Shown: piece by piece, positions 1 through 64,000 of the stretch
How positions within the stretch are numbered: position 1 is the first letter of the stretch
Layout of the letters: the number at the start of each line of letters is the position of its first letter
Assembly: GCA_033664045.1 (NCBI GenBank)
Contig: GCA_033664045.1_3674.1
DNA: 64,000 nucleotides
Reading direction: 5' to 3' (one strand)
From: a phage
Program-made: the position numbers and the translations under genes
The notes under the pieces: model-generated
Told to the model about the DNA's origin: nothing
What the model saw: only the letters and a program-made list of their open reading frames with translations
The model's database searches: none

Positions 1-2
1 TT

Positions 3-182
3 GATGGTCTAGCCACTTTTGGGTACAGTGACAACATTGATGCAGCCAGAAGCTCGGGTTGGATTGGATTTAAGTTTCAGTGGAACCCTGGTGGTAGAAC
101 ATTAGGTGTTGCAAGCATAGGTGTTATGCTACCTGGTAACCAGCAATACCATCTCGAAGCTTATACAAACTTCCCTAGTTAA
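3..182 (+). CDS. 3' end of a plus-strand gene continuing from upstream of the window (partial, hypothetical)
   Basis: Frame 3 is open from the window edge to TAA at 180-182 (…QWNPGGRTLGVASIGVMLPGNQQYHLEAYTNFPS*); followed by a terminator. Confidence 0.4.
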   Translation, partial: DGLATFGYSDNIDAARSSGWIGFKFQWNPGGRTLGVASIGVMLPGNQQYHLEAYTNFPS

Positions 183-195
183 CAGGAGGAAAATA

Positions 196-226
196 AAAAG
201 GGGCCAAACGGCCCCTTTCTTTTTAT
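196..226. terminator. Bidirectional rho-independent terminator
   Basis: GC stem GGGGCC/GGCCCC (200-215) with loop AAAC, flanked by an A-tract upstream and TTTCTTTTT downstream; sits between convergent genes. Confidence 0.6.
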
Positions 227-228
227 AA

Positions 229-429
229 TTAGTAATATTCCCAACACGACCCATCTTCAGACGGCTGGACACGTTTACCTTCATGATCGACATAGGTGTA
301 ACCACAGCCTTCACAGATAACAGGGGCCGCATAACCTTCCTTCCACTGGTCTTCTGTGATCAGTCCTTTCAGATCTCCGCAGTCACGACCAAACAACTCT
401 TCAGAACAATCTTTGCAAAAATCAGCCAT
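229..429 (-). CDS. Small Cys-rich protein (zinc-ribbon-like)
   Basis: Track ORF; CKDC…CEGC motifs; packed against the next gene; terminator immediately 3'. Confidence 0.5.
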   Translation of the reverse strand: MADFCKDCSEELFGRDCGDLKGLITEDQWKEGYAAPVICEGCGYTYVDHEGKRVQPSEDGSCWEYY

Positions 430-432
430 TTC

Positions 433-840
433 TCAGTCCTCGTATTTAACAAATTTTTCTACAGATCCACCAAGCACAGCTTGTTGTTTGATGGCACTTT
501 CTTCATCATAGTGGATAGACTTATGTTCCGTACCTCCAAACTTACCTGTGTGGAAGGTGTGCACCCAAATCTCTTTAGGAAGGGATTTATTCTCTTCCTC
601 CACCAACTCCCACATACCCCACAGGTGGTCTGTAATATCTTTGATGAAATATCCCTCACCAAGATTTGTATTCACACTATAGGCCGATTCGTGATCTCCG
701 CAAATATAACGGAAGGCAGTGTACTCTTTTCCTGGTGTGAAGTGGGTGTCCATTAGTATAGCTGTTAGAGAATAAGGATCTCGAAAACCTAAAAATTTTA
801 GTTTGACAATTTCAACCTTTATATCTGCAAGACTATCCAT
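433..840 (-). CDS. Hypothetical protein
   Basis: Track ORF, co-oriented and tightly packed. Confidence 0.5.
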   Translation of the reverse strand: MDSLADIKVEIVKLKFLGFRDPYSLTAILMDTHFTPGKEYTAFRYICGDHESAYSVNTNLGEGYFIKDITDHLWGMWELVEEENKSLPKEIWVHTFHTGKFGGTEHKSIHYDEESAIKQQAVLGGSVEKFVKYED

Positions 841-1009
841 ACTGCACCTCCGGCTTGTTTGTTATCGATATGGAGAATAATACTTCGCGAGGTGGAAGAT
901 GTCAAGATTAATTTTAAGCAATTTGAGAGGGTATTTTATTCAGGGGGGTAATCACATAGGGTATGGCAATTTATGAAGGCACAGGCCTCTTTTGAGGCCT
1001 TAAAATCGA

Positions 1010-1390
1010 TTATGACACTTTGACGTAGCGCTCTGACATAGCTGGAAAGCCAAAAGCAGTACCTATACTACCATATGCTACCCACCATTGAAGTTCATCG
1101 TGACACCATTTTCCGATCAGAAAGGTGCTGGGGTAGCGGGTCAGTATTTTGGCATAAGCTTTAGGGTCTGCATCCTCTGGGATAATGATACTTGGAACAT
1201 CTTTGTTATGACCACAGCAGCAGTTTAGAGTTTTCAATCCTGCCGCCCATAGACTCATGATAGGCTTAGCCATGCACTTATCAAGGCATACACGTTTTTT
1301 GCCGTCACGGAGCTTTTTAGGCACATCAACGATAACATTTTGATGCTTGGCACCTTTCACTTTCCAATTATAGGATTTACACTTGCACAT
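1010..1390 (-). CDS. Hypothetical Cys-rich protein
   Basis: Track ORF; GGAG ribosome-binding site upstream of ATG at 1390. Confidence 0.5.
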   Translation of the reverse strand: MCKCKSYNWKVKGAKHQNVIVDVPKKLRDGKKRVCLDKCMAKPIMSLWAAGLKTLNCCCGHNKDVPSIIIPEDADPKAYAKILTRYPSTFLIGKWCHDELQWWVAYGSIGTAFGFPAMSERYVKVS

Positions 1391-1420
1391 TCAATCAGTC
1401 TCCATCTATAAAGCAATACT

Positions 1421-1591
1421 TTACTTAAAATCTTTGTCACCTATTACAATTGCACGAATCCACTCATTGTGATGTTCAATGGCGGTAAGGTGTAACATAA
1501 TGTAGTGATTGTCATTACTAAACACGGTGCGGTAAGCTTTAGCAGCACCATGATATAACTTCCACATCAGGTAATGATATCTTCGCCTCAT
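1421..1591 (-). CDS. Small hypothetical protein (56 aa)
   Basis: Hand-translated ORF MRRRYHYLMWKLYHGAAKAY…; its ATG overlaps the stop of the upstream gene (ATGA). Confidence 0.3.
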   Translation of the reverse strand: MRRRYHYLMWKLYHGAAKAYRTVFSNDNHYIMLHLTAIEHHNEWIRAIVIGDKDFK

Positions 1592-2067
1592 GGCTCTTGC
1601 TCCGGTTCAGGGTCTGGGTAATCTTCAATAATAAAAGGCCATCCATTACGCTTTGCTTCAGACTTATACTTAATCTCCTTCATTGCAAACTCTAATTGAT
1701 TCTTAGCAGGAATGCAAGCCGGAGAATCATCCACCCAGATGTCGGGGTAGATATCGAACTGTGCCAAGTAGGCTGCCTTCTGCACACCTCCTGTATAGAA
1801 CACACCTACGTCCAACTCCTTGCGCCAATACTCAATGTCTACATTGTCTTGAGTGATGAATCGGAAAGTCACAAGGTATGGTGTCCACCCTTCCTTTTTC
1901 AAGTCCCTAATCAGGCGGGAGAAGATGAAAGGGCTCGCATTAAATGTCCCATCAAAGTCAATGGCAATGATGTGTGTTCCGTGGCGAGTCTCATATGGAT
2001 TGCTTGTGGTAAGATTGCTGTAGTTAAAAGGAACTTCTTCCCCGCAGTAGCTGTAGTCCATATTCAC
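1588..2067 (-). CDS. HAD-superfamily phosphatase-like protein (possible 5'-deoxynucleotidase)
   Basis: IIAIDFDGT resembles HAD motif I (DxDGT). Confidence 0.45.
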   Translation of the reverse strand: MNMDYSYCGEEVPFNYSNLTTSNPYETRHGTHIIAIDFDGTFNASPFIFSRLIRDLKKEGWTPYLVTFRFITQDNVDIEYWRKELDVGVFYTGGVQKAAYLAQFDIYPDIWVDDSPACIPAKNQLEFAMKEIKYKSEAKRNGWPFIIEDYPDPEPEQEP

Positions 2068-2339
2068 ACCTTCTCGTTGATAAATTTACGGGCGGTTTGG
2101 TGAGTTGTTTCTGCTGTCTTCAGAATGATATTAATTTTATTGTCAAGATCATTCATCTCAGCAGTTAATTCAGGAATCTCTCCGGCATGCATGGTGAAAT
2201 CATACATAGACATACTCAGGATCTCATTGATTCGGCGGTTGCATTCTGCAGCACGCTGGTTCATTTTCCAAGCTAACACCAGAGCCTCTTGCGTAGCCTC
2301 CAGTGCAAAGTCTAATACGTCAGCTTCTTCTTTCGTCAT
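2064..2339 (-). CDS. Hypothetical protein
   Basis: Track ORF; 4-nt overlap with neighbour. Confidence 0.5.
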   Translation of the reverse strand: MTKEEADVLDFALEATQEALVLAWKMNQRAAECNRRINEILSMSMYDFTMHAGEIPELTAEMNDLDNKINIILKTAETTHQTARKFINEKV

Positions 2340-2394
2340 CTCAGTTTCTCTTGTTGTATTGTTGATAGGTGCATGAACACCTTATATCTCACTT

Positions 2395-2961
2395 TTATTC
2401 AAACTGTAATAGCAAGTCCACCACCGCACTAGGCCTGTCAACAAATTCCCCAGGCCCACATGCCCATAGAGGGTATCCATCAACATACCGCCATATCCAA
2501 CCTGCAGTGTGGAGCTCAAGCAGGGCAGTGCCGTCCTTACTGTCAACTACTCTTTCCCACAGTGTTGGGCAGCGAAGCTTGAGAATAGGATCACCACCCT
2601 TATACCCATCCATGTAGATACCCATTGCAAAGTTCAGCATCATCTTTTTGTGCACTGATCTCTTATTGAGGGTGCTCATCACTTCTTCTTTGTGAATGTT
2701 TGTAAGCTTCTCCCTGGCTACCCGCAGATCGTTGCAACCATTGTTCAGCAGATCTTCCAGGCACTTGATCCGAAGGTCGTGAATGTCTTTGTCGTGTACC
2801 GTTGGCACAGGGTCGTAGCGGTATAGCACTGTTGATACAAGGTTGCTAGGGTGTGGGTCTGACAGCAACCCATAGCCCCAATACTCTTCTGTATCTGAAA
2901 GGACAAGACACCCAATGTCTCTGTCAAGCTTTCCTGTGTTGTAAGCCACATTGACAGCCAT
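2395..2961 (-). CDS. Hypothetical protein
   Basis: Track ORF, 188 aa. Confidence 0.5.
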   Translation of the reverse strand: MAVNVAYNTGKLDRDIGCLVLSDTEEYWGYGLLSDPHPSNLVSTVLYRYDPVPTVHDKDIHDLRIKCLEDLLNNGCNDLRVAREKLTNIHKEEVMSTLNKRSVHKKMMLNFAMGIYMDGYKGGDPILKLRCPTLWERVVDSKDGTALLELHTAGWIWRYVDGYPLWACGPGEFVDRPSAVVDLLLQFE

Positions 2962-2963
2962 GA

Positions 2964-3209
2964 CTATAGCTCCACTAGCAAAGTGCTTTCAAAGTGCCTC
3001 TCATGCAGACCGTTGTAAGGCACCACTTCCACAACGCCATCACGGACATATGGGGCCATCATGGTGGCATAATCTCCAAACGGGTTGGTATTGTCACTAA
3101 CCACAACCACCTTCTGTCCTTCCTTGGCAGAGTGCCAAATAGACCTGCACTTCATCAGGTGTTCGAGAGCTCCGGGTAAAATTTTGTTACGTTCTTTACG
3201 GGTCTTCAT
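2964..3209 (-). CDS. Hypothetical protein
   Basis: Track ORF, packed. Confidence 0.45.
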   Translation of the reverse strand: MKTRKERNKILPGALEHLMKCRSIWHSAKEGQKVVVVSDNTNPFGDYATMMAPYVRDGVVEVVPYNGLHERHFESTLLVEL

Positions 3210-3655
3210 AACAGGTATAGCTCCTTATGAAAGTAGTCTTTTAATTTCTCACTGAGAAACTTCTTGATACCTTCCTCTAAAGTGTTTTCGATGTAGTCCA
3301 GCTTAACTGCTTCGATGGACATATCATAGATCGCCAGCTCTAAGCTGTCAAGTCCCATCATAGCATGAACCATAAGATTTTCATCTTCAGATACATTCAA
3401 GGGACTTCCTATAACATCTGTAGGTAGGATAGTCTCCCAATTATTCTGGGGAGTAGTTCTCCCGCCATCCACTTTCCGGCGCAGTTCGAAGGTGTTCTTA
3501 GTGTAGAACACTTCATAAGAAACGATACGACTGTCACTCTCATAATAAACGAAGTTCAGGTAGGAGCCTAGCCGCAGTCGGCAAACTTCTACCCCAAACC
3601 ATTGTTTCTTATAGGAATTCAGGCTAATGCTGTCGCATTCACGTTTGCTCAACAC
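3206..3655 (-). CDS. Hypothetical protein
   Basis: Track ORF; 4-nt overlap with neighbour. Confidence 0.5.
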   Translation of the reverse strand: MLSKRECDSISLNSYKKQWFGVEVCRLRLGSYLNFVYYESDSRIVSYEVFYTKNTFELRRKVDGGRTTPQNNWETILPTDVIGSPLNVSEDENLMVHAMMGLDSLELAIYDMSIEAVKLDYIENTLEEGIKKFLSEKLKDYFHKELYLL

Positions 3656-3671
3656 GGCTCTCTCCTTTTTG

Positions 3672-3905
3672 TTAATCTTCGTAAATCAGGATTTCTGCTT
3701 TAGGTTTTCGTGCTTTCAAGTCCAGCTCTATCCAGTGCACCATAGCTGTTTCAAGAAAAACAGCTTGGATGCATCCGTCCTCAGCGTGCCCCACCAACAT
3801 AACAAGATCTTCACATTCGTCATCTGCATCACGAACATACAGAATCTCCCCAGATTCAAAGTCTTTCACAACCTGATTGCTGGATAATTTACGAATTTTT
3901 GCCAT
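3672..3905 (-). CDS. Hypothetical protein
   Basis: Track ORF. Confidence 0.45.
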   Translation of the reverse strand: MAKIRKLSSNQVVKDFESGEILYVRDADDECEDLVMLVGHAEDGCIQAVFLETAMVHWIELDLKARKPKAEILIYED

Positions 3906-3906
3906 A

Positions 3907-4170
3907 TCAGAAACCCTCTAAAAAGCTCTTGTAGAAAATAATTTCAGTATCAACACCAGTCACGATCTTGTCGTTCCTGATTTCATCGGTAAGATAGGTG
4001 TCAAAACGCAGAACCTGTGTGGTATTGTCGCACATCCACTCAGCTGTGACCATGGCGAAAATCTTAGCATCTTCATTATCTGGTGTAAATGTTACCACCT
4101 CACCACATTTAAATTTTTCGATAGGTTGCGTGTTAGCTTTCGGTTCTGCAATAGTGATTTTCGTGGTCAT
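3907..4170 (-). CDS. Hypothetical protein
   Basis: Track ORF. Confidence 0.45.
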   Translation of the reverse strand: MTTKITIAEPKANTQPIEKFKCGEVVTFTPDNEDAKIFAMVTAEWMCDNTTQVLRFDTYLTDEIRNDKIVTGVDTEIIFYKSFLEGF

Positions 4171-4436
4171 TACTCTTCCTCCATAGTTTCACCAAATACT
4201 TCGATACGAGCATCGAGCTCGGTTGCTTTCAGCTCCCCAACAAAGTATTTTAGTTCTTTCTCGTCCAGATCGTAAGCCCACACACAAGAAGAACATGCAG
4301 ATTTCACAATCAGCAGCGTAGATACACGACCTGACTCTGTGATCATGCTCACAATGGTTCCCACAGGGAACGTGTTGATAGCTTTTTTAACTGGGCGTTC
4401 AGCTTTAATTACTACCTCTGTTGCCATAAATAACAT
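4170..4436 (-). CDS. Hypothetical protein
   Basis: Track ORF. Confidence 0.45.
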   Translation of the reverse strand: MLFMATEVVIKAERPVKKAINTFPVGTIVSMITESGRVSTLLIVKSACSSCVWAYDLDEKELKYFVGELKATELDARIEVFGETMEEE

Positions 4437-4442
4437 CCTCTC

Positions 4443-5903
4443 TTACTTAGCGTACTCGATTAATTCCACAGTTTTCCCAAAGCTAGGGATATAATTTTTA
4501 TTATACCCTTCGGTGAGAACCCATAAAGTATCGTACTTTTTCCACTTGTTGTCAACAGCCTTTTGTTCAAAGTTATGCTCAAAGTATAGGTCGGTCAGGA
4601 CGATGACATCTTTTGCATTTGGTATGTTGGCATCCAGATACTCGAACACGCAAGCAGCTGTTGTGCCCCATGTTGAGTGGACCTCATAGTTGATCATCTC
4701 GTCTATGTTGCCGCGAGTATATACTTTAACCTCTCCGACTTCAGTTGACCAACAGAACATTGTAACCTTAAACTCTTTATACAGATTGCACAATCCGGTG
4801 ATTTCATTGAACATTTTCTTTAAAGTTCTTTGAGAGATCGAGCCAGAAACGTCTAAAGCTACCACAATATCTATGGTGTTTTCCGGATTACGACCAGGAA
4901 CAATAACGTGCTGGTTCTTGTTTATAGCCCCAACTTTTCGCATTGTGCTGGTCAAAGACCCAGATCGGCGACCAGGTTTTCTGTAGGTCAGTTCAGCCTT
5001 TCGTTTAGACAACATGCGTTGCTTAATGATGTCTATATAGTTGATTACAGGCTTGCCTCTGTTCTTGACAAACTCACGCACCGCCTCAGGGCAACGGCCT
5101 CCGGACGCTTGCATTGCTGCTTCCAGCATGTCACCAGAGTCTTGCATGGCCTGATCTTTATCAGATTGGCTGATTACAGGTTGTGGCTGATCATACCCCA
5201 TAGCCTTTCCAAGATCATCACTGGTACCACCGTTCCCACTCATGTGATCATCTGTTTGTCGCTTATCTCCTTGAGAGTTCTCACCTTTACCGCTCTTATT
5301 TTTACCGTTATTCTGATCTCTTTGCTTATCAAGAACTGCATAGACGTTCTCAGCAATCCATCCATGAAACCTCATGTCGCAGTAGCAGCTGGCTAAGAAA
5401 CCAAAAGGCTTACCTTTCACGAACGTAGTGCTTTTCCCCTTCGGGAAGAAAACACAAGGAGGCTTGCTAAAGTCAACCACAAGTCCTGTGTTGATAACGT
5501 GATCACAAGCAATATTGAACAGTTCCGGCTCAAAGCTTTTACCACGGACCAGGTGATCACAGATAATATGCCCCACCTCATGCGACAGAAGAAAGGCCAC
5601 CTCTTTCACAGATTTTGGGGAATAGAAAACTTCAGCCATCTCAAACTGCTCGTTAGTTAGAGAGGCCTTAAGAATAGCCTTGCGTTCATCAGCCAACCCC
5701 ATAATGAACTCAGGACTGTAATAGATACGTTTATGGTCGGTTGCCATGGTAGAGCACCATGTGTGGTTCTCTACGAACTGCAACCCTGACAGTAGTGTGC
5801 CATAAAACGGCAGCTTTTCAAGAAGATACATACGTGCAGCCTGCAACATTCTCAGGGCATCATCTTTCTGTGAGGCAATGATTTCTGAACTTCTGCTATC
5901 CAT
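4443..5903 (-). CDS. Metallopeptidase-like (HExxH) plus von Willebrand factor A domain protein
   Basis: HEVGHIICDH (HExxH) in the N-terminal half; DIVVALDVSGSIS MIDAS-like motif in the C-terminal half; start placed at ATG 5903 (track start 5924 is TTG) with GGAG site. Confidence 0.7.
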   Translation of the reverse strand: MDSRSSEIIASQKDDALRMLQAARMYLLEKLPFYGTLLSGLQFVENHTWCSTMATDHKRIYYSPEFIMGLADERKAILKASLTNEQFEMAEVFYSPKSVKEVAFLLSHEVGHIICDHLVRGKSFEPELFNIACDHVINTGLVVDFSKPPCVFFPKGKSTTFVKGKPFGFLASCYCDMRFHGWIAENVYAVLDKQRDQNNGKNKSGKGENSQGDKRQTDDHMSGNGGTSDDLGKAMGYDQPQPVISQSDKDQAMQDSGDMLEAAMQASGGRCPEAVREFVKNRGKPVINYIDIIKQRMLSKRKAELTYRKPGRRSGSLTSTMRKVGAINKNQHVIVPGRNPENTIDIVVALDVSGSISQRTLKKMFNEITGLCNLYKEFKVTMFCWSTEVGEVKVYTRGNIDEMINYEVHSTWGTTAACVFEYLDANIPNAKDVIVLTDLYFEHNFEQKAVDNKWKKYDTLWVLTEGYNKNYIPSFGKTVELIEYAK

Positions 5904-5936
5904 TAAAACTCCAGAAGGGGCCAATGGCCCCTGTCA

Positions 5937-6926
5937 TTATTTAACGTGTTTGAAAATACCTGCCAACTCGGTCATTGTCATGCGGGTGGTCTTCATAAGG
6001 TCTGTCATAGCCTTCTCCATAATTGGAGATACTACCATAAAGTTACCCTTGGTGAAACCTTTATTCCAGTCGGTCACTAATAGTGGTTTAAGTCCGACCC
6101 CGAGACGCTCACCAGTTAAAGCACAACATTTTCGAATGTACGTGCTCTTAAATTGACTGAATGACAGATCAACTTTCATACCTGCATCGTAGAACGTCTG
6201 ACAATAGAAAGTGTAAGCTTTGGCAATCTCAACATCGTCAGGCAGTGCAGGAACCTCTTCTGTGAGCTCTTCTTCGTCCCCTTGAGGCTCTTTTTCCTCT
6301 TCGTAAGCCTGTTGCGCCACTTCTTTAATCTCCTCTGCTGCAGGCTCGTTTACAATGTCAGAAATGTGCTTGTTGGCTCCACGGTTAGCCATGAAGTTTT
6401 TAAAATCCTGCATTGGTGACATATCTTCCTCCCATTCTTCGTCAAAGAGTGCCAGTTTATCCTCTTCCGTCCCATATTGCAAGATGAAATCTTCAAAAGT
6501 GTAATCACCTTTCAATTTCTCCATGCGCTCTTCGCTCAGGTGGAGCATCATCTGCTGGACAATTTTTCGATCAGTTTTGTCTTTAATCAAGATTGCGGTC
6601 TTTTTATCTACCAGGCAGTCTTTCAGAGAGTTACACCTCAATCCTACCACACAACAGTTATCAATTGCGTAAGGACCTTCATCATCTATCCGCTCCAGAG
6701 ATGGGTAGAAAGGATTCCCCAGCCCGTTTTCATCTGTGTGCATGTCGAAAGGTATAAGGGTATAGTCGCATACCCCCTCTCCTAAAAGTTTTTTACCAAA
6801 TAGGAGGTATTCTTCCCATGACAGGTTGAACTCTATATCTCGTTTCCGTGCATTATTTTGTTTGCGTCTGTATTTTTTGAGCAGGCGCTCTAACTCTTCT
6901 GGTGTATAATATTTTTCAAGATTCAT
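5937..6926 (-). CDS. Hypothetical protein (acidic central region)
   Basis: Track ORF 5937..7121 trimmed to the internal Met (MNLEKYY…) because the upstream part overlaps the divergent promoter region. Confidence 0.5.
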   Translation of the reverse strand: MNLEKYYTPEELERLLKKYRRKQNNARKRDIEFNLSWEEYLLFGKKLLGEGVCDYTLIPFDMHTDENGLGNPFYPSLERIDDEGPYAIDNCCVVGLRCNSLKDCLVDKKTAILIKDKTDRKIVQQMMLHLSEERMEKLKGDYTFEDFILQYGTEEDKLALFDEEWEEDMSPMQDFKNFMANRGANKHISDIVNEPAAEEIKEVAQQAYEEEKEPQGDEEELTEEVPALPDDVEIAKAYTFYCQTFYDAGMKVDLSFSQFKSTYIRKCCALTGERLGVGLKPLLVTDWNKGFTKGNFMVVSPIMEKAMTDLMKTTRMTMTELAGIFKHVK

Positions 6927-6957
6927 AAGTTGTCTCTTGTGCCCTGTAGGTGAAGAA

Positions 6958-6986
6958 ATCTTATCAAGTGCCTCGACAGATGTCAA
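6958..6986 (-). promoter_or_regulatory. Sigma70-like promoter for the leftward block
   Basis: Minus strand: TTGACA (6986-6981), 17-bp spacer, TAAGAT (6963-6958). Confidence 0.45.
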
Positions 6987-6999
6987 CCTCAAAAACGTG

Positions 7000-7028
7000 T
7001 TGACTTTACTATAAATCCACGATATAGT
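7000..7028 (+). promoter_or_regulatory. Sigma70-like promoter for the rightward block
   Basis: TTGACT (7000-7005), 17-bp spacer, TATAGT (7023-7028). Confidence 0.5.
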
Positions 7029-7068
7029 GCACCCATTCGAAAGAAAACGAACACAGGAGCACTTAATC

Positions 7069-7968
7069 ATGGCAAATCTTAACAGCTTTAGCACTCGGTG
7101 GAAACAAGATATCACAACCAATCTCTCAGCAGGTGATATCCTTTCTGCAATTTACGAGGCTTTGGATGATAAAGCTACTTCAAAATCGGTTTGTACCAAC
7201 CCGCTAATTCCTGTAGTAATGAAGGTTATTGAGCGTAGGCTGGTATCCGGATCTGATAAGTGGACATATCTGGATAATGGAGGCCACACTTACTCCAACG
7301 GCTATGTCGATATAAAAGTAGAATATGCGGTATCATATCGCCGGAGCGGCTCTGTAACTTTCAACTTCTCTGGTGGTTTCCGATCTCTGGCAACTTCACC
7401 TTTTGTTTCCTCAGAGGAGAAGTTTGAACTTCCGTTCCTTTGGATGATGGCTAACGCGACAGGCAAAACCCCTGTAAGCATTCGCGTAAAATACAACTAC
7501 AATGGATCTAGTAAGATCTATGCCGAGAGTGTCTCAGCAAGTTTTTATTTTGTGATGGGGGATGGAATCCTCAAACATATAAAGATGTGTGATATGCATG
7601 ATGTTATAAATGAAGTGACTGATAAGAATGTTCTGGTGAAGGATCTCAACAATTTTTATACACCGGGAGACTATTACGTCAACCGTCCACTGTGCATCTT
7701 TAATGCTGCACACCCTTTAGGTGAGTATTTGATTGCCAATAGTGATATTGCCAATAACCGCTTCGAGGTATCAAGAGTACAGAATGAGGTGTTGACATCT
7801 TGCAAGAGCGGTGATAAGTTTACCGAAGAAGAGATGGGTGTTTTAGAGATGATGGGATATAAGTGTAGCCTTTGGGTAGATGAGGTGTTTAATGACGGCA
7901 TCTATGGACAGGATATTTACCCGTTAAAGAAGTACACTGATTCCAGTTTAATTTACGCGGAGATTTGA
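7069..7968 (+). CDS. Hypothetical protein (299 aa)
   Basis: Track ORF; start at ATG 7069 after AGGAG site, downstream of the promoter. Confidence 0.55.
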   Translation: MANLNSFSTRWKQDITTNLSAGDILSAIYEALDDKATSKSVCTNPLIPVVMKVIERRLVSGSDKWTYLDNGGHTYSNGYVDIKVEYAVSYRRSGSVTFNFSGGFRSLATSPFVSSEEKFELPFLWMMANATGKTPVSIRVKYNYNGSSKIYAESVSASFYFVMGDGILKHIKMCDMHDVINEVTDKNVLVKDLNNFYTPGDYYVNRPLCIFNAAHPLGEYLIANSDIANNRFEVSRVQNEVLTSCKSGDKFTEEEMGVLEMMGYKCSLWVDEVFNDGIYGQDIYPLKKYTDSSLIYAEI

Positions 7969-7970
7969 CT

Positions 7971-8243
7971 ATGATGAAGTCATGTGGTAGTGTATATTAT
8001 GTTGGTGAGAATGTTCAGGCAGATAGTGTGTGGAAATCCATTAAGTCCACCACCGATGATGCCTTCTTGAGCGGGTTATGTTTCCCCAATCCCGGAGACA
8101 TTCTCCCTCACCCTGGGGATTTTGTTGTCAACAAGACGGACGGTTATACAGTGTGCCTGATGGTTGAAAAAATCTTTTTAGACACTAGACACAATCACCG
8201 TCTTGTGTTAAAATTTCAAGAATGTAAAATGACAATTGCCTAA
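7971..8243 (+). CDS. Hypothetical protein
   Basis: Track ORF; ATG 7971 preferred over TTG 7965. Confidence 0.5.
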   Translation: MMKSCGSVYYVGENVQADSVWKSIKSTTDDAFLSGLCFPNPGDILPHPGDFVVNKTDGYTVCLMVEKIFLDTRHNHRLVLKFQECKMTIA

Positions 8244-8256
8244 GGAGGCCTTACCT

Positions 8257-8613
8257 ATGTCTAAAGTTACTTATCGTGCAGCTATTTACTGCAATGAGCA
8301 CCCAATCAATAATGATGGTCACTGCCTTTTTAAAGAAAATCAGTTGGGCTGCATTGTCCTCCCTGATGAAGGGGAAGGTTATCTGATTGCATTGACAGGG
8401 TTTGAGCCTGAAGCTCTGGAAGCCAATCTGGACTACCTGGTGGAAGAGGGTGCTGCAGACTTGGTTGCCAATGGCCTCTCTGTAAGCCTTGACGAAGTGG
8501 AGCGCTTCATGGGCAATTACCGTGTAGTGCGTGAGTTTACTATCGAGGTGGAAACTCCAGAGTGGGGTAGCACTGAAACTAATGCCGAAGAAAAAGAAGA
8601 GGAGGTAGAATAA
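8257..8613 (+). CDS. Hypothetical acidic protein
   Basis: AGGAGG site then ATG 8257. Confidence 0.55.
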   Translation: MSKVTYRAAIYCNEHPINNDGHCLFKENQLGCIVLPDEGEGYLIALTGFEPEALEANLDYLVEEGAADLVANGLSVSLDEVERFMGNYRVVREFTIEVETPEWGSTETNAEEKEEEVE

Positions 8614-8870
8614 TGAAAGTACAGATCTTGACTAATGCCGAGAAGATGTTTATTGAAGATACACCTTTTGAAGCTGGTGAGCTCCAGTTTGTTTATTTTG
8701 TTGACTTAGATAAGGTGTTTCCTGCACTGAATCTGGGTCTGGATGAAGTTCCTCATAAGGTTTTGTGTCAAGTTGTTCGTGCCTTAGCGGCAGATGGAGA
8801 GTTCCACACCCTTCAAGATATCCAGACCTACGGGTATCTTGAACTACAACGAGAAGAAGAGGTGAACTGA
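8613..8870 (+). CDS. Hypothetical protein
   Basis: GAGGAGG site; overlapping stop/start. Confidence 0.55.
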   Translation: MKVQILTNAEKMFIEDTPFEAGELQFVYFVDLDKVFPALNLGLDEVPHKVLCQVVRALAADGEFHTLQDIQTYGYLELQREEEVN

Positions 8871-8872
8871 TA

Positions 8873-9253
8873 ATGGCCCGGTGGAAGACAACAGTTGACC
8901 TGCATGATCAGTGGTTAGGACGCATCACTGAAGACGGGAAACTAGCGGAGTGGGACAATAAGCATGTTAGCGAGTTGGCAAGCATTGTGGCTGGCAAGTT
9001 ACGCTCCAAGTTCCCTGAACAACTGAATCCTGATAGTTCAAAGTTCGATCCTGAGTTGGAGGATGTTGTATACTACTTCGATACCGTGGATGACTACGAT
9101 GCGTGGCTTGCAGCACGGGAGCTTTACCCACAAGGCTCTGCTATGCGCCAGATGGAAGAAGATTATCCTCCGTGCGAGCAATTTAATAGCGCAATGACTT
9201 GCCTCTACGATTGGGCAGATAAGAACCTTGTCTGGATTCGGACTGCATTCTAG
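8873..9253 (+). CDS. Hypothetical protein
   Basis: Track ORF. Confidence 0.5.
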   Translation: MARWKTTVDLHDQWLGRITEDGKLAEWDNKHVSELASIVAGKLRSKFPEQLNPDSSKFDPELEDVVYYFDTVDDYDAWLAARELYPQGSAMRQMEEDYPPCEQFNSAMTCLYDWADKNLVWIRTAF

Positions 9254-9259
9254 CAGGCG

Positions 9260-9562
9260 GTGGCAAGGATGCCACTTAAAAGAGTAATGAACATGTTATA
9301 CCAGAAACACGAACTTTGTGCAGAAAAAGAGTTAAATTTTGACAAAGTTATCCACAGATATTGTTATGGAAAAACCGGAAGACAACTAAGAAGATGCACT
9401 CCAGCATTCTTTCACCCCAGCAGGCGGCTAAGTCCTGAAGAGGCGACAGCAGAAAGGGTTGCATACAACTGGGAAGTTGTGTACGATATTGACAGATCCG
9501 ATGTGACATCTGTTTTGGAAAACTTTGAAAACACTTACACACAAGTAGAGGACTTTTACTAA
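9260..9562 (+). CDS. Hypothetical protein
   Basis: Track ORF; exact start uncertain. Confidence 0.4.
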   Translation: MARMPLKRVMNMLYQKHELCAEKELNFDKVIHRYCYGKTGRQLRRCTPAFFHPSRRLSPEEATAERVAYNWEVVYDIDRSDVTSVLENFENTYTQVEDFY

Positions 9563-10746
9563 TGTCAAGAAACGTATTTGAAAGTGGTCAAATCACTGTC
9601 CGTGAGTTGCCAGCTATCATTCAGTTCGCCCAGCGTCATAACCGATCTGTCCTGATTTTAGGACCAATGGGCGTGGGTAAGAGCCAGGTGATGAAGCAGA
9701 TTGCAGATAATATGTTCGGTGAGCGAGATGACAACCTGGTTGACGTGCGACTGTCAGATAAAGATCCTGCTGACTTATCTGGGCTACCTATCCCTGTAGA
9801 AGCGGATGGAACTACACGTACAGTGTTTGCAATTCCAGAATTTTGGCCTGCAGATCCGGACTGGAGCGGAATTATCTTTCTAGATGAGCTTACCCATGCA
9901 GATAATTACCTGCAGAAGGTTGCAATGCAAATTATGCTCGACCACAAGTGCGGCACTTATGCATTCCCTAAGGGCTCTGTTTTTGTAGCTGCAGGTAACC
10001 GTTCTACAGATGGTGCTGTTCTTTCAGCGCTTGAAGCACCTCTGGCTAACCGCTTTATCATTGTAGAGGTTACAAGCAATGCAGAGGTGTTTATTGAGGA
10101 CTATGCATTCCTCAACGGGGTGCACTCCTCTGTAATTGGGTATTTGAAAAGAGTTCCATCAGCTATCGATAATTATGAGGCTATGGCTGAGATTAATTGT
10201 CCATCTTTTGCCACACCGCGATCTTGGGTTGCTGCATCTGATATCTTGCACGATTTTGACAGCGGTATTATTTCTGACGCTATGGCCCGTGTTCTTCTGC
10301 AAGGTGCTATTGGTCACACTGCAGCGGTAGAGATCTGGACTTACCACACCAAAAAACGCAACTTACCGGAAATCGGTCGGATTATGGCAGGAGGTTGCAA
10401 AGAATACGTAGGTCCTAAACAGCCAGACATCTTGTGGATTCTTGGATCTGAAGGTTGTATCGCTATTCGTAATATGATGGAAAATGCAAGTATCTCCGAC
10501 GAAGATCTTGTTAGCTGTGTGGCAAACTTCCTCGATTTCCTTTGGGAAAATTTCAAGGACGAGAACCGAGATTTTGTATTCTCAGTCTTTATGGCGATGA
10601 TGAAACCTAATGCCTTAGGAAATGCCTTGCTTATCGGTAAAGGGCGTGACAAGATTGTTGCTCAGCTGATCAAAGCATACCCAAACCTGATGAAGATTGT
10701 AAAAGAGTTTGGTGAAGAGTTTAGCGCCATTTTGGCTAAAGCTTGA
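9562..10746 (+). CDS. MoxR-like AAA+ ATPase
   Basis: Walker A GPMGVGKS, Walker B IIFLDEL, sensor/Arg-finger-like AAGNRS and LANRF. Confidence 0.8.
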   Translation: MSRNVFESGQITVRELPAIIQFAQRHNRSVLILGPMGVGKSQVMKQIADNMFGERDDNLVDVRLSDKDPADLSGLPIPVEADGTTRTVFAIPEFWPADPDWSGIIFLDELTHADNYLQKVAMQIMLDHKCGTYAFPKGSVFVAAGNRSTDGAVLSALEAPLANRFIIVEVTSNAEVFIEDYAFLNGVHSSVIGYLKRVPSAIDNYEAMAEINCPSFATPRSWVAASDILHDFDSGIISDAMARVLLQGAIGHTAAVEIWTYHTKKRNLPEIGRIMAGGCKEYVGPKQPDILWILGSEGCIAIRNMMENASISDEDLVSCVANFLDFLWENFKDENRDFVFSVFMAMMKPNALGNALLIGKGRDKIVAQLIKAYPNLMKIVKEFGEEFSAILAKA

Positions 10747-10755
10747 GGAGGTTGT

Positions 10756-11136
10756 ATGGCTAAAGTAGGTAAGCGGGGAAACTACTTGGTAGTATTGACC
10801 GAGGAGCCGGAGAAGGAGTACGAATGCAGCTCCACTTGCGTGATCGATATCCGAGAAAAAGATGTAGATGAAATCTGGTTTGAAATATTAGATGCTTGCG
10901 ACAGCAGTGATTATTTCTTCATCTATGTCAACGATAAAGCTGGGTTCTTCCATGACGACGGAGAGTTGCCGTATGAAATCTATGAACTTGTAGAGGCTTG
11001 CCATCGTGGAGATGCGGAGTTGTTTGGCTTACGGCTGAAAAGCGGTAAATTCTTCTATCAAGATGAGTGCATGAATCTTCATAACTTTGTAGAGGGAACT
11101 TGCAACGATGGAGAGATTTTGGCACACTACGATTAA
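10756..11136 (+). CDS. Hypothetical protein
   Basis: GAGGAGG site; terminator follows. Confidence 0.55.
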   Translation: MAKVGKRGNYLVVLTEEPEKEYECSSTCVIDIREKDVDEIWFEILDACDSSDYFFIYVNDKAGFFHDDGELPYEIYELVEACHRGDAELFGLRLKSGKFFYQDECMNLHNFVEGTCNDGEILAHYD

Positions 11137-11148
11137 TTTCTAAGACCA

Positions 11149-11175
11149 CCCCGCTTCGGCGGGGATTTTCTATTT
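11149..11175 (+). terminator. Rho-independent terminator
   Basis: CCCCGC-TTCG-GCGGGG hairpin followed by ATTTTCTATTT. Confidence 0.65.
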
Positions 11176-11184
11176 GGAGTTATT

Positions 11185-11685
11185 GTGAAAATTAAGATCT
11201 TTGCTATTATTTTGAGCGCATTTTTATCGCTGCCTGTTGTTGCAGCACCAAAACAAAAAGTATACCATACTTGCAAGCCATCAGATACTAAGGAAAACAT
11301 TCTAGCATGCAATATCTACAGGGAAGCTAGAGGGGATGGCACGATGGGTATGCTGGCATCTGGGTTTGCCACATTAAACAGGAAATCTCACCCTAAATAC
11401 CCAGACACTATAAGAAAGATTGTCTACCAGCCTAACCAGTTTTCGTGGACAAACCACGGCAAAACTTTTAAGGTGACAGAAAAAGATTCATGGGATCACG
11501 CTAAAAGTCTTGCAAAGATGCTTCTAAAGGTCTACAATAACAACCATGTTGCATACATGGCTATGGACATAACAGGTGGAGCAACACACTACCATACAAC
11601 CAAAGTACGACCGAAATGGGCAAAAAAGATGCAGAGGACAGCTCAATTCGGGAGTCATATCTACTACAAGGAGCGCAATAAATGA
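11185..11685 (+). CDS. Secreted SleB-like cell-wall hydrolase (Hydrolase_2 family)
   Basis: N-terminal signal peptide MKIKIFAIILSAFLSLPVVAA; NIYREARG…LNRKSHPKYPDTIRKIVYQPNQFSW matches conserved SleB/CwlJ motifs; GTG start. Confidence 0.6.
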   Translation: MKIKIFAIILSAFLSLPVVAAPKQKVYHTCKPSDTKENILACNIYREARGDGTMGMLASGFATLNRKSHPKYPDTIRKIVYQPNQFSWTNHGKTFKVTEKDSWDHAKSLAKMLLKVYNNNHVAYMAMDITGGATHYHTTKVRPKWAKKMQRTAQFGSHIYYKERNK

Positions 11686-13664
11686 TTGTAAACAGTAATG
11701 AAACTAAAGCAGTACTAACCGGAAATATGGAGGTCACCAGGGGCTCAATTTCTCTGAACAAAGAGACTTTTGGGCTAATCATTAAAGGGATTTACGAAGA
11801 TAAGGTGCTGGCAAGCTGCCGTGAACCAATCTTCAATGCTGTGGACTCTCATGTTGAGTCTGGACGGAGTGATGTACCGATCATCATTCACTCTCCTACA
11901 GACCTTGAACCATACTTCTTTGTGCAGGACGTTGGATTGGGCATGTCAGAAGAGATGGTCCGCAACACGTTCATGAACCTTGGAGAGTCAACCAAACGCA
12001 ACAGCAACGCCCTGGTAGGTAATAAAGGTGTTGGCTCAAAGGCTCCGTTCAGCATGGTGGACACTTTCGATGTTATCAGTGTGCACAATGGTGTTGAAAG
12101 CACATATCTATTGTTCTTGGATCAGGGTATCCCAAACGTTACCAAGATCCGAGAGCGGAAGACTGAAGAGCACAACGGGGTAAAAGTTCAGTTCCATGTT
12201 AAGAAAGAGCATGTCCTGAAATATCGCACCGCTATTGCATCATGCCTACGCTATGCAAAATTCCCGTTCACCGTCACTGATCCGATGACGAGCAAGATGC
12301 TAGAGGGTGACAAGGTAGAGGCGCAATACTATTACGAAAAAGATGGTTGGAAGATGACCATCTTGAAGGGCTATACCAGCTCTGACGAGAGTCGTGTGGT
12401 AATGGGCCACCAACCTTACCGCTCTAAGTTCCTGGAGACATTGACCGATTACCCTGCAATCTGCGTGGAAATTCCTATTGGGGATTGCAATATTAACCCT
12501 GGGCGTGAATGGACCATAGAGGGCCATGACGACGGTGGATTCCAGGATCGCCTGGAGGCCTTTGTCAAAGAAGGTATACGTCTTCGCGGGGCAGAAGTTG
12601 TTGCAGAACTGGAGACGGCAAAAACCTCCGCAGAAGCACGTGAGATGATGAAGAACAGTGGAGTGTTCGGGCACATCTTCGGTAAGAATTTTATGTGGGA
12701 CCGATGGGAAGAGACAGGACTAGGAAGTTTGGGAGATTGTGAGATCTTCGCTGGAGGCTTAAATAAAGGCCGCATAGGTTACGCTTGTTACGGAAAGGTA
12801 GAATTCTTACGGGGAGTCTATTTAGTATTTAACGACGGAGACGGCAAATATAACCGAAATAAGTGTAACTACTTAAGCGAGATCACCGGACGCAACGTTT
12901 TCTATTGCCGTAACACGGATCTGGTGAAAGAGTTTAAAGAGGCGGCACACCATCCGTTCTTTGCAGATACGGTAAAATTGTTATCAGAGCTACCTCGCCG
13001 ACCTGCGAAGAAAGGTGAAACAAAAACTCATTATGAGCCAGGTTATTGGGTTAAAAAACTTGAGAAGGATGGTTACTTCCGTCGTGAGCGTATTACTAAG
13101 GCAGAGTTCAAGAAGATTAAGCACTGCATTCCTTATGAGGGTGATATCCAACGTGGAAGTTGTTGGCTGGGACAGCTGAGTAACATCTACCAGCAAAATT
13201 ATGATCGTGTGCGTGCGGCACTCCAGATTCCTGAAGGGGAAGATCTGTACCTGGTATCAGAATCCCGTCTGCTTTGGACTGATCCTGATTGCCAGTATGT
13301 TACAGAGAAAAATGTGGAACATTTGTTGAAAGAGGACGCCTGGAAATTCTTACTGACTCGCGCAGCAAATGAAACTTCATATGACAGCCTGTATAGACAA
13401 TTAGGGAAAATTATCCCCATGCAAGATTTTGGAAATTATCGGCCACATTTCCACAAGTGGGAAGGTAACACCGCGTGGAAGCACAGTGAGCTAAATCATC
13501 GTGCCAAAATCTTAATCGCCAACCGAGTCAAGTGCGGGAAGGCCTATATTGCAAGATTGGAAAAGAAATACCCACTTTTGAAGCATGTAGGCTTGAAATA
13601 TTGGGACACTCCTGCTATGATTGAATACCGTGAACTGATCGATACAAAGAATAACATCAAATAA
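11682..13664 (+). CDS. GHKL/Hsp90-like ATPase domain protein, possibly rIIA-like
   Basis: N-box REPIFNAVDS, G1 box DVGLGMS, G2 box GNKGVGSKAPF; 660 aa; followed by a 401-aa partner as in rIIA/rIIB. Confidence 0.55.
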   Translation: MIVNSNETKAVLTGNMEVTRGSISLNKETFGLIIKGIYEDKVLASCREPIFNAVDSHVESGRSDVPIIIHSPTDLEPYFFVQDVGLGMSEEMVRNTFMNLGESTKRNSNALVGNKGVGSKAPFSMVDTFDVISVHNGVESTYLLFLDQGIPNVTKIRERKTEEHNGVKVQFHVKKEHVLKYRTAIASCLRYAKFPFTVTDPMTSKMLEGDKVEAQYYYEKDGWKMTILKGYTSSDESRVVMGHQPYRSKFLETLTDYPAICVEIPIGDCNINPGREWTIEGHDDGGFQDRLEAFVKEGIRLRGAEVVAELETAKTSAEAREMMKNSGVFGHIFGKNFMWDRWEETGLGSLGDCEIFAGGLNKGRIGYACYGKVEFLRGVYLVFNDGDGKYNRNKCNYLSEITGRNVFYCRNTDLVKEFKEAAHHPFFADTVKLLSELPRRPAKKGETKTHYEPGYWVKKLEKDGYFRRERITKAEFKKIKHCIPYEGDIQRGSCWLGQLSNIYQQNYDRVRAALQIPEGEDLYLVSESRLLWTDPDCQYVTEKNVEHLLKEDAWKFLLTRAANETSYDSLYRQLGKIIPMQDFGNYRPHFHKWEGNTAWKHSELNHRAKILIANRVKCGKAYIARLEKKYPLLKHVGLKYWDTPAMIEYRELIDTKNNIK

Positions 13665-13674
13665 GGAGACCAAG

Positions 13675-14880
13675 ATGATTTTCATCTACGAACATTTCAA
13701 AACCCGTAAAGAAGCACGAGACCGCCGTGCAGAACTGGAGAAAAAGGGTTTCACATGTGCCATTGAGAAAGGCGACACAACCTGGACACTGGCAGTGGGT
13801 GCCCCAGAGTTGTTCGATCCTGACCGTGACAGCGTCTGCTACACCCGTGAGGATTTTGAAACCCGCGAAGAGGCCCGTTTATTTCGATATGGTCTGGAAG
13901 ATAACGGCAAGTACGCTATGATCTTAGATTTAGGCGAAGGTTCCGTTAAACGTTGGGGCGTGGTATATCCCCTGTGTGTTGTTCACGGTGTGGGGTTCAC
14001 TGGGGTGGCAATCAAGTCAGAAGAACCTTTAGTAGAAGTCAAAGATCCGGTGCTGGAGGTGGTGAGCAGTGTGTCTCAGCAACAGACTCGAAGCATCGAG
14101 CCTTTGGTAGTTATTTGTGGGGAACTCCTCCAGATCACCTGCAACGAAGGTATTTTTGAAATTCGCCGCAGTGAAAGTGAGGAAGTTTACCAGAAAGTCT
14201 TCGACCATATCTCTGTTCAGGAATATGATGAGGCAATTGGTGAAATCCTTGTCTGGCTGGAACGCAAGAATGAGTTCACCACACTTGCAGACAACCTGAT
14301 CATGAAAGATGGTAAGCTCTACTACTACGGTGTAGAGATGCGATCCACCATTGCAAAGAAAATTGAGAAAGACTATGCAGACGGAACACTGGATGACCGC
14401 TATGTGAAATTCCTCGTTCGCCTGCTACGCAATCCTTCTGCAAAATCTGTAAACATGCTCTACGATTTTATGCAGGCCAACGATATCCAGATTGCAGAAG
14501 ATGGTCGAATCGTTTGCTACAAAGGTGTTCAGTTTAACGGCAGCAAGTGGGTGGATTGGCACAGTGGTAAAGTTCCACAATACCAGGGTGCTTTTGTATC
14601 CATGCCTCGTAACTTTGTAGAGGATGATCCGGAAGCTGCGTGCTCCTATGGCTTACACTGCGCCAGCAAAGAGTATGCAAAAAGCTACGGCACTGTAATG
14701 ACTGTTATGGTTGACCCTGCAGATGTGGTTAGTGTGCCATACCAACACAATAGCGCCAAGTGCCGTGCATGCCGCTATGAGATTGTGGTAGCTCCGGAAG
14801 CACGCAAGGACGGAGACCCGATTGAATACGTGGTTGACAGAGATGGTAACACTATCGACATTCTTTACGAGGAGGTGTAA
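13675..14880 (+). CDS. Hypothetical protein with N-terminal tandem repeat, possibly rIIB-like
   Basis: Track ORF; two repeats FKTRKEARDRRAELEKKGF / FETREEARLFRYGLEDNGK; translationally coupled to both neighbours. Confidence 0.5.
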   Translation: MIFIYEHFKTRKEARDRRAELEKKGFTCAIEKGDTTWTLAVGAPELFDPDRDSVCYTREDFETREEARLFRYGLEDNGKYAMILDLGEGSVKRWGVVYPLCVVHGVGFTGVAIKSEEPLVEVKDPVLEVVSSVSQQQTRSIEPLVVICGELLQITCNEGIFEIRRSESEEVYQKVFDHISVQEYDEAIGEILVWLERKNEFTTLADNLIMKDGKLYYYGVEMRSTIAKKIEKDYADGTLDDRYVKFLVRLLRNPSAKSVNMLYDFMQANDIQIAEDGRIVCYKGVQFNGSKWVDWHSGKVPQYQGAFVSMPRNFVEDDPEAACSYGLHCASKEYAKSYGTVMTVMVDPADVVSVPYQHNSAKCRACRYEIVVAPEARKDGDPIEYVVDRDGNTIDILYEEV

Positions 14881-16250
14881 TGGAAAAAGGGCAGTATGAT
14901 GTAGGCACAGATGCTGCCCTCGTTGCAATCATGAGCGGTGAGAATGTCTTCGTTTCAGGACCCGCAGGTTGTGGGAAGACGTACCTCATCAACATGATCC
15001 AGTCAATGTATGGAGACTCTTGCATAACGGTTGCCCCGACAGGGGTAGCCGCTTTAAACGTTAATGGAGCAACAGCACACCGAACCTTCGATCTTGCAGC
15101 AGGTGTGAGCATGGAGTCAGACTGGACCGCAATAAGGGCAAAAACAGCAAAGCCTTTGAAAAGCAAGGCATTTACCATCCTAATTATCGATGAAATCTCT
15201 ATGATCCGTGCTGATAAGTTTATAGAGATGGATAGGAAACTTCGCTTCCTTCGAAAAAATGACAAACCTTTCGGAGGCATACAGGTCATATTGTTTGGCG
15301 ACTTTTACCAGGCACCTCCTGTTGTCTCTTCTATGGAGAAGGAAGCCTACTTCAACTTCTACCATACGGACCTGTGTTGCTATACCGAATCTTGGAAAGA
15401 GCTTGACCTCCACAACATAGCCCTAGTAGATCAGTTCCGACAGGAGTCTATTCGATTTGCCACAATGCTCAACTGTGTTCGTGAGGGTCGTCGCATAAAA
15501 GAGGTTGTAGCAGAGCTTAATGCTCGCTGTTACAAAGGCGGTGTACCAACAGACGCTCTCACAATTTGCGCCACCAACAAACAAGCAGAGGAAGTGAACA
15601 GAAGGTTCTATGATGCCATCAACGCCCCAGAGAAGGTATACACTGGTGAAATGAAGGGTAAGTTTCCCTCCACCCTACCAGTTGAGCAGGAGATGAAGTT
15701 GAAAATTGGCATGAAAGTTATGATAACCGCCAACGATGTTGACCCAACGCACAAAGTACCTTATTATGTTAACGGAACACGTGCCACAATTGTTAAATTT
15801 AAGAACAAGGCAGTGGTGGTAGAGCTTGAAGATGGAACACAGGTTGACATAGAGCAGATGTTGTGGGAGAATAACGAATATAAGCCATCTCAGAGATACA
15901 ACATTGCAGAAAGGAAGATGGAGAAGTTTATAGAGAGGGTAGTGATCGGGTCATATAAGCAACTCCCTCTGAAATCTGGGTACGCCGTAACATCTCATAA
16001 AAGTCAAGGACTTACACTAGATTGTTACAACCTAGACCTTGGAAAGAACGGAGCTTTCTCTCCTGGGATGACGTATGTCGCTTTGAGTAGAGTTAAGACA
16101 ATACAAGGAATAAACTTGTTGCGTCCACTAAGAGAGGTTGACATTATTGTTGACCCGCGAGTCGTAGAGTTTTACAATACAACATTCCCTGACTTAGACA
16201 AAATTGTCAGGAAAGATTTTGAAACCAGAGCCGAAGAGGGGGACGTATGA
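14880..16250 (+). CDS. Pif1/RecD/Dda-like DNA helicase
   Basis: Walker A GPAGCGKT, Walker B LIIDEISM, GDFYQAPPV, VTSHKSQGLT. Confidence 0.85.
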   Translation: MEKGQYDVGTDAALVAIMSGENVFVSGPAGCGKTYLINMIQSMYGDSCITVAPTGVAALNVNGATAHRTFDLAAGVSMESDWTAIRAKTAKPLKSKAFTILIIDEISMIRADKFIEMDRKLRFLRKNDKPFGGIQVILFGDFYQAPPVVSSMEKEAYFNFYHTDLCCYTESWKELDLHNIALVDQFRQESIRFATMLNCVREGRRIKEVVAELNARCYKGGVPTDALTICATNKQAEEVNRRFYDAINAPEKVYTGEMKGKFPSTLPVEQEMKLKIGMKVMITANDVDPTHKVPYYVNGTRATIVKFKNKAVVVELEDGTQVDIEQMLWENNEYKPSQRYNIAERKMEKFIERVVIGSYKQLPLKSGYAVTSHKSQGLTLDCYNLDLGKNGAFSPGMTYVALSRVKTIQGINLLRPLREVDIIVDPRVVEFYNTTFPDLDKIVRKDFETRAEEGDV

Positions 16251-16588
16251 GTTTGTGGAGAAATATAGTTAACTACGTGTGCGGCAATCCAACTCCTGAA
16301 GAGAAGGATGTTGTGATTCACGATTTTACTAAAAGATCTCGTGAAAAAGATCTACTGCTAACAAAGGTGACTGATAAAGATCCTGCAGTAGGGGACTGGG
16401 CAGGTTTTGCGTTTACATCGGACAAATACACCTTTAACAAAGGTGACTACCTTGTTGTAGATTTTAACGAAGACATCGAGGGTGCTGAACCTTACTATCA
16501 GACCCTTATTGTTGCAGGGTGTGTTGATCTCTCTGCAGGCATGCACAGTTTGATTCTTTTTGAGCTTGACTCTGAAGACCTTGAGTAG
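16247..16588 (+). CDS. Hypothetical protein
   Basis: Track ORF; 4-nt overlap with helicase. Confidence 0.5.
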   Translation: MSLWRNIVNYVCGNPTPEEKDVVIHDFTKRSREKDLLLTKVTDKDPAVGDWAGFAFTSDKYTFNKGDYLVVDFNEDIEGAEPYYQTLIVAGCVDLSAGMHSLILFELDSEDLE

Positions 16589-16648
16589 TAAGATGTGAGT
16601 ATAAAGGGGAGGCACTCCTCCCCACAAAAACTAAGGAAGCACTAAACG

Positions 16649-16951
16649 ATGAAACGTTATAAACCATACACTTTTGAAATCGATTTCGAACTTGACGATA
16701 TGTTTACTGTAGAAGCTCAGGCAGTTGTCCAGTTGCCAGACCCGGAGTGCCGTGATTCTGATGTTGACTATTACGGATTTAGACAAATTACCGATGTGCA
16801 TGTTTACCACAACGGTGAAGAGGTGGACTTCCACCAACTGCCAAACGATTTGCGACACTCAATTTACAAACGTGCAGCCCGTGAACTAGAGTCCTATCTG
16901 GATGCAGCGACGACAGCAGCTGCATTTGCTGAAGAAGTGGGAGGTTTCTGA
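16649..16951 (+). CDS. Hypothetical protein
   Basis: Track ORF with ribosome-binding site. Confidence 0.5.
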   Translation: MKRYKPYTFEIDFELDDMFTVEAQAVVQLPDPECRDSDVDYYGFRQITDVHVYHNGEEVDFHQLPNDLRHSIYKRAARELESYLDAATTAAAFAEEVGGF

Positions 16952-17349
16952 TGATTACAGGTGTGAAGATTATCCAATACCACTTAACCAAATTGGAAGA
17001 TGCTGAAAAAGAGCTTGCAGAAGTTCTGAATAGTGGATATACTTTACTATCATGCGCCTGCTCAGACACCTACGTTGTGTGGACACTTATCCGGAAGGAA
17101 GAGCCTGCGGGGATCTTGGTGCCAAACCCTAAGATCCTTAGTGAGGTGGATGACTACGCTCAGGACGGCCTGCCAGAAGGCTGGGAAGTATGGGAAGGTG
17201 GTGAAAACCCTGCACCAGGTAAGTGGGTAAAATACAAACTACGTAGCGGTGCGCAGTACGCTGACTACTCTGATGACCTAGACTGGAGTCATTCTTCACC
17301 AGGATCGTCTGCAAGTTCATATGATATCGTTGCTTTTCAGGAAGAATAA
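16951..17349 (+). CDS. Hypothetical protein
   Basis: Track ORF. Confidence 0.5.
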   Translation: MITGVKIIQYHLTKLEDAEKELAEVLNSGYTLLSCACSDTYVVWTLIRKEEPAGILVPNPKILSEVDDYAQDGLPEGWEVWEGGENPAPGKWVKYKLRSGAQYADYSDDLDWSHSSPGSSASSYDIVAFQEE

Positions 17350-17361
17350 GGAGATAGTGTT

Positions 17362-17844
17362 ATGTCAGATTTTATGTGGAAAGTAGGTTACGCAGCTCCT
17401 GAAATGTGTGAGGCTTGCTTTGTGAAAATAGGCCGCGAGGATATCGACAAAGTGATCCTTAAGTTTCGTGATGTAGCTGTGATCGGCAACCGAGTGCTTA
17501 AGCACTTAAAGAATCTGAAGCTCACCAAAAAGAAGTTCTTCGGACTTTTCGAAGAGAAAGTTGATGCTTGGACCCATTGCATTCAGGAAGCTAAATCTCA
17601 CTACAGTGCTATCGTTACCCCAGAACGGGTAGCCAAGATGGAAGGACTCATCAACAGCACAGAGTTTGAGTGCCTAAAGGCTGCCCTTGATAGTTATCCG
17701 AAATGCCTCAAGCACTTGGACAAGTATGTGGAAAAGGATGGGGAAATGTATCTCACCCTGGACGCATATTATGAGATGCAAGAAATTTTAAATTTAGATT
17801 TGACATTGGTATCCACCGAGTATACAATAGGTATCCGGGTTTAA
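17362..17844 (+). CDS. Hypothetical protein
   Basis: AGGAGA site; terminator follows. Confidence 0.5.
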   Translation: MSDFMWKVGYAAPEMCEACFVKIGREDIDKVILKFRDVAVIGNRVLKHLKNLKLTKKKFFGLFEEKVDAWTHCIQEAKSHYSAIVTPERVAKMEGLINSTEFECLKAALDSYPKCLKHLDKYVEKDGEMYLTLDAYYEMQEILNLDLTLVSTEYTIGIRV

Positions 17845-17850
17845 CACTAG

Positions 17851-17878
17851 GCCCTGCCCGAAAGGGTGGGGCTTTTTG
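17851..17878 (+). terminator. Rho-independent terminator (copy 1 of a conserved hairpin)
   Basis: GCCCTGCCC-GAAA-GGGTGGGGC followed by TTTTT; identical 22-bp core at 28658. Confidence 0.7.
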
Positions 17879-17895
17879 CATTAGGAGACAGCAAA

Positions 17896-18657
17896 TTGAA
17901 ATTTATCTACAAAGAACACTACCACAAAGGTGTTGTGTGGAGTCTATTTGACGGGTCTGGTGGTGCAGTCATTGACTGGGCAAAAGCTGGATATCTGTGC
18001 CTGTGCTTTAATGCAGAAGGTGCTGATCACGGCAGCTATGCAGAGGTGATAACCGATCATCCCAACATTCACTACGTGGATTATTGGATTGACCCATGGT
18101 TCCCTCAGGAAACTTTTTGCATGTACCCAGCTCCAGACTTTATTCTTGCATTTCCTCCGTGCACGCATTTAGCGGTATCAGGTGCCGCACATTTTAAGAA
18201 AAAGCTGGCTAAGGACCCCATGATCCAAATTAATGCTGTAAAGGATGCTCGGGTTGCGGAAGAACTGGGAGAGATTTACGATTGCCCGTGGCATGTAGAG
18301 AATCCTGTTGGTGTTATGTCCACACTGTGGCGCAAACCTGATTACCGTTTTCATCCTTCTGACTATGGCGGGTATTTACCGGAGGATGATGTAAACCCCT
18401 GGTTTCCTGAATTTATAGCTCCACGTGATGCCTATCCAAAAATAACTTGCGGCTGGATAGGTAATGGATTTATAATCCCGGCCACAAAACCTGTCCCGCA
18501 AATAGTTGACGCGGTTAGCGGGTATTCCATGCAACACGCCAAGCTGGGTGGAAAGAGTGCAAGAACGAAGATGATCCGAAGCCTTACACCACGTGGCTGG
18601 GCAAAAGCCGTATTCTTAGCAAACGAGCCTGTAGTAAGGAGAAGGGCCAATGGTTGA
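17896..18657 (+). CDS. DNA cytosine-5 methyltransferase-like protein
   Basis: LFDGSGG (motif I-like), FPPCT (motif IV Pro-Cys-like), ENPVG (motif VI ENV-like); TTG start after AGGAGA; short for a canonical enzyme. Confidence 0.4.
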   Translation: MKFIYKEHYHKGVVWSLFDGSGGAVIDWAKAGYLCLCFNAEGADHGSYAEVITDHPNIHYVDYWIDPWFPQETFCMYPAPDFILAFPPCTHLAVSGAAHFKKKLAKDPMIQINAVKDARVAEELGEIYDCPWHVENPVGVMSTLWRKPDYRFHPSDYGGYLPEDDVNPWFPEFIAPRDAYPKITCGWIGNGFIIPATKPVPQIVDAVSGYSMQHAKLGGKSARTKMIRSLTPRGWAKAVFLANEPVVRRRANG

Positions 18658-19321
18658 CTGGAGCAAGTATTTCACCTACAGTGACGGCAAACTGTTCTGG
18701 GCGTACACTGCAAAAGCCGGAAGGGGCAGGGTTATACATTACGCAGGTGAGGAGGCCACAGGTACAGATAAAAATGGCTATAGAGTGATATATGTGTCAG
18801 GTGTTGGGAGTGTTCGTAGGCATAGAATAGTTTGGGAGATGCATTACGGGGAGATACCCGAAGGACTTGTTGTGCGGCACAAGAACGACATAGCAGGCGA
18901 TGATAGGGTAGAGAACTTAGTCCTAGGTACACAGGGCGATAATGCACGAGACATGATCTACAGTGACAAACTGAGCATTAACAATACCTCAGGGTGTCGA
19001 GGTGTACGCTACCATAAAGGCATAAAAAGATGGATTGCATCTGTTGGAGACATATACTTAGGATGTTTTAAGACAAAAGAGGATGCAATTGCATGCAGAA
19101 AGTTATGGGAGAAGGGAAAATTCGTCCCGCAAGAGTTGGATGTTAGAAACACTAGCGGTGTAACAGGAGTGTTCTATGTGCCGAGCTCTGGAAGGTGGAG
19201 AGTAAGAGTGCAAAGCGGCAAAAAGAGAAAGAGCTATGGCACTTACAATACTTTAGAAGAAGCAAAAGCTGTAAGAGATAGAGTGATGAAAGAGATTGAG
19301 GAGTTTAAAGATGGGGAATAA
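18650..19321 (+). CDS. HNH homing endonuclease with AP2 DNA-binding repeats
   Basis: HRIVWEMHYGEIPEGLVVRHKNDIAGDDRVENL (HNH); two AP2-like repeats (GCRGVRYHKGIKRWIASV…, GVTGVFYVPSSGRWRVRV…). Confidence 0.75.
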   Translation: MVDWSKYFTYSDGKLFWAYTAKAGRGRVIHYAGEEATGTDKNGYRVIYVSGVGSVRRHRIVWEMHYGEIPEGLVVRHKNDIAGDDRVENLVLGTQGDNARDMIYSDKLSINNTSGCRGVRYHKGIKRWIASVGDIYLGCFKTKEDAIACRKLWEKGKFVPQELDVRNTSGVTGVFYVPSSGRWRVRVQSGKKRKSYGTYNTLEEAKAVRDRVMKEIEEFKDGE

Positions 19322-21389
19322 GTTTATATCCTCTGCATATAGCCGCTATGGAGAACCCAACCCGGTTGCAACAAGATACAAAAGTGGGGGCAGTATGAAA
19401 CGAGACTATCGTGATGAAAAAGAGGTTGAAACTGTAGAGACTGTTTTAGAAAATACTAAAATTGTCCCTGTTCCACAACAGAATATAGGGCTAATGGCTG
19501 CTCAATATTTTGGTGTGCGATCAGCATTATCCCAAGAAGATGGTGTGACAGTCACTGCAACATATTTTCCATATTATGACCGCTACGGAAATCTGTCTGG
19601 TTTCAAAAAACGTGATTGGTCTAAGCCGAAAGAGCAGAAAGGACACTGGTCTGTAGTAGGCATCGTAAAGGCTAACTCCCAGATGTTTGGTCAAAAGCTG
19701 TGTGCATCTTCCAACAACCGTAAGCAGATTAACGTTTGTGAGGGGGAAGGTGATGTTATTGCAGCATGGCAGGCTGCATATCAGATACAAGTAAAAGGGA
19801 TTCTCACCAACGCTAAAGCCCCGGCAAAGGTGAAGCAGTGGGCTAAAGAGGTCCAAGACGGGATCGACGCAGTTATCAACGGTGGTGATCTGGCAGGAAA
19901 ACCCTGCCTGCCTTTTGTTGGAATTAACTGTGGATGTGCAAACGCAGTAGATACTTTTGCAAACAATGAGAAGTTTATCCGTAGCTATGGAACAGTTGTG
20001 CTGGCAATGGATAACGATGCAGCTAACGAGGTAGAGAAGCAAAAACACGTCATCAAAGGTGTTGAGGCCACGCACAATATCGCAGCATTTTTGATGGCTG
20101 ATAACGTTTACCACGTAGAATACCCCGGTGAAGTAAACGACCCTGATGGTGTAAAAGATATCCGAGACATGCTGAAGGCTAAAAAGCTGGAAGATATTGT
20201 CAACATGTTCCGGCATCCTGTTAAATATGTACCTGATGCTGTGTCGGATTTAGAAGACTTCTCTATCGAGTCTTTGCGGAAAAAGACTTCCAACGGGGTA
20301 GATATCAGTGCAGAGTTCCCAAAACTGCAAAAAATGCTAAAAGGCTTGCACAAAGGGACACTCGTAATGCTTACAGGTCCATCAGGCGGCGGTAAAACAA
20401 CCGTGGCTAAAAAACTGGAACACTGTATTGCAAGATACCTAATGGACCCGACATGCCCGAAGGCCGATGACTATGAAGAGGATGATCGTCTATGTATGAT
20501 CCATCTTGAGGAGGATCCAGAGGAAGCAATTAACTCCTTGTATGCAAACCAGTTAGGGTTTGATGTTAAAGAGTTTGTTGAAGATCCTAGCCAGTTTTTA
20601 ACTGATCAAGAACACGCAGAGATTCACCAATCATGGGCAAAAGCTGGAAAAATCAAAGTGTTCAAACATTTCGGGTCTATTCCGGTGGACGAGTTGATTA
20701 CCAAGCTTAAGCAAATGGTTTGCCTGTACCATTGTCGTTATATTGTGCTGGATCACCTGTCCATGGTAATTTCAGGGCTTAATGTTAAGGATGAGCGAAA
20801 AGAACTGGACATGGCTATGACCCAACTGGCTGCGTTTTGTAAGCAGTTTAACGTGTTTATCTTGGTGATCGCTCACCTCAAACGTACAGAGATTGTGCCT
20901 CCTAAAGACAAGGATGGTAACCCGTTACCTTTCTGGTATCCTGTGCGAAAAGAGAATTTGCGAGGATCGGCTGGGCTTGAACAGTTGAGTTGGGTAGTCA
21001 TAGGTGTCGAGGCCGAAGAAATGGTGGATCGTTCTCGTGGGCGTGTCCGTTTAGTAGGTCTTAAAAACCGTCCAGCAAAAACATTGGGTATTGCAGACAC
21101 TTTGGTTATGGACCCACATACAGGTAAGTTCCATGATGCCAGTAATTGGTACTGGGACAAAGAAATGCAAATGTTTACAGATGGAGAAGGTGGGGAGGTT
21201 GTTTGGAGACCTCAGGCTATGTTTGAGGATCAGGAGCATGCAGTTGTAGAAACACCTATGGGCAAGGTTGTGGCTGATAAGGTTGTAACTCCTACTGTTA
21301 AGCCTGTTGACACGCAGGAAGACCTCCAGTACGATGATCCGTCCTCTGACCATGTTCCTGGTTTTGAGGATGATGAAACACCTTTTTAA
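19311..21389 (+). CDS. Primase-helicase (T7 gp4-like)
   Basis: TOPRIM-like EGEGDVIAAW / AMDNDAANE; helicase motifs LTGPSGGGKTT, YIVLDHLSMV, LVIAHLKR. Confidence 0.85.
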   Translation: MGNKFISSAYSRYGEPNPVATRYKSGGSMKRDYRDEKEVETVETVLENTKIVPVPQQNIGLMAAQYFGVRSALSQEDGVTVTATYFPYYDRYGNLSGFKKRDWSKPKEQKGHWSVVGIVKANSQMFGQKLCASSNNRKQINVCEGEGDVIAAWQAAYQIQVKGILTNAKAPAKVKQWAKEVQDGIDAVINGGDLAGKPCLPFVGINCGCANAVDTFANNEKFIRSYGTVVLAMDNDAANEVEKQKHVIKGVEATHNIAAFLMADNVYHVEYPGEVNDPDGVKDIRDMLKAKKLEDIVNMFRHPVKYVPDAVSDLEDFSIESLRKKTSNGVDISAEFPKLQKMLKGLHKGTLVMLTGPSGGGKTTVAKKLEHCIARYLMDPTCPKADDYEEDDRLCMIHLEEDPEEAINSLYANQLGFDVKEFVEDPSQFLTDQEHAEIHQSWAKAGKIKVFKHFGSIPVDELITKLKQMVCLYHCRYIVLDHLSMVISGLNVKDERKELDMAMTQLAAFCKQFNVFILVIAHLKRTEIVPPKDKDGNPLPFWYPVRKENLRGSAGLEQLSWVVIGVEAEEMVDRSRGRVRLVGLKNRPAKTLGIADTLVMDPHTGKFHDASNWYWDKEMQMFTDGEGGEVVWRPQAMFEDQEHAVVETPMGKVVADKVVTPTVKPVDTQEDLQYDDPSSDHVPGFEDDETPF

Positions 21390-21447
21390 TGTTTAACAAA
21401 GAGTGGGAGGGGTAGTACAACCGCCTCCCCTTTAAGGAGAACACTTT

Positions 21448-24225
21448 ATGAGTATGTATAGCTTCGATTTTGAGGCCTCTGGGCTTTTGGAAGATCCAGA
21501 CCTTTATTATCACTGCGGCCTGTTTAAAGCGTTGAATAAGAACCGTTTTATGCTGTTCCTTCCTCTGAATGACCGCACACACTACTCCGAGGAGGATATA
21601 GAGAAGGCTAAGAACTTTATTCTGGCAAAGAAAACTCTTTATAAGGATTTTGAAGTTCGCATAGCAGATTTTTCGGAGTTGGAAGGGTGGCTTACAGGAA
21701 ATTCTGACTGGTCACCCACAGCTTTGAACTGCCACAACTGCTACAGCTACGACTTTATGCTGATGGAGAGATTGTCCGGTATTCATTTTGATATGTTCCG
21801 TGATCCTAAGTGTATGGGGACTATCAACGACCACCAGGTTAATCTGTTTGATACATTGGCTATGAGCCGAATTTTGTGGCCTGACCGACCTTTGCCAAAA
21901 GGTTGTCCAGACGCTGTATTCAACCCGGTTACTAAGAAAATGCAGCCTGTTGGTCCTCACGGCCTTATGGCATGGGGCTACGCTCTTGGTAACCAGAAAG
22001 TTCAAATTGATGACTGGCGCGATCTTCCGTTGTGGAAGTATGTGGATCGTGTATTCGAGGACGTTATCATCCAGGAGCTGCTCTGGAAAGAGCTGGTAGC
22101 GGAATCAAAAGGTGTATTCTACGGCAAATCTGACATGCAGAACTTTATGTACGATCCTGCCAAAGAGAAGCCGAAAGGATTCAAGAAGATCACCTGGAAG
22201 AACGCATTACGTCGAGGCATGCTGCAGCACTTCCTGATGGAGCTGCAGGCCCGTCAGGGCGTATACTTCGACATAGATGGAGCTATTGCTTTACGTGACC
22301 GTTGCGATGCGTGGATGAAAGAAATCGCTGATCGTGTTGAACCACAACTGCCTTTAAAAGAGCTGTCAATGTCTCAGCGGCCCAAGTTCCCTGAAAAGCC
22401 GTTTAACCAAGACGGGACAATCTCCAATAATGGTTGGAAATGGTTAAAAGATAAGCTTGGCTATCCTGTAGACATGAGCGCTTTAGAGTTCAAAGCCCCG
22501 CCTAAGAGAGCATTTACCTCTACAGGAGATGTCAGCAAGATGGGGATAAAATGGTGTGAAGAGATGGGATGCAAAGACCCCGATAAGATGGCTGATTTCT
22601 TGAGAGGCTATATTAAGGGCACTTCCACACCACACCCTTTGCCTAAAGAGCTGATGGATCAGGCAATAAGTGATCTACAGCAGAAGCGAATGCCGGACTG
22701 CAAGATACCTATGAAAATCAGCAACCAGGACGACATTAAGCGATACCTGATCAGTGCTGGCTGGCTTCCGACAATGTGGAGAACTAAGGATGTAACTAAA
22801 GACAGCAAGAAGAAAGCTTTACCTGATGCAGATGTTGATGCACGAGTATATGCATATATGGACGAGCTTTTGGAGTCAGAGTATTGTGACCTAATTATCA
22901 ACTTCTGGAACAAAACTGATGCTAAGTTCCAGACAACCGTGCACAAGTTCCGAAGCTTTCCTAACTCCGAAAGGATTAAAAAGGAAGTATTCGGGAAAAT
23001 ACGTAGAAAAGCTAGGGCACTTATTACTTCTCCGCAACTGAAAGATACGTTTGGACACCTATGCCCAAATCTTGAAAAATTGAACGGAGAGATGGCTAAA
23101 GATATCGTCTTGTGGTTATCATTGCGAAACCGCAGATCGGTCCTTGATCCAATCAAGGAGGATAAGGTTGATACTGGTCTTCTTAATCACCCACGCTTGA
23201 AGATTGACCATAAGCTTCCTGCTAAAAGTTCTGGATTAACAAACACTTCCCGACAGAAACACAGTATTTGTGCAAACATGCCTAAACCATCTCCTAAAGT
23301 GGTTATGGGTAAAGAGATGCGTAGTCTGTGGGGTGTTCCTCCAGGATACTTTGAGATCGGTATTGACGGGTCCAACTTAGAGCAGCTTATCGGGGCTTGG
23401 GGTGCCTTTGAGTTCGACAACGGCTTGTATTATGATGTTGTAAGTAACGGGGACGCACACCAAAACAATGCTGAGGCATATACAAAAGTAGCAGGCAGAG
23501 AGGTGTCTCGTAACGACGGTAAACCTATCACGTATGGGGTTATGTACGGGGCACAAAAAGATAAAGTTGCAGACATGCTGGATATCTCTCCAGAGTTGGG
23601 GCAAAGGGTAATCGATGCGCTTTGGGATGCCAACCCAGGTCTTAAGGGGCGTAAAGAGGATCTGGAGAAATTCTGGGAAGCAACTGGTAAGAAGTTTATC
23701 TACTCTTTTGATGGTCATGCCATCTGGACCCGATCTAAACACTCTTTACTTAATGCATACCAACAAAATGGCGGTGCATCGTTGTGTGATTTAGTTGGGA
23801 TACTCATGCACCACCAAATGGTGAGGCGTGGGTGGTACGATGAAGGTGTTCGTCGTATTATCTATTACCATGACGAATATCAGCTTCAAGTACCTGACAC
23901 ACCGAAGTATAAGACTGTGTACACCTTCGACACAATTGAAGAATTGGAAGCATTTAAGGCAGAGCAGGAGGCCAAACTTCATGTGTTCGACGGTCATAAG
24001 TACAAAAAGGCACGCAAGGATGAAAACGGAAACGAAGTGGTTGACAGAGACGGAAACACGGTGTACGATCCTATCTTGAACGATGACGGAAAGCTTGAAC
24101 TTATCTGGAGTCCTGTGGGCGAAATGGTGGTACATTGCTTCTGGCAAGCTTCTAAAATGATGGGAGTCCCGTTCCAGATCACAGGTGAATACTTGTGTGG
24201 TCGTAATTGGGGTGATTGTCACTAA
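21448..24225 (+). CDS. Family A DNA polymerase with 3'-5' exonuclease domain
   Basis: Exo I-like FDFEASGL; motif B RNDGKPITYGVMYG; motif C YYHDEYQLQV; 925 aa. Confidence 0.9.
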   Translation: MSMYSFDFEASGLLEDPDLYYHCGLFKALNKNRFMLFLPLNDRTHYSEEDIEKAKNFILAKKTLYKDFEVRIADFSELEGWLTGNSDWSPTALNCHNCYSYDFMLMERLSGIHFDMFRDPKCMGTINDHQVNLFDTLAMSRILWPDRPLPKGCPDAVFNPVTKKMQPVGPHGLMAWGYALGNQKVQIDDWRDLPLWKYVDRVFEDVIIQELLWKELVAESKGVFYGKSDMQNFMYDPAKEKPKGFKKITWKNALRRGMLQHFLMELQARQGVYFDIDGAIALRDRCDAWMKEIADRVEPQLPLKELSMSQRPKFPEKPFNQDGTISNNGWKWLKDKLGYPVDMSALEFKAPPKRAFTSTGDVSKMGIKWCEEMGCKDPDKMADFLRGYIKGTSTPHPLPKELMDQAISDLQQKRMPDCKIPMKISNQDDIKRYLISAGWLPTMWRTKDVTKDSKKKALPDADVDARVYAYMDELLESEYCDLIINFWNKTDAKFQTTVHKFRSFPNSERIKKEVFGKIRRKARALITSPQLKDTFGHLCPNLEKLNGEMAKDIVLWLSLRNRRSVLDPIKEDKVDTGLLNHPRLKIDHKLPAKSSGLTNTSRQKHSICANMPKPSPKVVMGKEMRSLWGVPPGYFEIGIDGSNLEQLIGAWGAFEFDNGLYYDVVSNGDAHQNNAEAYTKVAGREVSRNDGKPITYGVMYGAQKDKVADMLDISPELGQRVIDALWDANPGLKGRKEDLEKFWEATGKKFIYSFDGHAIWTRSKHSLLNAYQQNGGASLCDLVGILMHHQMVRRGWYDEGVRRIIYYHDEYQLQVPDTPKYKTVYTFDTIEELEAFKAEQEAKLHVFDGHKYKKARKDENGNEVVDRDGNTVYDPILNDDGKLELIWSPVGEMVVHCFWQASKMMGVPFQITGEYLCGRNWGDCH

Positions 24226-24274
24226 TGTAAACTATCAACACATGGAAGTGTTGTTGAGCAAAGAGGAGACTTTT

Positions 24275-24559
24275 ATGGTAGTAGAGCCAACAAAAACATT
24301 TACATCCATGACCATTCCTGTTATTATGCAGGTGGAGTGTGTTCAGGTATCTCAAGTGTGGCCTGGCACCAAAATCCCAACAGGGCCTGATTTCTTTCAG
24401 GTTGGGAAAGTGTACAATGTCTGGAAGGCACCAGATTGTTACCCTTTCATTAAAGATGACCGTGGGATGCTGTGGTATCTTGGAAATGACTTGACACTGC
24501 ACCTTGGGAATGCTATTATTGCAGTATTCAGACTTAACAAGAAGGAGACCGATCAATGA
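24275..24559 (+). CDS. Hypothetical protein (paralog set, KDxxGxxWF motif)
   Basis: AGAGGAG site; IKDDRGMLWYL motif shared with the next two genes. Confidence 0.5.
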   Translation: MVVEPTKTFTSMTIPVIMQVECVQVSQVWPGTKIPTGPDFFQVGKVYNVWKAPDCYPFIKDDRGMLWYLGNDLTLHLGNAIIAVFRLNKKETDQ

Positions 24560-24783
24560 CGACTTTGGTTAAAGCTACCTTTGTAGAAGAAAAGATGACA
24601 GACCTGTCATTCTTTAAAGAAGGAAAGACCTACGAGGTTTATTACGATAAAAATCGTGCAAACAAGATGATTAAAGACGAGGAAGGGATTGCCTGGTTTA
24701 TCTCCCATCTGGCAAACGGTGAGTATCATATCTACGGAACCACCCTGCTTGCCAAGTTTGTAGCTGTTGAAGAGGGCCTATGA
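24556..24783 (+). CDS. Hypothetical protein (paralog set, KDxxGxxWF motif)
   Basis: IKDEEGIAWFI motif; overlapping stop/start. Confidence 0.5.
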   Translation: MTTLVKATFVEEKMTDLSFFKEGKTYEVYYDKNRANKMIKDEEGIAWFISHLANGEYHIYGTTLLAKFVAVEEGL

Positions 24784-24974
24784 AAGTAAAGTATCTGGCT
24801 GAGGGTATGAGTAGGTATTTCACCCTTGGTGAAGAATATTGGCCCTTTACAAGCAACGGCGATGTCTACGTGAAAGATAATTCCGGCACGCCGTGGTTTC
24901 TGCACTTTAATGGGCTGGGATACTCCATTTACTGCGGTGCAGTGAACAACACAACACTTGCAGAGTTTGTATAG
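24780..24974 (+). CDS. Hypothetical protein (paralog set, KDxxGxxWF motif)
   Basis: VKDNSGTPWFL motif. Confidence 0.5.
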   Translation: MKVKYLAEGMSRYFTLGEEYWPFTSNGDVYVKDNSGTPWFLHFNGLGYSIYCGAVNNTTLAEFV

Positions 24975-24984
24975 GGGAGGCAGG

Positions 24985-25356
24985 ATGTTAGTAAAAGGTA
25001 CTCACACAGTCAAACAGCGTATTGAAGTTGAGATTGATGATTGTGAGCTGAAGCATATTCTACGGTCATGTTCTAACGTTTTGCTCCTTAGCATTCTTCA
25101 GGAGCGAGCAGAGAACGAGTTCTTAAATGCACTGGCAGGCCGTCCTGGTGACTTCTGTGTGCGTAAGCGTGGTGACAACAAGTCATGGCTGTGGGAAATC
25201 GATGCCGACTGGGATTACCACAAAAATGAGGGTATAGATGAGCCTATTCGTGAATTGACAGACAAAGAGGTTCAGATGTACAATGAAGTTTGTCATTGGG
25301 CAACACGCCAACAAATTTACCTCGACCCTGTGTGGCTGATTGAAAATAGTCATTGA
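24985..25356 (+). CDS. Hypothetical protein
   Basis: GGGGAGG site then ATG 24985. Confidence 0.5.
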   Translation: MLVKGTHTVKQRIEVEIDDCELKHILRSCSNVLLLSILQERAENEFLNALAGRPGDFCVRKRGDNKSWLWEIDADWDYHKNEGIDEPIRELTDKEVQMYNEVCHWATRQQIYLDPVWLIENSH

Positions 25357-25432
25357 CAAGAAGTAAGATTAGATATAAGATGTTTCACACAAACAGAGCG
25401 TTGATTTTTAAATAACTAAGGAGACTGCCAAG

Positions 25433-25687
25433 ATGAAAATTACTTTGAAGCCAGAATGCGTTGAAAATGACCGAGCTTTTAAAGATTGCACAGTCGGTGC
25501 AATTTATGAAGCAGAGTTTTGTGAGAACCCTCTGGTAAAAGCCCTTCTGGAAGAAGGGGCCCCTTTATCACAAGAAGAGATCGATGAGCTGGAAAACTCA
25601 GCACAGTGCCTTACCTTTAAAGATGATGAAGGAGACTCTGTCTGGTGCACTGTTAATGAAGTAGTTTTTGTAAAACCTGAACATTAA
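25433..25687 (+). CDS. Hypothetical protein (paralog of 25751..26023)
   Basis: Shares AFKDCT…KDDEGD…CT pattern with the next gene. Confidence 0.5.
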   Translation: MKITLKPECVENDRAFKDCTVGAIYEAEFCENPLVKALLEEGAPLSQEEIDELENSAQCLTFKDDEGDSVWCTVNEVVFVKPEH

Positions 25688-25690
25688 TAC

Positions 25691-25719
25691 TTGACAACAG
25701 TGATAGGGCCTAATATAAT
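25691..25719 (+). promoter_or_regulatory. Sigma70 consensus promoter
   Basis: TTGACA (25691-25696), 17-bp spacer, TATAAT (25714-25719). Confidence 0.65.
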
Positions 25720-25750
25720 GGCCCTATCAAAACGAAAGGGGACCACAGCA

Positions 25751-26023
25751 ATGACCAAACAATATCAACGAATTAAAGCCAAGGTTAAGCCAGACTATCT
25801 GGAGAAGGACTCTGCTTTTCGGGACTGCACAGCTGACAAAGTTTACACAGGTGCCGTCCTGTTGAACGATGAACTTGAAGTAGATATTCTGGGTAAAGAG
25901 GCCACTATTAAGGACGACCAAGGCGATTATGTTTGCTGCACCACACGTGAGCTAGAAATCTTAGAATACTTCGGTGAAATCTTCACCTCTCTTGATGATT
26001 ACTTAGACGACGAGGAAGCGTAA
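25751..26023 (+). CDS. Hypothetical protein (paralog of 25433..25687)
   Basis: Start ATG 25751 downstream of the promoter. Confidence 0.5.
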   Translation: MTKQYQRIKAKVKPDYLEKDSAFRDCTADKVYTGAVLLNDELEVDILGKEATIKDDQGDYVCCTTRELEILEYFGEIFTSLDDYLDDEEA

Positions 26024-26412
26024 TGAAAAATATTTGGGATATTGATATCTTTGAAGCCTCTAAGCTTGACGGTGCTGATGGAGTGATTATGGTGTCTGAT
26101 GGCAAGGCAACACTAACTTCCGGAGATATCATCTATGCCTTGGACGAGCTGGCGCTTCTGAAGTCTACCGGTAACACTCTAGAGGAGCGTCTTCAAGGCT
26201 TCGCCTTCAAAGAAGGCACAAATACCGCCATGATGTGCACCACACGGACAGTTCAGGTGGGTAACGGTGTCTATATGATTATTGCTGTGTGTCCTAAATT
26301 CAGCAACGTCAACAAAGATGATGCTGACGCGGTAAACGATGTGGTTGTTCTCTTCGTGGGTGACGCTATGGCAGATCTGATGAATGCAGGAGAAGCAGCA
26401 AATGAAGACTGA
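26023..26412 (+). CDS. Hypothetical protein
   Basis: Track ORF. Confidence 0.5.
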   Translation: MKNIWDIDIFEASKLDGADGVIMVSDGKATLTSGDIIYALDELALLKSTGNTLEERLQGFAFKEGTNTAMMCTTRTVQVGNGVYMIIAVCPKFSNVNKDDADAVNDVVVLFVGDAMADLMNAGEAANED

Positions 26413-26704
26413 AAACATCACCCCAGCAGGGTTCTTAAAAGTATACCGTGAACTGCTATATACTACAGAGGACAGTGTTCTGGAGTATCCAGAATATCTT
26501 TTGCTGTATAAGTATCTACAGGAGGCTGGTGAAAATCTGCCAGTTAATGCAGAAGGCGGTCCGAACTGGGTATACAGCGCATGGAGAAAGGTTGACATTC
26601 TCCCAGATCCAGGTAAAGATATGGTAGTTTGGCAGCTTATCAACAACATCGGGATTCCAATCTTCGATGAGGCTGTTAAAATCTATTTTGAACTTGACGA
26701 TTAA
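26402..26704 (+). CDS. Hypothetical protein
   Basis: AGGAGA site; start ATG 26402. Confidence 0.5.
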   Translation: MKTENITPAGFLKVYRELLYTTEDSVLEYPEYLLLYKYLQEAGENLPVNAEGGPNWVYSAWRKVDILPDPGKDMVVWQLINNIGIPIFDEAVKIYFELDD

Positions 26705-26721
26705 TATCAGGAGACCTTAAG

Positions 26722-26967
26722 ATGACTGAAGTAGTTGCTCGCGCAGGACAGAAAGTACGTTGTGTTGAAGTAGGTTTTGGTGGCAAAGGGTGTCAAAACT
26801 TGACTCAAGGTAAGGAATACGCTGTTATCTCTGGTGGTGGCGACGAAAGTATTGTGTTCGAGGGCCACATCCTGGATGCTGAAAACTTTGAAATCTTTGA
26901 CGACGATGGGGATCCGATCACCTGCCTGCTGGACGGGAATTGGGGAACTTTCGAAGTGATTGGCTAA
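26722..26967 (+). CDS. Hypothetical protein
   Basis: AGGAGA site. Confidence 0.5.
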   Translation: MTEVVARAGQKVRCVEVGFGGKGCQNLTQGKEYAVISGGGDESIVFEGHILDAENFEIFDDDGDPITCLLDGNWGTFEVIG

Positions 26968-27050
26968 CAAATACCTATTGTAATTTACAGAAGGGGATGC
27001 TAAAATAGTGTCTCCTTCTATGTTGTTCAAATAAAATCGGAGATTCCATA

Positions 27051-27416
27051 ATGGAACAAATGAACGATCAAGCGTCGGTTGCGATGAACGAGCAAGAACA
27101 ACCTCAAGAATTTTTCTTAGGGTTAAGTAAAGATCAAGTGTCTCTTCTGCTAGTGCTTTCTTCTTTCATGGGAAGACTTCAGGAGCTCACACAACAGCCA
27201 GAGGCTGAACAATTATTCCAAGCTTTGCGTGAAGAAGAAAAATATCGTCGTTTGGACTATGCCTTAGGTTGGGTAGCTCAACAACGAGATATGCTAATGG
27301 CCCTCTCTGGGACTACAAGTTTTGCAATGGGCCTGTTGGCTCAAGTTCAGGACAAATTAATTCAAGCAGGGTTTGCACACACGGCAAACACTAACGAAGA
27401 ACAAGGAGATAAATAA
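27051..27416 (+). CDS. Hypothetical protein (Q/E-rich)
   Basis: Track ORF. Confidence 0.5.
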   Translation: MEQMNDQASVAMNEQEQPQEFFLGLSKDQVSLLLVLSSFMGRLQELTQQPEAEQLFQALREEEKYRRLDYALGWVAQQRDMLMALSGTTSFAMGLLAQVQDKLIQAGFAHTANTNEEQGDK

Positions 27417-28642
27417 TGAGCGTTATTCAACAATTCGCTAACCCAATGAATCCGCGTGAAACTGTTTTACTGGCTCACGGCATGATTAAACGTGTTAGCA
27501 TCAAGCCTATCAAAGGTGCTGATCCTACAACAGGTATTAAAACCACTGTGTGGCAAGGTAAGAAAATTGAATCCAGCCACACCATCTCTTTACTGATTTC
27601 TGAACTGGATTCCTCTGATAACCTGCTTCAAGGTGGTGAAGAAGTCTGGATCAGCATGGGTGATAAGCTGCTTAAACCAGGTCATCAAGACTCTGTCTCT
27701 GTTAAGATTGATGACAAGTGGGAAACCGTAACGCCAGGATGGATCGTAAATATCCCTTTGAAGGCAAACGAGCATAACGGTAAGACCTATTACAAGGGCT
27801 CACTGGCTAAGATGGTTAAGCTGGGTGCAGGAGAGGCTCCAGCAGCGACTCAGCAGCAAAAACAGCAACAAGGTGCACAATCACAAGGCCAGAAGCAGAA
27901 ACCTCAGCAGAATGCCAATCAGGACGTTTTACGCATCTATGGTGATGTGACTCAGATTGTTGGCAACGTGGTTACTGTTAATGACCACAAGATTGGCGAA
28001 GGTGCTATGGTTGTAACTGATGAGCAGCTTAAAGACCTGGTGGTAGGTGGTCGTGTTGCAGCCATTGTTGACAAAGACACCGGAAACATTATCAGTGGTT
28101 TCAAGGCCTATCCCCCTAAGGCAGAGAACGGCACTCAAGGCTCTGGTGGCAAGCGTAAATCCTCTTACGACCCTATCGGTGTGGAAACGGGGCATAGCAT
28201 CAATGCGTTGCAGATCATCCTGGATCGCGGGTTTAAGGTAGACGACCCGCTGGGCGTGGCTAAAACACTGCACGTAGTCACCATTGAGCTTAAGAAAGAG
28301 TATGCTCAAGCCACCAACCGAACTGAAGATGAAGTAGGTGCCAGTGTCGGTAATGCGGTGTTGAACGCTTGTCGCCGTATTGACAAGAAAACGAAAGTTG
28401 ATGATTTTGCAGCGGCAATTACTGCAGAAGCAAAAGATGTCTTGACTAATCTGGCTGAACCGTTGTACGATTGGATCAAGAACGGTGCTGGGTCAACCGA
28501 CCATCAAGAACCTCAGGCTGCCAAACAGGAAGCAGCTCCACAGCAAAACACTGTAGACGCTCCTCCTGTAAATGATGAGGAAGATGACCCAATGGATCAG
28601 AATCCAGCACAGTACGCCTTTGATGATGACATCCCTTTTTAA
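27416..28642 (+). CDS. SSB-like ssDNA-binding protein candidate
   Basis: Ends …FDDDIPF, the same hexapeptide that ends E. coli SSB; Q-rich linker QQQKQQQGAQSQGQKQKPQQ; located beside polymerase and primase. Confidence 0.55.
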   Translation: MSVIQQFANPMNPRETVLLAHGMIKRVSIKPIKGADPTTGIKTTVWQGKKIESSHTISLLISELDSSDNLLQGGEEVWISMGDKLLKPGHQDSVSVKIDDKWETVTPGWIVNIPLKANEHNGKTYYKGSLAKMVKLGAGEAPAATQQQKQQQGAQSQGQKQKPQQNANQDVLRIYGDVTQIVGNVVTVNDHKIGEGAMVVTDEQLKDLVVGGRVAAIVDKDTGNIISGFKAYPPKAENGTQGSGGKRKSSYDPIGVETGHSINALQIILDRGFKVDDPLGVAKTLHVVTIELKKEYAQATNRTEDEVGASVGNAVLNACRRIDKKTKVDDFAAAITAEAKDVLTNLAEPLYDWIKNGAGSTDHQEPQAAKQEAAPQQNTVDAPPVNDEEDDPMDQNPAQYAFDDDIPF

Positions 28643-28657
28643 CAATTAGTTAACATA

Positions 28658-28686
28658 GCCCTGCCCGAAAGGGTGGGGCATTTTTG
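28658..28686 (+). terminator. Rho-independent terminator (copy 2 of the conserved hairpin)
   Basis: GCCCTGCCC-GAAA-GGGTGGGGC followed by ATTTTTG. Confidence 0.7.
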
Positions 28687-28704
28687 TATAAGGAGATCTG
28701 AAAA

Positions 28705-29121
28705 ATGACATTAGAAGATATCATTGTTAAACCTGAGAACTATGACCAATACAACCTGTCAACTCAATCTGTAGACCTCGGATGCGCCACAGTCAGTGCA
28801 TGGCTGGTTAACGGAAAAGAGCTTGACGAGTGCCTGGAAGCACACATGTCGGTGAATAAATTTCTTGATGAAAATACCCACTGGCTAGAGGGTGCAGGAG
28901 TATATGCTTCATGGTTGGAGAGTATGGGATTCGACTACCAATCTGAAGAGGGGTGGTGGAGCTATTTAGCTATCTGCCCAGAGACGCTGCAATGCTTCAT
29001 GAAATATTCTGAAGATTTGGAGTACCGGGCGGTGGTTGATAGTGCCATTGCCCGTTATAGCCGTAAACCTTTTTCCCACGACATTAAAACTGTGGAAGAA
29101 TTTGTTGAAGTTTTCTGTTGA
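28705..29121 (+). CDS. Hypothetical protein
   Basis: AAGGAGA site. Confidence 0.5.
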   Translation: MTLEDIIVKPENYDQYNLSTQSVDLGCATVSAWLVNGKELDECLEAHMSVNKFLDENTHWLEGAGVYASWLESMGFDYQSEEGWWSYLAICPETLQCFMKYSEDLEYRAVVDSAIARYSRKPFSHDIKTVEEFVEVFC

Positions 29122-29217
29122 CACAGGTTGAAAGGTGTGCAATTATAACTTCATATAACGGGAGGACGCGATGAACGAAGAAAACTGGGATGTATAACTA
29201 ACAGGAGGCCACTGCCC

Positions 29218-29415
29218 ATGATTTATCGAATCCGTGTAAGAGAAGATGCACCAGGCTGTTACTTTGACTGGCGTGGGTGGTGGTTTCTCCACCCAATGGA
29301 TGGACTCACAGATAGAATGCTGGATGCTGCCCTTTATACAGATATCGACATAGAATATAATCTCTATCTGAAGGACGGTATAGATAACGGCCTGTTTGAA
29401 GCAATTCCTGTATAA
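29218..29415 (+). CDS. Hypothetical protein
   Basis: AGGAGG site. Confidence 0.45.
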   Translation: MIYRIRVREDAPGCYFDWRGWWFLHPMDGLTDRMLDAALYTDIDIEYNLYLKDGIDNGLFEAIPV

Positions 29416-29483
29416 GAGACTGTGATAGCCATGTTTTATGATCTCCCTGTAGCACCACCCCCTGTTGAACCCGGAGAACTAAG

Positions 29484-29909
29484 ATGATCTATGAAATGCC
29501 AAAACTGATTCGCGACGATGCCCAAAACGCTCACACCATTATTATGGGCAAGCGCATGGATATTATTTGTCATAAAGATTTCTGGGAAGGGAGTTACTTC
29601 ACAGAATATTTTGGTAAACTGGATAATGGTCTGCTGATCCAGTTCTACACCGATGCGGAAAACAACATTCACTGGGAGTTCGAAACTGAAGATATCCATA
29701 AACTTTTCACCTTCCTAGGTATTAAGGTTGAGGCCAAGTTCGAAGAAGGTGAGTGCGACGATTGTGGATTCTACGAGGTAACAGATTTCTATCTCCCAAG
29801 TGGTGAGAACCTTTACTATGAAAGCCACTTCGGCAACTCAAATATGCCACAAGGTTGGGATGAGTTTTTTGAAATTGCGGAAGAGGAGCTGGCATACCGT
29901 GATTATTGA
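29484..29909 (+). CDS. Hypothetical acidic protein
   Basis: Track ORF. Confidence 0.5.
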   Translation: MIYEMPKLIRDDAQNAHTIIMGKRMDIICHKDFWEGSYFTEYFGKLDNGLLIQFYTDAENNIHWEFETEDIHKLFTFLGIKVEAKFEEGECDDCGFYEVTDFYLPSGENLYYESHFGNSNMPQGWDEFFEIAEEELAYRDY

Positions 29910-30357
29910 TACTGTAGAGGGAGATCTAATCTCCATTTTCAAGAAAGGGTCAGGCCACATGATCCACGGTTGTAACTGCTTTCACACAATGGGTGCAGGT
30001 ATAGCGAAAGATATTGCCCGTGAGTTCCCTCAAGCACTGGCAGCCGACAAAGAGACTGCCTATGGTAATCTAGACAAGCTGGGTATGTTTTCTTGTTGGG
30101 AGCATTTTGCCAAGAACAGGGTTGTATATGGGATCAACCTGTATACCCAGTTCTACCCAGGGCCCAATGCTGAATACTTCTCAATCATGAAAGGTTTTGA
30201 GCGAGTCAACGAGGTATTCAAAGGTGTGTCATTGCCGTTCTACATCCCTAAGATCGGGTGCGGCATAGGCGGTTTGAAGTGGGAGCACGTGGAAGATGTC
30301 ATTAATCTTGCAACCACGGATATTGATGTGGTTGTAGTAGAGTACAAAAAGTGTTGA
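29899..30357 (+). CDS. Macro domain protein, TARG1/DarG-like (ADP-ribose processing)
   Basis: HGCNCFHTMGAGIAKDI and YIPKIGCGIGGLKWEHV match the TARG1 pattern (CxxxMGAGIA … PRIGCGLDRLxWExV); GTG start at 29899 with AAGAGGAG site. Confidence 0.75.
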   Translation: MIIDTVEGDLISIFKKGSGHMIHGCNCFHTMGAGIAKDIAREFPQALAADKETAYGNLDKLGMFSCWEHFAKNRVVYGINLYTQFYPGPNAEYFSIMKGFERVNEVFKGVSLPFYIPKIGCGIGGLKWEHVEDVINLATTDIDVVVVEYKKC

Positions 30358-30382
30358 CGACCATCTTCTGAGGTGATATATT
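30354..30382 (+). promoter_or_regulatory. Sigma70-like promoter
   Basis: TTGACG, 17-bp spacer, TATATT. Confidence 0.5.
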
Positions 30383-30411
30383 CTCCACAACGACTAAGAG
30401 AGGAGAGCGCT

Positions 30412-30582
30412 GTGGAGACTAAAATCTTAATTCTTGCTGTGGTAGATACAACCGAAGGAGCTATATTCGAATCTGCAGGAGGGTATTTCTATCTACCATA
30501 CGGAAAAAGAACTTCCGAGCCAAGTAAAGATTCAATCCTCAAAGTGTTCCCGTGTGCTTTCTGGCTGGAGATTTTGGTATAA
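30412..30582 (+). CDS. Small hypothetical protein
   Basis: GTG start after AGAGGAGAG site, downstream of the promoter. Confidence 0.3.
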   Translation: METKILILAVVDTTEGAIFESAGGYFYLPYGKRTSEPSKDSILKVFPCAFWLEILV

Positions 30583-30608
30583 GATTGCATAGGATTTGAG
30601 AGAGAATT

Positions 30609-30803
30609 ATGAGAAACAAGAGAGAGCTTTACTCTGGAGAGTGGATAAACGATCAACAGGTTGGAGAGGTAACCTGCTTCCGGTGTTTTACTCGGTACAA
30701 TCTTAAAACTGCACCAAAAAGTGTTCCAAAGACTGATGGTTATTACATAAAAGAACCTCATTGCCCAAAATGTAAATGCCGATTATACTGGAGTAACCTG
30801 TAA
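30609..30803 (+). CDS. Small zinc-ribbon protein
   Basis: CFRC…CPKCKC. Confidence 0.45.
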   Translation: MRNKRELYSGEWINDQQVGEVTCFRCFTRYNLKTAPKSVPKTDGYYIKEPHCPKCKCRLYWSNL

Positions 30804-30807
30804 AAGA

Positions 30808-30835
30808 TTGACATCTTAAAACTACAGTGTATAAT
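30808..30835 (+). promoter_or_regulatory. Sigma70 consensus promoter
   Basis: TTGACA, 16-bp spacer, TATAAT. Confidence 0.6.
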
Positions 30836-30866
30836 ATACGCACAGACTAACAGAGAGCGACGTATT

Positions 30867-31058
30867 ATGGTAATTTTTAACCGGGATGGCATCATAGTTA
30901 GACAGCACCCCTTCCTTGAATACTATCAAATTGAGCAATGGTGCTACGGAGATTGCAGTCACTCCTATGGGCAAAGTTGGGGATATCGCACAGTTTTTGA
31001 ATCAACAGACCTTGACAAAGTAAGACAGAAAGTTTTAGAACTTATTAACAACAAGTGA
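30867..31058 (+). CDS. Hypothetical protein
   Basis: Track ORF. Confidence 0.45.
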   Translation: MVIFNRDGIIVRQHPFLEYYQIEQWCYGDCSHSYGQSWGYRTVFESTDLDKVRQKVLELINNK

Positions 31059-31067
31059 GTATGACAT

Positions 31068-31400
31068 ATGGTAACATTAGAAAGACGTAAAGCTATCGCC
31101 GCAACACTGGCAGACATCTTTTGGGATTGCAACTTAAAAGATACCCGAAATTGTGGCGCATCTGTAGATGTATTATTCCCACGGCCCACCATTGTTGCAA
31201 TGGGAAACCTGTTAAACGTAGTGTACGGAGCATGGGACAAAGAAGGTGGATTCTATATCTGGCAACCTGACTACGGAGCCTGGAAAGAGGTAAGGGGTGC
31301 GGATGACTTTGGGCCTACAGTTGCTAAGATGGACGGCTGGGAAATTTATGTTGGAAACGACATGAAGCTGAAAGGCGAGATTGTTTACTGGCTACCTTAA
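31068..31400 (+). CDS. Hypothetical protein
   Basis: Track ORF. Confidence 0.5.
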   Translation: MVTLERRKAIAATLADIFWDCNLKDTRNCGASVDVLFPRPTIVAMGNLLNVVYGAWDKEGGFYIWQPDYGAWKEVRGADDFGPTVAKMDGWEIYVGNDMKLKGEIVYWLP

Positions 31401-31409
31401 GGGTAAAGT

Positions 31410-31655
31410 ATGAACACAGAGTGGACATCTGTAGACGGCGTTAAAAACATGCCTCTTGGAAAGTATATCGTAGCCATGGCTGATGAGGATGGCAATGTAG
31501 ATTTCGGAGCTTGCGAGGTTATTCTTGCAGGATCTGGTAACTATGTAGACAAAACCGGGATAATTAACGGTCAGTTCTACTTTGATCACAACCCTGTTGT
31601 AGCGTATATGGCTATGCCAGAGTTTAAGTTCCCAAAGGAGGGTGCTGATGTTTAA
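31410..31655 (+). CDS. Hypothetical protein
   Basis: Track ORF. Confidence 0.5.
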   Translation: MNTEWTSVDGVKNMPLGKYIVAMADEDGNVDFGACEVILAGSGNYVDKTGIINGQFYFDHNPVVAYMAMPEFKFPKEGADV

Positions 31656-31845
31656 GCTTAAATCCGCATGGAACATTGCTGTAGGTGACGAGATCCGTAT
31701 CCCCGGTGGGAAGACCATTATGAAGATATCTCGTATTGAGTACGAAGGTGACCGTGTATTCCACATCTTCGCAGAAGATGGTCGAGAAATTTATATACAG
31801 GCAGGTTCTCACATTTATATCCGTAAGAAAGGGGACGACAAATGA
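31642..31845 (+). CDS. Hypothetical protein
   Basis: Track ORF. Confidence 0.45.
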   Translation: MLMFKLKSAWNIAVGDEIRIPGGKTIMKISRIEYEGDRVFHIFAEDGREIYIQAGSHIYIRKKGDDK

Positions 31846-32171
31846 CAGAGATCATCATTTCAACTGCAGGGTATGTGTTCCTGACAATCATTGCACTGAC
31901 TATTTTGGTGACAGTGTATGGGTTTGTTATCCTTCCTATCCTTGAGACATTTAGTTTGTGTCGGTGTTGGAGAAAAGCTTACGGTCCACAACCATGGAAG
32001 GACTGGCCCCACCTGGTGCGCTTAGCGTTCTCTTATGCTTACGATCACTCCAGTAGTGCATGCATAACCGGATACCACGCCCACAACTGGAGCTGGGAAG
32101 GGTTGAGGAAATGGAATGTTACAAAGACCATACCTCTGCGCATGTACAAACCTAAAAACAAAGACAGCTGA
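31842..32171 (+). CDS. Membrane protein (N-terminal transmembrane helix)
   Basis: IISTAGYVFLTIIALTILVTVYGFVILPIL hydrophobic segment. Confidence 0.5.
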   Translation: MTEIIISTAGYVFLTIIALTILVTVYGFVILPILETFSLCRCWRKAYGPQPWKDWPHLVRLAFSYAYDHSSSACITGYHAHNWSWEGLRKWNVTKTIPLRMYKPKNKDS

Positions 32172-32480
32172 TACTTGAAAATTCCTGGCATATCAAGTAT
32201 AAGGGGGATTTCTAAAATGGATTTCCTCCTTTTGATATTTCACCGGGCTGGATATTTTAAAATTCTTAGAAAATCAGAAAATGGATCGAAAACTAAAATG
32301 GATTTTTCAGAGTAGGCGCGACAAGCTGAATAACTCATCCTATCGTTTGCACCATATTCCAGGCCACAATTACAGATTTCCAGCACATGCTCCCACCCTT
32401 CTACTAGAACTTCCTCCACTTACCCTTTACCTTCTATGGTAACAATCTAACCACTATCTTGAAGTTGCGGTGCAGCTTTC

Positions 32481-32665
32481 CAGGTACTCGATCTACTTTT
32501 CATTTCAGGGCTTGGATTTTCTGAAAATTTTTCTCGATAAATTTCTCAGTACTCGATCTGTTTTTCGTTTTCTGAATCGGATTTTCTGGAAATCGTTCCG
32601 GATCTCGACCTGAAATTTTTGGGGACGAAATCGATTTTTCGTTTTCAGAAATGGATTTTTAAAAT
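32481..32665. repeat. Iteron-like imperfect direct repeats (three copies of about 45 bp)
   Basis: CAGGTACTCGATCTACTTTTCATTTCAGGGCTTGGATTTTCTGAAAAT (32481), CAGTACTCGATCTGTTTTTCGTTTTCTGAATCGGATTTTCTGGAAAT (32546), partial copy at 32626. Confidence 0.6.
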
Positions 32666-32773
32666 TTGTATATGGAAATATTTTAGGAGGTATTATTTTA
32701 TATAGAATTGTCACGGTAGGTAATTAGCATGCTAACTAAATTTATGAAATGCGAAAAGTTCTCATTTAGAATT

Positions 32774-32792
32774 TTGAATGATAATCATTCTC
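32774..32792. promoter_or_regulatory. Fur-box-like site
   Basis: TTGAATGATAATCATTCTC, about 15/19 to the Fur consensus GATAATGATAATCATTATC. Confidence 0.4.
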
Positions 32793-32801
32793 GTTTGCAG
32801 A

Positions 32802-32830
32802 ATAACGGGCACCCCCGGTGATTGTCTCCC
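32802..32830. repeat. Left arm of a perfect 29-bp inverted repeat
   Basis: ATAACGGGCACCCCCGGTGATTGTCTCCC; exact reverse complement at 41615-41643; a degenerate direct copy at 32937-32965. Confidence 0.8.
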
Positions 32831-32893
32831 GGCCCCTACTGCCCCGGCTTGTTATTATAGTAACACACAGGACAAAGAAAGCAAGAAGTTTTT

Positions 32894-32929
32894 TGCATAA
32901 ATTTTTAGACGATAATGATAATCGTTCTC
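32894..32929 (+). promoter_or_regulatory. Candidate Fur-repressed promoter
   Basis: TTGCAT, 17-bp spacer, GATAAT; the -10 lies inside GATAATGATAATCGTTCTC (32911-32929), 17/19 to the Fur consensus. Confidence 0.45.
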
Positions 32930-33187
32930 ATTTTATGCAGCGCCCATCCCCGGTGGTTGTCTCCCTGTCACCGGTGCCTGCCGTCCTTTCGATATGTATA
33001 TTGTGCCACCTGGCGGGGCCGCTGTCAACACTTTTCAAAAAATTTTTCTAACCTGATGCGCTAACCGCTGCAACCTGGCGGGGCCAGCCTGGCAGGACCT
33101 AACTGACCAGGTAGGAGAGAATGAAGGCTTGCAAACCTGGTGGGCCTATGCTATAGGATAGGTAACAATTGAAGAGGAGGTACAAAA

Positions 33188-33364
33188 ATGAAAGGTAATA
33201 TAATCCCCCTGGAAAATGTAGCTATTAATGACGCTGAGGCTATCGCCCTGGTTGAAAAGGCTATGGCGGGAGCGTTGGAACATAAAGAAGAGTACGAAAA
33301 AATGATGGTTAACCTGGCAGGGGCGGCGGCTGGAGAATTCTACCCAAAAAATAATTTTAACTGA
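33188..33364 (+). CDS. Small hypothetical protein (58 aa)
   Basis: Hand-translated; GAAGAGGAGG site 7 nt before the ATG. Confidence 0.5.
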   Translation: MKGNIIPLENVAINDAEAIALVEKAMAGALEHKEEYEKMMVNLAGAAAGEFYPKNNFN

Positions 33365-33367
33365 TGG

Positions 33368-33396
33368 TTGACAGCTCGTACAGTTATTGTTATTCT
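33368..33396 (+). promoter_or_regulatory. Sigma70-like promoter
   Basis: TTGACA, 17-bp spacer, TATTCT. Confidence 0.45.
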
Positions 33397-33448
33397 TATC
33401 CTCGCAAGGTGAACAACACCACACCAATTAACAGAGAGGATAAAAATC

Positions 33449-33646
33449 ATGAACGCCTACGGAATCAAAGTACGTCGCAACACTCGCCAGGTGGTCACCG
33501 ATCAAATGGTTTGCCGGGTGGATGTAACCATCAACAACGGGCAAGGCCTTTATAAATTCCGTCGCGGTCAGAGCTATACCCGGCAGCAGCTTAATCGTTG
33601 CGCCCTGACAAAAGGTCAGATAAACCACTGGTTTAATAAAAAATAA
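33449..33646 (+). CDS. Small basic protein
   Basis: AGAGAGGA site. Confidence 0.5.
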   Translation: MNAYGIKVRRNTRQVVTDQMVCRVDVTINNGQGLYKFRRGQSYTRQQLNRCALTKGQINHWFNKK

Positions 33647-33649
33647 GTA

Positions 33650-33678
33650 TTGACATATAGTCCGACACCAAATACACT
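33650..33678 (+). promoter_or_regulatory. Sigma70-like promoter
   Basis: TTGACA, 17-bp spacer, TACACT. Confidence 0.5.
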
Positions 33679-33710
33679 AAAAGCACAAAAGACACTAAGA
33701 GGATAAAATC

Positions 33711-34109
33711 ATGAAAACCACTACCTTTAATTTTGATAATGCGGACTTTTCTTTTTCTGATGTCAAGAACTGCCGCCGTGATCGTGGATTTTACAAGGCC
33801 TATAATCTGGTGGGCCTGGACGATGACAATAATTTGCACGAAGTAGCTGAGATCCGGTATTATGCCGCCGCCAGCGGGAACACTCACTACTGCGTTTTTT
33901 GGATACACGACAACAAGAACAATAAGTACGGCTATACTGGAGGCAAGGCGAGCGGTCACGGTTATGATAAAGCCAACGCAGCACTTCAGAGCGCATTAAA
34001 TGCTATGGGGATCACTGCCGACGGCTGGATCTACGAAGAAGAGTTTTTGTCGGCACTTGCTGACCGCCTGGGCTATAAAAAGCACATTGTAACATGCGCC
34101 CACGAATAA
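33711..34109 (+). CDS. Hypothetical protein
   Basis: AAGAGGA site. Confidence 0.55.
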   Translation: MKTTTFNFDNADFSFSDVKNCRRDRGFYKAYNLVGLDDDNNLHEVAEIRYYAAASGNTHYCVFWIHDNKNNKYGYTGGKASGHGYDKANAALQSALNAMGITADGWIYEEEFLSALADRLGYKKHIVTCAHE

Positions 34110-34115
34110 AAATTG

Positions 34116-34143
34116 TTGACACGCTGCAAAATTCAAGTAAACT
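34116..34143 (+). promoter_or_regulatory. Sigma70-like promoter
   Basis: TTGACA, 16-bp spacer, TAAACT. Confidence 0.45.
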
Positions 34144-34191
34144 GGGCACAAAAGGCGGGAATGTTTCCCGCCAACATAAAGGAAAAAGATC

Positions 34192-34596
34192 ATGAATAAG
34201 AACGTACGCCGCATCATGAACGAACTGGCAAACGATGAAAAAATTATTGATATGCATTTGGTCAACATTTGCCGCCGTTGTGTAACATACAACAACCGCG
34301 CCGCAAAAGCGCGTGAGATGAACGCAAAAGGCACCTTAAAGCCATTCCAGGTGGTGGTAAAGGCCATTAAAGATGTAACTAATACGGCAAACCAGGTACA
34401 GGGGAACACCAACGAGAGTACCAATATTGATCCGTCTTACGTAATGAAACGGATCCGGACTTGCAAGAATAAAGAGCAGGTGTATAACGTCATAGATTGG
34501 CTGGACTCCCTGGGCGATGTGGTTTACAATAGGTTTTCTGCAGCTATTGAGATTCAGTTAGACAGGTTGGACGGGAAAGTACTAAAAACTTACTGA
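34192..34596 (+). CDS. Hypothetical protein
   Basis: AAAGGAAAAAG site. Confidence 0.55.
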   Translation: MNKNVRRIMNELANDEKIIDMHLVNICRRCVTYNNRAAKAREMNAKGTLKPFQVVVKAIKDVTNTANQVQGNTNESTNIDPSYVMKRIRTCKNKEQVYNVIDWLDSLGDVVYNRFSAAIEIQLDRLDGKVLKTY

Positions 34597-34643
34597 GTTT
34601 ATTTTTAGATGGCCTTGACTTCAGGGCCATCAATAAAGTAAAC
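34597..34643. repeat. Conserved intergenic element, copy 1
   Basis: ATTTATTTTTAGATGGCCTTGACTTCAGGGCCATCAATAAAGTAAAC with stem ATGGCC/GGCCAT; begins right after the stop codon. Confidence 0.75.
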
Positions 34644-34676
34644 TAGTCTCAACTAAGCGAAAAAGGGGGCTTTAAG

Positions 34677-34796
34677 ATGAGCACTACACGCCAATACACA
34701 AAGGTAACTATTATCGTTTGCGTTGTCGGTTACATCCTGGCGCAAATGTTAATGAGTAGCGCCAACAGTTTTGCAAAATTTTTCTTAAATTTTTAA
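34677..34796 (+). CDS. Small membrane peptide (39 aa)
   Basis: Hand-translated; AAAGGGGG site; hydrophobic core VTIIVCVVGYILAQMLM. Confidence 0.4.
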   Translation: MSTTRQYTKVTIIVCVVGYILAQMLMSSANSFAKFFLNF

Positions 34797-34825
34797 TTGA
34801 CAAGCTAACCCAAATCGGTATACTT
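34797..34825 (+). promoter_or_regulatory. Sigma70-like promoter
   Basis: TTGACA, 16-bp spacer, TATACT. Confidence 0.55.
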
Positions 34826-34875
34826 AAACACGTAAACGGGAAAACTTCCCAGAACACACAAAAGGAGAAAACACC

Positions 34876-35217
34876 ATGACTACTATGACCGCCACAGAAA
34901 AAGCTATGCAGATCGCCGCGCTGAAAAAACAGATCGCAGACCTTGAGAACAAGATCGATAACTTTGAAATCGACGAGGACAAGTACGACGAAAACTATGA
35001 CGAATGGTTAGACGAGATCTACGGCGAAATTATGATCGGAAACATTTCTTTTCTTCCGTCGCGTATCCTCAAGGAGCTGGATCCTATCGCTTACCGCTGC
35101 GGATTTAGCGACTACATCGACAGCTTGGATATTGAGGACGATGAAGAGTACCAAGAATTACAGACAGAGCTCGAAGAAGTGAAAGAAGAGCTTGCAGAAC
35201 TGGAAGAAAACGAGTAA
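34876..35217 (+). CDS. Highly acidic protein (DNA-mimic candidate)
   Basis: D/E-rich throughout with a coiled-coil-like N-terminus; AAGGAGAAAA site. Confidence 0.55.
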   Translation: MTTMTATEKAMQIAALKKQIADLENKIDNFEIDEDKYDENYDEWLDEIYGEIMIGNISFLPSRILKELDPIAYRCGFSDYIDSLDIEDDEEYQELQTELEEVKEELAELEENE

Positions 35218-35265
35218 AATTTATTTTTAGATGGCCTTGACTCCAGGGCCATCAATAAAGTAAAC
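35218..35265. repeat. Conserved intergenic element, copy 2
   Basis: AAATTTATTTTTAGATGGCCTTGACTCCAGGGCCATCAATAAAGTAAAC. Confidence 0.75.
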
Positions 35266-35307
35266 TTTATACTGTTAACACTGAACTAATGCATAGGAGT
35301 TAAAACC

Positions 35308-35553
35308 ATGGCAGCACTAATCACCAAATATTATGCCCCTACCAACACCAAAAGCGCCCGTATCATGGTAAAAGGCTTCGGACGTAAAAAGGTTTACACC
35401 TGGGATTATGCCTTAGACACAGAAGACAACTACACCAACGCGATGACCGATTTTATTAATGATCTGAACACGCGGATCTTGACAAATTATCAAATTACCG
35501 ATATTGCCTATATAGGGGAAGGCGGGATCTGTTTTGTCGGTATCGTCAAATAG
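35308..35553 (+). CDS. Hypothetical protein
   Basis: ATAGGAG site. Confidence 0.5.
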   Translation: MAALITKYYAPTNTKSARIMVKGFGRKKVYTWDYALDTEDNYTNAMTDFINDLNTRILTNYQITDIAYIGEGGICFVGIVK

Positions 35554-35630
35554 GCTGTTTTTTCGGTGGTCCTGGTAGCAGGGCCATCTATAAAGATAGT
35601 TTATCAACACAATGAAAGGAGAAAGTACAC

Positions 35631-35984
35631 ATGATCAGCGGGGCTAGTTTTATTATTGGCGCTATTGCTACGGCTTTAATTGTAAACAAGATCCAGGATA
35701 AAAAAGAAAGAGGAAGTACCGCCCTTGCAGAATATCCATTTTGGACATTCAACGATAACGAAGATTATATTATAAAGTATAAAAATAAAGAAGGCGACCA
35801 AGTAACACCGCGACCGATCCCGGCTTACAAAATGCAGGAAACACTATACCGCCTGGAGGCGGGGGGCGCAAAAATTGTGGACTTTTGGGGATACGACCAC
35901 ACAGATCAGGAAGTTATAAAGCGCCGTATCCGGGCTATTCAGGCCAATATTGAAGTTAGCAAGGGTGGAATATATGAAAATTAA
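35631..35984 (+). CDS. Membrane-anchored protein
   Basis: N-terminal helix ISGASFIIGAIATALIV; AAAGGAGAAA site. Confidence 0.5.
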   Translation: MISGASFIIGAIATALIVNKIQDKKERGSTALAEYPFWTFNDNEDYIIKYKNKEGDQVTPRPIPAYKMQETLYRLEAGGAKIVDFWGYDHTDQEVIKRRIRAIQANIEVSKGGIYEN

Positions 35985-36171
35985 TTTCGAGAAAATTGTA
36001 AAGCGCCCTCATGATTCCGAAGAGCTGCCAGAACGCCGACAGCGTAACAATAAACTGAATAAGCCAAAAAGATTTGGGAAGATCTGGCGGAATCATTATG
36101 ATCGTAAATTGCCCGGCCTACTTTTGGAACGTGAACGACAGGCAGAACGATACCGCCATAAAGACAAATAA
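35974..36171 (+). CDS. Small basic protein
   Basis: Overlaps the stop of the previous gene; R/K-rich; terminator follows. Confidence 0.4.
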   Translation: MKINFEKIVKRPHDSEELPERRQRNNKLNKPKRFGKIWRNHYDRKLPGLLLERERQAERYRHKDK

Positions 36172-36179
36172 CAACCAAC

Positions 36180-36206
36180 GCCCCGCCATTGTGCGGGGCT
36201 TTTTAT
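36180..36206 (+). terminator. Rho-independent terminator
   Basis: GCCCCGC-CATTGT-GCGGGGC followed by TTTTTATTT. Confidence 0.65.
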
Positions 36207-36330
36207 TTCTATCCTACGAATAGCGCCCCTGGTTGGCCCTGTAAGCGCCAAAAAGGCCCCCACCTATGCAATCGCCCCCCTTTAACCTGAAAACATCGCC
36301 CAGGGCCGTTTTATGGCGTTAAAAATATCA

Positions 36331-36358
36331 TTGACATCGTCAACAGGTTAGCTATACT
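36331..36358 (+). promoter_or_regulatory. Sigma70-like promoter
   Basis: TTGACA, 16-bp spacer, TATACT. Confidence 0.55.
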
Positions 36359-36390
36359 AACCACATCAAAGAGAGAAAGGAGTAAACGCC

Positions 36391-36651
36391 ATGCGTAAAT
36401 TAAAAAATTTTGATAAAGTTGATGTTATCCTGAATAATTTTTACTACTGCAACAATAAGGCTATTTGGTGGCGTGATAGTTCCACCGATAAAGTCAAGGC
36501 GCGCTTTCTTCAGGGGCACTGGCAAGGCCGCCCAGTGATTAAAATCATGGGGCAATTGGTAGCGTTTAAAAATTGCCGCCGTGTTGATGACGTTGAGGAG
36601 ATTTTAAACATTTTGCGCCACAATAATTTAAAAAATAGTGTTGACAAGTAA
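36391..36651 (+). CDS. Hypothetical protein
   Basis: AAAGGAG site. Confidence 0.5.
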   Translation: MRKLKNFDKVDVILNNFYYCNNKAIWWRDSSTDKVKARFLQGHWQGRPVIKIMGQLVAFKNCRRVDDVEEILNILRHNNLKNSVDK

Positions 36652-36668
36652 ATCTCAATAAGTATAAT
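36641..36668 (+). promoter_or_regulatory. Sigma70 consensus promoter
   Basis: TTGACA, 16-bp spacer, TATAAT. Confidence 0.6.
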
Positions 36669-36725
36669 TAAACACACAGGCGGGAAAACTTCCCGCCACT
36701 AACAAAGAAAACAGGAGAAAATATC

Positions 36726-37349
36726 ATGACCACCGTTAACATTACCACAGGTTACAATTTATCTTTCGACGTGCTGACCGATGAACAAAAAGAAAAAGCT
36801 ATTGAAATGGTCCGCGAAAGAGAAGAACACAGCGGGGATAACTTTTTTGCAGAAAGTGTAATTGAAGACTATAAAGAACATATCTTTCCAGAGTATGGCC
36901 TTGAAGATACCAAGGTACATTGGTCCGGATTTTGGTGCCAGGGCGACGGCGCATCAATCAGTGCGGAAAACGTGGATTTAGAAAAATTCTTGCGTAAAGT
37001 AAAGGCCCTTACCAAGTTCCGATCAATTCGTCACTTGTTCGGCACAATGCACGATGGCGAACTATCCGCAAGCGTTGAGCGTGATCCATATAGCCGCTAT
37101 AGTCACGAAAACACTGTAAGCGGGTACATCGATACTACATGGCTAGACCTGACCGCCAAACAAGAAAATAAAGTGGAAGATCTGGAAGAGCTGATCACCG
37201 AGACGGTACGGGAGCTATCCCGCAAGGTTTACGTAGACCTGGAGCAAGCTTATCTTGAACAATTTACTACCGAAAACCTGATCGGCCTTATCGAGGCCAA
37301 TGATTGGCGGTTTGATGTGGATGAATATGGCGAGATGACTTTTTCATAA
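36726..37349 (+). CDS. Hypothetical protein (207 aa)
   Basis: ACAGGAGAAAA site; largest gene of the small-gene block. Confidence 0.55.
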   Translation: MTTVNITTGYNLSFDVLTDEQKEKAIEMVREREEHSGDNFFAESVIEDYKEHIFPEYGLEDTKVHWSGFWCQGDGASISAENVDLEKFLRKVKALTKFRSIRHLFGTMHDGELSASVERDPYSRYSHENTVSGYIDTTWLDLTAKQENKVEDLEELITETVRELSRKVYVDLEQAYLEQFTTENLIGLIEANDWRFDVDEYGEMTFS

Positions 37350-37438
37350 ATAAAGTGTTGCAATAACCTAAAAACCTGCTATATTAAAACTCAAGGGGCA
37401 AGACGTTTGCCCCCACACAAAACAAAGAGGAAAACATC

Positions 37439-37819
37439 ATGAAAAACACCACTAAAGCTATTGACACCGTTATGTTTAACCTGGTTACCTTTCGCGAGGA
37501 TATGAAAGATCTTCCGCGTGAAACAGTGTGCGACCATATCGAAAACTATCGCAAACTAATCAAAGAGTTGCCTTTAAAACGTGATCAGTATGCGGCTAAC
37601 GCCATGCTTAATGCCATGATCAAAAAGATGATCCAGTGTGATTTAACTCTGGCCTATGACTATGCGGGTGGTCGTTTTGCAGTATACAATCAGCCCGTGC
37701 CTGGTATGAGCACCACCGAAGAATTGCACGCGCTCAATCTAAAACAAGACGTGTGGGATAGTATGCCTCGCGTGGTGGTATGGGTAGAAAGCGGAAAGAT
37801 TTACGGCGATAATTTTTAA
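37439..37819 (+). CDS. Hypothetical protein
   Basis: AAGAGGAAAA site. Confidence 0.5.
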   Translation: MKNTTKAIDTVMFNLVTFREDMKDLPRETVCDHIENYRKLIKELPLKRDQYAANAMLNAMIKKMIQCDLTLAYDYAGGRFAVYNQPVPGMSTTEELHALNLKQDVWDSMPRVVVWVESGKIYGDNF

Positions 37820-37883
37820 TCAGGTAACAGGCGGCATATTTGCCGCCTTATTGTTAATCAGAACTGTAAAAGAGGTACATAGA

Positions 37884-38255
37884 ATGGAATTTATTATTTT
37901 GGCTGTACTGGTTGCCTTGTTTAACGCCTGGATCGCTGGCAAGATGGGAAGATCCGCCTTTTTATGGTTTATTATATCTATTTTCCTGGGGGTGGTTGCA
38001 ACTATTGTATTGGTTATCCTTGCAATTGTTGACAAGGGGAATAATAGAAAGGGTAAAGTATTTTCAGACCTGTACGACGCTCAAACGTTTGTCAACGCCT
38101 ATTATAGTGATCTCCCAGTCTCCCTACGTTGCAGCCTTGCACAACAGGTTTTCGATGAAGCTAAAACCAGAGATCACGCCCATGAGATTTGTTTAACTGA
38201 GGCGGATCGCTTATTTGAGAGGAATAGAAAATATGTGGGCCAGCCGTTTAAATAA
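37884..38255 (+). CDS. Membrane protein (two transmembrane helices)
   Basis: MEFIILAVLVALFNAWIA and FLWFIISIFLGVVATIVLVILAIV; AGAGG site. Confidence 0.5.
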   Translation: MEFIILAVLVALFNAWIAGKMGRSAFLWFIISIFLGVVATIVLVILAIVDKGNNRKGKVFSDLYDAQTFVNAYYSDLPVSLRCSLAQQVFDEAKTRDHAHEICLTEADRLFERNRKYVGQPFK

Positions 38256-38454
38256 TACCACGTTAATTAATCCGCTTAGTGAAGATTTGAGGCCAGCCGC
38301 CTGGCGGGATGGATTCAATAATGAAAGCTTTATTTTCAGGCCTGATCTTAAGGAATTTTATAACAATGGATCGGACAACGACAGAGATAATTTTTCTTGT
38401 AATGTGCGTGGTGATAATACTCCTGGGGGCCATTGCAAACCACGTAACTGCTAA
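38233..38454 (+). CDS. Hypothetical protein (uncertain)
   Basis: Track ORF trimmed to ATG 38233; overlaps the neighbour; competes with another ORF in a different frame. Confidence 0.3.
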   Translation: MWASRLNNTTLINPLSEDLRPAAWRDGFNNESFIFRPDLKEFYNNGSDNDRDNFSCNVRGDNTPGGHCKPRNC

Positions 38455-38474
38455 CAGGGGGAAGGGGGGAGACG

Positions 38475-38594
38475 ATGACAACCAAGGATAAGCCCCGCAC
38501 CGATAAGGCGCGCCGTGCTATGGTATGGCTTGAGATCATCGCCCTTGAAATATTGTTAGGTGTAGGGATGTATTTTATCGCTGTAAGTAACTGA
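38475..38594 (+). CDS. Small membrane peptide (39 aa)
   Basis: Hand-translated; GGGGGGAG site; hydrophobic WLEIIALEILLGVGMYFIAV; terminator follows. Confidence 0.4.
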   Translation: MTTKDKPRTDKARRAMVWLEIIALEILLGVGMYFIAVSN

Positions 38595-38598
38595 TAAC

Positions 38599-38640
38599 GG
38601 CCCCCGATCCCTGGGGGCCTAACTTTTTAAAATTTTTTTC
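38599..38640 (+). terminator. Rho-independent terminator
   Basis: GGCCCCC-GATCCCT-GGGGGCC followed by TAACTTTTTAAAATTTTTTT. Confidence 0.6.
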
Positions 38641-38650
38641 TCCTTGGGTG

Positions 38651-38678
38651 TTGCAATCCGATCCAGAATATGGATAAT
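38651..38678 (+). promoter_or_regulatory. Sigma70-like promoter (conserved AATATGGATAATA core)
   Basis: TTGCAA, 16-bp spacer, GATAAT; nearly identical -10 region at 39482-39497. Confidence 0.5.
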
Positions 38679-38737
38679 AACAATCAACGGGGAGACACTC
38701 CCCACCACACAGACAAAATTCCAAAAGGAGAAACAAA

Positions 38738-38938
38738 ATGAGCAACAATATCCGCGTTATTAACTTCAAAAAAGAAGAAAAAATTGCTGTGCTGGTTGAT
38801 GGTCAAGAAATCTTCAAGGGCGACTATGAAGATCATCAAACGGCGATTAGTATCACTCGCGTGATCGGTTACCATAATTTCTACCCCCAAGGCGCTGAGG
38901 CAGCAGTTAAACGAATCAAAGAGATTGTAGGCCTGTAA
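38738..38938 (+). CDS. Hypothetical protein
   Basis: AAAGGAGAAA site. Confidence 0.5.
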   Translation: MSNNIRVINFKKEEKIAVLVDGQEIFKGDYEDHQTAISITRVIGYHNFYPQGAEAAVKRIKEIVGL

Positions 38939-38986
38939 AATTTATTTTTAGATGGCCTTTACTTCAGGGCCATCAATAAAGTAAAT
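38938..38986. repeat. Conserved intergenic element, copy 3
   Basis: AAATTTATTTTTAGATGGCCTTTACTTCAGGGCCATCAATAAAGTAAAT. Confidence 0.75.
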
Positions 38987-39029
38987 TTAAACCCTGTTAA
39001 AATAATCAGTGCAAAAAGGAGTAATGATC

Positions 39030-39329
39030 ATGTTTATACCCGCCAATAATCTTTATTTCTTTGATGGTCAGATCGTAGACGGTGTGGAAGTGGAGATCAC
39101 TGGGTGCCCTGGTGGTCAGGCTATGACTTTTCGGAATAATGCCTTTGATGATTCTCATATCGTTATGAGAATGGAAGTTACAAAGCTGGACGACAAGAAA
39201 ACGCTTATTGACTATTCCGTGAAAGATCATCCAGACTACCACATGATCTATGGTGATTTGTGTATTGTTGACCGTGACAAGGTGGGCGGCATTGTGATCG
39301 CTATTGTGAACGATGTTTTCTCTGAATAA
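39030..39329 (+). CDS. Hypothetical protein
   Basis: AAAAGGAG site; ATG 39030. Confidence 0.5.
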   Translation: MFIPANNLYFFDGQIVDGVEVEITGCPGGQAMTFRNNAFDDSHIVMRMEVTKLDDKKTLIDYSVKDHPDYHMIYGDLCIVDRDKVGGIVIAIVNDVFSE

Positions 39330-39469
39330 TTCCGGCAAATGATGCAAAATAAGGCCCCTAGCAGGGCCTGCAGCGATATAATCACATAAAGGCTATGCGG
39401 TTGCATGGCCTTTATTATTTTAGCGTTACAGCGGCCCCCAAGGCGCTTAAAAAATTTTTAAAGAAGTAC

Positions 39470-39497
39470 TTGCATCAAGCCCTACAATATGGATAAT
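39470..39497 (+). promoter_or_regulatory. Sigma70-like promoter (conserved AATATGGATAATA core)
   Basis: TTGCAT, 16-bp spacer, GATAAT. Confidence 0.5.
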
Positions 39498-39553
39498 AGG
39501 ACGTGTCAGGGGGGCGGCCCCAATCATTAACCGGATAGATAGGAGTTAAAACC

Positions 39554-39838
39554 ATGGCTATTGTTACTGCTGGCGATGTAGTAGAAATGGAAGCAAAATA
39601 CTTAAAAGCGGGTATGCATATCCTACGGAATGATCAAGAGTTATTATTAACGATGGTCGACTATAATCCCGGCCAGGATTATCCAAGCATCGACTACTTT
39701 TTTGAGTATGTTGATGAAGAATTAAAAGAGGATGAGGCCTATTGCGGTGAGTTCTGCAATTTCTTTTGTCCTGATGAGGTTGTAAAGGTTATCTATCAAC
39801 CTGGCGTAGCTTTCCCTCTGCACGCTATCAATAAATAA
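39554..39838 (+). CDS. Hypothetical protein
   Basis: TAGGAG site. Confidence 0.5.
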   Translation: MAIVTAGDVVEMEAKYLKAGMHILRNDQELLLTMVDYNPGQDYPSIDYFFEYVDEELKEDEAYCGEFCNFFCPDEVVKVIYQPGVAFPLHAINK

Positions 39839-39903
39839 ACCTGGCGGGGCCGAAAAGGCCCCTACAGCATAAAATCATAAAAAATAAAGAGAGGCAAATC
39901 ATC

Positions 39904-40137
39904 ATGATGGAACAAATTAAACGCGCTGAGGCTATTAATGGCAATGTGATCTATTTTGTCAGCAAAAACGAAAAAGGCGTACCATATGCGGCGGTAATAG
40001 TACAGCCTGACGGAGATTATTGGTTTACTGTATACGGATCTTATTCTTTTGGGCGTCCAGTGCATGATAAAATTTTGAAAGTAGCGAACCCCACCGGGAA
40101 GAATATCACGGCAGAAAAATTTTTTGAAAAGTGTTGA
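39904..40137 (+). CDS. Hypothetical protein
   Basis: AAAGAGAGG site. Confidence 0.5.
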   Translation: MMEQIKRAEAINGNVIYFVSKNEKGVPYAAVIVQPDGDYWFTVYGSYSFGRPVHDKILKVANPTGKNITAEKFFEKC

Positions 40138-40164
40138 CATGACCATATAAAACTGTAGTATATA
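40134..40164 (+). promoter_or_regulatory. Sigma70-like promoter
   Basis: TTGACA then an AGTATATAA -10 region. Confidence 0.45.
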
Positions 40165-40212
40165 AATCAAAGGGGGCAACAAGCCCCACCAACCACAAAG
40201 AGGATAAAAATC

Positions 40213-40392
40213 ATGGCTATTATTGCAAAAACTGAGATCGTAGGCTTAGATTCTATTCTCCTCGCATATGAGGAAGCTATAGAAATGTATGTGGTTTCCT
40301 ATGGTGAGTATATCCGTGAATATAAATCTATTGATCTGGCTTTTGAATGTTATATTCGCCAGGTAAATAAAGCATATGATGATTATCGTTAA
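40213..40392 (+). CDS. Small hypothetical protein (59 aa)
   Basis: Hand-translated; AAGAGGATAAAAA site. Confidence 0.45.
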   Translation: MAIIAKTEIVGLDSILLAYEEAIEMYVVSYGEYIREYKSIDLAFECYIRQVNKAYDDYR

Positions 40393-40488
40393 AATAGTTT
40401 GACAACAAACAACCATCTAACAAAGCATAATACATAAGGTGGTAGAATGATCTGATCCGCCACCTGGAACAAAGAAGAGGTAAACACC

Positions 40489-40593
40489 ATGAAACAGAAA
40501 TTAATTGATGCAGTGATCTTGGTTATTGCCCTAGGTATTGGCCTGATTGCAACCATGGCTAATGTGATCTTGTCTTCCAACGGTATCGGGTGA
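40489..40593 (+). CDS. Small membrane peptide (34 aa)
   Basis: Hand-translated; AAGAAGAGG site; AVILVIALGIGLIATMANVIL. Confidence 0.4.
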   Translation: MKQKLIDAVILVIALGIGLIATMANVILSSNGIG

Positions 40594-40602
40594 GGTTGAC
40601 AA

Positions 40603-40818
40603 ATGATCACTAACAAAACAGGCAAAACGGAATTTTTACGCAACTTGCAGATCGGCAAGCCTGAGATCTGGTATTGCACTAAAACACCACGTGACGAAAT
40701 GAAAGACTTCACCGCCACGCTGCAACGGGTAAAGATATCTATCACGCAGAAAAAGGCCTTACTAGTGGTGGAAGGGGAGATCCCCCAAACCGTTGTTATA
40801 GTTGAGCGTACAGCATAG
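40603..40818 (+). CDS. Hypothetical protein
   Basis: Track ORF. Confidence 0.45.
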   Translation: MITNKTGKTEFLRNLQIGKPEIWYCTKTPRDEMKDFTATLQRVKISITQKKALLVVEGEIPQTVVIVERTA

Positions 40819-40907
40819 TTTAATCTATACCGTACGCCCCATTAACTAACAAAGCATAAACAGGCGGCGGTAACCGCCTTAAACGCAGCAGAAAGAGGAT
40901 AGACAAC

Positions 40908-41192
40908 ATGAAAAAGATGATCGCAGTGGTTGCCCTGGTTATTGGACTTAATGCGCCTGTAATGGCTAAAGAGCTGGCAAAAGAGGTAGATCTAACTGAT
41001 ATCCATGCCGTCAATCAAATCGGTGTTACTTATCGGTTATGCCTTGCCGCAAAAACTTTCCAGGATGGCACAACAGAGTACTACGGATTCGAAGGCATCC
41101 GGTGCGGTGAGCTTGCTCGCGACCTTAAAGAAGATCCAGACCTGGAGGATCTGCCGATAACCGTAAACGGGAAAACTTACGTGAACCGTTAA
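40908..41192 (+). CDS. Secreted small protein (signal peptide)
   Basis: MKKMIAVVALVIGLNAPVMA signal-like N-terminus; AAAGAGGA site. Confidence 0.5.
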   Translation: MKKMIAVVALVIGLNAPVMAKELAKEVDLTDIHAVNQIGVTYRLCLAAKTFQDGTTEYYGFEGIRCGELARDLKEDPDLEDLPITVNGKTYVNR

Positions 41193-41194
41193 CC

Positions 41195-41329
41195 ATGAGA
41201 AAGATAATTATCACCATGGGGATCGTGGCGGGATCGCTGGCGCTCTTTCTCCTTATGGTTAGGTATGTGCTGATCAGTATTGTCCTGACAGTCAGTGATC
41301 TATTGGAAACGGTTGGCACCTTGTTTTAA
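41195..41329 (+). CDS. Small membrane peptide (44 aa)
   Basis: Hand-translated; starts 3 nt after the previous stop; two hydrophobic segments. Confidence 0.4.
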   Translation: MRKIIITMGIVAGSLALFLLMVRYVLISIVLTVSDLLETVGTLF

Positions 41330-41342
41330 AGAGCGATAGAAA

Positions 41343-41534
41343 ATGAATATCGAACAAGTTAGAAAGGTATTAACGGTACTGCGTTATCATAATCATAGAA
41401 AGGTCATAGACGATCCTGATTATGTTGATTCAAGCCTGGAAGGGGATACACTGCAAGCCATAAGCAACATGCAAGAATTGCTCAAGCGCATGACAGAGAA
41501 AAACCGACCGGACTACATAGGCGAAAAAATATAA
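41343..41534 (+). CDS. Hypothetical protein
   Basis: Track ORF. Confidence 0.45.
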   Translation: MNIEQVRKVLTVLRYHNHRKVIDDPDYVDSSLEGDTLQAISNMQELLKRMTEKNRPDYIGEKI

Positions 41535-41550
41535 TCCTTATAAACTACAA

Positions 41551-41580
41551 AACAGGGCTTGCAATGGTCCTGTTTTTTGT
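41551..41580 (+). terminator. Rho-independent terminator
   Basis: AACAGG-GCTTGCAATGGT-CCTGTT followed by TTTTTG. Confidence 0.6.
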
Positions 41581-41614
41581 TATACTTGTTTCACGGGTGG
41601 CACCTGGCGACGGG

Positions 41615-41643
41615 GGGAGACAATCACCGGGGGTGCCCGTTAT
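41615..41643. repeat. Right arm of the perfect 29-bp inverted repeat
   Basis: GGGAGACAATCACCGGGGGTGCCCGTTAT is the reverse complement of 32802-32830. Confidence 0.8.
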
Positions 41644-41663
41644 ATAAAAAACTATAAAAACCG

Positions 41664-41692
41664 TTGACATCTGCCGGGTGGTGGGGTAGCAT
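41664..41692 (+). promoter_or_regulatory. Sigma70-like promoter
   Basis: TTGACA, 17-bp spacer, TAGCAT. Confidence 0.55.
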
Positions 41693-41746
41693 TTACCTTG
41701 AAGGGGCAAAAGTGCCCACACAACAACCAGAAGAGAGGAAAACACT

Positions 41747-42019
41747 GTGTCAAGCTGGATTAATCAAGAAGTAGAATCACGTTTTAATGCTATTTGGGAT
41801 CTCATCGAAAAAGAGGACGGAACATCAAGCCCCTACCTCAACAATTTGGAATTCCATTTTGTGGAAGCGATGAACGCAGAACATGATCACGAAGGTGGCG
41901 CGGATGATTTCGCTAAAGGTTATGGCTTTAACAATGCCAACGAAATGATCGAGTCGGTCGTACTCCAGGCTGAGGAAGATTATCAATTAAAAACGCTTGA
42001 ATTCTGCCGCCATAAGTAA
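41747..42019 (+). CDS. Hypothetical protein
   Basis: GTG start; AGAGAGGAAAA site. Confidence 0.5.
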   Translation: MSSWINQEVESRFNAIWDLIEKEDGTSSPYLNNLEFHFVEAMNAEHDHEGGADDFAKGYGFNNANEMIESVVLQAEEDYQLKTLEFCRHK

Positions 42020-42080
42020 TAAGATAATGACACGGGCCAAAAGGCCCACCAATCAGAACCGCACAAAGAGGAAAAACATC

Positions 42081-42344
42081 ATGAAACGTCTTGACCAGCT
42101 CAAATTAGTTCAATATATGGCTTATCGTGTTCTTGAAGTCCAAAAAGGTAGCAAAAAAGAGGTTTGCGAGAAAGCATATAAGATCTTTACCCGTAAAAAA
42201 GATGATTGGATGTTACGCCAGACCAAAAAGGCTGACATCTTGGGGTACCTGGAAGAAGAGATCCGGCTTGAAGAACAAGAAGAGATCCGCCGCAGTGAGG
42301 CAGATTATCAGGCAGCTTGGGAAAACTGGATGAGCAACAAATAA
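42081..42344 (+). CDS. Hypothetical protein
   Basis: AAGAGGAAAAA site; ATG 42081. Confidence 0.5.
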   Translation: MKRLDQLKLVQYMAYRVLEVQKGSKKEVCEKAYKIFTRKKDDWMLRQTKKADILGYLEEEIRLEEQEEIRRSEADYQAAWENWMSNK

Positions 42345-42411
42345 TACAACAAGTTACATGGTCAGGGGGCAATAAAGCCCCTTTATCGCATAAAAATTAT
42401 GCTATCCTTGG

Positions 42412-42440
42412 TTGACAGGGATCGGCAGTTTTGCTATATT
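42412..42440 (+). promoter_or_regulatory. Sigma70-like promoter
   Basis: TTGACA, 17-bp spacer, TATATT. Confidence 0.6.
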
Positions 42441-42489
42441 CTTTTTTGAAGGGAAGTTGTAAGAAAATTAACTAAGAGGTAAAAACACC

Positions 42490-42909
42490 ATGAACATTAA
42501 ATCTAATAATCCGGCATATAGCTTTGATAACGCTTTTTGTCACGGTCCGGCGGCGAAAGGATTCGAAATCGATGGTAAACTAATTATTGTCAATGTTGAC
42601 GGGGAAGAGGTTGCAGTATATCCGGTGGCAGACGTTAAAAGCCGTTTGCAATGCCGCATGGATGTTACCGCCTATCAGCTTGATCCGGTCCGCATAGTTG
42701 CCCTGGTCCTGGAAGAAGAAATTAAAGCCATGCACCATAGCAACAGGTTTATTGGTGACGCACAGGATAATATGAAGGTATGCCGCCATAAAGTTAATGA
42801 AGTGCTTAAAGAATATGGCTTTAAAGATCTGATGATCAAACGTGAGGAAAAATTCCGTTATCGTAACGACCTGGCAAATCGGATTTTTGAAATATACGAA
42901 TCATTATAA
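42490..42909 (+). CDS. Hypothetical protein
   Basis: AAGAGGTAAAAA site; terminator follows. Confidence 0.55.
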   Translation: MNIKSNNPAYSFDNAFCHGPAAKGFEIDGKLIIVNVDGEEVAVYPVADVKSRLQCRMDVTAYQLDPVRIVALVLEEEIKAMHHSNRFIGDAQDNMKVCRHKVNEVLKEYGFKDLMIKREEKFRYRNDLANRIFEIYESL

Positions 42910-42929
42910 TTTATTAACTGAATTATCAA

Positions 42930-42954
42930 GGGGCTTAAGGCCCCTTTCTTTTTG
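42930..42954 (+). terminator. Rho-independent terminator ending the rightward small-gene block
   Basis: GGGGC-TTAAG-GCCCC followed by TTTCTTTTTG. Confidence 0.65.
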
Positions 42955-43570
42955 TTTGCTCTTTTCCTACCACAAACGGCCCAGCCTGGCAAGTGGAATA
43001 ATTGACTAGCCATCAATCCCGCACACTGTACAAATATACATATAAAATAGATATTGCATAACCTTTCATTGTGTGGTAGCAGGGCCATTTTTACACGTTT
43101 TTCCTTCCAAAATTGCACGTAATGCAGCTATTGCACAAAATTTAACCTGATGCACATCTTCAGTATACTGTCAACAATTAAAAACCCTTATAAGTCATAC
43201 ACTTACACAAACCAAAAAGCGTGTCCTACGTGAAAAATCGGGTGTAACTATAGCCGACAGATCTCAGAATCCACGTACGATCACCATTCTATAGCCTGCA
43301 AAGTATTTATTCCAACCACAGAATAACGGAATAGTCAATACCTGTATAAAATAATTATTCGTATAAACTGCATAACATAAACCCGCCCAGGTGTCAACAT
43401 TTTTCGTAAACAGTCCGAAATTGTCACGGTGAGTTATCATAAATAGAGAAATATTTAGTCGTCTAATGTTTACTGTACATTACTATACTGACTGGAATCA
43501 TTAGATGACTAAGAGAAAGATAAGAAATAATTAACAATGTAAGTATTTTACCTGCAACAATAAGGCAACT

Positions 43571-43803
43571 ATGCAAACGAATGTCATGGCGCGACGGAGT
43601 CGCGACATAATATAAAAGCAGTAACCATCACCCCCGTGATAGTTTGTCTGCAAACTATTAATCAGATCATAGTTGCCTTGTATTTAGTTAATCATGACAT
43701 AACAAGCAAGGCAACTATAGATCTTCTAATAGTTGCCCTGCTTTTATATTATGTCATCTATTGTAAATCAGTTAATTGTTTTCATGCAAACGAATGTCAT
43801 GGC
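43571..43803. repeat. 20-bp perfect direct repeat pair and ATAGTTGCC repeats
   Basis: ATGCAAACGAATGTCATGGC at 43571-43590 and 43784-43803; ATAGTTGCC / GGCAACTAT at 43564, 43669, 43710, 43729; palindrome AGTTTGTCTGCAAACT at 43641. Confidence 0.7.
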
Positions 43804-43830
43804 TTATCATTTTTGAGTAAATAGTTTGTT

Positions 43831-44030
43831 TGTAAACAATCTATACGTAAACAGTTAACTATGTAAACTATTAGATATGTAAACTATTGGTTATGTAGAC
43901 TATCAGGAATGTAAACAGTAAAGCGAGTGAATAGTGAGAGCGTAAACAGTCAGGCATGTCAATTATGTTTAATGTGCCCAGTATGTCACTATTGTGTCTA
44001 AAGTGTCATAGTATGTCACAGTATGTCAGA
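43831..44030. repeat. Arrays of short direct repeats
   Basis: Seven copies of TGTAAAC-like motif at about 15-bp spacing (43831-43950), then four to five copies of GTATGTCA (43955-44030). Confidence 0.7.
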
Positions 44031-45446
44031 CAAGTTTTTCTCCTCTTTGTCAAGTGCTGCATGAAAAATTTACAAACTGGTATGGTAGCATTTTTGCGGC
44101 CCTGTTTACATTCAGTAATGTATGTATAATCCTTGTTGTGTGGGCGTTTGGACGTCTAGACGGTTGGAAGTCTGCAGGTCAATATCTAATCTATTGGCTG
44201 CTAACTATATCCCACACAAATAGTAAGAAATATGATTGTTATATGCGTAAACAGTAACTCATGTTATCAATCCCTGTATGTATCGCCAGTGGTGCGCATA
44301 ATGGGTATTATGTTAAATTGCCCGTAATGATAACTATTCTCACAATGATAGGTATTCTCATTCACCCCCACAAGATAGGTTGCAAATGTTGTGCCACTGT
44401 GTGAACGGCCTCACCTATTAATTTGCCTCACTGCCTCGATATTTGAGAATTGTTATAAGAATGAGAAGTATTCCCATTCCGTCCGCCTGGCAGCACTCCA
44501 GTCGCTACGGCTCATAACAGGGCAGAACTGGGTCCATTCAGATATTTCTGGCTGGCTCTTCAGGTCTGTGTGGGAAAAGCCAACCTCTCCTGCGGCGGGG
44601 AGGGGGTCAATTAAAAAATTTACGTGGTATATGTAGCGCTGTTCAGGTAAGGCATGTATTATGGGATGAAATCCTCTTCAGGCAATGATATTTGTGGGTG
44701 TGATATTTGCTGGAAAGCCAGATATGACGGGACTCCCGGCGGGGCAGGGGTGGTACAGACAGGGAAAATATGGAGGATGTGGTTGGGTGAATTGATCAGA
44801 CAGGTAGAGTATGGAATATGTTACAAGTATGTTAAATATGAAGGGTGAATATCTGTAGGATTTGTGTGTAAAATCAAAGACTTAAGTAGTGTTGTGGTAT
44901 TTTCTATAAATAATTCAAGTTTAATAGGTAATATTTGTCTCTATCCACTTTGTGTGGTAAACAAATTCAGATGAGATTGGTTTACAAGTGTATACATAAT
45001 ATACAAATTAAAGATACAAGAAACCCCCCTCCCCCTTCGGCTACCATTCACCTTTTCCTCTGACTGGTACTTAAACACTTATTCAGACTCTTCAGGTTAT
45101 CACCCATATATCATATGGCAGTGACTGGTGTCCTCCGGCCCCTCTTTCGTCACCCGTCCGCTTCGCCATGCTAATGCCATAGCCAAATGTTCGGTTGTTC
45201 ACCCTGTTCACTCAGGTGTATCTCCATACCCCTTCAAACCGAAGAGAACAGAAAACCCGAATTACTCGGTAAAAGAAAAGAGAAGAACTTAATTTTATCA
45301 AGATAGGCAAGAATGTCAAGGCATGACTGCTCACTAAACAAGCAAACAGTCATGTGCGGTAGGTAAGTGATTGTGGTTGTAGGAAATTTAATTGAAAGAT
45401 GTGTTATAGGTGCTTCCAGCACTTTAGCCTGGCAGCTAATTGTGTG

Positions 45447-45662
45447 TCAGTCCAGCGGTTCATCCTCTACTTCACTGAAATCAATGTTCATGGTCTCTTC
45501 CCAACCATCGATCTCAGCACAAGAGTGGAGTTCTTTAGGGTTTACTCCCAAAGCCTCAGCAACAGAGTCTATATTTAACACCTCTGGCAGGTATGATTCA
45601 TCGAATTCAAGGTAAATCAGGCCACGAGTGTTGTCAGCTCCACCAAATATTTCTATCTTCAT
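45447..45662 (-). CDS. Hypothetical acidic protein
   Basis: Track ORF; last gene of the leftward block. Confidence 0.45.
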   Translation of the reverse strand: MKIEIFGGADNTRGLIYLEFDESYLPEVLNIDSVAEALGVNPKELHSCAEIDGWEETMNIDFSEVEDEPLD

Positions 45663-45783
45663 GAAATCTCCTCTGGAAATGAGAGTGTGAACAGGGTTTC
45701 ATACGTTCCAGTGCACAGGAATTATGCACGTTTGCCTCTTCAGGCCATGCTTTAGCATGAGAAACCTGTGTGGGCTCGGTGCT

Positions 45784-46089
45784 TCATAGTCTACCACCTC
45801 TGAACTCCTCGTGCTCAGGCATAATAGAGAACCAGATATCTACGATGTCTTCCCACGTTAAGTCATCAGCCTCAGGATCTACCTGGAGCGAAGATGGAGA
45901 ATCTTCAGAATCGAAGTTTTCCTCTTTAACTGGCTCATCCAAGGGACATATAGTCACTCCTTTGGATGTCTCTTCAGATGCATGTGTGTTGATCATGTTC
46001 CACCAGTGAGTATTCCTGCAACAGCCGCTATGGACGTAATGATCATCAGGATCACCACTAAAACTTCGGACAATGTTTTCATTGTGCAC
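45784..46089 (-). CDS. Hypothetical acidic protein
   Basis: Track ORF; candidate minus-strand promoter at 46115-46143. Confidence 0.45.
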   Translation of the reverse strand: MHNENIVRSFSGDPDDHYVHSGCCRNTHWWNMINTHASEETSKGVTICPLDEPVKEENFDSEDSPSSLQVDPEADDLTWEDIVDIWFSIMPEHEEFRGGRL

Positions 46090-46299
46090 TCCATATTCTC
46101 CAGACTATGTGTGGATACTATCACGAGAGTAGCAATGTGTCAACAGAAACGCCGCGAGGGTTTGGTTAAAATCCGAGCGTATGGTGATTTGGGTCAAAAC
46201 GGACGTGCGTTCTCGCTACGCTCGAAATATGGAGTTGTTTGTAGAAAGCTCTTAAACGCTCTATAATGAGATTATCTGTCCAAGGTATGCAATCGTGCA

Positions 46300-46331
46300 C
46301 TAGATAAAGAAAAGGACGCCACAGAGCGTCC
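46300..46331 (-). terminator. Rho-independent terminator (minus strand)
   Basis: Minus strand GGACGC-TCTGTG-GCGTCC followed by TTTTCTTT. Confidence 0.55.
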
Positions 46332-46356
46332 TAGGTGTCTTAAATTTGATATTTTG

Positions 46357-46668
46357 CTATACCCATGAGGGCTTATCAAGGTTGGAGTAGCTGAAAGGTG
46401 TCAAAAGGTGATTGTCAAAATCTCTCAAACTATCCAGATCTTTTTCCTCGTCCTGACACCATCTGTGCCTACATTTATTGTTGTAGTGCATAGAATGCAT
46501 AGCGTTCTGCAACTTAACAGGCACAAGTGATTCGGGAGTAGATAGTATTGTTGGGTATGCCAGAACCACCTCAAACAGTGGAAACACATCGAAACTAAAG
46601 TCTACCTCTGCAGAGGTTGATGGCATGTAGGAGTATTTAGCCGCCTTTGTAGACATAATCCACCTCAC
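46357..46668 (-). CDS. Hypothetical protein
   Basis: Track ORF. Confidence 0.5.
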   Translation of the reverse strand: MRWIMSTKAAKYSYMPSTSAEVDFSFDVFPLFEVVLAYPTILSTPESLVPVKLQNAMHSMHYNNKCRHRWCQDEEKDLDSLRDFDNHLLTPFSYSNLDKPSWV

Positions 46669-46991
46669 ACAGGTTTGATAATACCTTCACCGAATAGCTC
46701 TTCGTATCTAATCTTGTCAGGATCCCACTCCTGGATAATTTCGAAGACAATATCCAACCCTGGGATAATCACTTCTCCAGTGTCAAGTTTAGCAAGAACA
46801 AAACCAGAAGGCTGAATGGTTTCCCAGTTGCGACGATTGGAATAGAAGACCTCGAAAATATCACCGACCTTGATCTGTTGATCAAGATGTTCAAGATTCT
46901 CTTTCATGTAGACGCAGCGTATTTTTCGTGCAGGCCATAGACCACCTGCATCACGTTCATTTAATTCTTTTACAGTGATCGGTATACCCAT
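46665..46991 (-). CDS. Hypothetical protein
   Basis: Track ORF; 4-nt overlap. Confidence 0.5.
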   Translation of the reverse strand: MGIPITVKELNERDAGGLWPARKIRCVYMKENLEHLDQQIKVGDIFEVFYSNRRNWETIQPSGFVLAKLDTGEVIIPGLDIVFEIIQEWDPDKIRYEELFGEGIIKPV

Positions 46992-47009
46992 CTCAAATCT
47001 CCTTCATAG

Positions 47010-47037
47010 ATAGTAAAAGAGGGGCCCAAGCCCCTCT
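47010..47037 (-). terminator. Rho-independent terminator (minus strand)
   Basis: Minus strand AGAGGGGC-TTGG-GCCCCTCT followed by TTTTACT. Confidence 0.55.
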
Positions 47038-47045
47038 CTTTGTCA

Positions 47046-47351
47046 TTATTCCACAGAGCGTTTGAACAGAATGTCTGCCTCGGACATGTGCTCAACCTCT
47101 TCTTCGATTTTAGCTCGACGTTTTTCAGCCTCATATCGAATATCGAACTCGGTAGCCACCAGAGATTTGATGAATTTAGGAGAATACAGATGATCCTGCT
47201 TCTCAACGAGAATGATATCCTTGATGGCATCTTTCAGATCTTTAATCTGAAGTTGGAGTTCCACCAGTTCTTCGATTGTTTTGCGAAGGCGATCACGTTC
47301 TGCAGTGTCAGAAGGAAGAGAGGTGAACAGTTCAACTTTAGATTTAGCCAT
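47046..47351 (-). CDS. Hypothetical coiled-coil protein
   Basis: Track ORF; charged heptad-like sequence. Confidence 0.5.
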   Translation of the reverse strand: MAKSKVELFTSLPSDTAERDRLRKTIEELVELQLQIKDLKDAIKDIILVEKQDHLYSPKFIKSLVATEFDIRYEAEKRRAKIEEEVEHMSEADILFKRSVE

Positions 47352-47379
47352 AGTAAGAGTCTCCTTATGTTGTTTTAAA

Positions 47380-47631
47380 TTAACGTTCTACAAAAATACC
47401 GTTCAGTTCAATAACCAGGAATTTCTGATCTTCACTATCGTCTCGTGCCAGCACCTCACATACGTATCGGTCATCCCCATCATCATCGCAGTCAAATACA
47501 AGACTGAGAACTTTATCATGGTAAACCTTCGCCACTACCGCCTCGTAAGTATTGCCGATTGTGAATCCAAGATAATCTCCGATGCATTTGACAACAACAT
47601 GGTCTCCAGCATTTAAGTCAATCTTCGTCAT
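47380..47631 (-). CDS. Hypothetical protein
   Basis: Start placed at the internal Met (MTKIDL…) preceded by AAGGAG. Confidence 0.5.
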   Translation of the reverse strand: MTKIDLNAGDHVVVKCIGDYLGFTIGNTYEAVVAKVYHDKVLSLVFDCDDDGDDRYVCEVLARDDSEDQKFLVIELNGIFVER

Positions 47632-47786
47632 TACTGCGCTCCTTGGGTAATAATACTGTATGTAAAACTTTAACCAGAGATGTGAATAACGCCCCAAAAC
47701 ACACCGATAGCGCTAAAACAGACAAGGCCATCATTAAAGCTTCAGTAAAATCAGTCATTCCTCACCTCTTGTTAGTCACTATACTA

Positions 47787-48050
47787 TCATTTATCCTCGC
47801 CGTCAAGAACTTTTTTAAATCTTTCAGGTATATCACCCGTTCTTAGATAGTTCATGACCTCACAAGGTTCCCACTTGAATTTCTTACAGAGCAGGGCGGC
47901 TGAGATTGTTTCATTGCGAAAAGAAAGGATATTAATATCCCACTCTGAGAACCCCAACTTCCGAAGGGTAGCTACAGAAATCCTCACCGCAACCCAGCAG
48001 CAAAAACATGCAACAAAAGCCACTGCTACAACCCACATCAGGATGTTCAT
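47787..48050 (-). CDS. Membrane protein
   Basis: MNILMWVVAVAFVACFCCWVAV transmembrane segment. Confidence 0.5.
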   Translation of the reverse strand: MNILMWVVAVAFVACFCCWVAVRISVATLRKLGFSEWDINILSFRNETISAALLCKKFKWEPCEVMNYLRTGDIPERFKKVLDGEDK

Positions 48051-48139
48051 ATAAGCACCTTACTGAAATACAAGACATAGGGTTAAGGTTACTGACCAGC
48101 AAATAATTAACAGTGCCGTTGCAACCTTGGCAAGATTTA

Positions 48140-48427
48140 TCATAGTGCCTCTAAGATTTCATATCCTTCGGGTCGGAATACAAGCCACTCCGTGGCTCCG
48201 TTTGGTCGATACGCTTTATACAGAACAACCTGATCTCGGCACATGCACATAGCTACATAGTTTTCATCCACACCTGCAGCCTGCATTGCAGCTTCTTCTC
48301 CGGCAACTGCTTTGCTTACAACCTCTTTGGTAGGCAGGTGTGCGATCAGCTCGTCACCATCATTAATTCCAAAATGGCTGAGTTCTCCATTGGTATCTTT
48401 AATCTTAATCTTAACCAGATCTTTCAT
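48140..48427 (-). CDS. Hypothetical protein (loose member of the MKxK…VEE family)
   Basis: Track ORF. Confidence 0.5.
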   Translation of the reverse strand: MKDLVKIKIKDTNGELSHFGINDGDELIAHLPTKEVVSKAVAGEEAAMQAAGVDENYVAMCMCRDQVVLYKAYRPNGATEWLVFRPEGYEILEAL

Positions 48428-48756
48428 TAGTCTTCCTCCAGGTTCAAAGGTCCTAAGATTTCATATGCCAGATTAGAAGTTACCAGAGGATCTTCTGCAT
48501 CTTTAGTATTATACCACCCGTGAATAACCAGAGTCCCACTCTGTTTCATATCTAACTGGAACTGTTCTGCAGTTTCCTCATCCATCTCTAAGATCTCCAT
48601 AAGGTATTTGATGTTAGGGAGGTATGCAGCTGTTACAGTCCCCTCTACCAGACCTTCAGGCCAACCTACATCTGGATGACAAGTAGGAACCAGGTTGGTC
48701 AGCTTAATGGTGTACGCTTTTTCTGCACGAGCCTTCAGTAACGGGTCAATCTTCAT
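48427..48756 (-). CDS. Hypothetical protein
   Basis: Track ORF; 1-nt overlap. Confidence 0.5.
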   Translation of the reverse strand: MKIDPLLKARAEKAYTIKLTNLVPTCHPDVGWPEGLVEGTVTAAYLPNIKYLMEILEMDEETAEQFQLDMKQSGTLVIHGWYNTKDAEDPLVTSNLAYEILGPLNLEED

Positions 48757-49106
48757 TATTCGTCCTCCTCTTCGGTGCCTGCTTCCAGTAATAAGTTAAG
48801 AATATCTTCTGCACAAGGCTCATAGAACTCTTGGCCTTCATTATCGATGATTTTGTAGTCATCTCCACGAATAATCAGTGGATCACTCTCAAAATTATCG
48901 AGACCTTTAACAACGACAACACGATCGATTGCCATCATTGTAAGAACTTTATCGACATTTTCCTCTGCTACACCATACTGCAGCAGAATGTCTTTGGTAG
49001 GAGGAACAGCATCCACAACAACACCGTTACCAAAACCTTCCGGAAGTTTAGCTAAAATATCTTCCGGAACCGCATTCACATCAAAACCGGTAATTTCTAC
49101 TTTCAT
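48756..49106 (-). CDS. Hypothetical protein (MKVE… acidic-tail family)
   Basis: Track ORF. Confidence 0.5.
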   Translation of the reverse strand: MKVEITGFDVNAVPEDILAKLPEGFGNGVVVDAVPPTKDILLQYGVAEENVDKVLTMMAIDRVVVVKGLDNFESDPLIIRGDDYKIIDNEGQEFYEPCAEDILNLLLEAGTEEEDE

Positions 49107-49367
49107 TTACAGCACCTCTTCGTCAACTACTTCATAAAAATGGCTTGGGATTGCAATAGCGTTCTCACCTTCACCTACAAACACAGTTCCGTCAAGAATC
49201 AACATCATAAGAATTTCTGGAATATCCTCTTCCGGAACGTTGCCAAAACCTTTAATCAGCTTGTAGGTTGGAAGATTTACCTCTAAGATGTCACCATCTT
49301 TAGAGCGGAAATCAACACCATCCTGAATCTCTGCCATTTCAAGGTTTTTCAGTTTAATCTTCATCAA
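49107..49367 (-). CDS. Hypothetical protein (MKIK… acidic-tail family)
   Basis: Track ORF. Confidence 0.5.
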   Translation of the reverse strand: MMKIKLKNLEMAEIQDGVDFRSKDGDILEVNLPTYKLIKGFGNVPEEDIPEILMMLILDGTVFVGEGENAIAIPSHFYEVVDEEVL

Positions 49368-49443
49368 TCAGTCTCCCGTCTTGTTAAGATGAAGGTATTA
49401 TTTCACACAGGGTTGGCGTTGTCAACACCTGTGTGCAAGAAAA

Positions 49444-49839
49444 TTACTGAAACAGTGCGGATAAATTACCTTCTGGTGGGAACTTATCTGCCAAAAACGG
49501 TGTTAGCACAGTAGCCTTCTGAAGATCTGGGGTCCACTCGTTGTTCAGAACATCCCAGTAGTACGCAATGTTGCTGTGTGGGTGCCGCATTACGAACTTT
49601 TTCCCTTCGTAGTCATCTGAAACCTCTACAGAAGAAATAACAACAGAATCTTCAAGGGTTTCTTCATAGAAAGATCCACCTTCAAATTTCCAACGAGATG
49701 CAAGAGCCCCTGCCTTGAACGCTGCAGATAACGGACTGTCGGCAAGAACATACATTTCTTGCACTCTGTCGCTGCGATCTTTGCTTCTTACGTTGTATAC
49801 AGTATCTGAGCTATACTCAACACGGTATAGGCTTACCAT
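49444..49839 (-). CDS. Hypothetical protein (paralog of 51649..52047)
   Basis: Shares the …FV(I/M)xHPxS…YWxxxxxxWTP pattern with 51649..52047. Confidence 0.5.
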   Translation of the reverse strand: MVSLYRVEYSSDTVYNVRSKDRSDRVQEMYVLADSPLSAAFKAGALASRWKFEGGSFYEETLEDSVVISSVEVSDDYEGKKFVMRHPHSNIAYYWDVLNNEWTPDLQKATVLTPFLADKFPPEGNLSALFQ

Positions 49840-50198
49840 TACCGCACCTCCTCAATAACTTCCACATCTGAACCTACCACAAATGCAAAAGGACAGGTTT
49901 CATGAAAGATATCCGGATCGCCGCCAAGCTTGCTAACAATTTCTCCACCACTAATAAACACAAGCTCACCGATATTCATCAGATTGCTGAAATAGTACCC
50001 ATAATGATTAAAGAATGCAGCAGGGTCAGGTAGACTAGTGGCCTCAAGCACTACATCGGTTGAGGTTACTTTCTTATCATAACCTCTCGCCTTTTGAGAT
50101 GCAAGATCTGCAGAATCCTCAGGAGACCGGAGATGCACAGGAATTGTTTCACCAATAAAGCGTACTTTCATATTATCACCCAACAACCATAGCTTCAA
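49839..50198 (-). CDS. Hypothetical protein
   Basis: Track ORF; true start may be the internal MKVRFIG at 50171. Confidence 0.45.
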   Translation of the reverse strand: MKLWLLGDNMKVRFIGETIPVHLRSPEDSADLASQKARGYDKKVTSTDVVLEATSLPDPAAFFNHYGYYFSNLMNIGELVFISGGEIVSKLGGDPDIFHETCPFAFVVGSDVEVIEEVR

Positions 50199-50439
50199 AA
50201 GGAGTCATGAACGAATAAACGGCATCATCATCTGCTTCAGGGAATGCTCCCAAAGACTTCATGTCTGAGCCCTTGACAAATACAAGGTTTTGATCAAAAG
50301 CTTCTTGGGGGTCAATCCGATACATATTTCGTAGAATATCGCTTACCTCCTCATCAAGAGGTGAGTATGCTGTGCACGTTTTTCCGATCAAGCTTTGAGA
50401 ATCAGGGTAGCCACCTGAAGTTTTAAAATAAACAATCAT
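50176..50439 (-). CDS. Hypothetical protein (loose family member; KGSDMKSLGA)
   Basis: Track ORF. Confidence 0.5.
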   Translation of the reverse strand: MIVYFKTSGGYPDSQSLIGKTCTAYSPLDEEVSDILRNMYRIDPQEAFDQNLVFVKGSDMKSLGAFPEADDDAVYSFMTPFEAMVVG

Positions 50440-50533
50440 ATAGTATCACCTCTGGTAAGAGATTGGGATTCCTTTCCCATAAATAATTACAAATCTTCCT
50501 TAGCGAGGAAGTAGTATGCTAATCCAAGCAGGA

Positions 50534-50803
50534 TTATTCCTCTACAATCTCATACACATCAGGAGTTACAATCAACTCTTCTCCGTTACCCGGTGCAACA
50601 AACACCACCATTCCTTCAGGTGTGTGCTTTTTAGCCATCTCGATAACATCTTCTCGCAGAGCTGGCTCCATCAGATCAAAACCTTCACCCAGGGCATCAC
50701 GAACCACCTTCATATAGTCAACTGGTTGTGCTTCGACAATCATGCCTTCAACCAGTCCACAGTTTTTGTCTGCCAGCTCAGTTTTGAATAATTTAATTTT
50801 CAT
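50534..50803 (-). CDS. Hypothetical protein (MKIKLF… acidic-tail family)
   Basis: Track ORF. Confidence 0.5.
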   Translation of the reverse strand: MKIKLFKTELADKNCGLVEGMIVEAQPVDYMKVVRDALGEGFDLMEPALREDVIEMAKKHTPEGMVVFVAPGNGEELIVTPDVYEIVEE

Positions 50804-50940
50804 TTAGAGGTCTCCTCAATTATTTGATATTAATAGCCGTAACCTAACACATTAACTACAACTGCGATTGCAAACATAATTTCAAAGCATGCAATCTCTA
50901 CATTTGGGACTAATTTCTTAATCACGCCCATTGTAGCACC

Positions 50941-51258
50941 TCATTCTCCAAAGTCAATCTTTACTTTGCCTTTCCTCTTACCTTTCTTTCCACCACATTT
51001 AGCCAGCTGACGTGCTGCAACATCTACCATACGGTCAGTTGCCTCGTAAGCATCACCTCCTTTAGCCTTGGCAATAACTTCTTTTCCAGAATTGTCAAAA
51101 ATGAACGCCATAACTTCCTGGCGATCATTTTCAACTTTTACACTCACACGTGCATGATTTACAGAAGGATGTAGACGCTCCAGTTTTGACATTTTTTGGG
51201 AAATGAAAGACACCATGCCTTCGGTGATTTCTACGTTGCCAGTGATCTCAATTTGCAT
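50941..51258 (-). CDS. hpf: Ribosome hibernation promoting factor (HPF/RaiA family)
   Basis: MQIEITGNVEITEGM…KLERL…VSVKVE…AKGGDAYEATD…AARQLAK aligns along its length with E. coli HPF (MQLNITGNNVEITEAL…KLEQY…VVLKVE…AEGQDMYAAID…LARQLTK); basic C-terminal extension. Confidence 0.8.
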   Translation of the reverse strand: MQIEITGNVEITEGMVSFISQKMSKLERLHPSVNHARVSVKVENDRQEVMAFIFDNSGKEVIAKAKGGDAYEATDRMVDVAARQLAKCGGKKGKRKGKVKIDFGE

Positions 51259-51340
51259 AACGTGTTCCTTTTAAAGAAGAGGGAACCAAACCCTCTTTGA
51301 AAACAATGATACTAAATCTGAAGCGTTGTGTCAACAGTTT

Positions 51341-51631
51341 TTACAGCTTGTTGTCGATAGTATCCAAAATATCTACAGCAAGATCTGCCATTTTTCGAAC
51401 ATACTCTGCAAACTCAACAGGGTCCTTGATTAAAGAATTCACAGGGTCGTACCCTAGAGCGTTCAAAATGGCTGCAGCATCTACAACCTTCTCATCATTT
51501 GCAAAGATCTCTCCGTCAAACTTATAGGTCCCTTTTGAGTCAATCTTGGCAGGGCATGGTTGGTCCATGCTTATTACACCATCTTTTTTAAACGATTCGG
51601 TGTTATCAGTATCCAAAACTAAATCCATCAT
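51341..51631 (-). CDS. Hypothetical protein
   Basis: Track ORF. Confidence 0.5.
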   Translation of the reverse strand: MMDLVLDTDNTESFKKDGVISMDQPCPAKIDSKGTYKFDGEIFANDEKVVDAAAILNALGYDPVNSLIKDPVEFAEYVRKMADLAVDILDTIDNKL

Positions 51632-51648
51632 GTAAGTACCCCACTGTT

Positions 51649-52047
51649 TCAGCTTATTTTTTCTTCAACAACCCCGTAGCTCGGGGCAGAGTCAAGAGCT
51701 TTCTGGTTTAAAAGTGGTGTAGCAGAATCTGCAAACGGTGTCCAGGTTTTTGTTCTGGCATTCCAGTAATGCTTCACTCTGGAATCAGGATGCACTATAA
51801 CAAAAACTTTTTCACTTGTCAACACATTAATTTCTTCCACACCCCTGCTGATAATTTCTCCGTCATATCCCCCGGTCTGGTATCCTTCGTACCAGGTTCT
51901 TGCATAGGCATAGCCAGCCTGCCAGCATGCAGCCTCCTCCGAGGTGGAGACTACGTAGAAGTCTTTCTCAAATTCTGGGATACGCCCTTGCTTTACGCTC
52001 CAAGCTCCGCGAATTTTCATTGTAACTTTGAACAGTTTATTTTTCAC
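51649..52047 (-). CDS. Hypothetical protein (paralog of 49444..49839)
   Basis: Track ORF. Confidence 0.5.
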   Translation of the reverse strand: MKNKLFKVTMKIRGAWSVKQGRIPEFEKDFYVVSTSEEAACWQAGYAYARTWYEGYQTGGYDGEIISRGVEEINVLTSEKVFVIVHPDSRVKHYWNARTKTWTPFADSATPLLNQKALDSAPSYGVVEEKIS

Positions 52048-52059
52048 AACGGTTACCCA

Positions 52060-52314
52060 TCACAGCTCTACAATATCTGCATCTGACCCTGCCCCAAAGG
52101 CATAATATGACTCTTCCCCGAAATAATATTCCGGTGCACCAGCCGCGATCAGGTCTGATCCCAAGATGAACACCACATTGTGGCCTACATAGCTGTGATT
52201 TTGCCGCACAGGATCATCCCACGGCAACCCTTCGAAGTATACAGCAGGTACGATCTTTCCCTTCAGGAATGATTGCCCCAAGTAGACGTTAGAGTCAAGA
52301 ATTTTAACCTTCAT
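52060..52314 (-). CDS. Hypothetical protein (MKVKIL…GSDLIAAGA family)
   Basis: MKVKILDSNVYLGQ…GSDLIAAGAPE. Confidence 0.55.
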   Translation of the reverse strand: MKVKILDSNVYLGQSFLKGKIVPAVYFEGLPWDDPVRQNHSYVGHNVVFILGSDLIAAGAPEYYFGEESYYAFGAGSDADIVEL

Positions 52315-52528
52315 GATCGTCCTCCACTACCTCTACATCCTCGCCTAGGGCAAAGTTGTAATTCCACTGACTGTCAAAGCATTCCTGAGATGCGCCAGCG
52401 GCAATAAGATCTGACCCTTTTATTTTTAAAAGGTCAGGGTAATCTTCATTAGGAACAGCGGTAAACACTTTTCCAACCAAAGGCTCTTGACCAATATAGA
52501 AGTTTGAATCTAAAACTTTAACTTTCAT
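52304..52528 (-). CDS. Hypothetical protein (MKVKVL…GSDLIAAGA family)
   Basis: MKVKVLDSNFYIGQ…GSDLIAAGASQ. Confidence 0.55.
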   Translation of the reverse strand: MKVKVLDSNFYIGQEPLVGKVFTAVPNEDYPDLLKIKGSDLIAAGASQECFDSQWNYNFALGEDVEVVEDDHEG

Positions 52529-52812
52529 CAGCGGTCTCCATCGGGCGGCTGTGGAACGTAAACACTGTTACGAATCTCGTCAGCAGTGTAGTAACAAGTT
52601 TTCCCCTCTCTGTCTCTGGCAGCAATGTATTCAGCTATACCAATAAGTGCCATAGACTTGGTGGCGTATCTTTTAAGCTCGTTAGCTCCCCAGCAAAATC
52701 TCTGCCAAAACGGTATGAAACCGAATAGGTACACCTTCTGTTTCACTATCCAATAAGTTCCTTTACAGATCACTTTAAACTCTGCAGCACTGTTACTGAC
52801 ACCATTGCTCAT
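52528..52812 (-). CDS. Hypothetical protein
   Basis: Track ORF. Confidence 0.5.
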   Translation of the reverse strand: MSNGVSNSAAEFKVICKGTYWIVKQKVYLFGFIPFWQRFCWGANELKRYATKSMALIGIAEYIAARDREGKTCYYTADEIRNSVYVPQPPDGDR

Positions 52813-52824
52813 TATCTTCTCCTT

Positions 52825-53109
52825 TTATTTTTCTAGGTTTGGCAGATATTGCACATTGGCAGGAGGAACACCGGATAGCTCCCAAACAACCATAGTGCTA
52901 TACCCTGGCACACTTCTAACATTTAAAAGAGTAGGAGCACCAACACATTTAAACTTCCTTTTCCCAAATCCGTTCTCCATCATAACCCAGTATCCGGTAT
53001 CCTGATCACCTGGAATTTGTGTTCCATCATCGTCCACCCAGCGGACGGTCCATTTCGATACAGCAACTGATCGGTATTTAAACTTTTTAAACCACTCAAA
53101 CAGTTTCAT
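52825..53109 (-). CDS. Hypothetical protein
   Basis: Track ORF. Confidence 0.5.
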   Translation of the reverse strand: MKLFEWFKKFKYRSVAVSKWTVRWVDDDGTQIPGDQDTGYWVMMENGFGKRKFKCVGAPTLLNVRSVPGYSTMVVWELSGVPPANVQYLPNLEK

Positions 53110-53204
53110 AATTCAGCCTCGCATAGCCATAATAACTATAAACAGACAAATAATGAATCCGAATGCCACGCCACCCATAAACGTTAATATTGATGCGACC
53201 ATAA

Positions 53205-53390
53205 TCAATCATCCTCGTTTGGCAGCTCTTCCATTTTGACATACCGAAAAGTGTTGCCGTAATAGTTGATCCATGACATCAGCTCGCTTTCTTGCTCTTC
53301 CTCTGGAATTGACTCTCGGATACTGACAAGTTTTAAGAAAATCCAATCACAATCCACACCCATCCTACCAGACAGGCAATAGTGCTTCAT
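53205..53390 (-). CDS. Hypothetical protein
   Basis: Track ORF. Confidence 0.4.
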   Translation of the reverse strand: MKHYCLSGRMGVDCDWIFLKLVSIRESIPEEEQESELMSWINYYGNTFRYVKMEELPNEDD

Positions 53391-53408
53391 AGAACCCTCC
53401 CGCCTGGT

Positions 53409-53603
53409 TTAGAATATTGCTTCTTCCATTACGCCTGAGAGCAATAAAGAGGTAATATGACTAACATTCATCTCAGACTCTACTTCCTCTCCTTTGAAAG
53501 GTTCGCGGCAGAATAGGACTGTTTCAGGACTTTTACTTCGAACAATATAATACAAATCATTCAAAGTGTTGTAGTAATAAGTGTTAAAACGTAAGTTTTT
53601 CAT
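53409..53603 (-). CDS. Hypothetical protein
   Basis: Track ORF. Confidence 0.45.
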   Translation of the reverse strand: MKNLRFNTYYYNTLNDLYYIVRSKSPETVLFCREPFKGEEVESEMNVSHITSLLLSGVMEEAIF

Positions 53604-53887
53604 TTTCTAGTCCCCTTCTTAGATTTTTGTGCAGAAACGCTTTCTGCAATACGAGACAGGCGTTCTTCTGAAGCTTTACCTACCCCAGGTTTCTTGAGCG
53701 GGTTATCTTTATGACCGCAATCCAATTGGATGCTAGATACCTCCCCAACCTTGTAAGTCAATTCTAACAAAAGGTTGTCGTCCTTGTCAAATGTTTTTAC
53801 GATAAATTTTTTATCGTCCTCCTGAACTTCGTACCTAGTACCTGCAGTATACAGCATGGTGCCATCAGCATAGGATATCCAGATCAT
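53600..53887 (-). CDS. Hypothetical protein
   Basis: Track ORF; 4-nt overlaps on both sides. Confidence 0.5.
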   Translation of the reverse strand: MIWISYADGTMLYTAGTRYEVQEDDKKFIVKTFDKDDNLLLELTYKVGEVSSIQLDCGHKDNPLKKPGVGKASEERLSRIAESVSAQKSKKGTRK

Positions 53888-54249
53888 TGAGCCTCCTTCT
53901 GCTGCAACAGCATTAACTCTTTGTTAGAGATCTTTACTGCTGTTTTTATTGTTCCATCTTTGCGGAACCACGACCAGAACTCTACAGTGTCCCCATTATC
54001 AAGCAAAGCATACCCGTGGTAGAAGTCTTTGTCCTTAGACAGTTTCTCATCTATGTCTGCATCGACACATTCGTGATCCATAGCATTTTGCCTGAATGCA
54101 TCGGTTATGCCAATGCACGCCTTGCTCTCAAGACTGGTATATCCAGTATCTTTTAATTCGGTTTCCCAAACCCAGTATCCTACAAAAGCTACGACGGTTA
54201 CCAGCCCCATAGCAGCTACCCACATTAATATCGACTTAATATTTGGCAT
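53884..54249 (-). CDS. Membrane-anchored protein (N-terminal helix)
   Basis: ILMWVAAMGLVTVVAFVGYWVW. Confidence 0.5.
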   Translation of the reverse strand: MPNIKSILMWVAAMGLVTVVAFVGYWVWETELKDTGYTSLESKACIGITDAFRQNAMDHECVDADIDEKLSKDKDFYHGYALLDNGDTVEFWSWFRKDGTIKTAVKISNKELMLLQQKEAQ

Positions 54250-54309
54250 TCTCTCTACCTCTTTCTTAGTTTAATTAATCATGGCACATCCTTTGTGCCT
54301 TGTTGTACA

Positions 54310-54771
54310 CTACTTAAACAACAGTTCAAGATAGTGCAAAATTAACAGAAGTTGAATTACGCCTAGCACAACGGCGAGTATGTTAATCTTAGAATCAAAA
54401 AACTTCTTAACTTTTACCCTAAAAGGCTCTTTAATGTCCTTTACGATCCTATTTATAGATGATTTCATATCCCTGATTACCATCCTAAACATTAGAGACG
54501 GATCCTCCTTCTCTGTAACAGAATCGAAAACATACTCTCTTCGGTCATAAGGCCCTCCAGATCTGCGTATTAACCTCTCCACAGAGACCTCGTACGACAC
54601 ACCTGTAACGTAATCATCTATGACAAGTAGTGACGGGTCTTTATCATCCAAGGGTATTAAAGTTATCTTTCCAGATTTTGTTAAAATTTCTCCTTTTTCA
54701 AGCAAGGTGTACCAATGCTCTCTACCAAGATTGTTGAGGCACGTTTTTACATATTTAACAAACATCGTCAC
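54310..54771 (-). CDS. Tail-anchored membrane protein (C-terminal helix)
   Basis: C-terminal ILAVVLGVIQLLLILHYL. Confidence 0.5.
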   Translation of the reverse strand: MTMFVKYVKTCLNNLGREHWYTLLEKGEILTKSGKITLIPLDDKDPSLLVIDDYVTGVSYEVSVERLIRRSGGPYDRREYVFDSVTEKEDPSLMFRMVIRDMKSSINRIVKDIKEPFRVKVKKFFDSKINILAVVLGVIQLLLILHYLELLFK

Positions 54772-54971
54772 CCCTCATCGCACGTCTGATATAACCATTC
54801 TATGAAATCTTGATACCACTCTCCCTCTGAGCGCTCCGTAGGCCAATAATCTTCCCCCTCTCTTGCATTAAAATCTGAGTATTCAACTTTCCACTCCTTT
54901 ACCAGCTCGTGGAGAAGGTTTTCGGCCTGTTCTAAGGATTTATTTTTTGTCATTACTGTCCCCTTTTTCAA
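54768..54971 (-). CDS. Hypothetical protein
   Basis: Track ORF. Confidence 0.45.
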   Translation of the reverse strand: MKKGTVMTKNKSLEQAENLLHELVKEWKVEYSDFNAREGEDYWPTERSEGEWYQDFIEWLYQTCDEG

Positions 54972-55173
54972 GATAATTATACATCAGTGCCGCGCCACCC
55001 AAAATGGCTACTAGCAGTAATACTCCAGAGAGCATTTCAATAAACATGGCTTGAAACATTAGAAGGCCCCCTCTAATTTTACGCACCATTTTAAATACAC
55101 ACTCTTTTCCCATGAAGATGCTGAACTAAGGTCTGTATGGAATGCAATCTCCCTAAGAATAGTGTAAACAGTT

Positions 55174-55410
55174 TCAGGCACTGTTACCATCCTTATCTGC
55201 CTCCTTCATTTTCCTGACGGTTTTACAGTGATCTACCAAGCACATAACAACAATGAAGAGAACGACAGGCCAAAAAGGTGCGGCAGTGATTATAGTTATA
55301 AAGTCGTCAAACTTAATTTTTCTACAAGATATGATGCAAAGAGTTGCTAAAACAACCATTGTCAGAAAGGTCAATGCGCAATACCAAACCAACACAGTAT
55401 CTATGGCCAT
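55174..55410 (-). CDS. Membrane protein (two hydrophobic helices)
   Basis: VLVWYCALTFLTMVVLATLCII and AAPFWPVVLFIVVMCLV. Confidence 0.5.
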   Translation of the reverse strand: MAIDTVLVWYCALTFLTMVVLATLCIISCRKIKFDDFITIITAAPFWPVVLFIVVMCLVDHCKTVRKMKEADKDGNSA

Positions 55411-55411
55411 A

Positions 55412-55939
55412 TCACATCTCCTGGTTCAAACTGTTAAGAAAGGATACTCTGTCTTCGCTATTTTTCTCTGTGATATACCCTCCAAACATGGAAAGAATCA
55501 CATGCTTCAAGTAATCTTTTTCTGGGTCGCTTAGATGATTGCGTGGCTTTATTTCCACATCATGGTAGTCATACAATCCACAATCATGATACCCCCAGTA
55601 TCGACACACCTCAATACTGATCGGGAGTTTTTTGTCACACGAAACTTTCCAACGGGTTACGTTGTTACCAGGGGATAAATCCTCGCCCACCTTCACGAAT
55701 GACAAATCGTAATTCATAAACTTTTCGTACAGTTTAAGTACAAAACCCTCGACCTGTGGAGAAACACCAGCCACTAGCTGGGCGTATCTATATTTACTTT
55801 CAATAATTTTTCGGCGCTTTGCTGTAAGGTTTATTGCAGCAATTTGACTCTCTGAGTATCTCCAAGGCTTGTATATAAATGCTTTCGGGTCTTTATCGCC
55901 ATAAAAATCTTTCCAATCAACTAGCAGCATACCTGTCAC
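55412..55939 (-). CDS. Hypothetical protein
   Basis: Track ORF. Confidence 0.5.
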   Translation of the reverse strand: MTGMLLVDWKDFYGDKDPKAFIYKPWRYSESQIAAINLTAKRRKIIESKYRYAQLVAGVSPQVEGFVLKLYEKFMNYDLSFVKVGEDLSPGNNVTRWKVSCDKKLPISIEVCRYWGYHDCGLYDYHDVEIKPRNHLSDPEKDYLKHVILSMFGGYITEKNSEDRVSFLNSLNQEM

Positions 55940-56169
55940 TCCTCCACAACTTCAAGGCCTTTTCCGCCTCGTTCTGGTAGATTACTTAAAGACAGGTAAT
56001 ACGTATAGTCAGGAGAGATCCTGCCAGACTCTGCACCTGCAGATAGTAAATCTTTTCCCTTAACCATGACAACATTATCGTTTGCAGATAGTCGTTTTGC
56101 TTCCACAATTTTACCAACGCAGTCAACCAAGGAAGGGTACCCTAAATCTGTAAGAAATTTAACTTTCAT
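55936..56169 (-). CDS. Hypothetical protein (MKVKFL…GKDLLSAGA family)
   Basis: MKVKFLTDLGYP…GKDLLSAGAES…EVVEE. Confidence 0.55.
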   Translation of the reverse strand: MKVKFLTDLGYPSLVDCVGKIVEAKRLSANDNVVMVKGKDLLSAGAESGRISPDYTYYLSLSNLPERGGKGLEVVEE

Positions 56170-56208
56170 GCTACCTCCTACTTCTACCGTCCCTGGTAAG
56201 ATAAATTA

Positions 56209-56607
56209 TTACTGAACAGAGCGCGGAGCTGGGAAGGATAACTCTTCTAAAGAGAAGATTTCATTCCCCACAATCCATGTTGCAGGATCATCTGGGTTTA
56301 CTGGATAGATAATCATCACCTCGTCAGTGTTACATACCCGCTTTTTACCTGTGGAGTCATCAGCAACCAGCATGCGCGGTTCTTCAGAAATGCACAGGTA
56401 GCCTCCTCGGCCCACTGTTCCTTCCACAGGATCTTGTCCTTTGATCACGATGATTATCTTCTCTCCTGAGGCGATATTACCTTGCACACTCACCGTTTGA
56501 CCAACCTTGGATGTGCCAATCTTAGTGACTTCGAACATTACATCCCGAATTACTGTTGCATAATCGCCAGACACTTTCTTACCTTCTTTAGTGATCTCAA
56601 TCTTCAT
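56209..56607 (-). CDS. Hypothetical protein
   Basis: Track ORF. Confidence 0.5.
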   Translation of the reverse strand: MKIEITKEGKKVSGDYATVIRDVMFEVTKIGTSKVGQTVSVQGNIASGEKIIIVIKGQDPVEGTVGRGGYLCISEEPRMLVADDSTGKKRVCNTDEVMIIYPVNPDDPATWIVGNEIFSLEELSFPAPRSVQ

Positions 56608-56870
56608 ACACTGGGCTCCTTAAATGAATCTATGTAATCAATTAAATCCCAAGCATCCCTATGACCTGTCAGAGGGTATACTTCTCCAAGAGGGATCATA
56701 GCAATAAGTCTATCAAAAACCCAATCTGGACGCAACATTTTATGGTGATATTCCCACTCACCTTCTACAGATTTTTTCTGAGTAATCAGGATCTCTGTGT
56801 AGTGTTTCGCCTGTCTTGAGTAAATTGAAAATGACTTGTACATAAATGACCCCCTTGTTGAGAACAACAA
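56604..56870 (-). CDS. Hypothetical protein
   Basis: Track ORF. Confidence 0.5.
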   Translation of the reverse strand: MLFSTRGSFMYKSFSIYSRQAKHYTEILITQKKSVEGEWEYHHKMLRPDWVFDRLIAMIPLGEVYPLTGHRDAWDLIDYIDSFKEPSV

Positions 56871-56877
56871 TACACAA

Positions 56878-57162
56878 CTACCAAGTTACTGTCAAGTAGG
56901 CAACAGTGTTATTTTTCTCTGGAGAGATGCCAACAACATCTACCTGCAGACCTCCTGCCCTCAAATCCCCAACAATATGCGGGAAGTAATCTGAGAGATG
57001 CGAGGGTAGATTTATCGAAAATCCGCATCCCAGAAAGCCTGCTAACGCTTTATTTTGTATCTCCCCTACAATCGCATCATAAATGGAGTTAAGCTCGTCA
57101 GGGAGCGTTACAGGACGTTTTAGCGCTAACTGGTGTAATTTGTCCTTAGCACTCATTTTCAT
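56878..57162 (-). CDS. Hypothetical protein
   Basis: Start placed at the internal Met that overlaps the Dam stop (ATGA). Confidence 0.5.
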   Translation of the reverse strand: MKMSAKDKLHQLALKRPVTLPDELNSIYDAIVGEIQNKALAGFLGCGFSINLPSHLSDYFPHIVGDLRAGGLQVDVVGISPEKNNTVAYLTVTW

Positions 57163-57692
57163 TTCAGGTCTACCTCTGGGGGTGCCAACCACATAAACGG
57201 CGGCAAGTCTAAACGGTTTTTCTTATCCCACACAAAATATGCATATGCTTGCCCGTCAGTTCTGCCATTTGATTGAAATGATGGACGCTTAGATATTGTG
57301 ATCACAGTGGTAGGTGCATTATCAAGCCACCATTCAAATCTGGCTTTGCTTTCCAGAAAATTAAGACGCAAAAGCATAATAACTACGTCAGCATCTTTCA
57401 ACGCCTTGTCTACGAACTCACGAGCCAGACTGTACGGTGGGTTGGTGATAATACAGTCAACATGGTTGTATTCTGTATTCAGATAGTCAACACCTTCTTG
57501 GATTTCTCCCCATGCAGATCCTAACGGCATACGGGAGTAGAACACACCTGAGGCACTATTCCTGCAAGGCTCTAAGTAGGTCCAGTCCTCTGGGAACGGA
57601 ATAAGGTCATACAGCCCTTCTGCACACCACTCCGGTGTCACATACTCATCGTATGCGTTACGTTGTTCATCAGGTTTTCTAGCACAAGTCAT
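57159..57692 (-). CDS. dam: DNA N6-adenine methyltransferase (phage Dam-like)
   Basis: Catalytic motif IV ITNPPYS; about 177 aa. Confidence 0.7.
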   Translation of the reverse strand: MTCARKPDEQRNAYDEYVTPEWCAEGLYDLIPFPEDWTYLEPCRNSASGVFYSRMPLGSAWGEIQEGVDYLNTEYNHVDCIITNPPYSLAREFVDKALKDADVVIMLLRLNFLESKARFEWWLDNAPTTVITISKRPSFQSNGRTDGQAYAYFVWDKKNRLDLPPFMWLAPPEVDLK

Positions 57693-57705
57693 GCAAATCT
57701 CCAGA

Positions 57706-57731
57706 TCATAAAAGCCCTCCGAAGAGGGCTT
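57706..57731 (-). terminator. Rho-independent terminator (minus strand)
   Basis: Minus strand AGCCCTC-TTCG-GAGGGCT followed by TTTATGATC. Confidence 0.5.
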
Positions 57732-57743
57732 TAGAATTAATGT

Positions 57744-58793
57744 TTAAGCTTCTTCGACAATTCCTGCACCCAGGATTTTTTCATTGAGCTCTTTTGCTGT
57801 TTTAATGATATTGTCCATCAGACGCTTGCGGGTCTTATCTTTCACCTTAATCTCTTCACCGCCGTTCAGAGTAGTCTTCAATTGAGACAGAATATCCTGA
57901 AGTTCGACGACAGAGAATCGCTGCAGATCTTCTGAAGTAATTTCACCCAAGGCGATCCGGACGGTCTCGCCACTTTCCATCTGCAGATTCAGGAACACAG
58001 TGTGAACATCGCCTTTCGTACCATTTGCTTTTGCAGACTCAACAGCATGAACCAGCTCGTCCAGAGATGTGCATTGGTGAATCTCTGGCAGGCCTGCTTC
58101 GCCTAGCACACCTTCTTCATCACTTTTTGCCAAAAGCTTTTTCGGTTTCTGTCCATTCTGAATGCGCTGAATGTTTTCATCGTCCAGAATGATAGCACCA
58201 GTTCTAGATGCCAGCTCTTCTCCATCTAACCACACTTCACCGCCAGCTGTAATGGATGCGATCTCATCTTCTGTTAGCACCCCACCGTAGTATTTTTCAA
58301 TCAGGCGTTCAAAACGTTTCTTCCAGTAGTTGATCTGAGTATTCATGTTCACACCGTTACCATAGGTGCCACCTTGATAGTAGTGGAACATAAACTCTGT
58401 GTCCGGAGCCACAGTGCGTTCTTTGCAACCCAGCCATAGGATTGTTCCAGCAGAGCAGCACATACCTTCAGCATGTGCAACAACGCTTGCCTGAGACTCG
58501 CGGAATGCCTGCAGATAAGCCATTGCAATGTGCACGCAACCACCAGGACTATTGATGATCACCCGAATGCTTTCTTCAGGCTGAGCCATACGGATCGTCT
58601 GCAGACGAGACATATGATCTTGTAAGTCTTCCAGATCGTCGATATAAAGAACGTGGTCAACAACAGGTGTTGGGTAGCTGTATGTCTCCATAATACCACC
58701 CGGCATACCAAACATTTTATTACTCATAGGTTCAAAACCGTTCTGTTTTTCTTTCATACCGTGTACCATGGTGCTGCGAGGTGTTAAATTCAT
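57744..58793 (-). CDS. ClpP-like serine peptidase with C-terminal extension
   Basis: VIINSPGGCV, GMCCSAGT, FMFHYY resemble the ClpP core; AAGGA site. Confidence 0.7.
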   Translation of the reverse strand: MNLTPRSTMVHGMKEKQNGFEPMSNKMFGMPGGIMETYSYPTPVVDHVLYIDDLEDLQDHMSRLQTIRMAQPEESIRVIINSPGGCVHIAMAYLQAFRESQASVVAHAEGMCCSAGTILWLGCKERTVAPDTEFMFHYYQGGTYGNGVNMNTQINYWKKRFERLIEKYYGGVLTEDEIASITAGGEVWLDGEELASRTGAIILDDENIQRIQNGQKPKKLLAKSDEEGVLGEAGLPEIHQCTSLDELVHAVESAKANGTKGDVHTVFLNLQMESGETVRIALGEITSEDLQRFSVVELQDILSQLKTTLNGGEEIKVKDKTRKRLMDNIIKTAKELNEKILGAGIVEEA

Positions 58794-58852
58794 GAGAAAT
58801 CCTTAATATTGGAAGTTGAAAGCTATTTATTAAACCTGATTCACATTTACCT

Positions 58853-59164
58853 TTATTTAGCAATCACTATAGAATACTTACGATTGTCAGAAGCATCACA
58901 GCTCAAGGATTGCCAGTCTACCACATACCACGTATCATTGTCAACAATTACTTTATCGCCTGTTCTGTAGCAGGTGCTGCTTTCAATAATCCGAGACTCG
59001 ATAAAGAATCTGTGTCGGCGCTCACGTAGCAACGCTAAGTTGATTATATTACCACCACTGTCCTTGATCCACACATTCTTGGATCCTTTATTTGCCAAAA
59101 TTGTCTCTCCGTTATAGACAAACAGGCAGTATATTTTATTCAGTCTCTCTTGTATTGTAGCCAT
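58853..59164 (-). CDS. Hypothetical protein
   Basis: Track ORF. Confidence 0.5.
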   Translation of the reverse strand: MATIQERLNKIYCLFVYNGETILANKGSKNVWIKDSGGNIINLALLRERRHRFFIESRIIESSTCYRTGDKVIVDNDTWYVVDWQSLSCDASDNRKYSIVIAK

Positions 59165-59267
59165 ACTATCTCCTTCTACTTGTCTTGTCCGATAATAATA
59201 TCTAAAGCTTACCTGTTTGTCAACAACTGTTTTAGATATTTAAGGGTGGAATAACCACCCTTCTGTA

Positions 59268-60056
59268 TTACTCGGAAACAGGGGTCCAAATATGATTTGC
59301 ACGATCCTCGATAAGATTGAGTGCAATCTGACGACCCAACCCGGAACGAACGACATCATCTGGACTATCAAAGCTGATCATTCCAACCTCAGGATCTGGA
59401 TGGCGAGTAAAGAAATCCGTCACCCATGCAAGGCCAGATTTACCAGGGATGTCACGTTGGCTATTATCGCCCATAATTACAAGGGTGGCCTGATCAGAGA
59501 TCCTTGTGATAATTGACAACATTTCTTCAGGGTTAGTTTGCTGTGCCTCGTCAATCAGGACAAAGCATCGCTCATCGAAACTACGACCACGAATGCTTTC
59601 AACTTCACAAATCTCGATACGGCTGTTCTGACCGTCTCCCAGCATTGCGGCAAAAGCACCTTTGCCAACACGACGACAAATAGTGTCCATCATACTACGA
59701 AGGTAAGGCCAAAGCTTCTGCATTGACGTTCCCGGTTTGTATCCGCTTGATTTTCCGGTCTGTACATAAGGACGTGCAACAATGATCTTATCAATCTCGT
59801 TCTTACGCAGAAGATCACCTGCATATGCAGATGCCATGAACGTCTTACCAGACCCAAACACACCGTTTACAATAATAATCTTACGTGACCCTAGATAATC
59901 AAGATACTTTTGCTGCTTCTTATTCATTGGTCGGAGAGCTGGAGCGGTGTGCTCTCGTTCGTCAGCAAATTTCTCAGCAGCCTTGCGCAAGCGATCAGAT
60001 TTGCGAGCCTCTCTAGCTTCATCACGCATGCGTTTTGTTTCTTTAGCTCGACCCAT
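59268..60056 (-). CDS. phoH: PhoH-like ATPase
   Basis: Walker A GVFGSGKT, Walker B VLIDEAQ; AAAGGAG site. Confidence 0.85.
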   Translation of the reverse strand: MGRAKETKRMRDEAREARKSDRLRKAAEKFADEREHTAPALRPMNKKQQKYLDYLGSRKIIIVNGVFGSGKTFMASAYAGDLLRKNEIDKIIVARPYVQTGKSSGYKPGTSMQKLWPYLRSMMDTICRRVGKGAFAAMLGDGQNSRIEICEVESIRGRSFDERCFVLIDEAQQTNPEEMLSIITRISDQATLVIMGDNSQRDIPGKSGLAWVTDFFTRHPDPEVGMISFDSPDDVVRSGLGRQIALNLIEDRANHIWTPVSE

Positions 60057-60094
60057 GTTGGGACTCCTTTCAGATTGAGATGTGCCAAGTACTT

Positions 60095-60445
60095 TTACTG
60101 CAACAGTTTTTCAATAGCCGCTTCCATGCTGCTTGCAACAGCCTGAACTCGGATATTCATCTCTTCTTGGTGGATCAGCTCCTTAAGCTCTTTAATGGTA
60201 AATTCTTTAGAGAAACCTTCCACCATAATCTTGTGTAAGGCTTCTTGCGTATCTACTTGCAAGAACTTTTCCAGTTTGTCGGCAGAGGCTTCTAAATCAG
60301 CCCGAATACGAGGGTCATCTGTGCGATTCAGCATTAGACGTAAGCCATCAAGATTAGTAGAAATAGCGTCTGCATGTTGAGTAACTAACCGTGGCAAAAT
60401 GAGATCTACAAACTTATTAGCCAAATCGATACGTTCTTGTGTCAC
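60095..60445 (-). CDS. Hypothetical protein
   Basis: Track ORF; GTG start. Confidence 0.45.
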   Translation of the reverse strand: MTQERIDLANKFVDLILPRLVTQHADAISTNLDGLRLMLNRTDDPRIRADLEASADKLEKFLQVDTQEALHKIMVEGFSKEFTIKELKELIHQEEMNIRVQAVASSMEAAIEKLLQ

Positions 60446-60555
60446 TGCTGCACCCCCTCTTCATCCTCATGATGTTTCTTTTCACGCTTGTGTTTTTTCT
60501 TAAGCTCAAGCGCAATCTCTTTTTTGTACGCCTTCTTCAAGGCTTTTTTAGCCAT
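60442..60555 (-). CDS. Lys-rich mini-protein (37 aa)
   Basis: Hand-translated MAKKALKKAYKKEIALELKKKHKREKKHHEDEEGVQQ; GGAGG site 6 nt upstream; stop overlaps the next start. Confidence 0.4.
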   Translation of the reverse strand: MAKKALKKAYKKEIALELKKKHKREKKHHEDEEGVQQ

Positions 60556-60619
60556 TTGGCACCTCCTCTGCTTTCATTTTACGATAATTATACCTATCTA
60601 AACAAAGCTTTGTCAACAA

Positions 60620-61093
60620 CTAGTCTACCTGGACCCAACCGCCTGCTACTTTTTTAAACATTCTTTGGTTATCGCTACCTCGGAACGGTTTCTTGGTTGG
60701 TAAGTCTTTTACATACTTACCGTCAATGATGATATCAGCCAGTTTAAGAACATCACTAGAGATATGGTCAAATGTGAACCCAGTATATACAAGAATAGTT
60801 TTCTTGTCACCAAATTTTTCCTTAATTTTCTCCATCAGACTAATAATATCTGGCTCATTATAGTATGCTAAGGGTTCTCCACCCAGCAGAGAGATACCGC
60901 ACACAGACGGGTTATCTAAATCTGACAAGATTTTTTGCAAGTCTTCTTCAGTAAACTCTCTCCCCTTATCTTTTGACCAAAATGCCTGATTAAAGCAACC
61001 AGGGCAAGCGTGTGGGCACCCAGATACCCATAAGGCAGTTCTAATACCTGGCCCTTCGGTGTAAGATATTTCTGTGTATCCGGCAATGTTCAT
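60620..61093 (-). CDS. nrdG: Anaerobic ribonucleotide reductase activating protein (radical SAM)
   Basis: CPHACPGC radical-SAM cluster motif and GGEP; size and context match NrdG. Confidence 0.85.
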   Translation of the reverse strand: MNIAGYTEISYTEGPGIRTALWVSGCPHACPGCFNQAFWSKDKGREFTEEDLQKILSDLDNPSVCGISLLGGEPLAYYNEPDIISLMEKIKEKFGDKKTILVYTGFTFDHISSDVLKLADIIIDGKYVKDLPTKKPFRGSDNQRMFKKVAGGWVQVD

Positions 61094-61206
61094 AGATACT
61101 CCGCATCACATTTAGGGCAATGCCAAATAAAATCGTCCAGTGCCTTGCACCAACGAAGATTACAATGACAACCGCACTTGCAGATTTTATAGATACCCGA
61201 TGACAT
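61090..61206 (-). CDS. Cys-rich mini-protein (38 aa) coupled to nrdG
   Basis: Hand-translated MSSGIYKICKCGCHCNLRWCKALDDFIWHCPKCDAEYL; AAGGAGGTG site; ATGA overlap with nrdG. Confidence 0.4.
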   Translation of the reverse strand: MSSGIYKICKCGCHCNLRWCKALDDFIWHCPKCDAEYL

Positions 61207-61258
61207 ACTGCACCTCCTTAGTTAATAGCATATTTAAGATATGCATATCTTTCTACGA

Positions 61259-62191
61259 TCATTTACCACAAATCTTCTTGTATACCTCTTCTACCGTGTC
61301 AAACACTTCAGGCCTGTAGTAGAAAAACTCAGTGCTACCGTCAAATTTTACAGGAAAGTTTATTTTATACTTGCTGAAGGCCTTATGCACAGATTTTTCT
61401 AAATCTACCATGTTTTGAGTTGATCCGCTCCATGTTTTTACTACGTGAAGAGTGTGGACACCTGCGCCAGATTTACGAGCACTGTTAAGCACCTCATTTT
61501 TCCTCCTGTGCATTTTAACGCATACACCGATTTTCATAAGTGTTGGCACTTCTAAGTCATCAACCATAATGTAGAGTTTACCGTACTCATGAGATAAGAA
61601 TCCATTTTGTGCGCATTTACAGCAGCCACGACCACTTTTTAGGTTATTAGGTTTAGCAGACCACTTATACCCACAAATTTTGCACCTACATTGCACTTTT
61701 GTGTTATCATTGGCAATTTCCTCTAATATTTCTATATCTGGGTTGGCTTTGTGGATAATTGCAGCATGCTCCTTATGGGTTAACGCTTGACTTTGCCCAC
61801 GTCTTAAGTCATAGCACTCTGGGCAGCCGTTTCTTTGGTATAAGTGGTTTTCAGGGTATTGTTCAAACACACCGTGTTCAGGGCAAACAATTTTTACAGG
61901 CGTTCTCATGTTCACATATTTGACTAATGAGTAATCGTACTTGTCCCCATGAACAGCCATAGCCTCTTTTATGAACTCTTCAGTGTTCTTTTTCGCTGAC
62001 CCACCACACCTTGGACAACCATGCTTCTTGAAAGCATGTGCCACAGGGGTTTGCCAGAACTCACCGTGCTCAGGACAAATTATGCACACAGGTGTCTTGT
62101 TGTTTTTATACTCCACTTTGAAGTAATCATATTTGTCACCATGTATAGTCTGAGCTTTTTCTATAAACTCTTCGGTTGTTAGTCTCCTCAT
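61259..62191 (-). CDS. Free-standing homing endonuclease-like protein (GIY-YIG-like/T5orf172-type C-terminus, two zinc-binding repeats)
   Basis: Two repeats …EEFIxKAxxxHGDKYDYxxVxY…CPEHGxFxQ…GCPxC; C-terminal KLYIM…MKIGV…R…E…H pattern. Confidence 0.55.
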   Translation of the reverse strand: MRRLTTEEFIEKAQTIHGDKYDYFKVEYKNNKTPVCIICPEHGEFWQTPVAHAFKKHGCPRCGGSAKKNTEEFIKEAMAVHGDKYDYSLVKYVNMRTPVKIVCPEHGVFEQYPENHLYQRNGCPECYDLRRGQSQALTHKEHAAIIHKANPDIEILEEIANDNTKVQCRCKICGYKWSAKPNNLKSGRGCCKCAQNGFLSHEYGKLYIMVDDLEVPTLMKIGVCVKMHRRKNEVLNSARKSGAGVHTLHVVKTWSGSTQNMVDLEKSVHKAFSKYKINFPVKFDGSTEFFYYRPEVFDTVEEVYKKICGK

Positions 62192-62230
62192 TACCAGACC
62201 AGACCCTTCCGCTATTCACTTTATATTGCA

Positions 62231-62259
62231 TACTATAGAAAAGAGGAATAGAAGTCAAT
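62231..62259 (-). promoter_or_regulatory. Sigma70-like promoter for the endonuclease gene
   Basis: Minus strand TTGACT, 17-bp spacer, TAGTAT. Confidence 0.45.
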
Positions 62260-62289
62260 AAAAACAAAAATGAGAGCATCCTTGCTCTC
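62253..62289 (-). terminator. Rho-independent terminator after nrdD (minus strand)
   Basis: Minus strand GAGAGCA-AGGA-TGCTCTC followed by ATTTTTGTTTTT. Confidence 0.55.
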
Positions 62290-62300
62290 AATCTCTTTCC

Positions 62301-63602
62301 TTATTTACTCAACGGACAACAGTCTACATTCCCAACATGTTTAACACGTTCGATAACCTCTGCTTGTTTACCTGTGTTATACGGTCTACTGTTCGGGCTG
62401 GAGAGATAGCCAGACACTCTTCGGATCACTGAGATATATTGTTCATCGTGGCATCCACACGCAGGGCAGCAGAACCCTTTAGCTGTTGCACTGAACTCAC
62501 CAGAGAAACCACACTTAAGACATTTATCCACAGGTTGGTTAATACCAAAATACATAATGTGTTTATACCCGAAATCGACAAGGGCTTCCAAAGCATCCAA
62601 GTTGTTTTTCAGGTTAGGTGTTTCTATGTATCCAATGTTGCCGCCAGAAGAGATCATAGCAAAACCTTCCTCATACTTCCACTTATCAAAAGGCGAGCTG
62701 TTGATCCATACTGGCTGATGGAAACTGTTGGTGAGGTATTCATGCTCGTGCTTCAACACTTCTGGGTATTCACGATCCAGACAGGTTGCAGCTTTATAGC
62801 ATAAACTCTCAGAAGGTGTGCCGTACAAGCTAAATGCTAGTCCACTTTCCTTCTTATATCGATCACAAGCATCTTTCATATGCTGAAGGATTCCAAGAGC
62901 TAAAGCCTTGTCACCCTCTCTGCCCAAAATTTGGCAGGTTTCATACACACCAATATACCCAATACTGATGGAAGCGTACCCGTCATAGAAGAGTTTATCG
63001 ATACTCTCTTCAGGATCCAGGCGAGCAAGAGCTCCTTCACACCACATGATAGGGTTCTGCCCAGCCTTGGTGCCTTTCAAACGATTAACTCTTACAAGGT
63101 GAGCCTCATATGCCAAATCCAAGTATTCGTCAAGAACGGCAAAGAAATCAACACCTTCCGTCTTAGCTTTTGCCGCAATCATTGGCAGGTTAAGACTAAC
63201 AACCCCCAAGTTGAATCTGCCGAGGTATTTCTCCTCACCTGTTTCCAAGTCATTGTATTTGCTAAGAAAACTCCGGCAACCCATGCTCGTTACTTTGCCA
63301 TCTGTAGAGCCTGTCACTTTACGATTTAGTGGAACAGAAACAAAGTCAGGATAAATCCGCTCTGCAGAGCATTCCAGAGCTAATCGTTTCAAATCATAGT
63401 TAGGATCTCCAGGGTTCATGTTGACACCTTCTTCTAGGAAGAACAGCACTTTAGGGAACACAGGTGTGATACGTTCTTCACCAAGACCCATTTTGTGGAC
63501 TTTCAAGTAGTTTTTGGTAATCATTCTACCAAATACTGAGGTGTCCAGACCTAAACTTAATGTGATGAATGGAGTCTGCTGTCTCCTCCCCTGTGTTTCC
63601 AC
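62301..63602 (-). CDS. nrdD: Anaerobic ribonucleoside-triphosphate reductase, C-terminal portion only
   Basis: C-terminal zinc ribbon CLKCG…CPACGC and glycyl-radical motif RRVSGYLS; ORF begins at a GTG three codons after an in-frame stop and is shorter than a complete NrdD. Confidence 0.8.
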   Translation of the reverse strand: METQGRRQQTPFITLSLGLDTSVFGRMITKNYLKVHKMGLGEERITPVFPKVLFFLEEGVNMNPGDPNYDLKRLALECSAERIYPDFVSVPLNRKVTGSTDGKVTSMGCRSFLSKYNDLETGEEKYLGRFNLGVVSLNLPMIAAKAKTEGVDFFAVLDEYLDLAYEAHLVRVNRLKGTKAGQNPIMWCEGALARLDPEESIDKLFYDGYASISIGYIGVYETCQILGREGDKALALGILQHMKDACDRYKKESGLAFSLYGTPSESLCYKAATCLDREYPEVLKHEHEYLTNSFHQPVWINSSPFDKWKYEEGFAMISSGGNIGYIETPNLKNNLDALEALVDFGYKHIMYFGINQPVDKCLKCGFSGEFSATAKGFCCPACGCHDEQYISVIRRVSGYLSSPNSRPYNTGKQAEVIERVKHVGNVDCCPLSK

Positions 63603-63618
63603 AGGGCCAGACTATCTC

Positions 63619-63951
63619 TTACTCTACTTCAATAAGATAATAACCCTTTATTGTGAGATGCTTACCTTCGGCATTTCCTTCGATAGCCCTATGAACGTTA
63701 CCTACGTTCAAATTTAAGGCTTTTGCACAGGCATAGAGTGAAGGATATTCACCCACCAAGGTTTTCCCTTTGTATGCCTGCACTTTCCTATAGCACTTGC
63801 CTGGGCAAAGCCCTGTTCGGAAAGCATGTCTCTTATTATCTTCCGGCAAAACCCACTCTAGGTTAGACGGATGATCATTCAATGTATTGCCGTCTTTATG
63901 ATTCACTTCCCAGTTTTCAGGGTCTTCTGGGACATCTGGCAAACAATACAA
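63619..63951 (-). CDS. HNH homing endonuclease
   Basis: WEVNHKDGNTLNDHPSNLEWV HNH motif; ends 16 nt before the nrdD fragment, in a different frame. Confidence 0.7.
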   Translation of the reverse strand: MYCLPDVPEDPENWEVNHKDGNTLNDHPSNLEWVLPEDNKRHAFRTGLCPGKCYRKVQAYKGKTLVGEYPSLYACAKALNLNVGNVHRAIEGNAEGKHLTIKGYYLIEVE

Positions 63952-64000
63952 GGCAACAATCCTTGAGGTTTGGATTCGAATCTTTTTACCTTTGTGGTTG

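Follow-up and report, generated by a model that had tools for sequence, protein, structure and literature searches.

Why should a phage genome carry, at the two edges of a block of small genes, a perfect inverted repeat of 29 bp? The window analysed here, a stretch of 64 kb from an rV5-like (Vequintavirus) coliphage, holds ATAACGGGCACCCCCGGTGATTGTCTCCC at positions 32802-32830 on the plus strand and its exact reverse complement at 41615-41643, with a gap of 8,784 nt between the arms. The initial annotation, which pointed out the repeat, considered the 29/29 match to be beyond chance and offered three readings of it: sites for a shared regulator, sites of recombination or inversion, or the ends of an acquired cassette. 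The repeat is real and is not a chance match, as none of 100 dinucleotide shuffles gave any match, and the window contains no further match to ATAACGGGCACCCCCGGTGATTGTCTCCC at up to three mismatches. Of the three readings, only the first agrees with the data presented below. Phage therapy and biocontrol make wide use of rV5-type phages, yet to our knowledge next to nothing has been established about their early regulation, about where their replication starts or about the ends of their genomes. A literature search returned no account of the element in rV5-like phages and none of Fur boxes; the rV5 paper marks only a 'non-coding' box (PMC3606486).

The two arms belong to a family of three. A degenerate direct copy had also been claimed, and it is present: the 23-mer given for it lies at 32943-32965, and the 29-nt span 32937-32965 shares 21 of its 29 positions with the left arm. 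When 37 related copies are combined into a profile, it picks out three sites in the window and only these (E = 6e-14, 1.5e-12 and 4e-8), the best match after them reaching only E = 7.3. These are c1, the left arm (32802-32830, minus strand, reading GGGAGACAATCACCGGGGGTGCCCGTTAT), c2, the degenerate copy (32937-32965, minus strand, reading GGGAGACAACCACCGGGGATGGGCGCTGC), and c3, the right arm (41615-41643, plus strand, again reading GGGAGACAATCACCGGGGGTGCCCGTTAT). Their consensus is GAGACAAWCACC-N5-TGCC-N-G-YY-AT. Information content is highest over GAGACAAWCACC and TGCC, that is, over the 29-mer, which forms the conserved core; the sequence upstream is variable. The conserved block of about 29 nt is asymmetric and has no dyad.

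A sigma-70-type promoter precedes each copy, with 19-33 nt between its -10 box and the start of the copy, all promoters described here being consensus matches. The promoters of c1 and c2 point leftward, on the minus strand, and that of c3 points rightward; the arms are inverted because these promoters face opposite ways. The candidate c1 promoter (32854-32884, minus strand) has the -35 box TTGCTT (32884-32879), a 19-nt spacer and the -10 box TATAAT (32859-32854), the end of which lies 21 nt from the core. It was read from the sequence and then scored, its -35 box is poor, and it is missing from the output of the promoter search because its spacer is 19 nt long. The c2 promoter (33000-33028, minus strand) reads TTGACA-17-CACAAT with a TG before the -10 box (10/12 matches). 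Its UP element and -35 box TTGACA form one arm of a second exact inverted repeat, of 27 nt (33023-33049 and 40113-40139), which is absent from the initial annotation. The c3 module starts at 41549-41586 on the plus strand with the promoter TTGCAA-16-TATACT (41559-41586, with TG), and the next promoter 3' of c3 (TTGACA-17-TAGCAT, 41664-41692, plus strand) is equivalent to rV5 P168, which drives ORF168/167 onwards. The fetched loci gave 34 non-redundant rows for scoring, among them two or three unrelated regex matches that are not copies. In 28 of the rows the upstream promoter score was higher in the GAGACAA orientation than in the opposite one, and in three it was lower. The mean score was 8.8 against 7.5, and 41% of rows scored at least 9, compared with 7% of the background. 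The spacing between promoter and core is not constant in the window (21, 26 and 32 nt), and therefore any DNA-bound factor would not be phased with the polymerase.

The element is conserved well beyond the immediate relatives of this phage. The c1 and c3 modules are 78-88% identical in Certrevirus, Seunavirus, Mydovirus, Henunavirus, Serratia phages and Phapecoctavirus, and they still align in genera where ordinary intergenic DNA is no longer alignable. The outward-facing pair is present in other genera of the Vequintavirinae and in the Stephanstirmvirinae, 8-11 kb apart (10.65 kb in CR3, 9.8 kb in anhysbys and ~11 kb in SSBI34), around genes that differ among these groups; the arms were found in every relative examined, and only the internal genes vary. 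Perfect identity between the arms is a different matter. The exact 29-mer occurs in 28 records, and twice in only 3 of ~215 related records, while the longest exact match between c1 and c3 falls with genome distance, from 29 to 19, 13, 12 and 6 nt (19 nt in rV5, 12 in CR3, 6 in anhysbys). Judged from these comparisons, the 29/29 identity is a recent, lineage-specific homogenisation and not the functional unit; a small sublineage would have acquired it when its c3 copy took over the sequence of c1. In other words, the perfect repeat found here should not count as evidence for mobility or phase variation. Among 5,426 E. coli genomes none matches the c1 module, and a host origin of the element was rejected for want of an E. 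coli chromosomal counterpart. Scans of IMG/VR for a wider distribution gave mostly chance matches, and a search for related loci via the protein downstream of c3 gave mostly prophage-like contigs without the element.

Each of the leftward copies leads into a strong Fur-box match. A Fur-box-like site at 32774-32792 (TTGAATGATAATCATTCTC) adjoins c1 on its far side along minus-strand transcription and agrees with the 19-bp consensus GATAATGATAATCATTATC at 15 of 19 positions; a second, at 32911-32929 (GATAATGATAATCGTTCTC), lies directly past c2 and agrees at 17 of 19. Both are assigned by consensus matching alone, against a mean of 3.7 sites at 14/19 or better per 64 kb in block shuffles. In CR3, SSBI34 and a further relative (L082), c3 is also trailed by a Fur box. 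Farther left lie three tandem iteron-like repeats of ~65-74 bp (32474-32660), which contain GATC, and after them comes a stretch of 29% GC, richer in AT than any other in the region. The predicted c1 and c2 transcripts head into this hub, which is conserved across genera, and along their path we found no obvious gene to express and no terminator.

We propose that the arms are two members, c1 and c3, of a conserved three-member family that probably serves as a shared promoter-proximal cis control site for a putative factor. The near-fixed distance downstream of conserved sigma-70-type promoters and the retention of the motif across two phage subfamilies both fit the reading of sites for a shared regulator. 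Hypothetically, the block would sit in the initially transcribed region, at ~+15 to +45, of three promoters of the host sigma-70 RNA polymerase. Two of these, at c1 and c2, would be tandem leftward minus-strand promoters firing out of the early-gene block, with transcripts that would cross the Fur boxes into the AT-rich, iteron-bearing non-coding hub; the third, at c3, would fire rightward on the plus strand, in the direction of the four early genes that come last and of the presumed end of the genome. The control site may act on DNA or on nascent RNA: a trans-acting factor would bind either the DNA just past the promoter or the first 45 nt of the nascent transcript, and its binding would gate elongation of the three outward-facing units jointly, at c1 and c2 in series with a Fur roadblock. 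An odd repeat thereby becomes a defined, testable cis element that is conserved in two subfamilies and linked with Fur boxes and with three specific promoters. Any factor that does bind it would give access to a conserved early switch and perhaps to a connection between the iron status of the host and phage development.

Two classes of known systems resemble this arrangement. With operators that act as roadblocks (lac O1, gal OI, Fur boxes) it has in common that several promoters share a conserved sequence at ~+15 to +45, and the block stands in series with what looks like a bona fide Fur box; however, the block is asymmetric without a dyad, its distance from the promoter varies by 12 nt, and we know of no cognate repressor for it. 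In lambda nut and HK022 put, near-identical short elements lie past two divergent early promoters and act in cis on the polymerase downstream. As with nutL/nutR and putL/putR, the copies described here lie downstream of early promoters that fire opposite ways, hence the inverted pair. Unlike nut and put, the pair faces outward from a gene block of one direction, there are three copies, and no clear boxA and no small boxB-type hairpin were found; the best resemblance to boxA (CGCUCUUUA-like) is CGCUAUUCU, 6/9 by eye and inside a putative stem, and for a boxB-type hairpin (a 5-bp stem with a pentaloop, covarying) the inner-stem complementarity equals that of shuffles. We know of no N-like protein.

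A specific form of our proposal, possible but doubtful, is that each of the three transcripts carries a GC-rich stem-loop of ~50 nt at its 5' end, with the block as the 3' half, and that it acts as RNA, in nut/put-like antitermination or in stabilising the 5' end. In some lineages the core is enclosed by long helices, of 8 bp in SSBI34 and in Certrevirus c1, 10 bp in Kashira and 11 bp in rV5 c3 (shuffle p = 0.006-0.07 for these long helices), and their arms vary by lineage (AUAGCGGG/CCCGCUAU, GGCAGGCA/UGCCUGCC and GAUGAC/GUCAUU). By eye, several G.U pairs are valid on this strand only; 27 of 37 copies fold better on the GAGACAA strand, the mirrored structure on the opposite strand costs 3.5 versus 1.6 kcal/mol, and the neighbouring slot in relatives contains a same-strand structured RNA with covarying pairs. 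Against this, the window is divided, with c3 at z = -2.26, c2 unremarkable (z = -0.71) and c1 folding worse than its shuffles (z = +0.85). The inner stem is at chance level (3.69 vs 3.61 bp), the outer stem is only slightly above shuffles (6.7 vs 6.0 bp), with significance reached in 3 of 37 copies, and the c3 alignment has 18 G.U cells against 14 A.C cells. A consensus structure was likewise tried and rejected, RNAalifold giving none for the c1 copies and only invariant pairs for c3. Rfam has no match at gathering score in the window; between 32300 and 33300 it gives weak matches only (E at least 0.11, far below the gathering scores), with none in eight relatives, and no tRNA, tmRNA or Rfam family was found. 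By shuffle controls, then, hairpin formation is weak.

Less probable, and in our view unlikely, is a role in the priming of replication, in which the tandem leftward promoters of c1 and c2 would feed G-rich transcripts into the AT-rich iteron hub as a primer or R-loop, c3 being a secondary origin near the genome end. The order of parts fits (tandem promoters, GC-rich block, Fur boxes, the 29%-GC stretch and three GATC-bearing iterons), as does the retention of the hub across genera, and rV5, whose origin is undefined, encodes a T7-like primase-helicase and a family A DNA polymerase (PMC3606486). The primary origin of T7 (phi1.1A/B with its AT-rich region) and T4 oriF/oriG also have tandem promoters leading into an AT-rich stretch, with a T7-type replisome, but the promoters here are of host type, iterons and Fur boxes are additional, and the likeness is one of architecture alone. 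Architecture is likewise the sole basis of the priming idea as a whole; c3 in the window is trailed only by another promoter and genes, and R-loop formation leaves the conserved primary sequence unexplained.

A broader scheme, which we regard as quite improbable, would unite c1, c2 and c3 with the Fur boxes, the iterons and the terminal repeat that bears dif in a single host-sensing control hub. Its outward promoters, ~8% of the genome from the physical end, would be gated by the 29-mer factor and by Fur (iron status), and their transcripts would license replication initiation or a second genome-entry step, as at the T5 first-step-transfer boundary.

The bracketed DNA itself (32831-41614, plus strand, 8.8 kb) consists, as described earlier, of small ORFs, all on the plus strand; the functions of all genes in this early block are unknown. 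Its GC content is ordinary. A protein-family scan of the ten largest ORFs (all of at least 90 aa) found no recombinase, invertase, integrase or transposase and no Pfam family above the cut-off, and the PHROGs matches of these ORFs are all of unknown function. Comparison with relatives had been suggested as a way of learning whether the block is variable or invertible: it varies, by small indels, and its orientation is constant in all relatives examined. That the arms are site-specific or homologous sites flipping this block is extremely unlikely. Exact inverted arms of 29 bp could in principle support recombination, and the invertible sites of Hin/hix, Gin/gix and Cin/cix (~26 bp) are likewise short inverted sequences flanking a few kb, but here there is no resemblance to hix or gix, no invertase or integrase among the ten largest ORFs, and no alternative orientation. 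The 66 records that cover at least 80% of the region do so on one strand, and rV5, another relative (L083) and three genomes with the same perfect arms are all collinear with the block; in most relatives, moreover, the arms match over merely 6-19 nt. No more credible is an acquired mobile cassette with the arms as its terminal inverted repeats, an idea suggested by inverted arms around accessory-looking small genes of variable content, since the inverted pair is ancient and kept in two subfamilies around different genes, its arms fixed while inner genes vary by small indels, no relative cleanly lacks the block, GC content is unexceptional, the ten largest ORFs include no transposase, and the outer flanks differ (TTTGCAGA vs ATAAAAAA), so that there is no target-site duplication.

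Several other candidates were set aside. Plus-strand ORFs over c1 (32778-32900) and c2 (32915-33064), judged partly by eye, were rejected as coding because they read the core in different frames and lack a Shine-Dalgarno sequence. As a mimic of ribosome-binding sites, the core resembles GGAGAAAACACC-ATG initiation regions only with a gap allowed, and 3 of 36 approximate matches (39 in the window minus the three copies) precede a start codon. Sites for sigma-54, sigma-32, DnaA, IHF, CRP, Ter, matS and RfaH ops, as well as -10-like pause elements, G-quadruplexes and CsrA GGA motifs, were sought by eye and none is conserved across the copies. An ops-like string, GGCGGTAG, occurs only in some c1 flanks.

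The front of the c3 module recalls the promoter-early stem-loops (PeSL) of T4-type phages, which Arbiol, Comeau and Krisch are said to have described in 2010 as repeated cassettes between small early genes, with recombination joints at the cassette. A weak terminator-like stem-loop (41549-41576) holds the -35 box of the c3 promoter in its loop, and homology with three relatives picks up again exactly at 41550, the module start. The conserved block, unlike a PeSL, lies downstream of the transcription start and outside the promoter stem-loop, and just three specific sites have retained it over subfamily-level distances. The window also holds a classic PeSL-like repeat family (D1). Finally, an unrelated 46.8-kb contig (L007/L012), for which no relative was found among GenBank phages, carries three clear copies and one weaker copy of GGAGACAAWCACCGGGG, homology not being established; they lie ~19-20 nt past TATAAT boxes, two of them in gene leaders.

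The window shares ~93% identity with Escherichia phage rV5 and with ~200 further Vequintavirus records, and the rV5 counterpart of the region runs from ORF207 to ORF164 with every gene on the window's plus strand. ATAACGGGCACCCCCGGTGATTGTCTCCC occupies 32802-32830 on the plus strand and its exact reverse complement lies at 41615-41643, confirming the perfect 29-bp inverted repeat of the initial annotation. Its view that such a repeat exceeds chance also holds: no further match to the 29-mer exists in the window at up to three mismatches, and none of 100 dinucleotide shuffles contained any. The degenerate direct copy noticed at the same time is equally real, as 32937-32965 agrees with the 29-mer at 21 of 29 positions (the 23-mer originally quoted is at 32943-32965), and a profile of 37 related copies finds these three sites only in the 64 kb (E = 6e-14, 1.5e-12 and 4e-8; next match, E = 7.3). 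We call the left arm, the degenerate copy and the right arm c1, c2 and c3. When all copies from the window and its relatives are oriented as GAGACAA..., information content is highest over GAGACAAWCACC, followed by five variable nucleotides and then TGCC-N-G-YY-AT. This peak coincides precisely with the 29-mer, and the 30 nt 5' of the core are unlike between copy types.

In this orientation, a sigma-70-type promoter, judged by consensus match, stands immediately 5' of every copy in the window: TTGCTT-19-TATAAT for c1 (32884-32854, minus strand; read from the sequence and then scored), TTGACA-17-CACAAT for c2 (33028-33000, minus) and TTGCAA-16-TATACT for c3 (41559-41586, plus). Across 34 non-redundant rows, which include two or three unrelated regex matches that are not copies, the upstream promoter score was higher than that of the opposite orientation in 28 and lower in 3 (means 8.8 and 7.5), and 41% of rows scored at least 9/12 versus 7% of random segments. 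The distance from the end of the -10 box to the core is 19-33 nt over all copies, and is 21-23 nt in c1-type, 26 nt in c3-type and 32-33 nt in c2-type copies. In other words, c1 and c2 are each part of one of two tandem units running leftward, and c3, which sits between a terminator-like stem-loop and rV5 promoter P168, is part of a rightward unit, both sets pointing outward from the 8.8 kb of small early genes between the arms. The copies are mutually inverted because the c1 and c2 promoters face leftward and the c3 promoter rightward; the bracketing of the 8.8-kb block is incidental. A second exact inverted repeat, the 27-nt AGAAAAATTTTTTGAAAAGTGTTGACA at 33023-33049 and 40113-40139, consists of an UP-element and a -35 box, a promoter front end common to the minus-strand c2 promoter and the plus-strand promoter before the gene at 40213.

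We propose, with moderate confidence, that the element is a shared promoter-proximal control site of three outward-facing host-polymerase transcription units, that a putative trans-acting factor would bind it, and that at c1 and c2 it would act in series with Fur. The earlier suggestion of sites for a shared regulator thus fits in placement and conservation, the bound factor being putative. The conserved feature is a primary sequence at a near-fixed spot after the promoter, which may serve as a DNA or a nascent RNA target.

A version of this control site that works as an RNA hairpin, whether nut- or put-like or a stabiliser, is possible but doubtful. Of the 37 copies, 27 fold better as the promoter-sense strand, a comparison among sequences that are kin and whose promoter-sense strand is G-rich, and the mirrored structure costs more in that direction. 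However, pairing of the flanks right beside the loop is at chance level (3.69 vs 3.61 bp), and the upstream 30 nt are only slightly more complementary to the 3' conserved part than expected by chance (6.7 vs 6.0 bp); three of the 37 are significant on their own (rV5 c3, 11 bp; Kashira, 10 bp; SSBI34 c1, 8 bp). RNAalifold likewise gives no shared structure across c1 copies and invariant pairs only for c3, whose alignment has 18 G.U cells against 14 A.C cells. Folding of both arms, recommended in the initial annotation, is notable relative to shuffles for c3 alone (z = -2.26); for c1 the shuffles fold better (z = +0.85) and c2 is ordinary (z = -0.71). A general GC-rich hairpin, our initial reading, was not upheld by the shuffle controls.

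Copies c1 and c2 both lie inside a non-coding hub of ~750 bp (~32440-33180), which holds the region's most AT-rich stretch (29% GC) and three iteron-like tandem repeats of ~65-74 bp at 32474-32660, a candidate origin or protein-binding array. By an attractive architectural analogy with the T7 and T4 origins, the c1 and c2 transcripts, aimed into the AT-rich iteron region, might prime replication; we regard this as improbable. The rV5 genome paper draws only a 'non-coding' box, and the origin could not be placed (PMC3606486). Iteron-like arrays in relatives comprise 3-4 units of GGTCTCGATCG..TTTTC..ATCGTATT plus GAAAAAATTTTT, each unit with GATC sites and an internal palindrome. The LC739538.1 (phiWec189) record starts and stops within the hub, at the equivalent of window 32785-32932, with ~148 bp including c1 present at both ends, which reflects an assembly overlap or else a differing call of the genome ends. 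For the study of these phages, the 29-nt element is most valuable as a way into their conserved non-coding hub.

We give next to no credence to the arms as inversion sites for the 8.8-kb block or as ends of an acquired cassette, both raised initially: in 66 records, 80% or more of the 10.5-kb query is covered on a single strand; rV5, an IMG/VR relative and the three perfect-arm genomes are all collinear, differing by small indels only, so that in them the block varies in this sense and keeps its orientation, with homology picking up again exactly at 41550, where the c3 module starts; the bases just outside the two arms differ, leaving no target duplication; and the block's ten largest ORFs match no Pfam family above cut-off and, in PHROGs, solely families of unknown function.

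The c1 module (Fur box plus element) aligns at 78-88% identity in Pectobacterium CB7, Cronobacter PBES02, Serratia Kashira, coliphage 4MG, Klebsiella Seu621, Erwinia Hena1 and Salmonella GEC_vB_MG, and at only ~70% in Phapecoctavirus anhysbys; adjacent non-coding DNA fails to align in these phages. The c3 module with its promoter stem-loop is kept in Phapecoctavirus (ESCO5, anhysbys), Certrevirus (CR3) and Salmonella phages, and the inverted outward-facing pair recurs in CR3, anhysbys and SSBI34, at spacings of 10.65, 9.8 and ~11 kb respectively. Among ~215 related records, the exact 29-mer occurs in 28 and twice in only three, HMD-6, SYGMH1 and VB-EcoM-WM. Between c1 and c3, the longest stretch of exact inverted identity measures 29 nt in these and the window, 19 nt in rV5, 13 nt in the IMG/VR relative L083, 12 nt in CR3 and 6 nt in anhysbys. 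Within the 29-nt sublineage, c3 has exchanged its 3' part (GGTGCCTGTCAT in rV5) for the c1 sequence, GGTGCCCGTTAT, and a CA-to-GT change upstream accompanies this. We infer from these sequences that c3 was homogenised by c1 in this sublineage and that the perfect identity is recent.

The IMG/VR contig IMGVR_UViG_3300027123_000194 (46.8 kb; L007, L012), with no relative among GenBank phages, carries GGAGACAAWCACCGGGG at a distance of 19-20 nt behind TATAAT boxes. Three copies are clear, one of them in L007 and the others in L012; a fourth, near L012 2700, has a weaker TATAAT context, judged by eye. Small-gene 5' leaders hold two of the copies, and one stands before a bidirectional terminator. 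Motif and position match those of the window; this phage contig is apparently unrelated, and homology is putative. Separately, a conserved ~70-nt structured RNA candidate, without an Rfam match, lies on the c1 strand behind its own promoter in relatives L016, L018-L024 and L092; it is absent from the window, where c2 fills its slot. Its elements are a CGCC/GGCG stem, a long-range GGCGG/UCGCC helix in which 9 of 10 sequences show G.U, two covarying pairs and perhaps a CCCC/GGGG pseudoknot; a CpxR-box-like GTAAA-N5-GTAAA direct repeat comes after it.

In its proposed action the 29-nt element is likest to lambda nutL/nutR or a downstream operator, but it differs from lambda nut in structure and probably in boxA, the best resemblance being 6 of 9 positions, by eye, inside the putative stem, and it matches no Rfam family. 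The front of the c3 module, outside the 29-mer, behaves like a T4-type promoter-early stem-loop (PeSL). We found no description of it in the literature. It is a new, uncharacterised element of a familiar kind, the repeated promoter-proximal cis element. A separate family in the window, D1 (34592-34645, 35214-35267, 35549-35602 and 38935-38988), consists of 54-nt modules, TTTATTTTTAGATGGCCTTGACTCCAGGGCCATCAATAAAGTAAACT, that form a stem-loop with the -35 box in the loop and resemble T4-type promoter-early stem-loops, which mediate gene shuffling.

Two strong Fur-consensus matches lie in the hub, at 32911-32929 (17/19) and 32774-32792 (15/19), against a shuffle yield of just 3.7 sites scoring 14/19 or better per 64 kb, and a Fur box is also found 3' of c3 in CR3, L082 and SSBI34. 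The window's clusters of Fur-box matches, which reach 17/19, also take in 44323-44365 and 44455-44480, and relatives L016, L018 and L019 have 1-4 boxes each. Such clusters are kept in the hubs of Vequintavirinae and Stephanstirmvirinae and near the terminal repeat, their carrier being a strictly virulent phage. They could make early events iron-responsive or titrate Fur as the genome replicates. Infection by Pseudomonas phage PAK_P4 is reported to induce host iron-uptake genes strongly (PMC5563952).

Many relatives' GenBank records begin at ~window 44,000-44,500, so the physical genome end probably lies here. Window 44291-44318 carries a near-perfect E. coli dif site, GGTGCGCATAATGGGTATTATGTTAAAT, with intact XerC and XerD arms and two spacer changes, inside a non-coding stretch exceeding 2.3 kb (~42,960-45,300). 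The site is kept in every fetched Vequintavirus locus, where two Fur-box-like sites invariably come next (in the window, from 44323), and in Erwinia phage Hena1 (L094 12113-12140) it falls inside the annotated 519-bp direct terminal repeat. XerCD recombination between the dif copies of both terminal repeats could circularise the incoming genome. Adjoining the dif-like site in this presumed terminal region is a repeat family, CGTAAACAGT..ATGTAAACTAT, at 43842-44271, including three 16-nt tandem units at 43842-43903.

What the first reader, a model, noticed from the sequence alone, without database searches (positions are those of the whole stretch)
33188..42909. Block of about 28 small, individually promoted genes with no recognisable function
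Nearly every gene here (34 to 207 aa) has its own TTGACA/TATAAT-like promoter and a strong AGGAG-type ribosome-binding site, and several are followed by terminators. This is the architecture of phage early host-takeover genes. None has a recognisable catalytic motif. The set includes one strongly acidic protein, several one- or two-helix membrane peptides and a secreted small protein. This is the most likely place for undescribed host-takeover or anti-defence functions.
Basis: partly seen in the sequence, partly recalled or inferred. Interest (0 to 1): 0.65.

Follow-up and report, generated by a model that had tools for sequence, protein, structure and literature searches.

The report
Swappable small-gene cassettes in rV5-like phage
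This is the known block of small genes of unknown function in an rV5-like E. coli phage. Many of its genes sit behind a reusable promoter, hairpin and ribosome-site cassette, and closely related phages gain and lose genes at those cassettes. The design was already described in T4-type phages, so the block is useful but largely ordinary.

Summary
The window is a Vequintavirus (rV5-like coliphage). The block corresponds to rV5 ORF197-164, part of the "88 mainly small ORFs" noted in 2013.

Confirmed:
- 28 plus-strand ORFs of 34-207 aa; about 24-25 show a clear coding signature.
- 26 of 28 have good Shine-Dalgarno sites.
- One strongly acidic protein, several membrane peptides and one signal-peptide protein.
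- No recognisable function. The only Pfam hit is a T7 gene 1.1 homologue.

Overstated:
- Only 13 of 28 genes have a promoter matching at least 9 of 12 consensus positions (16-17 at 8 of 12).
- Promoter density is similar elsewhere in the window.
- Most GC hairpins are not terminators. They lack T-tracts and lie between the -10 box and the ribosome-binding site.

What sets the block apart is a composite cassette: AT-rich tract, sigma70 promoter, GC stem-loop, CA-rich linker, SD. There are 7 strict copies against 0.12 expected. This matches the PeSL cassettes of T4-type hyperplastic regions. Ten close relatives differ by whole genes at six or more slots, and several junctions lie inside the cassette sequences.

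Early expression and a host-takeover or anti-defence role remain inferences. Two confident structure models matched nothing informative, and Vequintavirinae are reported to be very sensitive to restriction-modification systems.

The parts
33188..33364 (+). g1, 58 aa, acidic; doubtful gene
   Evidence: Strong SD and phrog_21957. The ORF is intact in 0 of 9 relatives, shows no third-position bias, and is deleted in A51.2 and phiWec193.
33449..33646 (+). g2, 65 aa, very basic (pI 11)
   Evidence: Promoter 33368-33396, 10/12 with extended -10.
33711..34109 (+). g3, 132 aa (rV5 ORF195)
   Evidence: phrog_7028. Substitutions 6/2/34 by codon position. Promoter 33650-33678, 10/12.
34192..34596 (+). 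g4, 134 aa (rV5 ORF194), with a full cassette: promoter 34116-34143 and leader hairpin 34154-34172
34677..34796 (+). g5, 39-aa single-TM peptide, behind repeat copy D1 at 34592-34645
34876..35217 (+). g6, 113 aa, strongly acidic (pI 4.05, net -26). Helical hairpin plus a conserved core (YDEWLDEIYG...LKELDPIAYRCGFSDY)
   Evidence: Model pLDDT 90.7. Only generic coiled-coil matches. Promoter 34797-34824 (11/12) and hairpin 34838-34850.
35308..35553 (+). g7, 81 aa, flanked by D1 repeat copies at 35214-35267 and 35549-35602
35631..35984 (+). g8, 117 aa, N-terminal TM anchor
35974..36171 (+). g9, 65 aa, basic; homologue of T7 gene 1.1. Overlaps the end of g8 and is followed by terminator 36180-36199
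   Evidence: Pfam PF08200, E 2.6e-11, 44.2 bits against a cutoff of 21. Terminator.
36391..36651 (+). g10, 86 aa. Promoter 36331-36358 (11/12), whose -35 box is an indel junction
36726..37349 (+). g11, 207 aa, acidic (net -23). Invariant SGFWxQGDG and H127/E128. Confident model with no informative structural match
   Evidence: Consensus promoter 36641-36668 (12/12) and hairpin 36679-36697. Relatives in jumbo phages.
37439..37819 (+). g12, 126 aa. Promoter 37358-37385 and hairpin 37395-37413
   Evidence: Homologues in phi92-like and phAPEC8-like phages sit behind the same type of cassette.
37884..38255 (+). g13, 123 aa, two TM helices
   Evidence: The 'putative holin' label in one relative's record is unsupported; the rV5 paper proposed gp129 instead.
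38233..38454 (+). g14, 73 aa; doubtful gene
   Evidence: phrog_12060. No third-position bias in this frame or the alternative frame 38309-38491; intact in 5 of 10 relatives.
38475..38594 (+). g15, 39-aa TM peptide, followed by terminator 38599-38619
38738..38938 (+). g16, 66 aa. Promoter 38651-38678 and hairpin 38689-38703
39024..39329 (+). g17, 101 aa, behind D1 copy 38935-38988. Followed by a deletion scar (about 39337-39350) and terminator 39386-39415
39554..39838 (+). g18, 94 aa, acidic
   Evidence: Weak promoter 39470-39497 (8/12) and G/C-run hairpin 39507-39521.
39904..40137 (+). g19, 77 aa. Leader hairpin 39846-39862 (GAAAA loop), no good sigma70 match upstream
40213..40392 (+). g20, 59 aa. 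Promoter 40134-40161 and hairpin 40173-40187
40489..40593 (+). g21, 34-aa TM peptide. The slot in front of it holds 0, 1 or 2 extra genes in relatives
40603..40818 (+). g22, 71 aa, starts 9 nt after g21
40908..41192 (+). g23, 94 aa, signal-peptide-like N-terminus (MKKMIAVVALVIGLNAPVMA/KE). Leader hairpin 40862-40879
41195..41329 (+). g24, 44-aa TM peptide, no SD, starts 2 nt after g23; weakly supported
   Evidence: Present in 4 of 10 relatives, no third-position bias.
41343..41534 (+). g25, 63 aa, followed by composite terminator/promoter 41549-41586
41747..42019 (+). g26, 90 aa, acidic (rV5 ORF167, annotated as an RB49 homologue). GTG start here, ATG in all 10 relatives. Promoter 41664-41692 and hairpin 41704-41717
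42081..42344 (+). g27, 87 aa. Leader hairpin 42034-42047. The slot in front of it holds an extra 219-nt gene in rV5, Mangalyan and EmilHeitz
42490..42909 (+). g28, 139 aa (rV5 ORF164). Promoter 42412-42440 (11/12, extended -10), upstream stem-loop 42364-42383, terminator 42928-42946
34592..34645 (+). D1 repeat family, 54 nt, 4 copies (also 35214-35267, 35549-35602, 38935-38988). T-rich tract, then palindrome GATGGCC-N10-GGCCATC enclosing the -35 box TTGACT, then -10 box TAAACT
36679..36697 (+). Representative leader stem-loop, GGCGGGAAAACTTCCCGCC, 10 nt after the -10 box, no T-tract, followed by a CA-rich linker and the SD. Others at 34154, 34838, 37395, 37829, 38689, 39507, 39846, 40173, 40440, 40862, 41704 and 42034

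Best explanation
The block is the distal, hyperplastic (gene-content-variable) accessory region of the host-RNA-polymerase-transcribed, non-structural arm of a Vequintavirus. It corresponds to rV5 ORF197-164.

It is not one operon, and it is not 28 independent units. It is about 16-17 short units of 1-3 genes. Many of them are built from the same regulatory cassette: an AT-rich UP-like tract, a near-consensus sigma70 promoter, a GC-rich stem-loop, a CA-rich linker and a strong SD. The stem-loop usually starts 8-13 nt after the -10 box. In four copies it encloses the -35 box, and in a few it lies upstream of the promoter.

SHOWN. The cassette is strongly over-represented and specific to this block. 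Its stem-loop potential is kept when its sequence changes. Close relatives differ by whole genes at six or more slots, and several junctions lie inside the cassette sequences (the -35 hexamer, the leader, and the SD plus start codon).

INFERRED. The cassettes give each small gene strong, host-polymerase-dependent, and therefore early, expression. The stem-loop acts at the RNA level as a 5' stabiliser and/or an attenuator or insulator. The repeated cassette sequences act as short homologies for gene gain, loss and exchange, as proposed for the PeSL cassettes of T4-type phages. The cargo proteins are small and non-enzymatic. They are probably modulators of host, defence or competing-phage functions, but none can be assigned a function.
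For: - Identity with rV5 and relatives.
- Promoter enrichment is strand-specific: 11 against 1.8 +/- 1.4.
- UP-like tracts: AT 0.77 against a background of 0.57; none of 20,000 random draws reached 0.77.
- Strict composite of promoter plus downstream GC hairpin: 7 in the block against 0.12 +/- 0.33 in shuffles; 1 in the 24 kb upstream and 1 in the 18 kb minus-strand arm.
- Geometry: -10 box, 8-13 nt, hairpin, CA-rich linker, SD.
- Repeated cassette families: D1 with 4 copies, and the g6 and g11 cassettes 74% identical over 66 nt.
- Hairpins are retained in nearly all distinct variants, with stem replacement and centre inversions.
- Gene-sized indels at the slots g9|g10, g17|g18, g20|g21, g25|g26 and g26|g27, plus loss of g1. 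Junctions fall in TTGACA(T), in the leader, and in the SD-ATGAAA repeat. The g10 promoter has three allelic states bounded by TTGACA.
- The same cassette design occurs in a phi92-like phage.
- It matches the PeSL definition.
- Coding signature 249/156/825.
- The flanking genes on the same strand are rII and replication genes.
- The rV5 paper's virion proteomics does not list gp164-197.
Against: - There is no transcription-start, timing or half-life data for any Vequintavirus, so early expression and the RNA-level role of the hairpin are inferences.
- Eleven genes have no recognisable promoter of their own.
- Surviving gene-sized indels would be intergenic anyway. One junction (g17|g18) shows no cassette homology and looks like a plain deletion.
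- In RB49 and phi1 the stem-loop mostly lies between or over the promoter hexamers and was shown to terminate. Here it mostly lies in the transcribed leader and has no T-tract.
- Relatives are only 5-8% diverged, so evidence for covariation is thin. Centre inversions keep any palindrome intact without RNA-level selection.
- No cargo protein has an assigned function.
Confidence: 0.7

Rival explanations
1. One reading: a dedicated early host-takeover or anti-defence module in which most of the 28 products are effectors against host functions or immunity.
For: Small non-virion proteins behind host-type promoters with strong SD sites. A T7 early-gene homologue. Acidic and membrane-active candidates. 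Gene content varies as expected for genes in an arms race. This reading is compatible with the best explanation; it concerns the cargo, not the architecture.
Against: No product matches any known anti-defence or takeover family or fold. Vequintavirinae are reported to be exceptionally RM-sensitive. Timing is not measured. Three ORFs lack a coding signature.
Confidence: 0.35
2. The GC hairpins are ordinary intrinsic terminators that isolate each gene, as the first reader assumed and as the PeSL authors proposed for RB49.
For: Five or six hairpins do have T-tracts and follow genes. A PeSL stem-loop terminated transcription in a reporter assay. Read on the minus strand, many leader hairpins are followed by weak T-rich runs and were flagged as minus-strand terminators. 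They could therefore block antisense read-through from the convergent arm.
Against: About 13 hairpins lie downstream of the promoter they accompany and have no T-tract on the coding strand. An efficient terminator there would abort the gene's own transcript.
Confidence: 0.2
3. The leader stem-loops are binding sites for a specific protein, either on RNA (a boxB/nut-like antitermination or translational operator site) or on DNA (a recombinase or regulator). The D1 palindrome over the -35 box would be an operator for shutting off early promoters.
For: Recurrent sequence families: GGCGGGAA...TTCCCGCC in g4, g11 and phi92-like phages; four copies of the D1 palindrome. A-rich loops, including GAAAA at 39846-39862. 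Terminators inside the block would make antitermination useful.
Against: Stem and loop sequences differ widely between cassettes and between relatives, while only the hairpin potential is kept. There is no boxA-like partner and no candidate binding protein. The same layout occurs in an unrelated mycobacteriophage, which suggests a generic structural role.
Confidence: 0.12
4. The promoters are largely redundant. The block is expressed mainly by read-through from the upstream replication-gene promoters, at middle rather than immediate-early times.
For: The block is the 3' end of a 36-kb same-strand unit. Eleven genes lack their own promoter. Promoter density upstream is similar.
Against: There are at least five internal terminators. 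Consensus-grade promoters with UP-like tracts are conserved in relatives.
Confidence: 0.15

Closest known systems
PeSL (promoter-early stem-loop) cassettes in the hyperplastic regions of T4-type phages RB49/phi1, PST/T4 and nt-1/KVP40 (Arbiol et al. 2010, PMC2839356; Comeau et al. 2014, PMC4122927)
   Same: Intergenic composite of an AT-rich tract containing the upstream stop codon, a sigma70-consensus promoter, a G-run/C-run stem-loop, an SD and a start codon. Concentrated among small ORFan genes. Close relatives differ by insertion, deletion or replacement of whole ORFans at these elements. The rV5 record annotates several small ORFs in and just upstream of the block as RB49 homologues.
   Different: A different phage lineage (Vequintavirinae). 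I found no description of PeSLs outside T4-like phages. Here the commonest stem-loop position is 8-13 nt downstream of the -10 box, in the predicted transcript. In phi1 and RB49 it is most often between the hexamers or over the -10 box. Promoter and terminator activity and mini-circle formation are untested here.
rV5 ORF164-197 and the '88 mainly small ORFs' region (Kropinski et al. 2013, PMC3606486)
   Same: Orthologous block at 92.9% nucleotide identity with the same gene order. The small ORFs, the adjacent ORF-free gap and scattered sigma70 promoters were already described.
   Different: The rV5 annotation lists only 6 promoters and 2 terminators here. One 'terminator' feature spans 285 nt, almost the whole of ORF196. 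It does not describe the composite cassettes, the D1 repeat family or the gene flux.
Host-takeover or early small-gene modules of other lytic phages: SPO1 terminal-redundancy module, T5 pre-early genes, T7 class I genes, T4 early ORFs (my own knowledge, except the T5 pre-early description)
   Same: Arrays of small genes with strong host-type promoters and strong ribosome-binding sites. The products are mostly non-enzymatic and include some membrane-active or toxic proteins. One product here (g9) belongs to the T7 gene 1.1 family.
   Different: In those phages early timing and host shut-off roles were shown experimentally, and the modules sit at the DNA end that enters the cell first. rV5 is circularly permuted. 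This block lies at the distal end of its transcription arm, and nothing about it has been tested.
5'-terminal stem-loop mRNA stabilisers in E. coli, such as the ompA 5' UTR, which protect against 5'-end-dependent RNase E decay (my own knowledge)
   Same: A stable GC hairpin predicted to begin within a few nucleotides of the transcript's 5' end, upstream of an unstructured linker and the SD.
   Different: The transcription start sites are only predicted from the -10 position. No half-life data exist.

Membership tests
PeSL regulatory cassettes (Arbiol 2010 / Comeau 2014) | sigma70-consensus early promoter in the intergenic space | tested here: met
   11 plus-strand sites of at least 10/12 against 1.8 +/- 1.4 in shuffles, 0 on the minus strand. 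13 genes have a site of at least 9/12 directly upstream.
PeSL regulatory cassettes (Arbiol 2010 / Comeau 2014) | [quoted passage not shown] | tested here: met
   Mean AT 0.77 in the 22 nt upstream of 16 promoters, against 0.57 background; none of 20,000 random draws reached 0.77.
PeSL regulatory cassettes (Arbiol 2010 / Comeau 2014) | Stable stem-loop, often polyG...polyC, at one of five positions relative to the promoter | tested here: met
   About 13 leader hairpins downstream of the -10 box, 4 D1 copies enclosing the -35 box, and 3 upstream of the -35 box. 7 strict composites against 0.12 expected. The positional preference differs from phi1 and RB49.
PeSL regulatory cassettes (Arbiol 2010 / Comeau 2014) | Preferential location in hyperplastic regions among small ORFans | tested here: met
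   7 composites in this 9.8-kb block, against 1 in the 24 kb upstream and 1 in the 18 kb minus-strand arm. The block varies at six or more gene slots among 10 relatives.
PeSL regulatory cassettes (Arbiol 2010 / Comeau 2014) | Indel and replacement junctions between close relatives lie in the cassettes | tested here: inconclusive
   3-4 of 5 gene-sized indels have junctions in the -35 hexamer, the leader or the SD-ATG repeats, and the g10 promoter has 3 allelic states. One junction shows no homology. The sample is small, and surviving indels are expected to be intergenic anyway.
PeSL regulatory cassettes (Arbiol 2010 / Comeau 2014) | Demonstrated promoter and terminator activity; excised mini-circles | not testable with these tools
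   Needs reporter fusions and inverse PCR on infected cells or virions.
Pfam PF08200 Phage_1_1 (T7 gene 1.1 protein), for g9 only | Profile match above Pfam's gathering score | tested here: met
   44.2 bits against a cutoff of 21, E 2.6e-11, residues 2-42 against profile positions 1-33 of 40. One relative's record carries the same label. As far as I know, the family's function is unknown.
Phage early host-takeover module (SPO1, T5 or T7 type) | Transcription in the first minutes of infection by unmodified host RNA polymerase | not testable with these tools
   Only promoter-sequence inference. No Vequintavirus transcriptome found.
Phage early host-takeover module (SPO1, T5 or T7 type) | Products shut off or redirect host functions, or are toxic when expressed alone | not testable with these tools
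   No homology to known shut-off proteins. Needs expression screens.
DNA-mimic anti-restriction proteins (Ocr/ArdA type), for acidic g6 | Sequence or fold similarity to a known DNA mimic | tested here: not met
Intrinsic (Rho-independent) terminators | GC-rich hairpin followed directly by a T-tract on the transcribed strand, downstream of a gene | tested here: not met
   Met by 5-6 sites (36180, 38599, 39386, 41549, 42928, weak 37829). Not met by the roughly 13 leader hairpins, which lack a T-tract and follow promoters.

The most novel reading that the evidence does not exclude
The stem-loop cassettes could be more than passive regulatory boilerplate. They could be a functional exchange platform: DNA-level hairpins or cruciforms that actively promote recombination, making this block a plug-and-play gene-cassette array shared by Vequintavirinae and the phi92-like phages. 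Four of 22 hairpins show centre inversions among 11 genomes (three exact, plus the g12 leader with a 1-nt change), and the g10 promoter shows nested deletions bounded by TTGACA. Separately, some cargo could be new host-takeover or anti-defence effectors. One example is g11, which has a confident model with no structural match and an invariant SGFWxQGDG/HE motif. Another is the widespread acidic g6 family.
Probability: 0.2. Interest if true: 0.6.

Novelty: new member of a known kind. Interest (0 to 1): 0.3.

Why it matters
rV5-like phages are among the E. coli phages most often isolated and are candidates for therapy. Much of their genome consists of small ORFs of unknown function.

If this block is built from PeSL-type cassettes, there are three consequences:
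- The modular-shuffling mechanism proposed for T4-type phages extends to a second, unrelated myovirus lineage.
- The cassette boundaries show where genes can be removed or inserted without disturbing their neighbours.
- Screens can be prioritised towards the variable slots, g6, g9 and g11.

None of this identifies a new function, so the practical value is as a map for experiments.

Tried and rejected
- **Sequence families.** Pfam, PHROGs and NCBIfam on all or most products gave only 'unknown function' families plus Phage_1_1 for g9. The extra genes that relatives carry in the variable slots gave DUF7249 and unknown PHROGs.
- **Solved structures by sequence and profile.** Searches for g6, g11 and g28 found nothing below E 0.1.
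- **g6 fold.** AlphaFold model at pLDDT 90.7. Only generic coiled coils matched.
- **Genomic context of distant g11 homologues.** Arrays of small unknown phage genes next to DnaB and a PD-(D/E)XK nuclease. No functional hint.
- **Rfam and tRNA scans of the window.** Nothing found.
- **Small-RNA idea.** The G-rich inverted repeat after the orphan promoter (41590-41665) has fold z-score -1.29, not significant. Dropped.
- **rV5 'late-like' motif TGGTAAAATA.** Not enriched.
- **Fixed genome end next to the block, as a DNA-entry-order argument.** Rejected because rV5 is circularly permuted.
- **'Putative holin' label on the g13 homologue.** No holin family hit, and the rV5 authors proposed gp129.
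- **Viral-contig scan for the composite pattern.** Single hits are at chance level. Only the clustered hits were used.
- **Literature on timing and anti-defence in this group.** No relevant data.

Full report
**Source and context.** The region is 93-95% identical to Vequintavirus genomes. The best hit is Escherichia phage Mangalyan at 95.0%; rV5 is at 92.9%. It is collinear with rV5 ORF197 to ORF164, nearly all annotated 'hypothetical protein'. The rV5 paper places these genes at the distal end of a proposed transcription unit, '10-1-238-164'. That unit also carries rIIB, helicases, a methyltransferase, primase/helicase, DNA polymerase and endonuclease VII. [quoted passage not shown] The genome is circularly permuted. 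In the window, the plus-strand unit runs from about 7 kb to 42.95 kb. It converges on a 2.7-kb ORF-free gap with a minus-strand unit. The window has no tRNA genes and no Rfam matches.

**The genes.** I count 28 plus-strand genes of 34-207 aa. All match PHROG families of unknown function at E < 1e-22. Against ten relatives, variable sites fall 249/156/825 at codon positions 1/2/3, so the set as a whole is under purifying selection. There are three exceptions. g1 is intact in none of 9 relatives and is deleted in two. g14 and the alternative frame at 38309-38491 show no codon-position bias. g24 is present in 4 of 10 relatives and shows no bias. Twenty-six starts have an SD of -5.6 kcal/mol or better (mean -7.1, against -3.1 for all ATGs in the block). 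The SD context is stereotyped: ACAAAGAGGAAAAACAYCATGA. g6 has pI 4.05 and net charge -26, and g11 is also acidic. g5, g15, g21 and g24 are single-TM peptides. g13 has two TM helices, g8 has an N-terminal anchor, and g23 has a signal-peptide-like N-terminus.

**Promoters.** Sites matching at least 10/12 are strongly enriched and strand-specific: 11 on the plus strand, 0 on the minus strand, 1.8 +/- 1.4 in 300 shuffles. Nine of the 11 are intergenic. They carry UP-like AT tracts: AT 0.77 against 0.57, with none of 20,000 random draws reaching 0.77. But only 13 of 28 genes have a promoter of at least 9/12 directly upstream, and 16-17 at 8/12. Density in the block (1.13/kb) is close to that of the replication-gene part of the same strand (0.83/kb) and of the minus-strand arm (0.66/kb). 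'Nearly every gene individually promoted' is therefore overstated, and frequent promoters do not distinguish this block.

**Hairpins.** Five or six intergenic hairpins carry T-tracts and follow genes: 36180, 38599, 39386, 41549, 42928, and a weak one at 37829. About 13 other GC-rich hairpins have no T-tract. Each sits 8-13 nt after a -10 hexamer and 19-41 nt before the start codon, followed by a CA-rich linker and the SD. If transcription starts about 7 nt after the -10 box (an assumption), each hairpin begins within a few nucleotides of the 5' end of the transcript. A strict search for a promoter of at least 9/12 plus a perfect GC hairpin 5-16 nt downstream finds 7 in the block, against 0.12 +/- 0.33 in shuffles. 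It finds only 1 in the 24 kb upstream and 1 in the 18-kb minus-strand arm. A second cassette type is a 54-nt repeat with four copies (D1). In it, a palindrome GATGGCC-N10-GGCCATC encloses the -35 box TTGACT, behind a T-rich tract. A third type has the stem-loop upstream of the -35 box (38599, 42364) or fused with it as a terminator/promoter (41549-41586). The g6 and g11 cassettes are 74% identical over 66 nt.

**Comparison with relatives.** Alignment with ten Vequintavirus genomes shows whole-gene differences at these slots:
- g9|g10
- g17|g18 (the window lacks a 351-nt gene and keeps a scar)
- g20|g21 (0, 1 or 2 extra genes)
- g25|g26
- g26|g27
- g1 itself

The junctions lie in three kinds of cassette sequence: the -35 hexamer TTGACA(T) at g10, the hairpin leader at g27 (19-nt overlap), and the SD-ATGAAA segment at g21 (32-nt overlap). 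The g25|g26 variant brings its own stem-loop/promoter. The g17|g18 junction shows no cassette homology. The g10 promoter exists in three states, all bounded by TTGACA: a single box, TTGACA-23 nt-TTGACA, and TTGACA-gene-TTGACA. The extra genes are also of unknown function.

**Hairpin conservation.** Hairpin potential is kept in nearly all distinct leader variants, even where the inner stem and loop are replaced. In three of 22 hairpins the centre is exactly inverted in some relatives, and the g12 leader in L003 is a fourth case with a 1-nt change. Inversions preserve any palindrome, so this is evidence that the hairpins are dynamic at the DNA level. It is not proof of selection at the RNA level.

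**The same design elsewhere.** The same layout precedes the g12 homologue and its neighbours in the phi92-like phage PaulScherrer, which belongs to another subfamily. Three copies occur in a 149.5-kb viral contig. Unrelated copies recur in Mycobacterium phage Thonko, which suggests a convergent, generic design.

**What it resembles.** The elements match the published definition of PeSL cassettes in T4-type hyperplastic regions. That definition comprises an AT-rich tract with the upstream stop codon, a sigma70 promoter, a polyG/polyC stem-loop at one of five positions, and an SD with a start codon. The cassettes are concentrated among ORFans, and recombination between them accounts for indels between close relatives. 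The differences are the phage lineage and the preferred stem-loop position, which here is in the leader. I found no description of PeSLs outside T4-like phages. Promoter and terminator activity and mini-circle formation cannot be tested here.

**Timing.** No transcriptome for this phage group was found. The rV5 'late-like' motif is not enriched. Early expression is therefore inferred from the host-type promoters and the company of rII and replication genes.

**Verdict.** The block is a known set of hypothetical small genes. The new point is that it is organised by PeSL-type cassettes, which mark the points where genes are exchanged. That makes it a new member of a known kind of system, and no function has been assigned to any of its products.

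Noticed in passing
window 42950-45700: The ORF-free, low-GC (0.38) gap where the two transcription arms converge is packed with short repeats. There is a 16-nt tandem TATGTAAACTATTAGA (3.6 copies at 43860-43916, with more at 43846, 43941 and 44246). There are palindromes ATAGTTTGTCTGCAAACTAT (43639, 43821, 44189) and ATAGTTGCC in both orientations. There is also an 18-nt perfect inverted repeat (43604/43738) and an 18-nt tandem at 44326-44360. It looks like an iteron or origin, or a regulator-binding array. Several relatives' GenBank records start inside it.
   Followed up: partly
window 32200-33100: A second stretch without credible ORFs lies just upstream of the block. It contains a repeat of about 65 nt in three copies at 32474-32660.
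   Followed up: no
window 36180-36199, 36679-36697, 37395-37413, 40862-40879 against L010, L011, L003 and others: In some relatives the centre of a hairpin is replaced by its exact reverse complement. Examples are CATTGT>ACAATG, AAC>GTT, and CGGTAA>TTACCG (the last in 7 relatives). This is a signature of palindrome-mediated inversion at the DNA level.
   Followed up: partly
window 36331-36337 against L005 and most relatives: The g10 promoter has three allelic states bounded by TTGACA repeats: one -35 box; two boxes 23 nt apart; or two boxes with a 282-nt gene cassette between them.
   Followed up: yes
window 38233-38491: Two overlapping ORFs in different frames (38233-38454 and 38309-38491) are both open, but neither shows a third-position substitution bias. 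Different GenBank records annotate different frames or nothing here.
   Followed up: partly
window 41747: g26 starts with GTG in this phage, but all ten relatives have ATG at the same position.
   Followed up: no
GenBank records MG0656xx: About 22-23 records named 'Campylobacter phage' with host Campylobacter jejuni are 93-95% identical to E. coli rV5-like phages over this block. The host labels look doubtful, or the records may be contaminated.
   Followed up: no
L035 (Mycobacterium phage Thonko) 3652-7214: There are four near-identical cassettes: TTGACA-N17-TAACTT, about 10 nt, the hairpin GGCGGGAA..CCCGCC, an SD, then ATG. Each stands in front of a small gene. This is the same layout in an unrelated actinophage.
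   Followed up: partly
window 41559-41640: A promoter-like site (TTGCAA-16-TATACT) is embedded in the terminator after g25, with no gene directly behind it. A G-rich inverted repeat follows. Its fold is not better than shuffles (z -1.29).
   Followed up: yes
L001 (rV5 record) 3173-3457: The rV5 GenBank record has a 'Rho-independent terminator' feature spanning 285 nt that coincides with almost the whole ORF196 CDS. This is probably a coordinate error in the record.
   Followed up: no

Follow-up and report, generated by a model that had tools for sequence, protein, structure and literature searches.

A repeated hairpin after early-gene stop codons of an rV5-like phage resembles the RNase III sites of T7

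Introduction

What is the role of a near-identical sequence that recurs immediately after the stop codons of small early genes? The question is raised by a 64,000-nt stretch of DNA (the window) whose source is an rV5-like Vequintavirus, a phage of Escherichia coli. The early regulation of rV5-like phages is essentially uncharted, and existing annotations label the hairpins formed by this sequence as promoter, terminator or nothing. To our knowledge, RNase III processing of early messages has long been held to be a hallmark of T7-like podoviruses. In T7, RNase III cleaves the early precursor at five sites of this kind (PMC4858673), and in vivo the RNase III sites of E. coli are enriched in intergenic regions inside transcripts (PMC6212723). 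Where the substrate, idealised as a duplex of 22 bp, has an internal loop, it is cut only once and a stabilising 3' hairpin remains (PMC3867540). Here we describe the repeated element of the rV5-like phage and argue that it probably serves as an intercistronic signal for RNase III processing and 3'-end stabilisation, a signal of a known, T7-type kind but previously unreported for this group.

Results

The window contains four copies of an element of about 49 nt, all on the + strand: E1, E2 and E3, which are near-identical, and the diverged E4. When the whole window was searched with a covariance model, filters off, exactly these four members were returned. All of them begin at or adjacent to a stop codon, within multi-gene early operons. 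The first base of E1 (34596..34644) is the final base of the TGA stop of the ORF at 34192..34596, and E4 (35553..35601) likewise starts on the last base of a TAG stop (ORF 35308..35553); E2 (35218..35266) and E3 (38939..38987) start one base past the TAA stops of the ORFs at 34876..35217 and 38738..38938, respectively. The initial annotation had placed three near-identical copies after ORFs ending at 34596, 35217 and 38938, and both their positions and their + strand were confirmed. The 48-mers of E1-E3 differ from each other at one or two bases, and the 22-nt core ATGGCC-N10-GGCCAT occurs three times with at most one mismatch, against zero occurrences expected from shuffles. Two further sites, near 35575 and 43085, had been listed as related fragments. 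The match at the former is real, but it is no mere fragment: it belongs to the complete diverged copy E4, which abuts a stop codon and adopts the same fold. The latter is a 15-nt exact match (TGGTAGCAGGGCCAT, 43074-43088, + strand) to the loop and 3' arm of E4; since the partnering 5' arm is absent and no stable fold is formed (-6.3 kcal/mol), it is a relic at most and probably not a functional copy.

E2 and E4 share an operon inferred from the promoter/terminator/ORF map (34797..36199, + strand). It opens with the promoter TTGACA-16-TATACT (34797-34824), continues through a gene at 34876-35217, E2, a gene at 35308-35553, E4 and two further genes (35631-35984 and 35974-36171, the latter of the T7 gp1.1 family), and ends at an intrinsic terminator (36180-36199). 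Every copy of the element lies between co-directional genes and has no canonical promoter or terminator of its own, a putative polycistronic placement read from the promoter/terminator/ORF map. Apart from the gp1.1 family, the proteins flanking the elements gave no informative Pfam match.

Each copy had been described as a 6-bp stem with a 10-nt loop. The hairpin is real but this size is too small: the whole element forms one interrupted hairpin, with a 10-bp lower stem, an asymmetric 2-nt/3-nt internal loop directly beneath a 10-bp upper stem, and a tetraloop. The lower stem, missed earlier, arises by pairing of the U-rich 5' flank with the A-rich 3' flank, and the double-stranded length of 10 + 10 bp, with at most three extra pairs, corresponds to about two turns (20-22 bp). 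In E1 (+ strand) the lower stem joins 34596-34605 to 34635-34644 and the upper stem joins 34608-34617 to 34622-34631, leaving a 5' bulge UA (34606-34607), a 3' bulge AAU (34632-34634) and the tetraloop ACUU (34618-34621). E2 has the same layout with the tetraloop ACUC. E3 carries a G-to-U substitution (TTTAC) that disrupts the uppermost pair of its upper stem, so that its loop has 6 nt. E4 has the bulges UC/UAU and the tetraloop GUAG, its upper stem being kept by two G-U pairs and its lower stem by compensatory changes.

Folding of both strands, a check proposed at the outset, gave a stable structure only for + strand RNA, with energies of -20 to -28 kcal/mol and z-scores of -5 to -7. In each copy the - strand fold is weaker, most extremely in E4 (-9.2 versus -27.8 kcal/mol on the + strand), and a covariance model of the element scores 71-80 bits on the + strand versus 25-44 bits on the - strand. 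The pairing is maintained in an alignment of the four copies, where 97.5% of cells are paired, with four compensatory pairs and three switches to G-U, and where sliding the register reduces pairing to 35-58%. Across the 29 distinct variants, which come from 12 phages, the value is 98.4% (99.3% in the upper helix), compared with at most 56% in slid registers, and variation among phages falls mostly at positions 3-4 of the tetraloop. A search of Rfam returned no family match; the best overlap, with the rhtB sRNA, reached 25 bits (E = 1.6), whereas the gathering score is 55.

These features bear on the suggestion that the element acts primarily at the DNA level, either as the operator of a dimeric protein recognising ATGGCC-N10-GGCCAT or as a dedicated recombination or mobility site, which we consider very improbable. 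The canonical copies do carry a perfect 6-bp inverted repeat; in E4, however, the left arm reads GTGGTC and breaks the palindrome at two of six positions, whereas RNA pairing is kept through G-U, which speaks against the earlier proposal of a regulator-binding palindrome. The strand asymmetry also favours an RNA over a DNA element. The 3' arm contains 17 invariant bases (CAGGGCCAUC-AUAAAG), conserved beyond what pairing needs. This counts against the RNase III reading, as a protein recognising the sequence, or a constraint acting on the DNA, could be responsible instead.

In phage Murica, curators placed 45-bp terminator annotations on one canonical copy and on the orthologue of E4, and the hairpin is indeed stable. 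Nevertheless, an intrinsic terminator or attenuator appears extremely unlikely. The stem is rich in A-U pairs at its base, and on neither strand is it directly followed by a U-run, the tails being UAGUCUCAAC, UUUAUACUGU, UUAAACCCUG and UCAACACAAU. A terminator scan that finds genuine G+C-rich/U-tract terminators at 36180, 37829 and 38599 picks none of the four copies, in line with the initial remark that the element is not a canonical terminator, its U-run standing before the hairpin rather than after it. Efficient termination would, moreover, leave the downstream genes without transcripts.

The layout of the hairpin is that of RNase III sites in T7. The T7 cleavage coordinates used here are reportedly those of Dunn and Studier 1983. 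Six T7 sites (R0.3, R0.5, R1, R1.1, R4.7 and R18.5) fold alike, with a 9-10-bp upper stem, a 3-5-nt loop, a 2-nt/3-nt internal loop and a lower stem, and their consensus structure is backed by ten covarying pairs. We searched both strands of the window (128 kb) with filters off, using a covariance model built only from seven T7 RNase III sites. The top four matches were E1 (23.3 bits), E2 (21.7), E4 (20.0) and E3 (19.0), each spanning the full length, in register and on the + strand; the scores are modest (19-23 bits) and the E-values of 3.5e-4 to 8.5e-3 are rough, the calibration having been shortened. For comparison, the held-out T7 site R6.5 scored 23.6 bits, with no other + strand match in the T7 genome at E < 0.05, and the best score in 191 kb of control DNA from unrelated viruses was 14.4 bits. 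In the reverse search of the T7 genome with the element model, R1 was the second-best match, at a nonsignificant E of 3.5.

The internal loops are identical to those of T7: UA/AAU occurs in R1, and UC/UAU in R0.3, R0.5, R1.1 and R18.5. Both systems also share GGCC in the 3' arm, an A-U-rich lower stem, several conserved copies per genome and an intercistronic position in early polycistronic transcripts, with several T7 hairpins starting at stop codons. There are differences as well. T7 is a podovirus, whereas the phage carrying the element is a myovirus of about 137 kb without a phage RNA polymerase; the lower stem of the element is longer and more regular (10-13 bp) than that of T7; and the copies of the element are 96-98% alike, compared with a mean column identity of 68% among the T7 sites. 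The T7 sites are cleaved, while cutting of the rV5-like elements is a prediction from sequence and fold.

We compared the hairpin with the proximal, middle and distal box rules and the antideterminants published for E. coli RNase III (PMC1540722). The pairs pb2 A-U, pb4 (non-Watson-Crick), G-C/C-G in the middle box and db2 U-G are compatible with the enzyme and, given pb2 and pb4, the canonical copies contain neither of the antideterminants. In E4, pb2 is G-U, which puts a purine 2-amino group where binding is reportedly hindered (PMC1540722). Other pairs depart from what is preferred: the element has U-A at pb1, where G-C is optimal, and C-G at db1, where U-A is optimal, unlike all seven T7 sites and the published optimum, and pb3 is G-C rather than A-U, again differing from T7 and the optimum.

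Could the hairpin work independently of RNase III? REP and puf-operon hairpins are repeated, stable hairpins located past stop codons in operons, where they guard the upstream segment from 3' exonucleases; they have no built-in endonuclease site, and REPs are host-chromosomal and G+C-rich. The element resembles them as a repeated stable hairpin just past a stop within an operon. A stabiliser of this type blocking 3' exonucleases once the message has been cut at some other place, or a site for a phage or host RNA-binding protein controlling the adjacent cistrons, seems to us rather unlikely, although the + strand bias, the G-U pairs, the covariation and the intercistronic placement would fit it equally well, the invariant 17-nt 3' arm hints at sequence-specific recognition, and pb1 and db1 are off the RNase III optimum. 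Such a function leaves unexplained the close match to T7 in layout and internal-loop sequences, as well as the fact that the T7-only model picks just these four hairpins and gives other stable hairpins of the window no score. Furthermore, no candidate RNA-binding protein was found among the flanking proteins using Pfam.

The initial annotation also proposed a combined processing site and promoter. Its first half is favoured by the likeness to T7 and its second half is weak, the promoter matching consensus at 9/12 positions. As a sigma-70 early promoter in the main, the element would combine an UP-like A/T tract, a -35 TTGACT at the top of the hairpin, an 18-bp spacer and a -10 TAAACT, would drive the downstream gene, and would owe its self-complementarity to chance or to modulation; we regard this as quite unlikely. 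These hexamers are seen in E1 and E2 and are of threshold quality in E1-E3, TTGAC hardly varies in the three canonical copies while the two following loop bases do, and the UP-like tract, kept in the same three copies, is similar to the UP regions that accompany strong promoters of this phage. In addition, two copies in phage Gotham carry promoter annotations made by PhagePromoter, and no other promoter is recognisable for the genes 3' of E2, E3 and E4. However, the 18-bp spacer is suboptimal and matches of this class barely exceed expectation, numbering 70 against 43 +/- 7 in shuffles, whereas the clear promoters of the phage match at 10-12/12 with spacers of 16-17 bp. The best-conserved part of the element is its supposed spacer, beyond the hexamers, and promoters do not conserve spacers. 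E4 keeps the structure but lacks both hexamers, its -35 being replaced by CTGGTA, and changes in the supposed -10 are compensated in the supposed UP region, which only pairing explains. The promoter table of the rV5 authors omits the element.

The search of related genomes suggested initially showed that the element occupies the same orthologous positions across 12 genomes, and none of the 5,426 E. coli genomes searched contained it. The copies are therefore not actively transposing, and of the proposed small mobile repeat only the association with recombination holds. The repeats are DNA-level recombination junctions for cassette loss and exchange: a deletion junction in ECP26 lies inside the elements (E1 x E2), that of 241Ecol014PP joins E2 to E4 with the crossover in the common ATAAAG core, and E2 forms the 3' boundary of a cassette shared across subfamilies with Justusliebigvirus KKE7M. 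Rare variants common to E1 and E2 within one genome suggest gene conversion. Junctions, cassette boundary and shared variants could all be cited for a dedicated DNA-level site; yet repeats of 49 bp recombine without a dedicated function, the constant sites and the absence from E. coli give no sign of transposition, and the deletions of rV5_ev146 end outside the elements. Since rV5_ev146 lacks sites 1 and 3 and a 5-nt deletion in Gotham has removed the upper stem of site 1, individual copies are dispensable.

The PeSL motifs of T4-type phages offer a further comparison. They are stem-loop motifs of about 50 bp repeated between small non-essential early ORFs, as here, and they act as linkers for modular shuffling, with indel and replacement junctions between close relatives falling in the motif, which is also true of the elements (Arbiol 2010, PMC2839356; Comeau 2014, PMC4122927). 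A PeSL consists of a terminator stem-loop, an AT-rich tract and then a near-consensus sigma-70 promoter (PMC2839356; PMC4122927). The element has the RNase III layout in place of a terminator hairpin, lacking a U-tract and being passed over by the terminator scan in every copy, and in place of a near-consensus promoter 3' of the stem-loop it has the 9/12 match with an 18-bp spacer, whose -35 lies inside the hairpin and which is absent in E4.

Discussion

We infer RNase III cutting, its positions and its effect on the mRNA from the resemblance to T7. The element would be transcribed within a polycistronic early mRNA and fold into an interrupted hairpin of about two turns, the 10-bp upper stem of which would be bound by host RNase III as in T7. 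A single cut is predicted in the 3' strand at the asymmetric internal loop, immediately after AAU in GGGCCAUC-AAU-AAAG, i.e., after 34634 (E1), 35256 (E2), 35591 (E4) and 38977 (E3) on the + strand. The upstream message would be left with a stable 10-bp 3' hairpin shielding it from 3' exonucleases and the downstream cistron would be freed with its own short A-rich leader, so that adjacent small early genes could differ in stability and translation. Because the same stretch of about 49 bp recurs at gene boundaries, it also presents a homology patch where recombination deletes or swaps cassettes.

If this is correct, processing of early messages by host RNase III would extend from T7-like podoviruses to the rV5-like myoviruses, a large group used in therapy and typing, and would account for the separate message stabilities of small early genes that lie tightly packed. 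The four cut sites are predicted to the single nucleotide and are cheap to check. The repeats also mark breakpoints of cassette loss and cross-subfamily exchange, knowledge that is useful for understanding and engineering accessory early regions holding anti-defence genes.

It is tempting to speculate further, although we think it unlikely, that the element is a three-in-one connector of early genes, combining an RNase III processing and stabilising hairpin, a weak internal sigma-70 promoter and, through its near-identical repeats, a standard cassette joint. Single-gene cassettes of promoter, gene and hairpin would then, with the same low likelihood, be gained, lost and passed among coliphage lineages that are not related (Vequintavirinae, Stephanstirmvirinae and, historically, T7-like phages), and RNase III signals would belong to a "plug" format that early genes share and exchange, rather than being a peculiarity of T7.

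A further link to T7 lies in the operon of E2 and E4, which encodes a homologue of the T7 gene 1.1 protein (Pfam PF08200, E 2.6e-11). Its similarity suggests some exchange of early genes, and with regard to the connector it may be taken as a hint at T7-like exchange.

Four copies of a hairpin element in an early-gene cluster

The 7 kb around the elements is 93-95% identical to >100 rV5-like genomes (genus Vequintavirus) and consists of a run of small plus-strand ORFs interspersed with strong sigma-70 promoters (TTGACA-16/17-TATAAT, 10-12/12 matches); ordinary G+C-rich/U-tract terminators are also present, and the region is an early-gene cluster. Near-consensus promoters lie on the plus strand at 30808, 33368, 33650, 34116, 34797, 36331, 36641, 40134, 41664 and 42412, mostly with TTGACA, 16-17-bp spacers and A/T-rich UP-like upstream tracts, at about one per 1-3 small genes.

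The window sequence confirmed the three near-identical elements reported in the initial annotation, namely E1 (34596-34644), E2 (35218-35266) and E3 (38939-38987), here called the canonical copies, each of which starts at or 1 base past the stop codon of the ORFs ending at 34596, 35217 and 38938. Their inverted-repeat core occurs three times in the window versus none in shuffled sequence. With filters off, a covariance-model search across the full 64 kb gave exactly four members, the fourth being E4 (35553-35601) on the stop codon of ORF 35308..35553; the supposed fragment at 35575 is this complete, diverged copy. All copies lie between co-directional genes, and none has a canonical promoter or terminator of its own. 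The element had no match in Rfam, and a scan of IMG/VR for a 15-base pattern returned ~120 single chance matches in unrelated contigs, which were of no use for finding relatives and which we kept as negative controls.

Pairing is conserved in the plus-strand transcript

Folding of the plus-strand RNA placed the previously described 6-bp stem, which is indeed there, within one long interrupted hairpin rather than under a 10-nt loop. The U-rich 5' flank pairs with the A-rich 3' flank in a lower stem of 10 bp (up to 3 more pairs are possible), followed by a 2-nt 5' bulge (UA; UC in E4), an upper stem of 10 bp (GAUGGCCUUG/CAGGGCCAUC) closed by a tetraloop, and a 3-nt 3' bulge (AAU; UAU in E4). On this strand E1-E4 fold at -20 to -28 kcal/mol (z-scores -5 to -7). 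The minus strand folds more weakly in all four copies, most clearly in E4 (-9.2 versus -27.8 kcal/mol), where the fold collapses because several pairs are G-U, and a covariance model built on the element gives 71-80 bits for the plus strand versus 25-44 bits on the minus strand. The E1 orthologue of phage Gotham (4880-4931) has a 5-nt deletion (GGGCC), has lost the 3' arm of the upper stem and folds at only -8.9 kcal/mol, a natural instance of a disabled copy.

Among E1-E4, 97.5% of cells pair; between E4 and the canonical copies, four pairs of the lower stem differ in both bases, and three of the upper stem differ only by a G-U switch. The search of related genomes proposed in the initial annotation found the element at orthologous sites in 12 genomes. 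Adding these sites from 11 more phages gave an alignment of 29 distinct variants with 579 cells. Of these cells 98.4% pair; shuffles give 94.4 +/- 0.5%, and registers that were slid give ≤56%. Pairing reaches 99.3% in the upper helix, the lower stem shows a C-G to U-A swap among E4 orthologues, and variation centres on tetraloop positions 3-4 (ACUU, ACUC, ACAC, ACGC and ACCC; GUAG, GUUG, GCUG and GUAA). Judged from this alignment, the pairing pattern bears the mark of selection for structure in the plus-strand transcript.

A DNA palindrome does not fit, because the left arm of E4 (GTGGTC) breaks the DNA repeat, which also weakens the earlier suggestion of a regulator binding site. The suggestion of a small mobile repeat holds in part: recombination junctions lie at the elements in phages ECP26, 241Ecol014PP and KKE7M, but the copies occupy the same orthologous sites in the 12 genomes and none was found in 5,426 E. 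coli genomes. We consider it very improbable that the element is primarily either an operator or a mobile element.

The elements resemble T7 RNase III signals in design

RNase III processing sites of phage T7 were placed for folding by cleavage coordinates that we take to be those of Dunn and Studier (1983). At these coordinates, six sites (R0.3, R0.5, R1, R1.1, R4.7 and R18.5) fold on the same plan as the elements, and in 6/6 the assumed cut coordinate is the last base of the 3-nt bulge. R1.3 gives a similar fold without the bulge, and R3.8, R13 and R6.5 give non-canonical folds; the latter three were left out of a covariance model built only from the other seven T7 sites, R6.5 then serving as a held-out test. 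The T7 consensus structure is backed independently by 10 covarying pairs.

When this T7-only model was run on the whole window, on both strands with filters off, its best four hits were exactly E1 (23.3 bits), E2 (21.7 bits), E4 (20.0 bits) and E3 (19.0 bits), with E-values of 3.5e-4 to 8.5e-3, all on the plus strand, at full length and in the same register. The held-out R6.5 was recovered at 23.6 bits, and no other plus-strand hit in the T7 genome had E < 0.05. As controls, the model reached at most 14.4 bits in 191 kb of unrelated viral DNA and ≤11.7 bits at the chance loci with the invariant 15-mer. A search in the reverse direction, of T7 with the element model, yielded no significant match (R1 was second-best at E = 3.5), and we therefore claim similarity of design rather than demonstrated homology or common descent. 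In the T7-alignment register, the UA/AAU bulges of the canonical copies are identical to those of R1, and the UC/UAU bulges of E4 to those of R0.3, R0.5, R1.1 and R18.5. The T7 hairpins R0.5, R1, R4.7 and R18.5 likewise start at the upstream stop codon.

We compared the neighbourhood of the predicted cleavage site with the rules that Pertzev and Nicholson (PMC1540722) set out for the proximal (pb), middle and distal (db) boxes. In the canonical copies pb2 is A-U and pb4 is non-Watson-Crick, so that they carry neither the G-C/C-G antideterminant of binding nor the antideterminant of catalysis, respectively. The middle box (G-C/C-G) and db2 (U-G) are as in T7 sites, whereas pb1 (U-A), pb3 (G-C; C-G in T7 R1) and db1 (C-G) are off the RNase III optimum (PMC1540722), and E4 has G-U at pb2; by base-pair identity, the boxes would suit RNase III only in part. 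The strongest rival reading is a hairpin that acts independently of RNase III, which we regard as unlikely and which leaves the detailed likeness to T7 unexplained.

Promoter and terminator activity have also been proposed. A sigma-70 promoter, an option raised in the initial annotation, has in its favour that TTGAC is kept in the canonical copies and that PhagePromoter calls two of them. Against it, the hexamers are weak (9/12 matches spaced by 18 bp, a class hardly more frequent than chance predicts) and missing from E4. Conservation is highest in the supposed "spacer", and substitutions in the "-10" stretch are balanced by compensating ones in the "UP" tract. We rate a promoter as a quite improbable account of the element, which may still carry a minor overlapping one. 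The Murica annotation calls the element a terminator, to which we give hardly any credence: it has no U-tract, and the downstream genes would get no transcripts. The initial annotation had already judged it not to be a canonical terminator for the rightward genes.

The fifth-best match of the T7-only model in the window (16.7 bits, E 0.05) is a plus-strand hairpin at 39377-39427, AAAGGCUAUGC-GGUU-GCAUGGCCUUUAU followed by UAUUUU. Its arms resemble T7 AAGG...GGCCUUUAU, and the rV5 paper has it as terminator t177; it could act as a terminator, as another RNase III-type site, or in both ways.

Proposed processing by RNase III

RNase III sites mapped in vivo in E. coli are over-represented between genes of the same transcript (PMC6212723). 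The ~7-kb early precursor of T7 is cut co-transcriptionally at five such sites, R1.1 being cut at a single bond (PMC4858673), and internal loops limit RNase III to one strand, leaving stabilising 3' hairpins (PMC3867540). The observations beneath the proposal made here are the fold, its strand bias, the covariation, the likeness to T7 sites and the placement. By analogy with T7, we infer with moderate confidence that host RNA polymerase would read through the elements, that the hairpin would form, and that RNase III would bind the upper stem and make one cut in the 3' bulge, predicted after 34634, 35256, 35591 and 38977. A hairpin of 10 bp would stay on the 3' end of the upstream message, and the cistron that follows would be freed with an A-rich leader of ~40-50 nt.

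The element is missing from the 33 promoters and 20 terminators tabulated in the rV5 genome paper; database records tag it "promoter", "terminator" or not at all, and no mention of RNase III sites in rV5-like phages was found in the literature that could be searched. The signal type is well known from T7, and its putative occurrence in the rV5-like lineage is new. The predictions are precise and easily tested, and behaviour at recombination junctions adds a twist; no concept is altered unless the idea of the elements as cassette connectors turns out to be general.

Elements at recombination junctions

In ECP26 the E1-E2 interval is absent, and the sole remaining copy joins the left flank of E1 to the right flank of E2. 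241Ecol014PP lacks the gene between E2 and E4; in the copy left behind, the sequence is of E2 type as far as ...GGGCCATCAATAAAG and of E4 type beyond, which places the crossover in the shared core. KKE7M, a Justusliebigvirus from another subfamily, has a 475-bp cassette in common with the window (96% identity), which begins at the promoter (34796) and stops at the 3' edge of E2 (35270); its element is the only copy found in the 12-kb Justusliebigvirus locus. Within single genomes, two rare variants, TTTTCAG in phiWec193 and the ACAC loop in EdH4 and 241Ecol014PP, are common to E1 and E2 but not to E3, which suggests gene conversion. The elements have a second, DNA-level role as recombination junctions. 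This role is not obligatory: deletions in rV5_ev146 do not end in elements, and Gotham has no upper stem left at site 1. Parallel junction behaviour is known from the PeSL cassettes of T4-type phages (PMC2839356, PMC4122927), but the terminator stem-loop and near-consensus promoter that define them are absent from the element; the closer analogue in this phage is the near-consensus promoter array with its nearby G+C-rich terminators.

KKE7M also carries short patches of 75-93% identity to window 37472-37805, 40201-40394 and 40538-40816 among otherwise unrelated early genes, so that, as far as these alignments indicate, mosaic exchange of single-gene cassettes between subfamilies extends past the E2-bearing cassette. 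The other supposed fragment, at 43085, is a 15-nt exact match without a partner arm or a stable fold. It comprises the loop and 3' arm of E4 (TGGTAGCAGGGCCAT, 43074-43088, plus strand), lacks the 5' arm, and sits after the terminator at 42928-42946 in a ~300-bp stretch without long ORFs. rV5_ev146 has kept it too, and it is probably what remains of an ancient recombination in which an element took part.

A gene 1.1 homologue in the E2/E4 operon

On the plus strand, the putative operon runs from the promoter at 34797 through a gene, E2, a gene, E4 and two genes to a terminator at 36180. Its last gene (35974-36168, plus strand, 65 aa) matches Pfam PF08200, "Bacteriophage 1.1 protein" (E 2.6e-11, 44.2 bits, cutoff 21); BLASTP against T7 gp1.1 was weak (E = 0.11), and the Pfam profile is decisive. 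On this profile match, the product is a homologue of T7 early gene 1.1 in an rV5-like myovirus. In T7, gene 1.1 comes directly after site R1.1. Early genes have therefore moved between T7-like and rV5-like phages. The likeness to gene 1.1 is already given in two public records (Murica and 241Ecol014PP).

A flanking 113-aa gene has homologues outside the genus that are only ~41% identical. Over the 7 kb of window 33000-40000, ~20 unannotated GenBank records (MG0656xx) that bear the name "Campylobacter phage" and give C. jejuni as host match this sequence at ~95% identity; they look like mislabelling or contamination rather than a real host jump.
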